Assembly: GCA_051362555.1 (NCBI GenBank)
Contig: CM120642.1
Span: 22,506,001 to 22,570,000, forward strand
Direction: 5' to 3'
Length of the DNA: 64,000 nucleotides
From: Lingula anatina
Taxonomy: Eukaryota; Animalia; Brachiopoda
In this document: positions 1 through 64,000 of the stretch, piece by piece
Layout: every line of letters starts with the position of its first letter
Numbering within the stretch: the first letter of the stretch is position 1
Position numbers and translations under genes: made by a program
The notes under the pieces: model-generated
The model's database searches: none
What the model saw: only the letters and a program-made list of their open reading frames with translations
Told to the model about the DNA's origin: nothing

Positions 1-2447
1 ACCTAGTCACATTCAATAGAAATAACATACTAAGTACAAAAGTCAAACGGAGTATGTCTGAAACACATACGGAGTACATGTTAACATGGCAGATCTAGAG
101 CAAATGTTTACCGCTAAATTTGGACCCCCAACTACTTTCTCAAGAACAGTTACATAGGAAGCTGGGGGTAGAATAGCACTGATAGCAAACTTCTGATCAA
201 TTGGTTTCTCTTCCTCACTTCATTTTCATTTTTGTCATGCAGTGCACCAACAAAGTATTTTAAGGTTCAACGACGTAATTTTTCCTAACAAAAGACCATG
301 CCATGTGTACTGTGAGCAACTGATAGTAAAGAAACTGAGCATAAAGCTGATAAAACACAAAAAGCATGAACACGTGTTGCAGCCATTTTGTCGTGTAAGT
401 ATCACAAGAATAATTTAAATAAAACTATTAATTACAACATATACGGAATCCCCCAACCTCAACGAGTCACAAAATAGTATCTGTGAGACAAACTGAGGTC
501 AATCAATTATGTATAATTAGCTGGGAACTCCTCCTGATTTTTTTATCCCATCTCCTTTCGAATGAAGTAAAATATATTGTCAAGAAAAGAAACAACATTT
601 TCCTTATATTTACACATTTCGAGTCAGCTTGAAAATTCGTCAGACATAAGGACTGAAGATACATGATTTTTTAATGATCCAAGACGAATTTGTCTGACAT
701 GTCCGATACCTTAAGTCTGTAAGACGGTCACTGTTGAAAGTTTTTTGCAGGTTCTAGTGCTTTGGTGTCTGCACAGAGACTATAATCTCGAAAGGTACAA
801 ATTCTTGTAAATTTTCACATAAGTTCAAATTTTAGCTTTATTTTTTCTCTCTTCAAACTTTCAAGCACTTTAACCAATGAGAATGAGAGTACAGAAAATT
901 CCACCCTAGCAATTGACCCAAGAAGACACTTGGATGGCATTTGGTTTCATGTAAAAATCATCATTAAATACTCAGAGTAACCACACAGTTTAATTCCGGA
1001 AATATACTGAAAATCAAATAGTTATATTATATGGTGAGGGGTGGCTGCAAATGTGCTGATTCTTCTGCATATTTCGATTACCAGTGGATCTGAAATAGTA
1101 CTTTATAAAACATTGAGCTTCTTACCTTTTCGTCAACTGCGGCTTGATAAGCAGAGCTTCTGCTGTCTTACCGGGCATTTTAGTGCGAGAAATAACTGTA
1201 AGCACGATTGCTGTAAGTATGACTCTGTTGGTCGCCTTCTTTTCGGTCAAGATTTTCCCGCTACCTTTTGGGCGAGTTTATTGAAAGAGGTAAGGCATTA
1301 TCTATGTGTTAAATCATTTTAATATTCACCAATGAAAAGAATAGCCATCAACAAATACTGAATACATATTTTATTTAAGAAATGTATAAATAAGCAGATT
1401 TGTATATTTCTATGTAAAACACGTCGAAAAAGTTGACTACCTTTGTATACCGACCCCCGCCTTCCTCATTGTTTGATGTCAAGGTCACCTCAAATGTCAC
1501 CGCGAGCAAATTGTGGTAGTCAAGTTCGTGGCGCCTCTCTAACGCATCCTTATAGATCTATAGACTGTACGCGAAGCATTACAGGGCTAGTTCATTTCCA
1601 TACACGGAGCTACTAATTGAAAGTTTTTAAATATACATTGATTACAAGGCAAAAATTTAAGTGAAAACTATATGCGTTTCCTCTAGGCCCCACCATTTCA
1701 ATTAAAATAGCATATTCCCCGACTCAAGCGTTGAATCTAATCGTGTCTTTATTGAAAATAGACACCGTGAATGATAGAATAATTTCATAAAATTAAAACA
1801 GGTGGAACACAATATAAAAAAATGGAACATTGACTTTTTTGTATCAAGGGATTGAAACTTTTTTCCTTTTCCACTTAGGGGTCATCCAATTTTGTTATCA
1901 GTAGGGGCCTATAATAGGCCTACGTCTGGTGAATTTGCCAACCTAAGTTGATAGCCTAAAGTAGCAGCAGCGATTTGGGAATGAAAACTGTAATATCGAT
2001 TTCAAAAAGATCTCCCAAACCTGAAAAACGTTTTAAAGCCTACTCAAGTCTGTGATATCATAGGGTAGGGCTCCCCTGCGCCGGAAACCGATCCGTATCT
2101 CACACCAATGTAGGCCTACCAAGAAGTGAGATTTGCGATTAACGCTTCGCCACTCTGTTTGCAGAGGTCTGGTGAATAAAGCATCAAAAATAAGTTTTTG
2201 AACAAAAAGTGATGGCTTTTATTGCAATAATATCAACACTATTACTTTACAATAAACAGTTACTAAAACAGCTGAAACCTTCGTTTCTAATACGAAAATT
2301 TACCCATTCTATCAAGGTATTTATTTTTTTAATTTTCTATGATACAAAAAAAGCTAAATGTATATCTTTCTGTGTCACCAGAGATTTAGAAAAAAGTTGA
2401 ATTCCCGAATATATCTTTAACGTCATTTCTCACTTTTCTGTTTTCTT

Positions 2448-2492
<45 letters not shown>

Positions 2493-3699
2493 CGTCCACG
2501 ATACTGGGTAACAGCAGTGGGTGATCATCTTTGAAAGTCTGTCAAAATATTCCTTTGCGTTGGATTTAATACAATGGAGGTGCTTTCATGTGAAAGGGGA
2601 TAGATTTGTCTTAAACTTTTAATTCTTAGTCAAAAATGACGCTAAAACAGCGATTAAATCTGGGTCACAGACAAACATGTAGGCCCCTACCAGTCCGATT
2701 TGCAGCTATACATTATGGAAGAGAAAACTCTCAGAATAGTATTTTCATTTTTTTTCCTCAGGGATCTCATCTCAGGGATCATTTACGGCACACTCACTAG
2801 AAAAAAAAAACAAAAACAAAAATTTGATGGATGCAGAAAACGGGTTGTTGTGCGTTACTATCGTTTCCGTTTTCAACTTCATTACAAAGCATTATCTCCC
2901 ATACACGCGAACTATACAAATCGTTCGAATTCGGGATTAAAATTCCTAATAGACACTCTGCTTTTCATAAAACAACAATGTGTAAGGAAATCCTGACATC
3001 TCAGCGTTTAATCATAGATGTTGTGACCCAACTCTGTGTCGTTTCCTCCAGACTCGCGCAACAACGAAACCACAGCTAGCCTAGCGTGTTGTTTCGTTTC
3101 CCCATTCAGATTCGGCCCAGAGTGGAAATTTTCATTCATGATGTAATGACCCGATCACATGAATATTAAATGAGACTAATTAAATTTGCTATAGGCCTAC
3201 TCGGTTCCCACTTCTTGGCGTGCTTTCCCAACTCTGTGAAGTTAGTGTAGGCCTACTCTTTCCTAATAATTTCTGTATGTGTGAAATGTTATTTTTTCCA
3301 AAATTAATGAATATAAAGCAAAATACGATGAGCATTCTAAACAGAAAGCGTGCTCACAAGATCGGCGCCATATTTGCCCATGTCCCAATGTTGTTACCCA
3401 GTATCGTGGACGTGCAGATATATTTATATTGAGAAAGAGTGTCAGTGACTAATAATTTATAGTCCATAAGTACTGTTTTTTTAGACCTGCTCAAGTTTTT
3501 TTACCCTGGATTTGTTTTTATATTGTTATTATATTAGACAAATTCCCTTAAATGTAGAATGCAAGAACATATTCAAATTGTAAACACTTATAAAAAAGCG
3601 AACATAACATATTTAATAGAAAATACTGCCAAATATTTCCCTTTACTAACAAAAAATAAATAATTAGTAAAATGCCGTTCTGAATATAATAATCATATC

Positions 3700-4113
3700 C
3701 AGGGGCGGATCCAGGATTATTTGAAGGGGGGGGGGTCCGGAACGACAGGCCTCGGATGCGAAGACAACCATCGCCCCCTTGCTGTGGGGTTCGGGGCCTG
3801 CTCAAGGACCCCGAAAATTTTTGGTGTTTTTTAGAGCAAACAGTGCCCCTTGGTACGGTTTAGAAGTATGATTTAGCTAGTCAAGATTCTAATGTCAAAA
3901 GAGGGATATTGGTGTGATATACATGTATTTTTCAGAAACCGAAGGGGGAGTCAGGACCCCTGACCCCCCCTCTAAATCCGCCACGGTTTAGAAGTATGAT
4001 TTAGCTAGTCAAGATTCTAATGTCAAAAGAGGGATATTTGTGTGATATACATGTATTTTTCAGAAACCGAAGGGGGAGTCAGGTCCCCTGACCCCCCTCT
4101 AAATCCGCCACTT
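3700..4113 (+). mobile_element. hAT-like MITE with an internal ~127-bp tandem duplication
   Basis: Termini CAGGGGCGGATCC...AAATCCGCCACTT. 8-bp TSD ATCATATC at 3692-3699 and 4114-4121. Segment 3856-3983 is repeated at 3984-4110. A related copy lies at 6773-7020. Confidence 0.75.
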
Positions 4114-4340
4114 ATCATATCTAGCTTTAAGTATTTAAATATTTCATGCATGATATATTCAACTAATCGAATGCCTAGACATTACGAAAAAGCGCTAAAT
4201 GAAAAGTGTTAAAATTAAAAATTTTAGTCTTTAATTTCAATTTACCTCGCCATTTGTTTTCAAGCCACGTAAAATACAACATAGCCTCTTTTCAATGAAT
4301 TAATTAAGATTCGTAGTTTCTTATTTGAATGTATTTTAAT

Positions 4341-5873
4341 TTAGACCTCCGGTGCCATCTCTGGGGTGGCAGTTGGTGTGACTGACATTTCTGCGCCATC
4401 TGGTAAAGATTTTGATGACTCTTCTGTCCCCTCTTCTTCTTTCTTTCTGTCTTTTTTCTTGCGTTTTGACTTCTTTTCTTTTTTCTCTTTTTTTGCTTTC
4501 GTTGGCTCTTCTTCTTCTGGGGCTGCTTCCTCTTGTGGAGCATCGGCTGATTGTAGGTCGTCCTTTTGTGGTACAGGTTTGTCCAACACGGTTGATTCTT
4601 GGGTAGTGCCGCTGTCTAATGCAGCAGTACCTGGAATAGAGACTTCTGATGAGGTTGCCGGCGGAAATTTGACCTGGGGCGGTGGATCAACAGGCAGTGC
4701 CGGCGATGGTAACTCTGGCTGATTAACTACGGTAGCTGCATGTGCTGGCACAACGGTGGTTTCTGACTGGAGAACAGTAGTCTGTGGTTTTGGTTGGGGC
4801 GTGTCTTGGTGTGGCTTCGATTTGGAGGTTGGGGTGAGCGTTGTTGATTTCTGAGGCTCTGAACCCGGTGGAGGTTTTAACAGCGCTTTCAACTCTGGAT
4901 AGGGCGCTAAATCGGCAGCGGTCTTTCCTTCGTGCATCCGCGGAATAACGTTGGCGCGGAATTGTAGCAGCGTCTTCACGTTTCCCTCCAGACCGTTCAC
5001 TGCTGCGAAGTGGAGAGGTGTGTAATCTTTCTTGTTTTGAAGATTAACGTTGCCTTTTTTCATTACCAACAAAGCCAGGACTTGCGGCGCTTTAGGTGAC
5101 GTCCACTGCGCAGCGAAATGGAGGGCAGAATCTCCATTCATCGTCTGCAGATTTGGATCTGCACCATGGTCAAGAAGTAACTTTACCGTCTCTACTGCTT
5201 CTGCGTGGTCAAAAAATGGTTTGACTGCTCGGTGAAGTGGCGTTTCTTTGGTGTATAAATCAGGTTGCTCGACAACAGCGCCATTTTCCAGTAATATGCG
5301 ACAGACGTCTTTGTGACAACCGTGTGCTGCGAAGTGAAGCGGACTCCATCCTCGCTTATCGCACAGGTTTACATTTGCACCTTTTGCTATCAGCAGTTTC
5401 AACACTCTGTCTAAGCCCCTACCTGCCGCGGAAAAAATTGGCGCATGCCCTAAACTATCCTGGGCGTTAACATCGACACCCTTATCAGCAAGCAACGTCA
5501 ATAAGGTGCACATTTTGTTTTGAGACAGGTTTCCTGCGATGACAGCAGCGATGGTTCCTGACTCCGCATTCAGGACTTTCTCCCTCCCTTCGCGGGTGTA
5601 TTTAACTCCCTTACTTAGAGTTGCCTTAACGTTAACATTTGTCTGTAAGATTTCCTCTGCCAGATAAACTGGACCATAAAATAAGACCGCGTGAAGGGTC
5701 GTCCACCCATTCTGATGTCGAAGAAGACCGATTTCGCTTGCCATGTACTTCATGTTTGCCCTGGCCAACTCCCGGGCGGTCACTTCATGCCCGTTCTGGA
5801 GAGCCTCCACCAGCTCTGCTGATATAACGGCAATATCGATCTGAGTTACCGAGCGGTCTGTTTTGTTGTTCAT
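4341..5873 (-). CDS. Ankyrin-repeat protein, 510 aa, single exon, with Pro/Thr-rich and Lys/Glu-rich C-terminal tail
   Basis: Long ATG-to-TAA ORF with multiple ankyrin consensus units (GWTTLHAV, GHAPIFSAA..GADVN, GWSPLHFAA, ETPLHRAV..HGADPN, GDSALHFAA, YTPLHFAA). The C-terminus is low-complexity and includes KKEKKEKKSKRKKKDRKK. Confidence 0.9.
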   Translation of the reverse strand: MNNKTDRSVTQIDIAVISAELVEALQNGHEVTARELARANMKYMASEIGLLRHQNGWTTLHAVLFYGPVYLAEEILQTNVNVKATLSKGVKYTREGREKVLNAESGTIAAVIAGNLSQNKMCTLLTLLADKGVDVNAQDSLGHAPIFSAAGRGLDRVLKLLIAKGANVNLCDKRGWSPLHFAAHGCHKDVCRILLENGAVVEQPDLYTKETPLHRAVKPFFDHAEAVETVKLLLDHGADPNLQTMNGDSALHFAAQWTSPKAPQVLALLVMKKGNVNLQNKKDYTPLHFAAVNGLEGNVKTLLQFRANVIPRMHEGKTAADLAPYPELKALLKPPPGSEPQKSTTLTPTSKSKPHQDTPQPKPQTTVLQSETTVVPAHAATVVNQPELPSPALPVDPPPQVKFPPATSSEVSIPGTAALDSGTTQESTVLDKPVPQKDDLQSADAPQEEAAPEEEEPTKAKKEKKEKKSKRKKKDRKKEEEGTEESSKSLPDGAEMSVTPTATPEMAPEV

Positions 5874-6664
5874 GATTCTCAGTGTTTCCCTACTCAGTGT
5901 TTGCTACTCGACAATAGTCGCAAGTGTGATTGATATAGTCCCAATTTCTTCTCCTATTTTCAATCTTTTTGAGATGCGGCAAAAGAAAAAAAATGATCTC
6001 TAAGTATCTCGAGTCATCTGGAGCTACAAGGTGCTGTCATCCAAGGGCCGCTGACTATTTATCGCTATGAAATTACTGCATGCTAGTGATCGTTTGAAAG
6101 GTTTTGTTTGATGACTGAGCTTATGAAAAGAAAACCTTTCAAATATGTATCGGTTTGCATGGGATAATAAATAACAACCATCGAATTACTATGTAAGTTG
6201 ATGACGGCTTACTGTGGACTATTTATTCTCATTAATACGCTCGTCAATAACATATCGATTATGTGAAAAGAAGTCAATATCAGTGTTTTATTTATGACTG
6301 TAAGTATGTCAGTAACGCATAAAGTGCGCCATTTTTGCCTTCTCCATAAAAAGACTTTGATCCCCCCTTCCCCATACGAACCAACATTCTTTTCTCTCAA
6401 AAATGCTTGTTGACAAAAATTGGTTTTTGGCTTTTTTTCTAATAAGTGAGTTCTTTAGACCCACATTACAGCCGACGTTTCAACAGTAAGTTTGGCTGAC
6501 AGTCAACACAGACCAATATCCCTACTAATAGAGCTACGACAAGATGGTCGAACCAATCGATGTGTGGGTGCAAGTTTTCCTAAAACAATAATCCCTAAAT
6601 ATGAGGTAGATCAATTAAATATCTTATAAACAAATACAACTTAAGTTATGTAAACTTTGTGTGT

Positions 6665-6710
<46 letters not shown>

Positions 6711-6772
6711 GGGGGGGCAGGGGCGAAAAACTTCAGGCAATAATGATTGTAAAGCAGAATTTGCTATAATCA

Positions 6773-7020
6773 CAGGGGCGGATCCAGGATTATTTGAAGG
6801 GGGGTCGGTTTTTTAGGAATGACAGGCCTCGGATGCGGAGCCGACCCTCGGCCCCTCCTCCACCCCCCTTGACGTGGGGTTCGCGGCTGAAGGGCTCCCA
6901 AAAATTTTGGTATTTGTGCCATTTGCTACGATCTAGAACTTTGATTAAGCTGTGATTTATTTTTCAGAAACCGAAGGGGAGGGGGCAGGACCCCGCTGAC
7001 ATCCCCTAAACTCGCCACTG
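6773..7020 (+). mobile_element. hAT-like MITE, same family as 3700-4113
   Basis: Starts CAGGGGCGGATCCAGGATTATTTGAAGG, ends CTCGCCACTG, and shares internal blocks with 3700-4113. No clean TSD. Confidence 0.65.
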
Positions 7021-10000
7021 CTTAGCCTGCAGTGTTTTGCCTGTGCTGCAGTCTCAGCCTCATTCTGACGGCTAGCACAAAATTCATGCGTAGTACTGGT
7101 TGTGCTTTCGCACGGCAGGAAAGGTCTCAAACAGTGTTAACTTTCGACCAGTTTGTGCTCCCACAAAAAAAAAAGAAGAATTAGAAGAATCAGCCCGTCA
7201 CTTCCTGTGTTGAAGTGAAAAAAGTGGGCAGGGGCTTAAAAAAAACATTCTTTTTATAGCCCACGCTCCGACAGCCGTAGTGTGGGAGGAGGGGGCCATC
7301 CCCCAATATATTTTGAATTAAACCATTGATGTTGTGATTTTGTCATGTAAACCAAATATTGTTATTCAAAATGGAAGACTGCCTCGTATGAGAAGAAGCG
7401 TTACTGTCTACCATTACAATTCTATAGAAAATGGGACGGCTTTTTCTATCAACCCTGTATCAATTTCTGATTCCCCATCGTGTAAATTCTGAATCATTCT
7501 TATATAGAGATTAAAATAGATTAAAAGAGAGAGAGAGAGAGAGAGGTTGAACAATAAGAATGGAACTATACGGCATTTCGGTACTGAGTTTACTTGTGAA
7601 TGACCCTTAAATCGGGGCTTAAGTAAGCTCAGTATCTGTGGTATTTTTCATGGCAAATTTGGGACAAAGGAAGCCAAGATATGAAGTTGCCTTGTACACA
7701 ATTTTTGGAGTGCGCTTCTTTTGTTTACGCACTAAAAGAGAGAAATGTCCAGACTAGCCTAACGCCCCCGGTTCCTCTGTTTGAACGCCTTTGACTTATC
7801 TGCTGACAAACCGACTTTTCTCGACCTGAGCTCAAAACTACGGAAGATTTTTACCTAATCTGGGTTATAGAAACAAGTTAAAGATGTTTTTCTATGATAG
7901 ATTAGTTGAAAAAAATTACCGAGAGAAAAAAGCTTCATTTTTAGTGCCACTTGCGGTATGAAAGATTAATATGCTGCACGTAGAATATTAACTGCAAAAA
8001 GCATACCAGGAAATCTATTACATTATTATATGCGCCTTCGGACAAACGATTCATAGAATGTGAGGCAAAGCAAAGATGCTGTTGTTAATGCTGAATTAAT
8101 TTTGTTTTTACTTAAAAATAGAATAAAATAATGTAAATAACATTTAATGTGATTGGTTAATTTCATAACATATTTTAATTTTGATCAACTGTTTATCACA
8201 TGATAACTAAATTTTGGACATGATTCAAGTATGAGTAATGCAAATAGTATTTTGGATGAGTTTAGTTGAAAACAAGGTTCTTAGACATTACCTAATAAGG
8301 GAATGTTCTATGGTAAAATAAACATGACAATGGAAAGTTTCTGGAAATCACGCCATAAACAATAAAAAGAACATAATTACACGCGTGATCAGTACGGAGA
8401 ATTAGAGTATAAATATGGGTAAATTTGTATGAAAATTAAGTGGTGAATAAACGATTGAAGATTCCAGAACCTCGTCGTCGTTATAATAATAATAAGTATG
8501 ATAAAAATGTATGTTTTCAAGTAAATATTCGATCAAATATTAATTCTTATACGGCGCAGCAACCATTTTATATATAATAAACAGATAATATCCGATGAAA
8601 TACAGTATAAAATATTGAACGAACAGCTTTCATAAATTAAACCAAGAATTTCAAGTCTTTGATTAAGTCAGCCCGACTTATTCCACTATTAGTTTATTAA
8701 TTTTCACACGTTATTGAAATCTGGAGTTTTTTATACTTATGAAGTACTAACAATATATGGCAGATTAAAGCTCGAAAGATTGTTAACGCATTGCGTAAAA
8801 TTTTTTTTAATTTTAATTTGGCAGTTTTGTGTAGTTCATTTAAAACAACAGTTTTTCACGCACGCTCCTGTCAGTATACAGCGACGGACTACTTAATGCC
8901 CTGGCCCTTAATAAGGAACGAACAAAACCGGTACTTTTTAATTTTACCTGGCCACTAACATCATTATCTCGGCATTTTTTTTCTCTCCGTAGATCATGAA
9001 AAAAATGACAAGGTTTTACTTTTTATACCATTCGTTTTTTAAAAATGATCAAAAAATATTCATTGGGTGTAAAAGAAGACGAGTATGATTAAAGTAACAT
9101 GTTCAGTTCGTATACGAAGTTCCGATTTCGTACGAGCACCAAAGAAAGGATTATGGAGCAACAAACATCGACAACAACGTTAATTCATGTATAGTCGTTT
9201 TACATCATATCCAGAAAAAGAATGACAACTGATTTTTAGTACAATTAAAAAATGCCTGTGAAAGAACCTGGAACTCTTTCACGTTGTTAAATTTCAGTTT
9301 CTCGGTTGAAATAAAGAACCCGACGTTTTTTAACGCGCTTCAAAAAAAGAAAATACAATGCCCCCTACCTCCAGAATGTTACGACATGTATTGTTATAGA
9401 CAGGCATGAATCAAATTCAAACAGGCTAATTGATAGAAGCTGTCAAACGTACTCGACTATATATATGACAGATTTTTTAACAAACGTCGAACACAATTTT
9501 AATTAAAATACACTCTTCTCCTGTAAAACTCCAATATCCTTTGATTGACAAGATGTCAATCAAATTCATTAGTTTTGATAGTTGCTGTCAAGTAATAACA
9601 GCTTGATTGACAGGTTATATAAACAAACGTCAATCATCGCGCACTGTGATTTCTCTCGCTGTGAAACAGTGAGTACGCCGAAAGAGAGCGCTAAAATCTG
9701 AAGCTAGTAATTAACTTCTGACATGTATTGCACAAATATATTTATTCTCAATATATAGGTCCGTTGTTTTTATCTTATCAAAAGTAACCAAGCAGAAGAA
9801 TTGTTTGTCTAAGTGATCCTTAAGGTAAGATCAATATAAAAACAAAAACAAAAAAATAATAAGGTTAATATTTTGACAATAGTTAAATTAAATTACATTC
9901 CACCCCCTCCACCCCCGTCCCCACCAACGGACTTGGTTGGACTCCATGTAAATATAAGAGTCCCAAATGCAGATTAACATTTTGGACTCCCTGTGCCCCA

Positions 10001-10354
10001 AATCCTGCAGAAACCCCTGTTGGCCCTTGATAAATTTTTTATCAGACTGAGCCTGTTTTAAAAAGAGAACTTACGTAACGGCCAGTCCTATCAATTATCC
10101 TCTTTTGTAGAGTCTAAGTATAGCTGTATCTTACAAGTACACTTTGTCAAGAAATAAAAGGGTTTGATATAGGCCTATATATTATACGCCAAATTATCAG
10201 TTTAAAATGTAATTTAACTGTTTTTTTTTTACCTACGTAATTAGTAATACAATGTCTATAGCATGTTGACCATGGTCTTTTCTACCAATTGCTTTGTATT
10301 GACATGCTGTTATAAATATCAACAATAGCATATTCAATGCAAGGAATTGTCTTT

Positions 10355-10452
10355 AGTCGGAACGGAAATGACGTCATGCAACAATATGTCTGCGCCCATG
10401 AAGTACTCGCGGAAAACGTTATCAACTGAGATTAGATGCGATTTGTAACATT
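10355..10452 (+). promoter_or_regulatory. Putative SMYD promoter/5' leader with CRE, ETS-like site and a uORF
   Basis: CGGAA and TGACGTCA (10369-10376) lie just upstream of the first coding exon. A uORF runs from ATG 10386 to TAA 10448. Confidence 0.4.
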
Positions 10453-13400
10453 ATGCAGTACAAAAGGGGTGATATTGTGATGTCTTCATATCCGTTTGTA
10501 CATGTTTTATCTCAGAATGAAAGGTACAAACGATGTGATCAATGTTTTGAAAGGTCAGTAATTTTTTGCCTGAATATTAGGCAAGTGTCAGTTTTAGGGA
10601 CCATTCACAGACCCTATCGTACTAACTGTGGATCAATCTATCTCCAAGGGGGTTCTCGCTAAATTACAATCAACAAAAGCGGCGTAGATGCCTGTCACGC
10701 CTACTGAAGCTGTTAGGGGGCAATCAATAATCTTTTAGCAGCTAGACATTGAAGCCGCTCAAGCTGAAAACTGCCTAATCTTTTAATAGTCTCTTCCACG
10801 CTCGGCTGTCACCTTTGTAGTGCCAGGGGCAGGTAGAACCGGCCGGGTAGCTCAGTAGGTAAGAGCACTCGCCCTGTAAGCGAGGGGTCCCGGGTTCGAT
10901 TCCTGGTCTGGTCGGTGATTTTTCTGCACTCACCCCAAATCGCTACAATGGTGGCAGCGGTGTTGCGAGAAAGGGCTCGCGTCTTTCGGCATTTGGGGGG
11001 GAGGAGTGTAGTGCCAGGGGCAGGTAGAACCGGCTGGGTAGCTCAGTAGGTAAGAGCACTCGCCCTGTAAGCGAGGGGTCCCGGGTTCGATTCCTGGTCT
11101 GGCTGGTGATTTTTCTGCACTCACCCCAAATCGCTACACCTTGATTGGATAGTAAACGATTGTCGTAAAATCGCTAAATGATATTAAAACCGGGTGCATA
11201 AACTTGAAAACCACCTAGGACAACCTTGGACTGCCACATTAATCCAATACAATGCAAAAATAAACTATAACAAGTGGTTAAAGCCTTCAAACCGAATGTC
11301 GTAAAGTCCCCATATACCTCCATAGAGACAATAAAATAGAAAGAGCTTGTGAAACAAGAAGCCACAATTTTAAACATAATAATCGAAATAAAATACTGCC
11401 GGGCATCGGAGCGGCCTAAAACTTGGCACGCTTACCGCAAATACTGCAGGCTACATCATCCCGTCGCTCGTATCGGTCCTCTCTACAATCCAATTCAGGA
11501 AATGACGTAACCGCAGAGGTCGCATTGTCCAATGGCATAGCTTATTTTTCGTAATGGTAGGTTAGAGAGGACCGATATAAACATCAGAGGTGGAATTTTG
11601 ATTTACGGTTTGATTGATGTACGGAATTAACAAACGAGCGACGGGATGATGTAGCCTGCAGTATTTGCGGTAAGCGTACCAAGTTTTAGGCCGCTCCGAT
11701 GCCCGGCAGTATTTTATTTCGATTATTATGTTTAAAATTGTGGCTTCTTGTTTCACAAGCTCTTTCTATTTTATTGTCTCTATGGAGGTATATGGGGACT
11801 TTACGACATTCGGTTTGAAGGTTTTAACCACTTGTTATAGTTTATTTTTGCATTGTATTGGATTAATGTGGCAGTCTAAGGTTGTTCTAGGTAGTTTTCA
11901 AGTTTATCAACCCGGTTTTAATATCATTTAGCGATTTTACGACAATCGTTTACTATCCAATCAAGGTGACAGCCGAGCGTGGTCTCTTCAGCTCTCACAC
12001 GCCTCCCCACGCCTCGTCCCTGCGGGGGTACAGTCATTATATCTCGGCTCCTTTCGCCATGCAGAAGCTACCTGTGAAATATTAAGTGCACATGCTCATC
12101 AATTAAACTTGAGGTGAAGAAAGCATGGCGGCTGGAGGCGATCGAAGAAAAAAAGCTCTTCTGTTCTATTATCTTTCAAAACAGAGACGGAAAAGGAATG
12201 AATTGGCCCGTAGAGCAGCAATGAATCGGCTATCTATGGAGATAATGTCACCAGAGATATTCACGGAGATACCCTACTCAATTACTGTACTTGAAATTTT
12301 ACTTTTGAGTACCAACGCAAATGAATGGCTTTTCACATCCATCTTATGCTGTTGTGAAAAATTATCGTCGGTCAATTTCTTTATTAGAAAGGGGGATGTT
12401 TTCATGATTAAGATCCCTATGAATTTGCGCACTTAATATTTCTCAGGTAGCTTCTGCATGGCGAATTGAGCCGAGATTTAATGACTGTACCCCCGCAGGG
12501 ACGACGCATGGGGAGGCGTGTAAGAGGCTGGGAGACTATAAAAAGATTAGGCGGATTTTCTTTCATGTACGTCCGCCATATTTAGTTCCTGGATTTGAAG
12601 AGACATGGCTCAACTCGTTGTGAATGCGGTATATGGTAAATTTATAATCACACCAAGGTTTATCTTAGATAGAATATTTTATGAATAAATTTACTAGTAC
12701 GTATGTTTTAACATATAATTAAAATTATATAAAGATTATTTTTTCATTCACAAACAGCTAGGCAAAATAATTACCAATTAGAGAAATGGTAATGCACCAA
12801 TTGTATTGTATGATAATTAATATATCATATTGTACAAGGTCATGACAATCTATGTACCAGTACAGAAATAAATAGAATTGTAATCTCTTAGAGCATAAAA
12901 GTTAGGAAGTTCCGTATGTTAGTCAGGTAATTTATACAATCATGGCTGCAGAAGTTTGCAAGGAACTACAGTTGCTGCAAATTTGGTGCAAATTCACAGG
13001 AAAATAAAAAATTTCATGAAAACTTGCAAAGGAGCTACGTAGTATTTACTTCTCTTTTTCATGGTCATATGAAGGTGGAATTTGCAGCAAATTTGCTGTG
13101 ACCTTAAAATATTTGGGGAAGGGCTTTGTCTCCAAACTGTTGGTCATAATATATATACAGTGTGGTTGACAAAAACATTAAAACATTCTCATATTGTTTG
13201 TGCTATATTTCTTGACACACAAATCTTCAATAAATTCTGGGTAACATACCAGTATGAATGTCAATTCCATGATTAAGAAAAATTGTTACTTGGTGGGGCA
13301 GGGGTTGGGGTATGTGTTGTATGTCTAGGGGGATGGAAAAAAGTCAATCAATTATTACAATTGGTGGAAAAAAATGTACTGTAACTACTAGTATATGGGT

Positions 13401-16400
13401 CTAAGAAATAAGTCAAGACTGAAAATTTTTGCCATCATTTCAATATATGCTGCATTGATAATGTTATTTGAATCTCCCATATCTATGCCATAATGACAAC
13501 CATTAATTAGTACTAATTGTGTAGCTGCTGAACTTGTCATTCAACAGGAACGTTTGATATAGCTTCATAGGGAAACACGTTGCATAAACATTTACATCTT
13601 AATTGTGTCAGGAAGGTAAAAGTAATTTTTGTTTCTCAGGTTGATCAAGAAATGTGCTCAAGGAGATGAAGTATTAGAACAATATATGGATACTCTGAGT
13701 AGAAGAAATACCATTATAGTTCCAATTAATATTGACAGATTTTTATTTTTGATAATGGTAAGCAGTTTCCACATTTTAGGTCAGAGGAAGCACTGAAAAG
13801 GTGTTCAGCCTGTGCAGTTGTCAGATACTGTAGCATCAGATGTCAGGTAAAAGAATTAAATTCAAGAGCAGTAAGTGTGTATGTATGTCTATGTGTAAAA
13901 TTATTTTGGTTTGTATCAGGCTTCATAAACGGATTAGGCATTTCCTAGCATGAGCCTCAGATTCCTGATTGCAAATGCCAATATTAACGAGCTCCACCTC
14001 AGATTAACAAGCACAACGTTAAGTTAACGAGCACTAACGCATATTGCTGCTGTATTAATACGCGGCATGGATATAGTGGAATATGCTAATGCAGTAGTTT
14101 GGTTTGTTTTGAGAATTTTTATATAATATGCGTTTATTTTGCTCAAGTTAAAATATCGATACATGGAAACATATTTTCTCGTCAAAATCTATTAGTAATG
14201 ATCTAGCCACTTTATTTGGCTGTGGCATGGACGTTAAAAATCCTTTCTCTTTCGTAGAAGAGACAGAAAGGGGAGCTAATATTACTCGTTTGCACCCATA
14301 AATCTCTGCAGGTTCCACCATTATATCTCTTGTATCTTCCGCTATCTTGAAAATAGTCCTGAGTTGATTAAAAAACCTGTATGTAAGCAGCCAGGGGCCC
14401 CAATGGAAGTGGGACAAATTGATAGTGCTTGGAATCGCTAAGTTTGTGCTTGGTAACTTTACGTTGTGCTTGTTAAACTGAGGTGGGGCTTGTTGATATT
14501 GGCATTGGCGCTAGGGAATCTGAGGCTTGTGCTCAGAAACAGCAATTATCGTTTATGAGGCCTGTTTATGCAGAGGCACATCATCTGTGTGTCATTGCTG
14601 CCATCGATGCCAAAGCTGTTGGTGTTTATCTTTAAAGGTGAAAGAATAAGTGGAAAACCATTTGACCTTTTGTTTGCAAACTAACAGAACTGATGAATAT
14701 AAGTAAAATACAGGTCAAGTTTAAAAATCAGCTTGATCAGACCATTTTTCCAAAAGTCATTCTTCTTAGACATATTTTAATAAAACAGTCTCATTGTTGA
14801 ACTAATTAGATTTGTGTAAGTGTTCCTTTGACATTATTTGCATCTTGGCAATTGTGTTAATTGATTATATTAAAATGGTGGTAAATCTGTTATTGTTTAT
14901 TGTGTAATCAAGTATCAAAAATGGTGATTAACTAATATGCATGTAGAGGCAATTTCAATCCTTCACTATGTTCAGAATCTCAGAATAGAGCAGGTTGGGC
15001 ATTTAAAACATTTTTATTGATGTTTTCCTCATCTCACCATTTTGTTAGTTGATCATATAAAATTAAAAATAAATGGGTTATTTTGTATTATGTAAAAAGT
15101 GTTGATAATGGAAATAAACTCATTTCAGTACAGTTATCTCTTGTTTACATTTTGGCATTTTTTAGGTGTGACTTTGAAGTTCCATAGACATGAAGACTTA
15201 TGCTAGTCACATAAATATCTAAATATCTGTGTTACGTGCAATGCATAATTAAAGATTGGTGGTGTTGGGCTGCTAAGCATAATGTAATATTGCATCAAAA
15301 TTGAAAAAAATCCTATTTTGGGCACTGCTTCTAGGTGACCATATAAGGAAAACCATGTCACTTACTATCCTCAAACTTAAAGAAAAGATACGTACAAGAT
15401 ACGTACAAGAAACTGTAGAACCAAAATACCAGTATAGCTTCATTTGGTTAACTTTTCTGGAAGTTATAGTTCTTTGTGAAATTTTAATTGTTCACAAATC
15501 GGTATTTTCTAGTTGTGACTTTGAACTTTCATAGGCTTGAGTACCTTTGCTAGTCTCATTTTCTGAATATCCATGATACTTATTTTTTATGTACAGACAC
15601 AGATGTGTCTGTACATATAGCCATCACCTGTGTCTGTTGTCGCCATCGCCGCAGTGATCGCTGTCGCCGTGCACTTTTACAGATAACACGTTAAGTGGAA
15701 AAACATTTTTTCTTTCAGCTTGAAACTTACAGAATTGATGAATATACATAATACATAGGTCAAGTTCGAAAATCAGCATGATCGGGCCATTTTTAGGGAA
15801 GTTATGCTGTTTTTTCACTTTTTTCAGCATATATGCAGCAACGATAACATGATAAGTGAAAACCATTTTACCTTTTGGCTTGAAACTTACAGAACTGATG
15901 AATATTCATAATCTGCAGGTCAAGTTCAAAAATCAGCATGATCAGGTCATTTTTAGGGAAGTTATGCTGTTTTTTCACTTTTTTCAGCATATATGCAGCA
16001 CCGATAACATGATAAGTGGAAAAGCATTTTACCTTTTGGCTTAAAACTTACAGAACTGGTGAATATTCATAATACGCAGGTCAAGTTCGAAAATCAACAT
16101 GATCAAGCAATTTTTATAAAAGTTATGCTCTTTTTTCAATTTTTCTGGCATTTACGTATGCAACACCAATAACACGTTAAGTGGAAAATGTTTTTCCTTT
16201 TGGATTGAAACTTACAGAACTGATGAATATCCATAATATGCAGGTCAAGTTCGTAATTCTGCATGATTGTGCCATTTTTATAAAAGTTTTGCTGTTTTTT
16301 CACTTTTTCCAGCATATATGCAACACCTGTTATACATTTAAAGGAAAATTGATTGGCAAATTGTCTTGAAATTCACAGGGGTGATCAATGTTACTAAAAC

Positions 16401-19400
16401 ACAGATTAAGTTTTGAAAATAAGCTTGATCAGTTAAAGTTTGGTGAAGTTATGCCTTTTTGGTGTTGAAAATGGAAATAAACTCTTTCAATACAGTTTTC
16501 TCTTGTTTATGTTTTGGGATTTTCAAAGTATGACTCTGAACTCTATGGGCTAGTCACATTTTCTGAATATCCATGATACTTTTATTTCATTATTAAAAAA
16601 GTTATGGTTATTATGCTGTTAAGCGTTGTGTAATATTGCATCAAAATTGAACAAAACCCTATTCTGGGCACTGCCTCTGTAGTGGCAATGAAAGGAAAAC
16701 CATGTCACTTGCTCTTCTCACACTTACAGGAAAGAAACATAGGACTGAAATACAGCTTCAGTTGAAAAATTGTCTCATTAGTTAATTGTTTGGAAGTAAT
16801 ACAGTTTTTTTTGTGAAAACTTTTATCTTTCACATGTTGCAATTTTCATGTGGGACTTAGAGCTCCCTTGGACATGAAGCCCAGTGGTAATCAAATTTTC
16901 TTAATGTCCATGTTTTTAATAGTAGATATTTTAAAATTGGTGGTATTTATACAGTTAATCATTATGTAATGTTGCATCAAAATTGACAAAAAACCTACTT
17001 TGTGCTCTGCCACCATTAATATTATGTAAAGTAAAGTGTTACTTTCTATTTTTTTAACTAGTCTTACAAGAATGATTCTTAGGATTGACATACAGCTCAT
17101 ATTAGAATTGGATTATCATTTTTATTAAATTTATGCATTTTTTATGAAATTTTCATTTTTCTCATTCTGGTACTTTCTAATTGTAAACTTGAACTCTGAT
17201 GGGCCTGAAGCCTTATGCTTTTACTTTCATCAGTGTTACCTGTTGTGCATAATTAAAATTTGATGTTCACTGTGCAGTTAAACATAATGTATTATTGCAT
17301 CAGAATTGGTAGTCTCCTGTTTTTGTGCATTATTGTTTTCTGCTTTTCTTAAGGTGTGACTTATGGGCCTGAAGACCTTTGATAGACAAATTTGTGTGGT
17401 CAGTCTATAAATTCCCCTTGGGTGTTCACTAGGCTAAGTTCAGTGCTATAAACTCATTTGCCTAATTAAGTGGCCATTAAATGAGATTTCATAAAGCACA
17501 CTTGTTGATATTTCCCTGTAAACTCCCAAAGGTTAAGCTCTCTGCTAGACAACATAGTGTCCATAATAAGGAAGCAGTGAATAGCAGCTTTTTAATTTTT
17601 TCTCCAACACTGGCATTTTCAAGATGTCACTTTCAACTCCCATCCACCTGAGGCTCTGCACATTTTCTGTATTTCCACACAAGCAGTTGTATTGGTATTT
17701 ATGTCTTTAAACACTATGTAATATTATTTTATGCACTGTCATCATTTTTCATATATTGGGACTTTCATCATGTGAATTTTAACTCTCATGGTCATGAAAC
17801 TGTAATCTTATTGAAGGGGTGGATTGAGACCATCTTCTGGGTCTCCTGGAAGACAGATTTTAAAGTTTATATTGATGGGTATCTATTTTTTTTCTGTTGG
17901 AAGACCATCATAATGGAGGATGGATCAACAAAGATACTTTGGAATACTGTCAGAAAATATCTCTGGATCTGCTCCTGTTATTGACCATGTTACCTGTTGT
18001 GCATGATTAAAAATCAGTGTTGACTGACTGTGCTATTATAAGCATTATTTATTATTGCATCAAAATTGACAAAATGACCTATTTTGCATCTTTTTTTTTC
18101 TGTTTTTTTTTGTCTGTACATTTGACAGCTTTGCTGCCTTGTTATGTTTAAAGGTTCATTTTTTCTTCTAATTTATATCATAATATAAAATTTGGATTCC
18201 CTGTTTTCCCAATTCTAGTTATGTGGTGATCAGTGACTCTGCCATTGAAATAAACTAGTTTTGAAATTCACTACCTAATTCAATAAGATTTTTACAACAT
18301 GTGATTATGTTTTTCACAGATGCTGTCATGTGTACAATTCCATGCTGTCAATTCTGTTTTCCTGCTTACTTTGAGTCCATGACACTTACCATTGTTTTGT
18401 AACAACAGTGTGTATCTCTGCACTTGGTTGGAGTTGTGGCCGTGGGGTTATTTTTTTGGATTAACATAGTGCATTGTTATCAATCACCTTACAACTGGAT
18501 CCTTTGTAAAATGTTTATGAGTTGATCAGTCAGAAGGAAAAGGTCATATATATATGTACTTTTATTTTAGCGCAATTCCTGGACACTCCACAAAAAAGAA
18601 TGTGTTTGTTTCAAAAGAATTGCACCAATGGTTCCCACTGATAGCACACTCTTGATGTTGAGGCTATTGCTGAGATTGGAGGTTTGTCACAGCGTAAAAA
18701 TTTCAATATTAGCTTTATTAAAAGGTGTATACGTTAAAAATTTTTACATTTTTCATTATATTGATATAGTCGGTTATGTTCAGATACAAGCAAGATATAT
18801 GCTTCATCTCCCCTATAATGTAGATGCATTACATACGCACTGTAAAATATAACTTGCCTCTGAAAGCTGTGAATTTTACTAGATTTTCTTTTCAGAAGAA
18901 TGACATTTCAATCACACCTCTGAGTAAAGAAGACCCACAGATTAGGACATTCAATGATTTAATGTCACGTAAGAACTACATACACTATTATTGCATATAG
19001 GTAATGATCATTTGTAATTTCATTGTTTCATTATATTTGATAAATTGACATTTAAAATGAAGCACCTTTATTTAAATGTTTCTACCAAAAGTACATAGTC
19101 ATATTTTTTAAGTCTTTGAAGTTTGTTTACAATGGTTTTGCCAAGGTATCTTTTAAGGACACTGCAGGTTTCTTTTGTTTAGACACAGAAGATATAAAAG
19201 GTGATCCAAAAAGGACTGAACAGTTTGTCAAGATGTGTGTGGCACTGCAGCAATTTGTTGGAGATCAGCTCAAAGTACCCACTACAGAGCTGCTGGAAAT
19301 TTTTGGGAAAGTGAGTTTAAAAGGATAATGGACAGAGTGAACTTCAGGCTTCCAATTTAGGGAAACATCACTCAGTCTGTATACTAGAGATATGTTTAAA

Positions 19401-21486
19401 TTGATTACAGCCCTATAAATACTATTATAATAATGACAATAGATTAGTAAAATAGTGCATTTTAAGGGTGCAAAAATAGACAGTAAACCTGTTTTAACAA
19501 CAAATAATTTTCCTTTTTACTATTTAACTTTATTTATAAAGAAGTAAAATAAAAAGCATAGATAAAAAAGTGGCCTCTAAAGTTTCCCAATTTTCCTATA
19601 AATAGCAATGATGGATGAAAAGTGTTGAAATGATAGTTTTGGCGATTTTTTGTTTTGTCCCTTTGTGCAAATTTTGGGTGTTATTTATTTGTTTATCATT
19701 GTCCATATAATCTCAATTTAGAGCATTTTTGCTGCGATGTGATTTTATGAGGCATATTGCAAATTCAATTTTATAGCCTTATAATTATCAGTAGCTTGGT
19801 GATAGGAAGTGTAGTTTAAATCCTTGTTGACATTTTGTCAGGTTTTAAAGCCAGATAACTTTGAAAACCATAACAGAGAGACCCACTGTTACCAATAAAA
19901 TTCAACTCATGTAAAATTCAAATCCAACCTTAAACTCTACACTAAACCTGTGTTTGAAGGTTAGATTGAAAACAGAATACAGACATTCTTTAAAAAGAGA
20001 GAGAATGATATATGAATCTACCATTTTAATTTCAGATGATTATCAACAGTTTTAGCATATGCAGTGGTGAAATGCAGCCTATAGGAGCTGGGGTTTATTT
20101 GAGGTAATTATGACACTCTTTTTCGTTTTTGCCACTTTGTCTTAAATTCCTTTTGGATCTTTCATAATTTGAAATTTTTGCTTTAAGAAAAAAATTATCT
20201 TTGTTCAATATCTGTTTCCTTTTCCTTGGTTTTTAAGAATGTTCTGGATCCTGTTGCACTAAACCATCAAGATCCGGCTCTGCTGGTACTGTTGTCATCC
20301 ATTCCTGCAGTTTTAAGTAGGTCACAAAATCTTGCTTACTATCGCAGGATTGTCAAGTGTGAGACAGGGCTCTGTCTATCATAATCTTTTAAGACATTAT
20401 TACAAAAACACACACTTTTAAGGAAAAAACCCTGGATTAACTCTGAATGCAGGAATGGAGTCATTAACCATTGGTTAGTAGGGTGAAATTGCCGTTTACC
20501 CCGGGAAAATTTATTTTTTGGCCAAAATGAACAGTTATTATTCCTTTAAGTATAATAGAAAAATGTGTTAATTATTTTGGTCAAACTTACAAAAGTTGAT
20601 TCTAAGATGCATCTTGAGTTAGAAAACCAGCCTGATTATGTTCTCTTTCTATAACCTAAGCAGTTTTTATGAGATGTTAATTTTTCACATATCAGGATTT
20701 GCACTGCTTGCATTTGAACTCTTAGGGCATATTCCCAGACATTTAGATCGATCTATCCCTGAGGGGAGTCTTCCTAGATTACTGTCAGATAATCCGGCTT
20801 AAATGTCCGTCCTGCCTACTACAAGCTATAAGGGGGTAATTAACTTTCGTGCCCGCTCGGCTGACAGCTATTTAGCGTGAACCCCCAGGGAGTTAGGTCT
20901 ATCTAGTTTGGATCAATCTAATCTCTGGGAAAGGGGTCTTATGGTGCTGAAGTCATATACCATATGCTTGTTACATATTATTTTGTGCATAATAAAAATT
21001 TGTTGTTGGTTTTGCTATTATGCATAATGTAATGTATCATGTAATCATCAAAATTGACAAAATAACCTTTTTAGTGCATTGTTAATTCCTGCTATTGGTC
21101 TGTACATTTGACATCTTTGCTGCCTTGTAACAAGATTGTAATTCCTCTCTTGTTGACAGAAAAAAGTTATTAAATCTGATTTTTTTCTTGTCATCTGAAC
21201 CACTGTCCTCCACTGTGTAAAAAGTAGTTATGATATATTATATGCATATTTCCTTTTCTCCTGCAGTCCGTCCATCTTGGATCATAGCTGCTGTCCTAAT
21301 GCAACCACTGTCTTTGATGGCAACAAGTTGTATGTGAGAGCTGTGGAAGACATTGGGGATATATCGGAAGTAAATATTTGCATTAACTCTGAGAAATAGC
21401 ATAACAAATGGAAATATTAAAATAACTTTTCTTGGAAAAAAGTATATAACTTGAAGTATGCTAATGTATGTATGCATACTTGTCCT

Positions 21487-21567
<81 letters not shown>

Positions 21568-24500
21568 CAAGAGAGATAGAGAGAGAGAATACTATGAGAT
21601 CCTGCCACAATCACTGGTACCTCCTAAATATAAATGCTTGTGTATTTAAAACTGTTTTAGGTTAGGGTCAGTTACATAGACCAACTTGCTACAACATCAG
21701 AAAGGAAGCAACAGCTGATGGAACAATACTACTTCACATGTAACTGTGTTATGTGCAGAGATAAACAGAGGGTAAGTTTTTATGGACAGCCTATAAATGT
21801 TTACTTGTGAACACCACAAAAGGAAAAGGAAATCACTTATTATTGTACCACCAGCGCCATGCTGCAGTATGCATGATTTTAGTCCCAGCCAGTATCGTCT
21901 GCTGGCTCAACGCATGTCACTGTTACCACTTCCTCCTAAACTACAAGAACCCCTCTTATATGTAGGTCACATAATCTCAATACAAGCATGTGAATTTTGG
22001 GCTTTGTTGGTGCTTGAGTCTAGGTGTGACACTAGTCCCAGTACACCTTTGTCCAAAATTAAATGTTAAATATCTCCCAAACCGAAGAATTTTAAGGAGA
22101 AATTTTCTGAAGATGGCTGGAAGTCATATGAGGAGATTTCAATTATGCCCTTGGATTTGGCCTTTGACCTTAATTTCAAGGTCAAATGGGACAAAATTTT
22201 CTAAAGATGGGAAATGTTTGCAAACAAAAAAAAGATTAAATGTACCAATTTTCAGAAACTACTCAGACCTAACCTATAACATTACAGGCAAGTGTTACCC
22301 TTAGGGTCATCTTTCATTTTTGTGAATTTGGGGTCAATTGGTACATTTTCACGGGAGAAACAGCCATTAGATTGTGAAACTGAAAATTCTCTCTAATTCT
22401 AGAACCATAAAAGCTAGAGACCTCTTGTTTTGCATTTTACAGAGCTTGTCATGCCCAACACTGCAGGTGGTGTCCCTTTTTTTGTTTACCATACAGTTTA
22501 CAAGTTGCACTATATCAAAAAGCACAACGTTGCAATACTCGGTGCTAAAAATAAAATGAAATATAACAAATTTAGCAGAGATGCACCTTTTATTCTGTTG
22601 AACTTGAATAGGAAGTCATATACTGGCAATCGGACTGTGACCTTGAAATTGACATTTGACCTACTTTTCATTAAGAACTGAGCTTTTCAACTTTTCCGTC
22701 CCAATGCTGTTTGCCATTGACCTAACCCCTACTCCCCCTTTTTTTTTTTTTTTTTTGTAACAAAGGAAGGGGGGAGGTTCAGTTTTTTCCATATGCTTAA
22801 AACAGTTAGAAGAGTGAACTCTCTATAATATACCATCCTATCTTGCATCTTACTTGTACCTATAGATTAGTATAATAGTAAACAGTTGACCTTAGACTTC
22901 CTTTTCACCATGAACTTAAATTTGCAACTTTTCTGTCCCATATAATTCCAAAACTACCAGAGATATGCCCAGAGTTACTATTGAACTTGAATAGGAAGTT
23001 ATATACTGGCAATCTGTGTCCATGATATTGACCTTTGACTCAATTTTCATGATGAACTGCACTTTGCAAGTTTTCTGATCTTTATATCTCGAAAACAGCT
23101 AGAGGTACGCCCAAAGTTTTCATTGAACTTGAATAGGAAGTCATATATTGGCAATCTTACTGTGACCTTGAAATTGACCTTTGACCTACTTTTTTATGAT
23201 GAACTGCACTTTGCATGTTTTCTGGCCTTTATATCTCCAAAATTGGCAAAGAAATGCCCATAGTTGCTATTGAACTTGAATTAGGAAGTCATATACTGTG
23301 ACCTTGAAATTGACCTTTGACTTACTTTTTCACCATCAGCTTAACTTTGCCCCTCAAATGCTTGCTCCTCATATGCCCAGTGTTGTTCCTAGGTCTTCTC
23401 TCTTTGTCAGCATATATGCAACACTGCTAACACATTTCAAGGAAAACCAATAGGCCTGTTGTCTAGAAAATCACAGGAGTGATCAATCTGACTAATATAC
23501 AGATAAAGTTCGAAAGGAAAATACAGGTCAAAATGTTCAGACAGGCCAAAACTTTCTAAAATAGGAATTTTTGCAAAACATCCCTAACGAAAAAAGTCTT
23601 ATAGGATCCTATAAGATCCTATAGGAGCCTATAGGAAATTGGGCCAATTTCCTGTAGAATCCTATAGGATTTTATAGGATCCTATAGGACTTTTTCGTAA
23701 GGGAATTCTAATTCTAATTTTTAGAAATTAGCATACGTATACATGTAATATTATGGGCAGGGATCACACTTCGGGTCACTGTCATCTTCGTGAATTTGGG
23801 TCAATCAGTGCATTATCATGCATGGGAGAAGCAGCCATTAGATGCAAAAATTGAAAACTCACTAAGTCTGGAATTGTAAATACTACAGACCTCTTGTTTG
23901 TTGTATCCTTTAGAGTTTGTCAAATGCAGTACTGAAGGTGGTGTCCATTTTATTTTGTTTTCCATCAGTTTGCAGAGGAGTCGATCATCAAAATTTGGTT
24001 GTAAATTAGCCCTGGTATTATTAACACATTCTTAGTAACAAAAATAGGTCACATATAGATCACTTGATAGCTGCGGTGTAGTGAACAAACCATTGACAAT
24101 ATGCATAATAGTTAGAGCGCATTCTCAACGAATTAAGCCAGGCTTTACAAAGCCGGTGACCTAAAAATGGCGGACGTACATGAAAGAAAAACCGCCTAAT
24201 CTTTTAATAGTCTCTCCGCCTCTCACACGCCTCCCCACACGTCATCCCTGCGGGGTACAGTAATTAAATCTCGGCTCCGAACATTAATATTTCCGTGAAT
24301 ATCTCTGGTGATATTATCTCCGTAGATAGTCAATTCATTGCTGCTCTACGGGCCAAATTATTCCTTTTTCGTCTCTGTTTTCAAAGATAATAGAACAGAA
24401 GAGCTTTTTTCCTTCGATCGCCTTCAGCTGCCATGCTTTCTTCACCACGAGTTTAACTGATGAGCTTGCGCACTTAATATTTCTCAGGTTGCTTCCGCAT

Positions 24501-25664
24501 GGCGAACGGAGCCGAGATTTAATTACTGTACCCCGCAGGGACGATGTGTGGGGAGGCGGAGAGACTATTAAAAGATTAGGCGGTTTTTCTTTCATGTACG
24601 TGCGCCATTTTTAGGTCACCGGCTTTGTAAAGCCTGGCTTAATTCGTTGAGAATGCGCTCTTAGAGAGGGAGGGATTCTGAAACAAAAGTTATAAAAAGG
24701 GGGAAAATAATCAGAGGCAGCTTTTTCTTCTGATTCCCCATTAAGGATTTTGTTATTATTCTAACTTGGAATTTTTTTAGAATTGATATCATGTTTTATC
24801 TGCTTTCGCAATATTCATTCGTCAGCCATGTGTATTGAAAAGGAAATTTCTTTGGACAAAAAGAGTATTTTTTCAAAAATACTTTTCTTAGGATCAGAAG
24901 TTGTCCAGCCTGAGATGTCCCACAACTGGCTGTGATGGAGTTGTTTCACAGAATCATGGTAAGTAGTGAGCAGCATATGCATGCCACATGTATGGAACCC
25001 AAGGTGTTACGTAGTTTTAGGAAATTATCCACCATGTTTTGCTGAAAGTCAATGCTTTTGCTGGAGAGTCAATGGAAACATTAAATAATGTTTTCTAACC
25101 TACAGAAAAAATACAAATACCCTTTCTGTGGCTGACTGAGGGACAATTTTAAAGAGTTAGGGCCACAGAAGTGTTTTTTGTTTTCATTAGATGCGTAATT
25201 AAACAAGGCAGCAAAGCTGTCAAATGTACAGACAAAAAACAGAAAATAAAGATAAAAAACAGGTCATTTTGTCAATTTTGATGCGATAATTAATAATGCT
25301 TATAATAGCACAGTCAGTCGACACTGAATTTTAATAAAAATCTGACCATCTTCCTGACCCAGAAGATGGTCTCAATCCAACCCTTCAATAAGATGATAGT
25401 TTAAGGACCATGAGAGTTCAAATTCACATAAGTGTCAATTTTTGAAAAATGATGACAGTGCATAAAATAATATTACATAATGTGGAAAGACATAAATACT
25501 AATACAACTGCTTATGTGGAAATAAAGAAAATGTGCACAGCCTCAGGTGGATGGGAGTTAAAAGTCACATCTTTAAAATGCCAGTGATTGAGAAAAAATT
25601 AAAAGAAAACATAAAAAAATATAATTCCAATAAAGCTGCTATTCAAACTTTTAATCTTTTAGTT

Positions 25665-25720
<56 letters not shown>

Positions 25721-28700
25721 CTTATTTGCAATATTAAGGGGGGAATGTACCCAAATATCGCTAAAAATAATCATTTTGGGTTTTTTTATGTCTTATTATT
25801 GGTTAAATGTGTATCTGACGTTTAATGGAATAACCTTTTTACAGTTTGAACAAAAAATGTTTTTTCTGTTGATTTTGATGCTGCACTCATCGGCACGGGT
25901 GGCTTGGTCTGTGTCCCGCCCTCATTGCCAAGGGCCATTGGCATGGGGAAACTCAGTGGGAAGACCTTAGCAGCATGAGCACAACTCGCCAAACAATAAA
26001 ACAGGAACGTGTCATACTCCTTTTGTCATAAACAGCGATAGGCAAAGCATTGATAGTCGCTCTTGATTGTGATCAGCGCTAAGGAGAATCTTTTCTGATA
26101 CATTGGATTTTCTCAGATTACGCTTTTTTCCTTGAATTGGTTGTTGCTATATACATGTACTTCTGATTTTCTTCTTAACATTTGGAGATACGAATAAAAA
26201 AAGAGAAACATTCCACTGCTTGCTACCTGTGACAGCAACCGTCAAACTATCGATCAATCTTCGACAGCAGCTCTATACAGTCGTCAGATTTTATAGATCT
26301 ATGCAACTTGGATCTAGCATTGAGGCACATGTTTATCAAATCTTGACAACTAATGCTAAGCTCTACGATTGACGATGGTGATAATTTCTGTGTTTTGGAC
26401 TTTTTCTGAGCGACATCAACCTAAACATTTTGTCGAATACTGACTGGAATCATATACAAGATTGCTTTGAAAAGACTTGAGCCCATATCCTAGCGTAACC
26501 TTTCATAGAGTGGTGTAAAATTTCAGTACGTGCAAAAAAAAACTAAGCAAATAGAGCAAATAATATCACTAGACTCCATTTTTTGCACGAACAATAGTAA
26601 GCTGAGATCACGTGAGTGCTGTAGTATTTATAACATTTTGATTTTTCAGAATTATTCATCTAAGCAATGAGATATGAGCTGGAAAATAAGCCCTAGCATT
26701 TTCAATCTAAATGCTGGTATACCGCGAGGTACAGTTCTGGATGCATGTATGCACTTTCAAAGCCGACATGTTTTTTTTTCTTCAATAATTATCCTAATTT
26801 CTGACAAACACAACTTTACACATTTCCTCTAACAAGCCCTGCCTGGTCGCTTCTATTTCTTGTTGTTGATGGTCCGAACAGCGTCCTGTGACACGACCGT
26901 GTTTTTGAACCATTTTTTTCGCTTGGCGAATGTGGACAAGACCACCTGCGATGATGCTTTATTGTGTGCACATCCTAGAGCGCATCCCTAACACTTGCCC
27001 CAACATCAATTGACGTGGCCACTGATTGGTTGAGTAATTAGAGCTTAATTGATTGCCTGTCAATCATTCTGGCAGTGCTAGCGGTAATCCCTTGAAGTTA
27101 CTAACAGGAGGTGAGATTGATACAAAAATAAGATTTTCTGACATGCAAATGCATGCAAACAAGCTAATTTCAACCGGCAATTGCGATCGTCAGAATGATA
27201 ACAGGTAAAGCCGTCAACAATTTAATTTGCTATTTTGGACAATAATCTCCCAGAAAGGGTTTTTGCTAGTTTTCTTTGCTTTCAAGATTGACGAGATAGC
27301 ATTATCGGAGCGAGCTGTAACTGTCAACCTGTACACTTGAGGGAGACCAAATTCACCAATCTTATTAAGAAAAGTATGCACTACAAGTGCTTTTAAAAAA
27401 TTTTTGATTGACCCTCTCTTTTCCAATTAATTTTATTGACTTTGAAAGTGAAAATTCTTAATATTTTGATGTCTCTAAAGAAAAATCCCTGACTCCCTTT
27501 TGTAGTACTTTGTTCAAGTGTTATAGTACCATTAAAAGCATTTTTATAGCTGTCCAGGTGCCTGAGAAAATCAGGTGTTTAAAAATGGTGTTTTTGTCCC
27601 CCAAACCCCAATATTACGTCACACGATGAAGTTGGAGCTGTGTTTCATGCATAATTAGATTTTTGAAGATACAAATGTGATAGTGAATGTGATAGGAATT
27701 AAAAAAGCTAAGACCTTTATTATAATTTATTTAATTTAATTTATTTTATTTTAAGAGAAAATCTCTAACCTACATACCCCCCTTAAACAACATTTACCTG
27801 CATAATTATCACTGCTTCCTTATTATGCTTTTGCTTAAAAGTTGTGTGCATTGAGTGTACAGCAAGCTTTAAATTTCATTAGGAGTGTGCTGTTTTAGAG
27901 TAAAACCCTTATCATTTGATTATTTAATATGCACCAATACAAGATACATATACATGCACTGCTATTGACAATTACACAAGTCAAACAAAATACTTCAATA
28001 CACATTTTGCTTTTATATCCATCAATGAGAAATAATCAATGTTTATATAGAATTTTATTATCATATATCAAAGTGGCAATAACACTATGATAAATAATAC
28101 ACTATTTTGAGGTATAAGGATATTTATGTCACAGGCCAGAGAGAAATCCAGCCAAAGTTTAAATCACCCTAGAGCAAATTGAAATTTGTTCTTATTTGGG
28201 AATATGCAGTTTTAGCTTTTCCTTCAAAAACAAACTGCCAACAAGAAAATCAATAACATTATGTAAAGCTAGTTATAAATTCTATTGTTCTAACAAACTA
28301 TGGTGTTTACCTCACTCTAAGTTTGAGAATAAGTTAAGGGCATTGTAAGTCAAACATCAAAAAGAAAAAAGCCTAATCCACCCTTTCAACTCATTCACTT
28401 TAGATGGTGACTGTGCGTTGTCCTTGCTGGGATTAGCGCTGTTGTCTTAAGAGCGCATTCTCAACGAATTAAGCCAGGCTTTACAAAGCTGGTTACCTAA
28501 AAATGGCGGACGTACATGAAAGAAAAACCGCCTAATCTTTTAATAGTCTCTCCGCCTCTCACACGCCTCCCCACACGTCGTCCCTGCGGGTTACAGTAAT
28601 TAAATCTTGGCTCCGAACATTAATATTTCCGTGTATATCTCTGGTGATATTATCTCCATAGATAGCCGATTCATTGCTGCTCTACGGGCCAATTCATTCC

Positions 28701-31700
28701 TTTTCCGTCTCTGTTTTGAAAGATAATAGAACAGAAGAGCTTTTTTTCTTCGATCGCCTCCAGCCGCCATGCTTTCTTCACCTCAAGTTTAATTGATGAG
28801 CATGTGCACTTAATATTTCACAGGTAGCTTCTGCATGGCGAAAGGAGCCGAGATATAATGACTGTACCCCCGCAGGGACGAGGCGTGGGGAGGCGTATGA
28901 GAGCTGAAGAGACCACGCTCGGCTGTCACCTTGATTGGATAGTAAACGATTGTCGTAAAATCGCTAAATGATATTAAAACCGGGTTGATAAACTTGAAAA
29001 CTACCTAGAACAACCTTAGACTGCCACATTAATCCAATACAATACAGTAATTAAATCTCGGCTCCGAACATTAATATTTCCGTGTATATCTCTGGTGATA
29101 TTATCTCCGTAGATAGTCGATTCATTGCTGCTCTACGGGCCAAATTATTCCTTTTTCGTCTCTGTTTTCAAAGATAATAGAACAGAAGAGCTTTTTTCCT
29201 TCGATCGCCTTCAGCCGTCATGCTTTCTTCACCACGAGTTTAACTGATGAGCATGCGCACTTAATATTTCTCAGGTAGCTTCCGCATGGCGAACGGAGCC
29301 GAGATTTAATTACTGTACCCCGCAGGGACGACGTGTGGGGAGGCGGAGGGACTATTAAAAGATTAGGCGGTTTTTCTTTCATGTACGTCCGCCATTTTTA
29401 GGTCACTGGCTTTGTAAAGCCTGGCTTAATTCGTTGAGAATGCGCTCTTAGTCTTCATAAACACAAATGTTTACAAGAAGACATGGGGTGGCCTTATAAA
29501 TACAGAGCTGACTACCCATCCAGAAATTGTCTATTTAATCTGGAAATTTGAAAGTTTGAGCAATCAATATGGAAAATATATTTTTTTAGTCCGGAAATCT
29601 TTAAAGAAAAAATTTGTTGGCCTATATTGATTTTGGCAAAGTCTGCTGAAAGAATCCAAAGCCCAGGCCGAAGATTACATCAAGCTTAACTGCACATATA
29701 CAAACAGTTTTGTGTATTTTCTGAGTCTATGTACACATGCGCAGAACGTTTTGTGCATTTTTGCAACAATGACTACCTCCAAGTAAGCAAGTGCTTTGAA
29801 TGCAGACAATAATAAACCAAATAAGCGTTCTGATTACAGGTGCAATTTTAGTATACTGTATGCTATGATGGAAAATCCTCTTGCTTGTGGTTAAGTCCTG
29901 TAATTCTGTTTTCAAAATCCTGAAGTGAAGATTTATAAATACAAATGGAACCCCCTAAAATATGGACGAAATAAATGTTGTTTTTTAGCAAAATGTAATG
30001 GATTTACATTTTATATGCATTCACCTTAAACATTCGCTATATATACTTTCAAATGAAAACCAAAAAGCAAATAAATTCCACTCATCCAGATTGTAAACAC
30101 TGGCATGCTTTGTCAGTTTCACCTATTCAATTCAAAAAGTGTCCTTTTGCACATAAACAGATGCTTAATTGATTCTTGTAGTTGTCTATGGTTGAATATG
30201 GTATGTGGTTGTAGAGCAATAAAGAATGGAAGAAACCATTAAAATTAGTTTACATTTTTTCTTATATAGCATCACCTGCAGAGGTTCTTTCTCATCTGCA
30301 CACAAGCAACAATGGCACACACAATCTATGCTAGAGAGGAAATATCTAAATTGATGAAGATTGGCACCATGTCAGTCATGGCCATGTCAGTTTTAAGGAC
30401 ACACTACAGATACAACCATTGCACAGTTATCTGGAAAGCCACTGACTGGTCTCTTTTATCATCATTGCACGTTTCAACTTACTTCGTGTGTACAAGTGCA
30501 GGGACAAGTTATTTATGTCCATTCTTCTTAATTAAAAAAACAACAACAATCCTCTGTTCTTGACTGCACATTGTTAGCACCAGTGCCACTTACAGCTTAC
30601 AAGTTTGTGATTGAAGTCAAATAGTTATGTCCCTATCTTATATGAATGGATCCATAGAAACTGTGCTAACTTGACTCCCAGATCGATTCTTTGGAGCTTC
30701 CTCAGATTCAGAAGCTGTAAAAACATAGATATATATTTTTATTAAAGTGACAGTTATGCCATAAGACTAGCATATAGATTTAGAATGTGAAATTAATAGC
30801 CTTAGGCAAGCTTTTAGGTCATTTTAAACTATACAAAAATCATATATTTCTTCAGATAATGAATAATCTAACCTATCTTGTTAATGTCTGAGCCACACTG
30901 AGATCTTTCTGCAAGCTTGTTAGTATAAAATTAATGAAACACTTGATCTGTATAAAAATTTTAAAGATTAATTTCAATTTTGGGTAGTTCAGTCCTATCT
31001 AAACAGTAAGGTGGTTGTATTAAGGACCTACAGGTAGTGTACATTTGATTTTTGAAAGTAAATCAGTATGAATGGGAAAATAGAATCTAAATATTGAGAA
31101 ACAAATTGAAAGTTACTGTTCAGTGATTTTATGGTCTTGTTTAGATAGTTACAACAATGGTAACAGTATCACAAATATAAGATGCCATTCAATGAAAAGA
31201 TGCAGAGATCAGTCAAAAATGATCAAAACGTGACATGAATAAGGTACTGTAAGGTAATTGCTAATTTATTTGGAAAGGTCCTTTTTTGTGTATCTTTTCC
31301 ATTGTAACCTTAATGAAATAGATTAATTATAACATGGAATCTTAATCATCAACAGTTGCCCACCATTTTTTTCCTTCCTGAAATGGCCTTTGTGAATGCA
31401 TTCCCATGCTAGGATGACCAGCACAATAAACAGCCATAAAGCCCAACCAGCAATTAAGATGGTTAAGGTAGCACCTGTCTCCATCAGGGACTTGGCAACA
31501 TCTGCAGACTTTCCTGACCAGTGCTGAAATTGAAATTCCATAATTATGATACAGTGTAGCCTTATCGTGACCTTCAGGATTAAGGCTAAATGTGAGGGTT
31601 AAAGTGAGCATTTAAAGTCTAATTATGTAATCGAGCCATACTGTCACACAGAAGCCATCAGCAGCACTGAACACCACTGTATGGTGTGAGAACAATGAAA

Positions 31701-32201
31701 ACATCCCTTAGCAGAATGTCAGACTGGTTGCAATATTGCTGCAAACTTTTCATTTTGCTAAGGAGTGTGTCATAAGCATATAACAAAGAATATAACAAAC
31801 ATTAGCATATAACAAGATAACTATATTAGAAAGGTCTGATATATGTGAACATTCACACAGAAATTTTACCTTTTTCTTGCCTGGCTCATCTGTAGGATCA
31901 AACTTTTGCTGGTGTTGCCGGATATATTTAGAAAAGCACTTGGTTCTACTTCTGGGTACATTCCTTATGTAAAAGCCCAGCATAGCCTCTTGTGGGATCA
32001 TCTTCACATACTGAAGATTCCCTCCGTGTAATTCGTGTAAAGCTGTGTGAAATTCTAGCATTATACCAGTGATGTTTGCGTTGTCATGTAGTTTCTTCAT
32101 AAGACAAACAACATTGTCACACACTACATGAATTGAGAAAGGGAAGAATAATTAAATTATTGTTACGTTTAGAATTGAAGGCATACGACATAAATTACAT
32201 C

Positions 32202-32245
<44 letters not shown>

Positions 32246-35200
32246 ACAAGATCAAAAGATGCAAACTGTAATAGCGGCCTATTATATGGACATTTTCAGC
32301 TTCAGGAAAACTTTTGAATCCCTGATCCTTTGATGCGCAGTTCAGTGCACCAAACTGCAACACACTGAAGTATATCAATGTCTGTGTCTGGAGCCACATT
32401 CATAATAGATGCTAACTGGTTCGCAGATCAAGTATGGCCTTCCCCACTTGAAAGTGATGCCGCATAATTTGCTATTGGACTCCCTGCCTACCAGATGCAC
32501 CAGGCCTGCAGGGGCCTAACAATAAATAACTAAATCTCTGCTACATGTACAAGGTTTTTATTGCTATTTCCCTGCAGGGCTGGTGTGTGGGGTAGGCAGG
32601 GAGACCATAAGGGGATTAGCAACATTGCTTTCAAGTGAGGTCTTACACATCTGTTCTAAATATTGCCTCACATTCTTCAACTTCATTTAACACACCTTTC
32701 CAAACTTCATTAATGTACATTTCTTAGCTGATCAGCTCATGTTGTGTCACAGTGCCATACAACGAGTAGAACTGTCGCTTCATTTTTGCAGTAATCAATT
32801 TGCAGTAATCATTTCTAGTGTACAGATCAAGTGTTTCATTAATAAAACTATAAAACTTTCAATAACTATGTAGTACCTGCATGCATTAATAAGTGCACAG
32901 GATATTTTCTCATAAAGGTTGACTGTACATTTGTCATTTTGGCTTGTTTTTTGTGAAGGGGGATGAATGGCTATGTTTTGGTGGAAAATTATGCGAAGAT
33001 CTATCAAGTCAGAACAAAAAATGTGGATTAATAAGAGGGACATGTATTGTTGTTAAGAAGTCTGTGTGTGTATGCATTGCCAGCCATGTTATGCCTAAAC
33101 CTACCTGTCACGGAGGCCCCAAGTCCCTCTGCTAACATGGCTGCTTCTGTTCCATCCAATACACCAACCTGAAATAGGCCAACAAATATTTAACTTTCAA
33201 CAAAAATGCAAAAAGTGTAAATCATCAAAGCTTTATGATTCAACAGTATGTGTATAGTCTGTCAGAGTAAAAAATAAAAATCCACTGTATTGCCATCTTA
33301 AGATTTTTCAGGTCAATATGACTGTATAATTTTGTAAATATATATATATTTTTTAATTGAGAATTGAATATATCTCAAAATGTGCTGAAAAACAGTAATG
33401 TCTTACCATTGCCCCTTTTAAATCAATAGGGACATTGTTGGCAAGCTGGTCAGCTGACAGTGATGTAGTTAATGTAGCAGTAAAACATGTGACAAGAACA
33501 ATGCCAGTCATGATCCAGATGGTACCAAAGAATTTAGCTAAGAGGGATTTAGGGACAACATCTCCATAGCTGCAAAATAAATATAAAACGAGCAACCTGC
33601 AGGATATAAAATGCATTTTTTTTACTTTGTTCCCCTTTAATGTAAAATAAAATGTTTTGAATTTTGATAATTGAGCCTCTTGATTGATTTAACTGTCATG
33701 TGTAAATCTCACTATCTTGCCAAGCTGTGACATACATGTACATGTACTTCAAGTGTCGGAATGTTTTGAACGTGTGGCCAGCTGTACAGCATTCTTGCTT
33801 TTACTCACCCTACTGTTGTCATGGTAACAAAGGCCCACCATATGCCTTCCACATATCCACTGCTGAATTTTTTGGGGAATTGTTCTGGATTCTTTAGCCT
33901 GTCCTTATATAATATATAAAAATAGAGGTAAATATTTATATGTGTCATAAGTGGTTTGTGTTGAGGGGTGTAACTAAGTTCAATCTAGTGGATTCAATAT
34001 CACAATAAAGGGTATAGGAGGAGATAAGCTTGTGCTGGAAGTGTGTATGTCAAATGAAGTCGAATGGGGAAAGACTTGAAGCCTGGTCATTTTTAGCTGG
34101 AAGTACACAAGAGTGGAGCCTTGAATGTGAAGTTGAAGCAGATTTTTTGGCACCATGGTAAGATAATATTTTTCTTTTGGCACTTTGAGCTCAGAATACT
34201 TGTAGAAATATGGGATATATGATACGAAAATATGTAACGAAGCTTGAAGGTGCAAAATTGTGCTATTTTCAGTTATCTTGTTTTCTAATAACTTGCTGCA
34301 TCGACCGATAGCACAACAAAAAAACATCATGAGAAAAAAATCCTGCGAGGCTGTAAATGCTGTCACATGTAATTTTTGCATGTATGCGAAGTGACATACC
34401 CGTATCTAATTATTGTTTGGTGTTTTATGGTAAGATCCCAACTAATAGTTAAATTGTACCAAACCATGATATATTTTTTTCAATATTGTGACAAATCTTT
34501 AGATAGTTAAAGATGCATACAAAGTCAATTTTTGTCACAAAAACCAAACAAATGCCAGCATATAGTTTCAAGTAGTATAACTAAGAGAATTACCAAAAGG
34601 CATTGTTTAATTTTACCCGAAAATGATGTTTGAACGGATTTTTCTGCTGGCTCTCTAAGCTGAATGTCAATGGGGCAGGAAAGTAGGTCACAAAAGTAGG
34701 TTAAATTTACAACCAAAAATTTAAAGAAAGGAGCAGTCTAAAGGTCTTTTATGGCTGATCGAGTGATCTATTCAGTTTATCCCTTGGCTTTTCGAATTTA
34801 TTTGAGTCATATAAGAATCTGGTAGAAGTGGTTTACATGTGTTACTGGGAATTCACACTCCACCGATGCTCCGTTCGTATGTACCTTTAAAGGACAATGG
34901 CCATGCCGTCAGAATGGCCTGAACGGAACATATTCTTCAGAAAACATGCCCAACTAATGATATCTTTATCCAAATACACTGATTAAAAGGTCATTTTGTA
35001 AATTTTTGGCTTTAAAAGACGTCCTATTTGCTTGGCCTGGGAGTTAATGAGCTACGTGGTCACATGGTCCGATGATGACAATCGTGCTACCGGGGGAAGA
35101 GAGCGTGCTTAGCTGTCAAACTGAGTTGCATTGTCTACCTGTAACATGACTTTTCTGGCTTCTGATAAAAGCTCATACTCATTCAAATCTCTTACCCGAG

Positions 35201-38200
35201 GGGTCTAAATCCTTGTGAAGCTGTGTAAAACCATTTCCCGTCTATTCAATTCTTTAACAAGCATTTAATTATGGTTATCCCAAGTTGTATAAAACACTGC
35301 ATTTGAATGACTTAGGGTACTGTTGATTATTGCATGTGATGTCCATGTTATTTATGAAATTCAATTTATTTAATTAAACCACTGACACCCGTCTTGCATA
35401 CTTTTATTTAACTGAGGTAAACAATGCCTGTTACCTGTACAAGTCATATCTTAATCATCCATCTAACTGGAACTTCCTTTACCTCTTAATTAGAGGGTTA
35501 AATGGCATTCAATTCTCCTGTAGCCTTTGTCTTGCGAGTATCGAACGCACTCACGCTGGCGATATTTATCTCAGGTAAAAATCTACCTGTGCGTTAGTTT
35601 CAAAGAGCAGCTCCCGCAGACCTGGGGGTACTAGATAAAATCTGAACACCAGGTTTATCGAGGAGCTAGAGAAACAAAGGAAGAGTTTTTCCTGCACAGC
35701 TTCATAGGAATTTTAACATGGACTTGATCCAGCTTAAACCTCCAAACTAACAGGGTGACATGGGCAATTTTCACAAACAAATAATAAAACTATATTTCAG
35801 TTAGCCTCCTTTTAAATAAATATACGGTTCTGGGTAAATTAGAATATTTATTAAATCGCGAGAATATTTTTGACTTAAATGATGATTTTATTATTAATGG
35901 AAATTAAGCTGCTACTAGTATATGAGGTATATTTGCTGTGACTACGCTGTCCTTCATGTTTTGCGTTAGTCTACATTTTGCTGTACGTGCTTGTTATTTT
36001 TCAAAATCTGTACGTACAATTTTTGCAGGTCTGGTTACGCCCCTGTTATGTGATGAAAGTCTAAATTTGGCAATTAGTTCCTTAGCTTATTTAAATAGAA
36101 TTGCAGTGTAAAATTTTCAACAAGATATTGGCGCAATAGCTCTTTACTCTTTGTGGATATTTCCCCCGTCAAAGTTTGTCTAAAATTATCTTTCAATCTT
36201 TACTCTTTCAAGGACAGTAAAATGTTATCTGACATATTTTCGTGAAAACTTAATGACAAGCCAAGTGTCTCCAGTTCATTCCGTACTCAATTTTACCCAA
36301 GCAAATTTATTTCTTGAGTAGATCTTTATAGCACGGTGTTATAATACAATTTTTCGAAGAGCTGATTTAAATCAATATTAAAAAAATTGTAGCTTCATAC
36401 TTAAATGAATTGGGTATCTCCCGCTTTTCATAATATACTAAGTTATTAGTAGTGCTCTTTTTTACACCCAACATTCTTTTAAAAAATCCATTTGTGGCTT
36501 TCTTATATCCCTTACCAGGTTAAATCTCCATGCATAATTTAAACGTATGTAAAACTGCACATTTAGTAAACACATAAAATTAATGATTTCTTCCATGCTA
36601 CTTGTAGCAAACAATGCTCCTTTACCTTGATCTGCTACATGTTTTTGAGTTTGACAAAGCTTACAAATTTGCAAAAAGTTTTGCGTACAGACGCAGAATT
36701 TGCGTTTCAAGTTATAAAATGATAAATCTTTTAAATTATTTAATATTTCAGATGAAATAACCTTCAGAAACAAATCCTCAAAGCATAAACAAATTAGGAT
36801 TACGAACCTTTTTATTACAGCAGTTCCCATTTTTTCTTTAAAATACCGCTCGTTTTCTTCCACGGAAGTAATGCCTGGGCATACGCATGCTTCAAGATAC
36901 CCTGAGAGCAATTTCTTCTATTAATGTTCGCGACCGTGTTTGAACTTAATTGTTTAAATATTGATATTTAACGTCATTTACAAATACCAATAAAATAACC
37001 TCATGAAATAAATGAGATATATTGAAAAATATGAAAGCCCACCAAGACGAGTTTGATACCTGTTATTACCTGGCTTGGGAATTGCAGTGGTGCATAATTA
37101 ACAGGTTTTATTGTTAACGAGCTCTTGGTCAACTGCAATGCATTTAAAATGCATCAGCAATTAGTAAGCTTGCCAGCTGATGACAGTTAATCTAAAAGAC
37201 TATCAGCTTTTGATATGATCTAAAACACCTGAGGTGACCAAGATCTCGAGCATCGCAACTATTGTCACCGAAGTTAGTAAGTCACGGAAGACAGTCACAG
37301 ACAAAGAAAGAATTGTCAAGGAGTGCTGCAATTTTGATGAATCCCACGGCAACACACTGAGGCATAACGAAAATTGCTCAACTCCATTCAACACAACTTT
37401 CCTAAACTATTCTGTCTGTATGCACCATGCAGCTCAGTTAAGTCTCATAGACCTTTATCCTCATTGTCATCGCAGTACCACGTGACCCAGATCTGTTGCT
37501 TCATTTATGCATATTGAGGTGAGGTTTACTAAAACGCTTTTTTTCTACTAATAGATTGTTTTTATAATTCTTAAATGGCGGGGATCGATTAAAACATACC
37601 TCTAGCGTATAGATTGAGTGCTGAATCTTTAAAATTCAAGAAATGGATTTTTATGTGTCTATTGTCCTTTAAATATCAAGCTACCATATGAAAATCTGCT
37701 TCAACTTTGCACTCCACTAGTGTGTACTTCCAGTTAAAATGGCCAGGCAGCTTCACGTCTTACACCATTTGACATCCAATGATGCACATTTTCGGCACAA
37801 TCTTATGTCCTCCTGTAACCCTTTATTAAAATTAGAATATATCTTAAGGATCAGATTGATCCAACTCTGCAATCAGATTAATAAATTTAACATTCCTCCT
37901 CTAGATTACTTGTTTAATCACCAGCTTTTTTTGCATCCTACTCACCACCTGGAGAAGGCATGTCAATGTCAATCTGTTAATCTTATTGCATTTAGCAATA
38001 GTCTCAGTGGATAGATCGTTGCATGAAAGTTTCATTGGGAATGAGCCCTTACACATCGATACTTAATTCATAATAATAGAAACAGTTTTTTATATTTATC
38101 TGCCAACTTTTGAAGTAAAACACTAGCAAACCACATGGTTAGTTTTATTAAAATGATAATGTACATATGTATTGCAAGATCTGCAATGCTTCCCCCCCCC

Positions 38201-38515
38201 CCCACACCCACACAAAAACTAACACACATGCTTAATCCCTTCAACAATTTCACCACTCACTGCAATCCAAATAATGATCCCAGCAAAGCAAGCGGCCAGA
38301 AGGATAATGAGGGCTAATGGCCAGGCCTGGAATATTGCAGCACCTATGGGATTTATGTCTTCATCTTGTCTTCCTAAGTAGATGAAACCTAAAAAAAAGA
38401 CAAGTCATTTAAGTATGCTAGTTGTAATGAATAAAAAAATGAAAACATTTCCTGTTTTTTTTTAAAGAAAAAAGAGTCTTACTTGCTATTTAGAATTTCT
38501 GAGTGTGTGTGTGTG

Positions 38516-38558
<43 letters not shown>

Positions 38559-39717
38559 GAGGGGTGGGGGTAACCAATTATTGTTTTTGCAGATCTAATT
38601 ATTGATTTTATTGGTGGATTTGCATGGAGAGAGAGCTAAAGGACAGAAAAAATCCTTAATTTTTAATGACAGGATGACTTTTCAAACAGGTTAATATACA
38701 GGGCCCGGTTGCACCAACAGGGCGTAAATTTACTTGGCTACGACTGTCGTAAACCGCAACGCCTGGCATCCGTGCGCCAGGTTTACTCTCCCTGATTGTC
38801 TTAACTATGCCTGAGTAATGCTCCATTGCGTCACTGGCCAACAATAAGTGGATGGTATAATTGGGCAAATGAGGAGTTCTCAGCTGCAGTCATAATGGAA
38901 TGATGACATAAATAAACACAAAAGGAATATTTCAGTAACGGAGAAACTCATAAGCTACATTATTCCATTTTGATTTAGAAATAAGAACATTAAAATATGT
39001 TAACATTGCTGTGGCCTTGGATATATAGCAATAAAATGGTAAATATATTCCGAATCAAAGTATTATTATAGTATGCTACTATAGTATGCTGTTGTAAATG
39101 AGAAAAAACGCGATGGAGGCAGTATGTATTCCTATTAATATATTTGAACACCTTCACATTTGTTTCTGAAACGTTTTAGCCTGAAAATAATGCAAACATT
39201 GCACCTTTAATGCCAACATTGCTTTTTTTTCAAAATTTTACAATGGTGTCGACAATTTTATGACCTTGTTTCTATGGTTACACTGTGAGGTATCATTTAA
39301 TTCAATCGAGCTTACATCATGTAGATAAAGACTGCATTCACAACGAGTTGAGCCAGGCTTTACAAATCCTGGGGACTAAATATGGTGGACGTTCATGAAA
39401 GAAAACCTCCTAATCTTTTAATAGTCTCTCCGCCTCTCACACTCCTCTCCATGCGTCGTCCCTGCGGGGGTACAGTCATTAAATTTCGGCTCCATTGGGA
39501 CGACACATGGGGAGGCGTGTGAGAGGCGGAGAGACTATTAAAAGATTAGGTGTTTTTTCTTCCATGTACGTCCACCATATTTAGTCCCCAGGATTTGTAA
39601 AGCCTGGCTCAACTCGTTGTGAATGCGATCTAAGAAATACAATAGACCTAATACATTTTATGTGAGCTTTAAAATGTTGATATCCTAAGCTTTCGTCTCT
39701 ATGTTTATATATAGTAA

Positions 39718-39779
<62 letters not shown>

Positions 39780-42700
39780 GTTTAAAAACCAACTATACAG
39801 ACGGAAGTTTTGTGGAAGAAACAAACAAATAACAACTCACATTTTCTATGTTAACTACGATAATTGCCATCAAACGCTCTCTGTGACAGCCTAGCTATAG
39901 TGGAAAACGAGCTACGACCGACTTACACCACCTAGCTGGCAGGTGTAAATTTACGACTAAGTTAAGACTGACGTAAACACTATTCCAGTTTGGTGCAACT
40001 GGCTTTTCTCGGGCATAGCATTTTGTGCCTGGTTTATGCCGGCGCAACTGCTACGCCTCACTTATGACCGGTTGGTGCAACCGGGCCCAGAAGAATATAA
40101 GGCATACAAATATTACAGTAAAGGAGGAAACCTTTCCATGTGGATGGGTTTCAGCCAAATGTTGATGTGAGAGATAACATGAAACTTAAGTCAACATTGG
40201 GCTTACACCAGAGACTATACCCGACCCAAGACTTTTCCTCACCTGGTGACTTGATCAGAGGGACAAACAGCACATCATCATCTGGCAACTGAAATACCTG
40301 TTCAGCCACACTCCTCCTCATTGGAACTGCTATAGTCTCATTAGTCCACTCTTGTAACACACTGTACTGGTCTGACCCCTGGTGGCAATAAGTCACAGTA
40401 ACATTTCCATAGCATTTATTCATGACTTGGTCAATAAGAGATGCCAGTAGGCCTTTCATCTCTTTGTCTTCGTCATCTTCCAAGTGTATCAAGGGTGGCA
40501 GGTCATACCATATTGCACTCACTGTGATGTTGTCCTTCACATATTTTGCACAAGAGTTGTCATCATCATGGCTGTTCCTTCCATGCATTATTGGAATAGT
40601 AAGAATCAAAATGTGGCAAAACAAAACTGGGCTGATATCAAGCTTCATCATATAATACCCTTTGAGTTTTATCTTTTTTATGAGTGCATACAATCCTTTT
40701 TGTGAATTAAATAACTTCCTCTTGCAGTTTCACATGTGTTATTGAATTTTTAAAATACCATTAAAATGATATTTGTCCTATGTTGAAAGTGATATGTCCT
40801 TGCCTACTGAATGTGACTTATTTGTTGACTGGATTTTGTTGTATTCCATTTTTGGAAATGAAACATATTCCAGTATCCTAGGTTTGTTTTAACTCTTGCA
40901 TATGACAATCTTTTCATCTAACTTTTCATGGGAAATTTAGTGGTGTAACTTCTACTTCAGCTGTAAGAGAATATGTCGGTACATATATATATATATATTT
41001 ATGTTTTTTTGTCACTTAAAATTGAAATAGATTTTTAAATAGTTGTAACAAGGAGATTGTTTTTAACCAGTCCATGCCCCAGTTGATCAGATTGATGACT
41101 ACAGTTTGGCTGCACAGTTTGATACTTGGTTAATACTTGTGCAGTTATCACAACCAAAACATCCCTTGGGTAACCCCTCTAAAACCTGTACTGTAGCTTA
41201 CCTAAATGCCTATATTATATATACACTTCAAAATTAAAAAAAAAAAAAATCTGTTTAATTCATGACCACCTGGCAGTGAGAAATAAGAGTAAGATAACAG
41301 AAAAATGGGTGGGTCTTTATTCAATACCAAGCTTCCAAGAACAGAATACAATAGCGAAAATTCATTTAGTGGTCAAATGTTTCCATACACAACCAAATTT
41401 TTAATACATGTGATTTATCATTGAAAAACAAACAATAAGATTGGGAATTGGATCAAACAATATAATTCTGAAATCTACCATTCCTACTGTGCATTCAAAA
41501 GATTATTATAACTGTGATGGCTCAATAAGACTGGTGCAATCCATCAGTCAGGTAAATTGTTTTCAAAATGTGATTTTTTCTTTGGCTAACATTTACAACA
41601 TTGTCGTTACACTTTCATTGTTTTTAAGAGACTCTCATAAATGTGGAAAAACAATTAAACCATAAATATGTGGTTTATGTAATAATTGCTGGAATATATC
41701 AAATTGGCAGAACAGTATGGATACACTATTGAAGTCTGATACTGCAAGATCATAACTAATATCTCAAGCTGCAAGGGTTTTATTAATAATAGTCAATATT
41801 ACCCCTGCTCAAGGAGGCATGCTAGGCAATTAAGAAGCTGGTTACACTGAAAGCACTAATTTTAACATAATTAGCAAGTAGCACAGAAGAGTTAGATCGA
41901 TCCAGCTAGTATGATGGGTTTATGGAAATTAATTAAGGCAGTCCTAGGTAAAAAGCTTATATCTGGCCAAAAATTACGATCTTGTAATTTGGATGTGTAA
42001 CTATCATCATTTTATTTGGAAGCTATGTTTAGTTAGTAGAGCAAGGACTCTATAAGCTGTATTTATGATCCTGAAATTATATAAACACACACAGACACAC
42101 ACACACACACACACACACCAGGATCATTGACCTACAAGGTATAAATAAATGTGTTTCCACAGTGTGTATGTTTGCCCTCCCCCTTATACATTCTCTTTTG
42201 TGAAGATTTAAGCTGTATGTGTAGTTAAATCTAAACAAGCACACCAACTTAATATATGTAACTGTTTCCAGTTCACATCATGATCAGTTCACACATGAGT
42301 AAGTTAGTCACAGACTATAGTCTGCCGAATACTCACCTTGTTAGGGGTGTTTCTAAAACTCCTTCTCTATAATAATACAAGAATACACTTATCTCTATCT
42401 GCGGTCCCATTGGCTTTGTGGCTCTATCACTGTTATCATTGTGTATGCATACAAGTCCCTGTGCATCATGTGATTAAAGATGTCAAATGAAGTACACTGT
42501 ATGTCTTTGCTGATTGGTAAATAATTTATGCTTCAGATTACTACCGGGAGAGTGAGTACAAGTCTTAGTTGGTCAAAGGAGCACTACATATCAGTTGCAT
42601 ATAAAGATTTATCAAGAACTGAGTTTGCTAGATTGATCTTGTTAGAACAATTTATGTAAAGTGATGGTTGTTGTTACTTATTAACCCATTCATGTTAGGT

Positions 42701-45700
42701 CTTATTATAACTGTAAAGTAAATTTTACAGACATTTTGGAGTTGTTGCTGGTTCATGGCTACTAAAATGTATACTAATGATTGCTTTCACGTCCAACCTT
42801 AGTGATGTATATTTGATGTATATTTAGGCTACTTGGCAATTGTAATAAAGAAAGTTACAGTGTAGTAATAACCATTGCAGATCCCCCAGTTGATATCTAT
42901 GGCAATGCCTTGGTTCATTATGTATATACGGGCTTATTATTATCACTGGAAAGAAGTTTTGGTCTTGTTACTTCTAAATTTTTAGATTTCAAGGTATGTT
43001 GGTCAGTTGGATTGTTTGTTTGTTTGTTTGTCTGTTTGCACTCTACAGATCACAATTTTTATCATATATCACTTCTATTTTTTTCCCTGAACAGATATCC
43101 GAAAGAGCATGTGACTGAACTTTTTTGGAGTCAGTCTGAGTATTTTTTCCAGGAGAAATGGCTATATGTGCTAAAACCAAATACTCTTTCAAATTCAGGA
43201 AATGTTAAAGCTAGGGAACTCGTGTTTTGTGTTTTGTAGAGAAGTCAAGGACCACACTGGAGGTTGTGTTGTTTTTATGTATAGACACAGACGTCATCAC
43301 TGTCGTCATCAGTATCATCACCTTCATTCAGTGTTATAATGATAAGTGAAAAATATTTGCCCTTTTGTTTTCAAACTTACAGAACTGATGAATATTCATA
43401 AAATGCTGCTTAATTGGAAAACAAGGTTAATACAGAGATAGTCCAAATCATTCAATCTATGTATAAACAATTGAAGTCAAGTATACAGATGAAAGATGGT
43501 ATATCTGATTATTTTGATTGTACCATAGGCACCAAACAAGGCTGCATGTTAAGTCCATTTATGTTTTCTCTATTTCTAAATAAATTTGTATATATGTTAA
43601 GAAATGATGAAAACTGTAAAGGCTTTTTCGTAATTGAAGATGCACCTAACATCTCATATTTGCTCTTTGCAGATGATGCAGTAGAGATAAGTGACACGGT
43701 CGGTAGCTTGCAAAAGCTTATAGTAAAACTAGAAAATTTCTGCAAAAAATATGGCATGATGATCAACATAGATAAAACAAAAATTATCATATTTAGATGA
43801 GGTGGTTATTTAAATAAACATGAAAGATGATTCCTAAATAATGAGGTAGAAATTGTTAGCCACTATAAGTACCTAGGGCTGATATTATCAGCTTTTTTGC
43901 CCTGGAGCAAAGCTAAGAGTACCCTAGCACAGCAAGGAGAGAAAACCATGAATATTCTGATATACTTTATCAGAAAATTTGACGTGCCTTTGACTCAGTC
44001 GCTATATTTGTTTGATCATGTTGTTGTACCAACTCTGTGCTATGGAGCTGAAATTTGGGGCTTCGAGAAATGTGATCAAATAGAAATAGTTCAACATAAA
44101 TTCTGTTAAAAATTATTGGGGCTGAGTTCAAGGACATCAAACGTCATGGTCCTCGGAGAACCTGGTAGATTACCATTGTATCCAGTTTACACTATACAAT
44201 GTATTAAGTATTGGCTGAAATCGATTAGGATGGAACCAGAGAGGTACCCCAGAGCTTGCTATAATATGTTGTGTACACTAGATGAACATGGAAAGACTAA
44301 CTGGGTGACTAAAGTGAAACAAATAATTAATATGTATGGTTTTGGTTATGCATGGATAGCACAAGATATGGGTGATATAAATACCTTTGTAAGCCAATTT
44401 TTACTAAGGCTGAAGGACTGCGCTAGACAAAATTGGGTTGAAAACATACAAAATAGTCCAAAACTTTGTGAAAACTATGCATTGTTTAAGAGTTTGTTAG
44501 AACCCGAAAAATATTTATTTGATGTAAATATTAGGAAGTACAGAGTAGCATTTACAAAATTCAGAGCTTCAAATCAGAGACTTGCAATAGAAACTGGTAG
44601 ACATGAAAATTTACAAAAAGTAGATAGGTTGTGTAAATATTGCTTAGAGAAATATATTTCCGAAATTGAAGATGAGAAGCATTTTTTTACTAGTTTGTTT
44701 ACGTTATGAGGAATCGAGAGCTCAGTACATTCCTAATTTGAATACTAACAATACATCTTCAAATTGTTATATTTCTATGATGAAAACAAAAAATCCTGAT
44801 GCTCTGAACAACCTTGCTAGATTTATTTATCATGGTTTGAATGCTAGAGAAAACTGATGCAAAATGTCGAACTGTAACTTTGTGATGTATTTGCTATGGG
44901 CCGGTGTCCTTTATCAATTGAATTGCTTAATTGGACCATTTTCCGTAAGTAATGCCCTTTTTTATTTTTTGTTTTTTTTTTTTGCTTTTTTTTCAGAATA
45001 TTTTATCCACCATTATACAAATACAATGAAAACCGTTTGCCTTTTGTCTGCAAATTTACAAAACTGATGAATATTCATAAAATACAGGTCAAGTTTGATA
45101 ATCAGTTTGATAGGACAATTTTTCCATAAATTATGCTTTTTTTGTTTCTTTCAGCATATTTAATCCAATAATACAAATAATGTGAAAACTGTTGAAATTT
45201 TAATTAAAACTTGCAGGACTAATTCATAGGACTAATGCATAGATCAGGTTTGAAATTATCTTGTTTATCTTGTTTAGTTTTGATGAAGTTATACTGTTTT
45301 TTAGTAAGTGGTTTTTCCACAGATTTATTTTAAGGAATGTTAATAGTCTCATTATTGAACTAATTACAAATGTAAAAGTGTTCTTTTGACATTTTCTGCA
45401 TCTTAACAATTTTGTTAGTTGATTATATAAATTGATGGTAAATCTGTTATCATGCATTGTGTAATAAAGAGTCAAAAGTGGAAATAAATTCATATCAGTG
45501 CAGTTCGTCAACTTCAATCTTTCACTTTGTTCAAAATCACTATGTTCAATAGAACAAATTTAGCAAAATGGACAGTTATACTTGTTCTGTTGATATTTTT
45601 ACCGTGTCAACAATTTTGTTAGTTGATCATTTAACAAGGCAGCAAAACTTGTGAAAGTACAGACAAAAAGCAGAAAATATAGATGCACAAAATAGGCTTC

Positions 45701-48700
45701 TGATGCAATAATACATTATACTTAACAGCAAAGTGAACACCAAATTTTAATTATGAACAACAGGTAATACAGATGTCAGTGAAATGTGTAACTAGCATAA
45801 GGCCCATGAGAGTTTAATTAAGTTCACACTTTGAAAATGCCAGAATGAGAAAAATGAAAGTTTCACACAAAACTACATAAATTATAAAGAACAAATGACA
45901 ATCCAATCAAACTGGTTTTCCCATAGGAGCTGTATGTTAGTCCTAAGAATCATTCTTATAAGTCACATAAGTCATTTTCTTTTCATAAAGTTTGCCATGG
46001 CAGTGTACAAAGTAGTTTTTTTTTGTCATTTTTGATTCAATATTACATTATAATTTTCAGCATAATCATCACCAATTTTTAATGATCTACTAAACATAGC
46101 ATTGACATGTAGAAAATTTGATTACCATTTGGCTTCATACCCTTGGGAGTTGTAAGTCCCACAATGCCAATATGTGAAAAATGAAAATTTCATAAAGATC
46201 TACATTGCTTCCAGAAGAGAGTGCAATCAGACTGGTTTTCTAACTCAGTCTTATGAATCTTTTCAGTAAGTTTGAGAATCATAAGTATAACATGGGTTTC
46301 CTTACATTGTCATTATGTCTAAAATAGGCAGTGTCTAAAATAGGACTTTCTTCAATTAATGCAATGTTACTTAATGTTTAACAGCAAAAAGACCATCAGT
46401 TTTTAATAATAAAGCATAATTATCATTGATATTCGGAAAATGTGACTAGCAAATGTCTTCAAGCCTATGGAAATTCAAAGTTACAACTTAAAAATGCCAA
46501 TATGTGAAGAATTATAATTTTCCAAAAAAAGTATAACTTCCAGAAAAATAAACCAATCAGACTGGTTTTTCAACTGAAGCTGTATTGAAGGTTATTGAAG
46601 GTTATGAAGGTAACCCTTCATTTTCATCCAAATACCAAAAATCAGTTTTTCCTGCATCTAATTATTCAATAATGCATCCATCTTCAGATAGTGAACTGAT
46701 ATCGATTTACAGATACTGGCACATACCAAATGTGCAATACACAGGTATATCTTGCACAGTGTAGTTGACCTTTTTAAATTTGCAGAAGGCTACCAGACTC
46801 CACTTGTCTCTGTCCTTGGTATAGGCCTGTTCTCTTTATCCATTTTCATTATAATGCATTGCTTCTAAAAGCTACCTAAATAAAAGATGAGCTTTAATTG
46901 ATTAACTGTGTGACAATTATGCTGAATTACAAAAAGCAAGAGTAATATATTTGTGTGCCAGCATTCACTGTTATCACCTTGTCATATTAATTTTAGGCAT
47001 AAAGTGGTGTTTAGTGCAGTTACAAAGTCTTCCTCCTGGGACATTCCATTGATCTTCTCCAGTTCCTATCTAATCAACATCAGCCATAGCTTGTGTGTTT
47101 TCTCTTGTCTGAACTTGAAAAATGAACACCTCCATTTCATACTCATGCAACATCTGAAAATAATAAAATTTTAAAATAGGAACTTTTCAGACATATATAA
47201 TTACCTGTTCAAATGTTTAAAACTGAGAGACAATATCATTATCAGCATTGTCATAGACAAATTATAAATGTTAGGGGAGGGGAACTTGTGACCGGCTCGC
47301 TCAAATGGTAGTCACAGTGTGTGCTCTACTTGTCATATCCCTTATATCTTAACAATTATACTGATTTGAAGGAGTGTAATTACTTACCATTGAAAGCCCT
47401 CTTTTCCTGTATGCATATCTCGATGGTTTATCACTCACAATTTCACCTGACTGCTTGGGCAATTTCTGGATTCAGAACATGTATCATTGATACAGCGTCA
47501 GGTAATCATTCTTTCTCCATATTTGTCAGTAACTTTTACTTCAGAGGGTATCACGTAACATCAAATCTCAAAGTCGTAGGGTTCCATGAAGTCTTTACTT
47601 GTTTTTGCTTCTGCTGATTGCAGGAATAAATGAAAGGACATGTTGTTTGCAGAACTGCTTGTAAATAGGTATGCTGCACAGAAGTGTCCTTTTCCCTTTC
47701 GAACTCTCCCCATTTTCGTGAAAACACGAGCAAAACTGATGTGCACACCTGTACCCATATGCTCCATAAAATGGTGGACAGAGAACATGCTCACAGGACC
47801 ACCTTCTCTGTGTCATTTCCACTTTAGCCTTGTATTCGAGGTTTTCGGGTTAGTCTTCAGGTGTGTATTTTCACAAATCCAGCGATATACTGTCCAAATC
47901 AAACACATTTAATATTTTGATCTCAGGTCATGTTTATTTGTTTATTAAGTGTCTAAAGATTATAAAAAACACCGTTACATTTCAGTCATTATGTAAAATT
48001 GCACCAATTGTACAAAAACCCTATTTTGGTCACTGCTGTCACAGCTAGTAACCATTTAAGGAAAAACAAGTCACTTACTCTTAATAATATTCATGTTTTA
48101 TTTGTTATCTTTAAAGTTGAAATTGTAACAATCTAAAAAACCAATACTTTGATTAAATAAATAATTTGGATGGCTTTGATACTCTATGACTTGTAAATGT
48201 TATTTTGCATATCAGTTTAAAAATTAATAAAAAAGTTTAAAAGGTATTATCACTAGTACAAGTAAACAGTCCATGTCACAAACTAAGCTAAATAATTTTT
48301 ACGAAAATTCAAATCCCTTGTAGTTGTGGTATGAATTGCTGTCTAATTTTCATACTGATGCAGGATGAGAGAATAACTCCAATTTCTTTCCCTGTACTCC
48401 CGATAGCCATCTGACTGTATGCATTAAACTGTGGTCTCCTGGAAATATAGATGCCTTTCATTCCCTCCTTCAATTTCTTCTTTTTCCTGTTCCGTTTCCT
48501 GTCACTTTTTTAGTCGTAGCCAGATATTTCAACAAACATTGTAAGCTTTCCTCCTCGCTATCGCCAGAGACACATTTCCAAATTGAAGCCATGTTGAAAA
48601 TATGGCCAACTTTATGATGTCACTCACCAATTAACTTAGATCTCGGCTATTTGTGCGTTATTAATTTCCACCACTCCTCCCAGACCATAGGAGTTAGATG

Positions 48701-50836
48701 TTAAAACATTGGAAATTGGTAGACTTAACATCGTGTGTATGGACACTTTGGAATTTTAGTGCAACAGGGGCTTGGGCAGTCCCTTAGGGGGTGGTTGATT
48801 CTTAATTCTTTTGTCATTGTAATTTCATTTATTTATTTATTTACCTATTGAGAGTATAAACATGATAAATTAAAAATTTATCTTCCCCACAGCCCTCATG
48901 AGGTTTGTAAATTTACATAAATAAAACTATTTAAAAAATTAAAAATTGTGTTAAGACCATTAAATGAACTATAAAACTTATAAACAAAAAGGATGATTAA
49001 AAATAACAATAAAACATATACAGATTTAACAATAACAACAGTAACAATCCTATTTTGAATAAAATTTAAATTGGCTGATTTAAAACTTTTCAAAGTTTTC
49101 AAATTTTGAATGTCATTATGAAGATTATTCCATAAAAGTATAGAGCTCCAAAAGGTCTTTGTGATAGCAGCCTGGCAAATATAACTGCTCTTTGGTTGAA
49201 GATCTTGTTTGTCTCTTTGTAACATTAGATAAAATATTATTAAATAAAGTACTCATGTATGTAGGTGTTAAATCATTTCCAAACTTGTATATCATTGTAA
49301 ATTTCCTTGAATCTATTTTTTCATAAATGTTGAGCCAATTTAAGTTTTTTAAAAAGATTAAAAGAGGAATGGCTTTTGCCTGTTTCTGATGTATAACTAG
49401 TATTAACCTAGTAGAACGTTTCTGCCATTTATATGATTCATAGATTTTCGGACTACTGTCCCATACAGGGGAATAGTAGTCTAGGTGAGGGGTTACCTGT
49501 GCATTATAGAAAAGTTTTCTCGTTTCTACAAGCAGATAGATTTTGATTTTTCTTAAAAGTGGGAGTTTACTGTCTACTGTCTTTCTAATTTTCTGTATAT
49601 TCCATCTGAATATTGAATATTCCATGATAGGTAATCACATGTAGTCCCTGGTAGTTTTTCAGAGCTCACATTGTCAGCCAGTTTTCCATTTAAAGTCCAT
49701 TGTTATTTTTTACTGTTTTCATTTAAGTGTTCCCATTATTGACTCAAAGTAATTAGCATACATGTAGTTTTTTTAAAACACTGTCGACATTTTGTTACTT
49801 TCACACCATGTTGTAAAATTTTTCACATCAAAGTTTAGTTTTTGGTTTAGTTCAGAAGTTGTTTTTATCATTTTATGTGAACAACCACAGAGTTTGCAAT
49901 TTTAAAGGGGCAAGGTGGTCTGAAAAAGTGGACCTTTTTTCCACAAAACTTTCATGTTCCTTGAATAAATTTTAACCCAGAGCAGACTTTCAAAATGAGC
50001 CCCCTCCCCCTGGCCTGGCAACAGGCCCAATTAATAAGTCACTGGTGGCCAGTCCACTAAATAAATATATCCCAGCAGTCCTGGCAAAAAGTGCATGCCT
50101 ATGAGCCACAATAGAAATGACAGGTACATTTCACTTCTAGATAACATCTTGGATTTCACTGCTTTTTCTTCCTTTACAAGAACGATTGAAAACTTAACAA
50201 CTGACAAAGAGCTGCAGCATGCTGAATCCGTTCACTGGCCTGACTGGCTTGAAAACTCAGTGAGTGTGGCAGATGATATTTTTGAATGCTTGAAACAAGA
50301 CAAAAAAAAAGTTGCTCTATTTTGATGTTTGCTCTAAGTGTAAGGCAAAAGAAAAATATAATTTTAAAAAATAATTTATTAGTTGGATTGATTGCACCAT
50401 ACAAATTGTTTGAGTAACTACCATAACTGATGCACATAATAAAAATTGGTGTTGGTAGTGTTGTCAAGCATTATGTAATATCACATCAAAAATGAAAAAA
50501 ATATATCTAATTTTTATTTATTTATTTATTTTTTTTTTGCTTTTATGTTTTAAAATGATAATATTATTATTAGTATTTGCATGGAAGGCTTTGAAGATGT
50601 AAAGGATAATTTACTTGGACTATTGGTTGCTAAATAAAAGGAAATTGATGTGAACTAAATTTCCTGTAAACAGAATAAAGTTACATGTGTATGGTCATAA
50701 TTTTTAAGAAGTGGGGAAATGAGATATATATCTAATTTTCTTGCTTGACCTGATTAATAAACTGAGAGAAAACAGTGTAAAGTTAACAAGGGAGAGAACA
50801 TATCTGAAGGAAATAAACTGGAATGAAATAAGAAAT

Positions 50837-50891
<55 letters not shown>

Positions 50892-51276
50892 AAAAGAAAA
50901 AACTAACATCAGCTATTTTGCCCCGACCGGTTTCATTCTTTCTTCAGGGGGTTTTGTTTATTTGTTACTAGGTGATGTCATAAAGGCTAAAATGTGACGT
51001 CTGTAACAATAGGTGTTTAATTGTTGCTTTTACCAATGCTATTATCTATTCAATGTAGGTTTATACTTATTAATGAATAGATTTTCTTTCATTTCCCTTT
51101 CTGTTTGGGTTGTTTCCCTACATTGAATATTTTAGCCTTTATGACATCACTTAGTAACAAATAAACAAAAACCCCTGAAGAAAGAATGCAACCGGTCGGG
51201 GCAAAATAGCTGATGTTCGTTTTTTCTTTTTATTATATATAATATATACTCGTACAGGAAAAACACTTTTACGTTT

Positions 51277-51342
<66 letters not shown>

Positions 51343-53040
51343 ACAAAAAGTGAATAAAATAAATTAATTATTCTGGAAATGAATCCATTGTATGTGGTCA
51401 TATTACAGATAGTTACTTACATTTTCTTTCCCTTGCCAAATCTTTGACATGCTTTATCAGGACATCTGTTGCTTAGTTTTGCTTTAACTGTCTGTGTCTG
51501 TGTAAAGAAAAATAAAATCTATTGTATCTCAGTGTAAGAAACCAACTTCATGTTGAAGAGTGAAAGGCACATTAATTCCATTTCCATGTTTTTGGATTAC
51601 ATGTTCTAATATAAACATTTTGCAATTTGGAAAATAAGATCTGTGTCAAACACATTTCTCCACAGAAGATTGGCTGATTTACTGTTGGAAAGGAAAGTAG
51701 AAGTGTGCTAGATGTGCTAGATTGTTTCAGATGGAGTCCAACACACTTGTCTTGTATGTGGAAAAGATACTTTCTCTGAGGAATACCTGTCAAAATGCTC
51801 AAGCTCCTCTGCAGATGCTGAACAGATTTTAAAGAAAATAGCAGAGGCAAAGAAAGAAAAAGGTATTCTTATTGCAAAATTTAGTATTGCTAAAGTAATA
51901 CCTTATATATTGACAAAACTTAAGCAGAATGAAATTATTGCACCAAAAAATTGTGTTATCTTGTAGATGTGCAGGATTTAATTAAAACATCCTGTTTAGA
52001 CATTTTATAGTCTAACAGCTAATTTTTCACTGTTAGGATGAATAAGTACAGTATTATGAGTAAGGTTTGTTTTTTGTGTTTTATTACCTCCATCCAAGAT
52101 AACTGGTTTAGTGTTTAAATTACCATCTGGACTGGGAAGTGACCATACCTTTCATAAATAAATACTTTGAAACACATCCAGATAGACTATTCTGTAATGT
52201 CAGTTTTATTTGCTTCTTCTAAAGGCCCCTCATCTTTTTATTCAGACTTCAAGATGGTACTGGAGCTATCTGGGCACTGTCTTTCTGAGGTCAGTGACCA
52301 CCTGCACCCTATGCACATCTTAATGATCCGATTACATGACAGTGCATTTGATGCATGTATAGAGTTACAGAAGTGGGACCTAGCTCTGGTGTATGCCAGT
52401 AAGACAACAGAAGCATACAGGTTAGAAGGGAAAAACCATTTGGAGTAAATTTAAAGGCCCACATTATATTGGGCTATGCCTGAAACTGGTAGCATATAAA
52501 TATTCAGTTGTCAGGTATATATTACTTTTTAAAAAAGTTTGTAAGCTTCTAACTTTTTAAAAGTTTAAAATTGTTGAAGCACATTTATATCATTCTCTAT
52601 CCTTACTTGCAGAATGACAGAAATCAGTGGATTTTCATGGCTTTTTTTTATAATATTCAAGAAATGAATTTTTCCAGGGAATTTTATGCGGCATATCATC
52701 CAAATCTTGGTATTCACTTGATGAAGATTGGTAAAATGCAACAATATCTTAAACAGATTGAACCAGCGTTGAAGAATCTTCAGCAGGTATATAATTACTT
52801 AAATATTTCAACTTCCAAGTGAGTATATAAGGATAAGTAAACATAGTTGACAACAGGTGTTATTTAAGGGACTGCTTGCTGTTTTTTTTGTTTCCATGTT
52901 CATCAATGTTTCCACAATTTTTCCAGGCTGAAGACATTTTGCATGCGAGTCATGGAAAGAGCCATTCTTTGTGCCAAGATCTAAAGATACTTTTAAAGCA
53001 GTGTGAGGAAGAGCTAAGAATTCAGCAAGGGAGAACATAA
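10453..53040 (+). CDS. SMYD3: SET and MYND domain lysine methyltransferase (SMYD3-like), 13 exons, ~452 aa
   Basis: Exons with GT-AG borders and consistent phase: 10453-10553, 13780-13846, 18571-18681, 18896-18968, 19183-19310, 20036-20103, 21267-21369, 21661-21771, 24892-24958, 51731-51862, 52246-52420, 52678-52786, 52927-53040 (1359 nt). MYND finger CDQC..CSACAVVRYCSIRCQ..W.LHKKEC. SET motifs INSFSI, GAGVYLSPSILDHSCCPNA, VSYID. Post-SET QYYFTCNCVMC. TPR-like tail YHPNLGIHLMKIGK...HG..HSL. Confidence 0.9.
10816..11138 (+). mobile_element. TRIM (mini LTR retrotransposon) with tRNA-derived LTRs, Helenus-type
   Basis: Two 132-bp LTRs TGTAG...CTACA (10816-10947, 11007-11138; 3 mismatches). PBS TGGTGGCAGCGGTG at 10949-10962 is complementary to the tRNA-Leu 3' end. 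PPT GGGGGGGAGGAG precedes the 3' LTR. 4-bp TSD CCTT. Empty sites exist at ~28929 and (inverted) ~11963. Confidence 0.93.
10841..10913 (+). ncRNA. tRNA-like (Thr, TGT anticodon) segment inside the 5' LTR; second copy at 11032-11104
   Basis: A box TAGCTCAGTAGG and B box GGTTCGATTCC. Anticodon stem CTCGC/GCGAG with loop CCTGTAA (C rather than U at position 33). It is LTR-embedded, so probably not a translation tRNA. Confidence 0.6.
13917..14564. mobile_element. MITE with ~120-bp imperfect TIRs
   Basis: CAGGCTTCATAAACG...GAGCCTCAGATTCC...AACAAGCACAACGT versus ACGTTGTGCTTGTT...GGAATCTGAGGCT...CGTTTATGAGGCCTG. Confidence 0.7.
15583..18142 (+). repeat. Helentron-associated (HINE/DINE-like) repeat region containing a ~160-bp tandem array
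   Basis: 5' TTTTTATGTACAGAC followed by a GTCGCC-type microsatellite. Unit GAAACTTACAGAACTGATGAATAT recurs at ~15722, 15882, 16043 and 16207. 3' motif GTCTGTACATTTGACAGCTTTGCTGCCTTGTT at 18112-18142. The same end motif occurs at ~21098 (+) and at 25203, 45633, 55781 and 59867 (-). Confidence 0.6.
20725..20938. mobile_element. Short Harbinger/Tourist-like MITE
   Basis: TTA flanks both ends. Imperfect TIR GGGCATATTCCCAGA / TCTGGGAAAGGGGTC. Confidence 0.5.
21492..21588. repeat. Compound (GT)n(GA)n microsatellite
   Basis: Seen directly. Other microsatellites: (CA)n 2451-2484, (GT)n+polyG 6658-6717, (AT)n 25667-25718, 32205-32242, 39721-39775, 50840-50888, (GT)n 38504-38555, (TA)(GA) 51277-51340. 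Confidence 0.95.
22590..23345 (+). repeat. Degenerate ~150-bp tandem repeat (TTGAACTTGAATAGGAAGTCATAT...TGACCTTGAAATTGACCTTTGACC)
   Basis: Unit seen at ~22598, 22981, 23123 and 23270. It is probably the internal array of another HINE-like element. Confidence 0.6.
23582..23703. mobile_element. ~120-bp almost perfectly palindromic MITE built from TCCTATAGGA units
   Basis: CCCTAACGAAAAAAGTC...GACTTTTTCGTAAGGG with a central AAATTGGGCCAATTT palindrome. Confidence 0.6.
24115..24660. mobile_element. PIF/Harbinger-like MITE (family A), intact
   Basis: TIRs GAGCGCATTCTCAACGAATTAAGCCAGG... extending ~160 bp. 3-bp TSD TTA at 24112-24114 and 24661-24663. Confidence 0.85.
25203..25645 (-). repeat. Inverted copy of the HINE-like repeat at ~17580-18142
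   Basis: CAAGGCAGCAAAGCTGTCAAATGTACAGAC and CCTCAGGTGGATGGGAGTT are reverse complements of sequence at 18110-18142 and 17635-17655. Confidence 0.75.
25738..27782. mobile_element. TTAA-flanked non-autonomous DNA transposon (Kolobok-like)
   Basis: TTAA|GGGGGGAATGTA ... TACATACCCCCC|TTAA (12-bp TIR with 1 mismatch). No recognisable ORF. Confidence 0.65.
28451..29447. mobile_element. Chimeric family-A MITE containing an inverted copy of ~11853-12250
   Basis: GAGCGCATTC...GAATGCGCTC ends. Internal ~28655-29043 matches the reverse complement of the foldback/family-A junction in intron 1. 29044-29447 resumes as the 24115-type copy. Confidence 0.8.
30638..40651 (-). CDS. GluR0/AvGluR1-like ionotropic-receptor-family channel with K+ selectivity filter (TTVGYGD), 8 coding exons, ~449 aa, nested in SMYD intron 9
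   Basis: Exons (-): 40243-40651, 38261-38388, 33809-33903, 33407-33569, 33105-33168, 31870-32123, 31364-31523, 30638-30714. All are GT-AG and phase-consistent, giving 1350 nt open to TAA. Signal peptide MMKLDISPVLFCHILILTIPIMHG. S1-like WYDLPPLI..KGLLASLI. M1 WPLALIILLAACFAGIIIWIA. Pore GIWWAFVTMTTVGYGDVVP. M2 FFGTIWIMTGIVLVTCFTATLTTSL. S2-like DLKGAMVGVLDGT. C-terminal TM LTILIAGWALWLFIVLVILAW. Confidence 0.85.
34891..37668. mobile_element. TTAA-flanked non-autonomous DNA transposon (Kolobok-like), 2.8 kb
   Basis: TTAA|AGGACAAT ... ATTGTCCT|TTAA. A second, inverted copy starts at 62898. It lies in intron 2 of the nested channel gene. Confidence 0.8.
38702..40087. mobile_element. Harbinger-like non-autonomous element with a nested family-A MITE (39330-39630)
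   Basis: TIR GGCCCGGTTGCACCAAC / GTTGGTGCAACCGGGCC. TSD CAG on both sides. Internal palindromic family-A copy and an (AT)n run. Confidence 0.75.
43419..44923 (+). mobile_element. 5'-truncated, degenerate non-LTR retrotransposon (RT C-terminal half, RTEX-like)
   Basis: Motifs GTKQGCMLSPFMF, YLLFADD, YKYLG, LCYGAEIWG and LAIETGRH..RLCKYC..IEDEKHF, broken by stops and a frameshift. Flanked by direct repeat TGCTTAATTGGA (43407-43418, 44924-44935). Confidence 0.85.
46728..48592 (-). pseudogene. Degenerate Kolobok-type transposon relic: KolX (P2X7-ballast-like) fragment plus THAP-transposase fragments
   Basis: ~48430-48300 reads FNAYSQ..GKEIGVILSSCISMKIRQQF / NYKGFEFS*. From 47713, MGRVRKGKGHFCAAY..SSSANNMSFHLF...LPDAVSMI is THAP-like. 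46875-46728 reads LLEAMHYNENG*REQAYTKD..FKKVNYTV..CTF, bounded by AG/GT splice sites. Stops and frameshifts are present. Confidence 0.6.
48990..49900 (-). mobile_element. Degenerate L2/CR1-group LINE 3' fragment
   Basis: KLFYNAQVTPHLDYYSPVWD..QKRSTRLIL..LNWLNI..IYK...PTYM and LLWNNL....NLKTLKSFK are post-RT motifs, spread across frameshifted ORFs. Confidence 0.65.
50881..51240. mobile_element. Inverted ~110-bp repeat pair between (TA)n runs, each arm carrying a minimal hammerhead-like motif (Penelope-like pLTR remnant)
   Basis: Minus strand 50921-50951: CCCC-CTGAAGA-AAGAAT-GAAA-CCGGTC-GGGG. Plus strand 51172-51201 is the same with GAAA changed to GCAA. Confidence 0.6.
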
Positions 53041-55046
53041 CATTATACAGAGTCCTCATGTAAACTTCTATTTCTCTAAATATGGATTTTTCAAGAAAGC
53101 ATGGTTGTTACACTACTTTTCAGATCAAAACTGAACATCTTAAATTTTAATTTAAGGGTAATTGGAGAGGGAGAGAGAGAGAGAGATTCAATTAAAAAAA
53201 AAATTAACACTATTGAGGTACTGTGAACATACATTTTATTTCACCCTGCTGTTCATTTTCCACATAAGACTAGAAGATGTAAATAATTTGATATACAAGT
53301 ATCTGTAATACCAGGGCCAGAGATATCTAGTGAAGTTGCTTTCTACTTCAGGTCAGTAATTTTGGCATTTCAGAAAACTGCATTCAAATTCACACATAGT
53401 ACTGGCTGGGTCAGCCCAATTCTGTGGATTCTCACTTAAGGGTATTGAAACCCTTTGTTATAAACCAAATAACAAAAATGATTTTTTTTCCTGTATTTAA
53501 TAATACGTCTTTCTTTGTGCCGATTTTAAACAATGAAAAAGTCCTCAAAAATATAAAATTTTAGCGTTTATATTTTTTCAATGCAATGTATAAGCATAGG
53601 GATCTCGAAGCTATAATCGTCAATTTAACCTTTCTATTTTGAGGCGAGATAGCAATTGGTATGAGTTGGACCAACCCAGCTACTACAAAGTTAGCTTGAA
53701 TGTGCCAATAGTGACCTCTATATCATGGGACCCCGTTTGAAAACTTATTATAGAAAGGAGATGGAAGTTGGCATATAAATTTGCTCCTTAGAGCAATGCT
53801 ATTTTAAGTAGCTATACATATCAAGTATCAATAAATAAACCAATTTATCACTACCATGAACAGGGTGTAGTAGGGGCTTTCCTTAAAAAATATAATGCAG
53901 TTAAGGGCATTTCTTTTATTTCTTTACTCTACAGTATTCTAAATGTAAATGTATTTTGGAAAAATTACAAACTTGTGAAATTCTAGCACCAAGATGTTAT
54001 TTGCACTCTATGGCACAACATACAATACAAAAAGTGTAGAGTACAAATGGCGCCAGAAATACATTGCCTCCTCTCTTACTTCTTTCTATGCTTACCTATA
54101 TAGCTAACAATTTGAAAATCCTGACAATATTGGCCAAGTGTGAACTCTACCACATTACCAGCAAAATATCTTAATATATATCTACTGAACTATATACATC
54201 ACAGATTTCAAATACATTTCCAAAAGGAATGGTCTACAATTTTGACAGTAAGGAGGCTATGTGTTAACAGATAATTTTAACTTTTTACTGACCTAAGCAG
54301 ATGTCATGTCTAAGCTACAAATTCCTTGCTCTTTAATACCAACATGTATATTTTGTGGAAAAAGTTTACAATTCATTGGTCAGGTAAACAATATTTCTAC
54401 ATAATTTTACACTTAACATAGAGACACACAAACAACATATGAGTAATATATCTAAGGTGGGTAAAGTATGGCTATAACTGTGATTATTGATTAATTCTAC
54501 CTTACGCGTGGAATACAAGTAATTCTTTATTCAGTTTTATGTGCTAAATCATCAAGTTTCAAACAAAGTGTGGATTTGGTTTCAGTTTACTCTGGGTATT
54601 GATAACTTGACGTCTTCTTAATTATGTATCACCTTAAAATTCATCCAATTCCAAACACCCAATGGTTCACTGGGCCCCGATATCAGACTTCAAAGCCATC
54701 TCATCACTAGCATAAATCTATCTCTAGTGTGCTTCCACACTGCCCTTTGTTGGACTCACTCTAGCATATTTTAAACAATTAAATGTACAGTTTCAGCCAC
54801 ACCAATATTTTGCCAAATGATTAACAGTGGAACATAAGAATTGAAAATTTAACATTTTCCTCTGCCAAAATGGTTATCAACTTCAATTTCGCTGGCTAAT
54901 GTGAGCCCAGCTCAGGTGATGAAACATCAGACGGCACAAAAGCCATGATAAGCTCAGTGCTAATAGAGGGCAGTGTAAGCATGCTGAGTCACATCTACTT
55001 ATCTTTTATTTGAGTCTTTGACTCTTTAAAATGTCACAAGGAGCTT

Positions 55047-60639
<5,593 letters not shown>

Positions 60640-61012
60640 CTTGACACGTCTGTTTCACCGGATAGTAGCCACGTCTATATGCAACATGCACTGACACAGG
60701 AAGTGCCAAGTCCGAAAGCTTCGTGGTCATGCTAATTATCGTACGTACTCCCTCTGATATAACAATTTTATGAACAAATATTACATTTTTTCAATTTGTT
60801 AAGATTACTTTTTAATTTTTTATGTAAAACATCTTATTTTATAAAATATATATCGTACATAATATATTCTAATAGCAACCAATTGAGTTTATAGAGCGCA
60901 GAAATTGATTAAGGTCGGGGAGGTTATTTGATGGAATAACTAAATGCCACGTCCGCAGAAACGGTATTTCGTTATAATCATTCGGCAAATTTCGGTTAGT
61001 TCCGTCTACATC
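60640..61012. promoter_or_regulatory. Bidirectional promoter between SURF4 and TADA1
   Basis: 373 bp between divergent ATGs. ETS site ACAGGAAGTG at 60696-60705. GCCACGTC at 60668 and 60946. YY1-like CATGGCGGC overlaps the TADA1 start. Confidence 0.65.
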
Positions 61013-62126
61013 ATGGCGGCCTCCGCAGAGCTGAACGTTGCGAGAAAGAAATTAGCCGAAGCTCTAGGGGACAGCATAACATTGTGAGTTCGAAGGGAGT
61101 CACACAAGAAAAAATTAAAAAAAGATTATTTTAAAAAATAAAAACGGGCGTTTCTTTCAAGGATTTTGTACTAAAATAGGAAAAAGTCTATGTTTATCAG
61201 ACTCGGGCCTCGGTTCCGTCGTGGTTTTCTTCGTAGCTGTCATTTGTTTCAGTTAGTGACACTTACAGGTTTCATTGAAAAATATTTCATGTTATGGAGC
61301 TTACAAAACAAAATGTTGATATTTTTGTGGCTCTAATGTCGAATTGGTTGACGCATAATTATCAGGGGTTTTGCAGAACCCCCCCCCCCCCCCCCCCCCA
61401 CCACCATTATAATTCTGTGATATCCAAAATATTTTTATCAATAAATTTGTGTGGTGACTTTTAACCGCTACAATGCCTATAAATTAGTTTGGCAATTCAT
61501 GTATTAATTTCAATGTGTTTGTTACATACTCTTTGTCTTCCAAATGTTGTGAGAGGTAAGGCTATCACAGGAGTGAAAATTTGCTGTTATCTCATTGGTA
61601 AAAAAAAACTTTATTTAAAAAAGGATTAATAATCAAGTAAGTAAATATCCAAACTACTTAACCAAATTTATTTAAATAGCAGAGACATAGATTAAAGTAA
61701 CCTGTGAAATTTTGATTAACATTAAAAATTTTAAGGGTGGGAGAATGATGCAAAAGTATGTTAGCAGAGATTGTACACAGCAAAATAAAATCTAAAAAGG
61801 AGAAAATGTTTGGAACGCATGTTTAAGCATAAATTTGGGCTATTCTCAGGTAGAACTTTGAGTAAATTGTGATAATTCCAGCAAGACGTTTTAGCAGATG
61901 GACCAAACCATCTGACTTTTTCAGAGGTTTATATTGTTGTATTTTAATTTAATCAATCGACCAAATTGATGTATTTTTTCAAATTAATTAATCTTGCCTT
62001 ATAAAAGGGCATGATTGTCAAACCTCTATCAAAGAATTAGAGCAAATTATGAAATTTATAAGTAAACATGATCTACACTTTTATTTCAGATATTTTCACA
62101 ATCTTAGATCCTGGTTCAAGCAAAAG
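61013..62126 (+). CDS. TADA1: Transcriptional adapter 1 (SAGA subunit), first two exons; the gene continues beyond the window
   Basis: Exons 61013-61083 and 62090-62126 join in frame to MAASAELNVARKKLAEALGDSITLYFHNLRSWFKQK. This matches the TADA1 N-terminal pattern (EL..A.K.L.EALGD....Y..NL..WFKQK). Confidence 0.85.
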
Positions 62127-62897
62127 GTAAGTAAGATTATCTAAAGATAAAAAACTTAAAATTAAGAGACATCTCTTTACTTTAAGTATAAAAGAGTATA
62201 TGGCTTCACTTAATTAAATAATTCATTTAGATGAAAAGTATAGAATTTATGATTACAAAGGGTATGCGAACAATCTTCAATATTAATGGCACATGGGTAG
62301 TATTTACTGCGGAAGGCAGGCTGGGCATTATAGTCTCTCTTTGCCATGAGGTGAAGCAGAAATAGCTGCAAATTGGTATCTATGGCGCACAGGTAGCCTT
62401 CACAGCTGTTCTGTGAATAGAGGGCTCGGGACAAAACATTGTGATCTGAAGAAACCAATGCCCTTTGTAAAAAACCTGGAAACTATGGAACAGTTTCTTT
62501 TTGAAAAACAGTTACAGCAATCAGAAACTATAGAAAATTGATTCTGATGTTGAGGAACCAGAATCTTTTTTTCATGGGGAAACGAGCAGACAAAGGGAGA
62601 GGCCATGAGAGGTGATCTGCAGTAGGTTTCACTGTTAAAGTAAGGCTGGGTTTTATTCATGAGTACACTCTCTCATCGCTTTGAGGCAGCGAAAAACACC
62701 AGTTGGTGTCAACGTAGCCTTTTATGTGGATAACGGTTTATAAAGGAAAGCTTGATATATTAGGAACATTCACTTTTTATTGCAGCTTAATTACCTCTCT
62801 TGGTAAAGAAATTCCTACTGATGATGATGGTATTGTGCACCTCAAGCAAAACTACCGATCACAGTCTCACACCAAGTCCTCATTTAAAATACCTTAA

Positions 62898-64000
62898 AGG
62901 ACAATGTTCATGTAAAAATCCATTTCTCGAATTTTGAAGATACAGCACTCAATCTATACACTAGAGGTATGTTTTAATCGATCCCCGCCATTTAAAAATT
63001 ATAAAAACAATCTATTAGTAGAAAAAAAAGCGTTTTAGTAAACCTCACCTCAATATGCAAAAATGAAGCAACAGATCTGGGTCACGTGGTACTGTGACGA
63101 CAATCACGATAAAGGTCTATGAGACTCAACTGAGCTGCATGGTGCATACTATACAGACGTAGAAGTTAAGGAAAGTTGTGTTGAACGGAGTTGAGGAATT
63201 TTCGTTATGCCTCGGTGTGTTGCCGTGGGATTCACCAAAATTGCAGCTCTCTTTGACAATCTTTCTTTGTCTGTGACGGTCTTCCGTGACTTACTAACTT
63301 CAGTGACAATAGTTGCGATGCTCTAGATCATGGTCACCTCAGGTGGTTTAGATCATATCAAGAGCTGGTAGTCTTTCAGATTAACTGTCATCAGTTGGCA
63401 AACTTACTGATTGCTGATGCATTTTAAATGCTTTGTAGTTGACCAAAAGCTCGTTTACAACAAACCTGTTAATTATGCACCGCTGCAATTCCCAAGCCAG
63501 GTAATAACAGGTATGAAACTCGTCTTGGTGGGCTTTCATATTTTTCAATATATCTCATTTATTTCATGGGGTTATTTTATTGGTATTTGTAAATGACGTT
63601 AAGTATCAATACTTAAACAATTAAGTTCAAACACGGTCGCGAACATAAATAAAAGAAATTGCTCTCAGGGTATCTTGAAGCTTCCGTGGAAGAAAACGTG
63701 TTGAGGAAAAACAGGAAAAAGAGCGTTATATTAAAGAAAAAATGGGAACTGCTATAATAAAATGGTTCGTTATCCTAATTCGTTTATGCTTTGAGGATTT
63801 GTTTCTGAAGATTATTTCATCTGAAATATTAAATAATTTAAAAGATTGATTATTTTATAACTTGAAACGCAAATTCTGCGTCAGTACGCAATTTTTTTTT
63901 TGCAAATTTGTAAGCTTATAACACCGTGCTATAAAGATCTACTCAAGAAAAAAATTTGCTTGGGTAAAATTGAGTACGGAATGAACTGGAGACACTTGGC
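62898..64000 (-). mobile_element. Second (inverted) copy of the 34891-37668 element, cut off by the window end
   Basis: TTAA|AGGACAATG followed by the reverse complement of 37660 down to ~36260, with a ~310-bp internal deletion near 63917. Confidence 0.85.

Follow-up and report, generated by a model that had tools for sequence, protein, structure and literature searches.

Gene structure and protein layout

The question raised by this locus is whether the brachiopod Lingula anatina possesses a genuine gene for a receptor that combines a ligand-binding clamshell with a K+ channel filter, a combination described as known in bacteria only (Ger 2010, PMC2950845). Within the 64-kb stretch of DNA analysed (the window), eight exons on the reverse strand form a coding chain of 1350 nt, specifying 449 aa and a stop, with compatible exon phases, no internal stop and GT..AG borders for all seven introns. 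The spliced product is letter-for-letter identical to P0001, which is RefSeq XP_013384319.1, isoform X1 of L. anatina LOC106154502, annotated as 'uncharacterized'; the intact ORF originally predicted for 30638..40651 is thus borne out. No second copy of the gene is present within the window.

Exon 1 (40243..40651; all exons given here lie on the reverse strand) encodes aa 1–136, with the ATG, a predicted signal peptide (1–24) and the S1 half of the clamshell, and is followed by exon 2 (38261..38388; aa 137–179), which holds the end of S1, the pre-M1 segment and M1. The filter, TTVGYGD, is interrupted by intron 3: exon 3 (33809..33903; aa 180–211) encodes a loop, the pore helix with WW at 201–202 and the first half of the filter (TTVG, 33819–33809), whilst exon 4 (33407..33569; aa 211–265) supplies the remainder (YGD, 33568–33560), the inner helix with G233 and CFTATLT, and the linker to S2. 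The S2 half begins in exon 5 (33105..33168; aa 266–286), with VGVLDGT including T272, and its body, with E310 and C349, occupies exon 6 (31870..32123; aa 287–371). Exon 7 (31364..31523; aa 372–424) contributes a linker and an extra, M4-like transmembrane helix, and exon 8 (30638..30714; aa 425–449) a short tail and the stop. An alternative first coding exon is annotated for isoform X2 (P0121; 42337..42410, reverse strand), which joins exon 1 at 40577 and substitutes residues 1–24, with no clear signal peptide evident by eye. Compared with its orthologues, the Lingula protein falls about 8 residues short where S2 ends, a stretch that also displays low pLDDT (about residues 367–381), so the border between exons 6 and 7 may be imperfect; a frameshift or alternative acceptor that would extend this end made the length fit worse, as judged by eye.

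The protein thus runs from signal peptide (assigned by hydropathy alone) through S1, M1, pore helix and filter, M2 and S2 to the extra transmembrane helix, with hydrophobic stretches at 1–24, 148–183, 219–248 and 386–417 and the motifs TTVGYGD at 208–214, CFTATLT at 239–245, DLKG at 260 and VGVLDGT at 266, all where the original prediction had located them. Searches of the 449-aa protein against Pfam return Ion_trans_2 (1.1e-15), Ion_trans (2.5e-11) and Lig_chan (8.3e-10), the first and last of these being among the families originally named for checking; SBP_bac_3, also named, gives no match, and neither do the ATD families. With only some 40 residues ahead of S1, the protein has no ATD clamshell, in keeping with the proposed ATD-less chain ending in an additional helix (386–417).

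Predicted fold

Neither S1 nor S2 is matched in Pfam searches by single exon, and a 22-row family profile retrieves K+ pores only among the best 60 of 370 PDB matches; the clamshell therefore rests on profile–profile and structural comparison. Comparison of 22 family rows with 18 GluR0-type rows gives a probability of 100 (E 8e-51, 316 columns). PDB sequence matches to GluR0 and to the plant receptor GLR3.4, the latter aligned through M4, were obtained with a 45-row profile that included 12 bacterial sequences and one from an alga and are thus not independent, for which reason a model was built on animal-family sequences only (36-row alignment, pLDDT 81.7). Residues 39–368 of this model find the GluR0 core 1IIW as best PDB match (Z 19.0, rmsd 2.9 Å, 202 aligned), followed by 2PYY (Z 17.4), AvGluR1 (15.2) and animal iGluR cores (13.9–15.3); a mixed-alignment model again has the GluR0 core on top (Z 20.8). 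S1 and S2 are accordingly predicted to form a periplasmic-binding clamshell of class II type, closest to the GluR0 core, so that the bilobed fold is upheld in the model. The whole model aligns with the AMPA LBD–TMD over about 430 columns (E 7e-13), but at a TM score of 0.34–0.41 and an rmsd of 11–17 Å.

A conventional K+ channel, which would have refuted the original reading, is not indicated: matches to K+ channels are confined to residues ~139–256, the flanks are predicted to fold as a clamshell, and PDB and Pfam matches give none of the marks of Kv, KCNQ, BK, Kir or K2P channels (voltage sensor, T1, RCK, cytoplasmic Kir domain, tandem pores). Four copies of residues 148–256 are predicted to assemble into a four-fold pore, with a score of 0.57 versus 0.00 for the best of three controls, at least 90 % of contacts shared between runs and pLDDT of at least 71; the mark applied to this score is reached by 20/30 solved pairs and 1/23 single chains (eukaryotes 17/29, animals 7/16), and the pass probably stems from likeness to solved K+ channels.

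Pore conservation

Across the 169 rows of the family the filter is kept in 163, with G211 and D214 found in all, Y212 and G213 each in 168 and T209 in 165, counts raised in part by ascertainment, since the search profile itself contains the filter. Conservation extends to the pore helix (W202, 149/169) and the hinge (G233, 147/169), and the Lingula pore is 35–46 % identical to those of bacterial Group 1, to which the K+-selective GluR0 belongs (Ger 2010, PMC2950845). The gate-position motif CFTATLT shares three of seven residues with SYTANLA of the iGluRs, including T241 (137/169) and A242 (123/169), a T–A pair found equally in bacterial Group 1. From the pore sequence we infer that the channel would probably be K+-selective and, in consequence, inhibitory.

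Ligand cleft

The S1 arginine that binds the α-carboxyl group is totally conserved in prokaryotic receptors (Ger 2010, PMC2950845). At this position, seven residues past the equivalent of GluA2 P478, Arg occurs in 83/93 bacterial rows but only 6/162 family rows (background R 4.3 %). In Lingula, P110 occupies the P478 position and E117 stands where GluR0 and iGluRs have the arginine; depending on register the site is A116, E117 or Q118, with no Arg in 114–126. Due to this loss, in Lingula and in nearly all family rows, gating by glutamate is unlikely, and the label 'GluR0-like' holds for architecture and fold, but glutamate gating is not to be read into it. Glu occupies the canonical site in both Lingula and Owenia; a conserved reversal from Arg to acid, apparent in 36 rows, drops to 31/162 once more rows are counted and does not hold in hemichordates, and is retained as a hint; S-x-x-E may be no more than a helix cap.

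The proline at the P478 position is kept in 161/169 rows and S/T at the S654 position in 141/169. The S2 position that binds the amino group (E705 position) is E310 in Lingula and acidic in no more than 103/169 rows (92 D, 11 E). With its positive anchor gone and acidic residues (E117, E273, E310) retained or acquired, the predicted cleft would suit an amine or other cation, which is our leading guess for the ligand. The family also has cysteines not present in bacteria, C80 in 83/169 and C349 in 120/169 rows.

Distribution and phylogeny

All 169 rows fall on one branch, separate from bacterial GluR0-type proteins, and each of the 24 named rows is from an animal, namely cnidarians, the annelid Owenia and three hemichordates (acorn worms). 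More than 100 diverged clusters occur in cnidarians, with members in Nematostella (at least 10 genes), Hydra and Clytia, whilst an orthologous branch spans Spiralia and Ambulacraria. In a mixture-model tree sampling the family, bacterial GluR0-type proteins and one alga, the animal family is separated from the bacteria plus alga with an SH-aLRT of 100; support is 95 for Lingula with Owenia, 100 for the three hemichordates and 97 for both together with one unnamed row. P0232 joined the bilaterian group in a FastTree run, but not under the mixture model. The extra transmembrane helix is found in 155/169 family rows against 0/92 bacterial rows assessed. Some cnidarian members have FN3, CUB-Ig or EGF ectodomains; of 22 long relatives scanned, 20 harbour such domains ahead of the clamshell, and the scan matched no ATD family. 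A search of the Atlas with residues 256–420 gave leads that were all below 0.9.

The best explanation is that the family radiated in cnidarians, one of its branches surviving on the bilaterian side in the Lingula orthologue; the variable cnidarian clefts suggest a chemosensory repertoire. No earlier description of the animal family was found in the literature searched, key subscription papers being beyond reach, so that 'poorly characterised invertebrate family' stands as to its being undescribed there, but is amended to a large and old family extending from cnidarians to hemichordates.

Comparison with known receptors

GluR0 (Synechocystis Slr1257; Nostoc) and other Group 1 proteins are both the top structural match and the best non-animal sequence matches of the Lingula protein, sharing S1-M1-P-M2-S2, TTVGYGD, a compact clamshell and the lack of an ATD. 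They differ in that their chain ends after S2 with no M4, whilst the Lingula gene is spliced, adds the helix and tail, lacks the S1 Arg and lies on a long separate branch. An algal protein from Tetraselmis, P0026, resembles the family in its clamshell, TTVGYGD, hydrophobic helix after S2 and lack of an ATD, but keeps the S1 Arg and is placed outside the animal branch. GluR0-like proteins also occur in Atlas clusters of Chlorophyta and diatoms.

AvGluR1, as described in PMC12332018, PMC3483616 and PMC11479355, is likewise an animal protein with a TXVGYG filter, clamshell and M4, but has full eukaryotic iGluR architecture and is gated by amino acids; the Lingula family lacks the ATD and S1 Arg, and its modelled ligand-binding domain matches GluR0 better than AvGluR1 (Z 19.0 against 15.2). 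Metazoan iGluRs (AKDF, NMDA, epsilon, lambda) and plant GLRs share the LBD–TMD–M4 layout, in which the extra helix may be homologous to iGluR M4 or a separate acquisition, and the T–A of SYTANLA, whereas the Lingula family has no ATD and carries a K+ filter in place of a Q/R/N pore; it is absent from the iGluR clades named in the accessible text of PMC12226733. Protostome IRs (PMC2924276) are by analogy a likely functional parallel, with a short N-terminus, divergent clamshells devoid of glutamate-binding residues and lineage-specific expansion, but IRs are confined to protostomes and have a non-K+ pore, whilst the Lingula family has TTVGYGD, cnidarian and hemichordate members and a compact GluR0-like LBD.

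Proposed mechanism and alternatives

The reading that we favour, and hold to be somewhat better than an even bet, is that the gene encodes a subunit of a tetrameric channel, conducting mainly K+, that opens once the clamshell shuts around a small molecule from outside the cell, probably one other than glutamate. If it works like GluR0 and the iGluRs, S1 and S2 would be placed outside by the signal peptide, so that the pore loop would dip into the membrane from the cytoplasmic side, the reverse of Kv and KcsA; closure of the clamshell would tug the linker between S2 and the inner helix, opening the gate at CFTATLT, and K+ efflux would hyperpolarise or shunt the cell.

An identical ligand-gated layout with a non-selective, and hence excitatory, cation pore is unlikely, yet the most serious competitor. 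AvGluR1 provides the precedent, being Na+-permeable despite its TXVGYG according to one review (PMC3483616), and the extra helix and inverted orientation recall eukaryotic iGluRs. Set against this, AvGluR1 is called K+-selective in another review, and the Lingula protein retains the entire K+ module, WW, TMTTVGYGD and hinge Gly, beyond the filter motif, together with the identity to Group 1 pores noted above.

Improbable in our estimation is a clamshell that no longer senses a small molecule. The channel would then act as a background K+ channel, or respond to a partner protein, a tether or mechanical force, a little like delta-type receptors. Loss of the Arg with no conserved replacement would fit this, as would the adhesion-type domains of the long relatives, but the Lingula protein has no such N-terminal extension, its fold is complete and well predicted, and the family keeps the S654-position S/T and P478-position proline.

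A K+ channel gated by amino acids, like GluR0, is given rather little credence. The top structural matches all bind amino acids or their derivatives, T272 and E310 are present, and R112 or R113, two to three residues past P110, or backbone groups might stand in for the lost Arg; in Owenia, too, the third residue past the proline is Arg. This Arg is, however, not maintained in the orthologues of anthozoans or hemichordates, and the canonical site is Glu in Lingula and Owenia.

A search of sequencing runs listed no RNA run containing the sequence; four of nine raw-read runs, chosen by species label, were mapped to 28500–41200, a region that excludes the X2 exon, with 6–30 % of each run read; repeat-free exon bins have a mean depth of 0 to 0.6, the deep bins being intronic repeats, and none of the 15 joints listed of 46 is an exon–exon joint. 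Whilst this lack of a spliced read at the listing threshold, among the joints listed, would suit contamination from a bacterium or cnidarian, a gene model with wrongly joined exons or an unexpressed pseudogene, any such artefact is scarcely credible given seven canonical introns, an open frame, animal-type neighbours (ankyrin repeat, MYND finger, SURF4, RT fragment), intronic repeats that also occur in RNA runs labelled as this species, nearest relatives that track the species tree, and bacterial loci of which 79/80 are full GluR0-type ORFs whose chain stops no more than 9 residues past S2. The animal origin originally argued from the introns is also supported by neighbours and tree position.

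Implications

Reviews treat GluR0 and the rotifer AvGluR1 as isolated intermediates linking K+ channels with glutamate receptors. An intron-bearing animal family changes this view and is relevant to the sequence in which M4, the ATD and Na+ permeability were acquired. We tentatively propose, at a little under even chances, that cnidarians and bilaterians inherited a third ionotropic-receptor lineage alongside iGluRs and IRs, whose members lack an ATD, carry M4, select for K+ and are directly opened by extracellular non-amino-acid ligands. It may have undergone a chemosensory radiation in cnidarians, including giant K+ channels tethered by FN3, CUB or lectin domains, with one orthologue left in brachiopods, annelids and hemichordates, and would provide fast ligand-gated inhibition via K+ rather than Cl−.

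Animals are not known to have a K+-selective channel that an extracellular ligand gates directly, and the short single-chain members offer a direct test of whether one exists. Members in Nematostella, Hydra and Clytia make expression and knockout work feasible, and the family may hold receptors for chemical senses of cnidarians that still lack an explanation, as well as a possible scaffold for chemogenetic silencing.

Gene structure and genomic surroundings

The gene comprises eight exons on the minus strand, from an ATG at 40651 to a stop at 30638, exactly as originally predicted, with all introns being GT..AG and 449 residues in an unbroken frame. The translated chain is fully identical to RefSeq XP_013384319.1 (P0001 herein; 'uncharacterized protein LOC106154502 isoform X1', Lingula anatina), a match in which two predictions concur. 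Annotated isoform X2 uses another first exon (42410–42337, minus strand) that replaces residues 1–24 and lacks the hydrophobic N-terminus; this could reflect an error of the gene model or a variant that is targeted differently. RNA reads over the gene (4 of 9 runs) yield exon depths of 0 to 0.6, with no exon joint among the rows listed. Interspersed repeats at about 34500–34890, 35000–37800, 38680–40050 and 28500–29770 attract many RNA reads, at 90–99 % likeness and with loose ends. Elements near 28500–29400 and 39350–39630 are related to each other, and 39352–39633 has an inverted-repeat layout.

The window is animal DNA (GC ~35 %), in which 5 of 142 frames scanned have ankyrin-repeat, MYND, SURF4 or reverse-transcriptase matches. 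These are a 520-codon ankyrin-repeat open frame (4344–5903, minus strand; Ank_2, E 2e-32), an exon-sized frame with a MYND finger (13736–13945, plus strand; E 9e-6), a SURF4 gene of two exons (55050–55634 and 58037–58360, minus strand; E 3e-69 and 3e-33) and an RVT_1 reverse-transcriptase remnant (43414–43797, plus strand; E 3e-15) with open frames at 42817–44706, the last being a broken retroelement directly upstream of the GluR0-like gene. Tandem arrays with periods of 128, 160 and 142 lie at 3855–4111, 15682–16327 and 22886–23298, respectively.

Predicted structure

Hydrophobic stretches occur at residues 1–24, 148–183, 219–248 and 386–417, giving the order S1, M1, pore, M2, S2 and a further helix, with sequons N41, N83, N104 and N303 all located within S1 and S2, the two halves of the binding domain. 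A Pfam scan detects the pore only, and PDB sequence matches are K+ channels spanning about 139–256, with the flanking regions being resolved by structure prediction. Models from a mixed alignment (45 rows; pLDDT 81.4) and from a control alignment of family rows without bacteria (36 rows; pLDDT 81.7) both place 39–145 and 257–366 in one class II binding-protein clamshell, in agreement with the bilobed fold envisaged originally. The GluR0 core 1IIW is the top match of both predicted clamshells among 48,161 representative chains (Z 20.8 for mixed and 19.0 for control; rmsd 2.9 Å; 206 and 202 aligned), followed by amino-acid-binding proteins (Z up to 16.9, control), the rotifer receptor AvGluR1 (15.2) and animal iGluR cores (13.9–15.3). 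Foldseek matches ~430 columns of the whole chain to AMPA/NMDA LBD-TMD structures, with low TM-scores because domain orientation differs. Relative to its orthologues in Owenia and hemichordates, the Lingula protein appears to have ~8 fewer residues and less helix at the end of S2 (31870–31910, minus strand; residues about 357–375), where pLDDT is low.

Four copies of the pore module alone are predicted to form a tetramer, with a score of 0.57 versus 0.00 for the best control; the former value probably stems from likeness to solved K+ channels. Across runs at least 90 % of contacts agree, with pLDDT of at least 71. The mark applied is passed by 20 of 30 solved pairs (7 of 16 for animals) and by 1 of 23 single chains.

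Family membership, conserved and lost residues

Word-based searches with the Lingula protein return Owenia (E 2e-51), many cnidarian proteins and then bacterial GluR0-type proteins. Three mostly cnidarian clusters (76, 85 and 154 members) take the first places in an Atlas search. An exhaustive profile search with a cut-off of E 1e-30 finds 977 representatives, the best 150 of which (E below 1e-68) contribute 138 new rows to 31 earlier ones, for a family of 169. Species are known for 14 of 20 new rows checked (Saccoglossus, Glandiceps, Ptychodera, Nematostella (8), Exaiptasia, Paramuricea and Sanderia); with 10 earlier rows, all 24 named are animals, and the other 145 presumably belong to the animal family also. 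Nematostella alone accounts for at least 10 distinct genes among the species-assigned rows.

Conservation was counted over these 169 rows and 93 bacterial ones. The filter T-[VIL]-G-[YF]-G is present in 163/169 family rows, and a hydrophobic helix follows S2 in 155 (13 are without, some being fragments, and 1 was not assessed). All 92 bacterial rows assessed lack this helix, and 79 of 80 bacterial loci end no more than 9 residues from S2. Four bacterial GluR0-type frames (L070, L076, L079 and L080) have 260–830 additional upstream codons in the same stop-to-stop frame, possibly N-terminal fusions.

P110 of Lingula aligns with the position of P478 in GluA2, and is Pro in 161/169 family rows. 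Seven residues beyond, Arg occurs in 83/93 bacterial rows versus 6/162 of the family, with 17 family rows having Arg no more than one residue away; the Lingula residue is E117 (A116 or Q118 in alternative registers). The S2 acid position is D or E in 103/169 family rows. According to Ger et al. 2010 (PMC2950845), the S1 Arg and an S2 Asp show total conservation among prokaryotic receptors. Two columns of cysteines that bacteria lack hint at a putative family disulfide.

Relationship to known receptors and proposed mechanism

The structural match, post-S2 helix and domain scans uphold the original reading of a GluR0-like, M4-bearing receptor without an amino-terminal domain (ATD), with amendments, among them the absent S1 Arg. 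Lingula departs from the prokaryotic Group 1 receptors in this Arg and in possessing an M4, and from eukaryotic iGluRs in missing both their ATD and their pore, and is thus assigned to neither kind. It is almost certainly a genuine iGluR-superfamily channel subunit that, by analogy, would work like GluR0 plus M4. The gene, the order of its domains, the pore residues, the family and the missing Arg are established by the analysis, and the clamshell and tetrameric pore are predictions. From GluR0/iGluR mechanics, the clamshell would face outside above an inverted pore, and its closure would open the gate at CFTATLT, allowing K+ efflux. Gating by a small molecule is probable, in which case the ligand is probably something other than a standard amino acid. 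A preference for K+ is likely, the chief counter-evidence being AvGluR1, which PMC3483616 reports to be Na+-permeable even with its TXVGYG and which PMC11479355 calls K+-selective. Allowing for dependence, subunit identity, K+ preference, small-molecule gating and a non-amino-acid ligand are jointly somewhat favoured.

No description of the family emerges from full-text searches of the open literature, including the accessible parts of PMC2950845, PMC2924276, PMC6307864, PMC11479355, PMC12332018, PMC3483616, PMC12226733 and bioRxiv 2021.01.27.428399, with some key articles lying outside this scope. Five family accessions and the filter string are absent from the readable supplement files of PMC12226733 and from 12 supplements of PMC6307864, the latter a weak blank as the alignments there are incomplete. 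The family is fairly likely to be so far undescribed, with earlier mention possible.

Phylogeny and origin

Three trees (81, 200 and 59 rows; quick IQ-TREE or FastTree, with SH-type support only) cover family, bacterial and one algal row, and exclude iGluR, IR, GLR and AvGluR1 rows. In all three, the family forms one side of a long branch from the bacterial and algal rows (support 100). The mixture-model tree groups Lingula with Owenia (95), and three hemichordates with each other (100) and then with one further row (92). These six rows form one branch (97), whose sister (92) includes a conserved anthozoan group. This branching matches the species tree, pointing to a gene already present in the cnidarian–bilaterian ancestor. 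Further back, the gene may have come down vertically from a eukaryotic form with an M4, of which P0026 of the green alga Tetraselmis is an example, or may have been acquired by an old transfer from bacteria. P0026 (635 aa) has a clamshell, TTVGYGD, the S1 Arg and a post-S2 TM, lacks an ATD, and is a possible eukaryotic intermediate. Atlas clusters with similar features also derive from chlorophytes, diatoms and giant viruses.

Ectodomain fusions

Amongst 22 long family members scanned, 15 carry FN3 arrays (P0229, P0269, P0235, P0207, P0221, P0247, P0227, P0298, P0228 and others), 4 CUB plus Ig (P0182, P0200, P0202 and P0214), 1 EGF repeats (P0178) and 2 nothing extra; an ATD was found in none of the 22. 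The FN3-type proteins span 670–4100 aa, with the extra domains preceding the clamshell–K+ pore module, and some additionally harbour laminin G, pentraxin, MAM, F5/8, TLDc, TSP1 or SEA. Three that were checked are Nematostella RefSeq models. Most long members cluster together in the 200-row tree, which argues against random gene-model fusions, the arrangements being known from gene models. A CUB domain within an iGluR-like chain is reminiscent of the Neto/SOL-1 auxiliary subunits. Adhesion-type K+ channels, if real, would be a finding in their own right.
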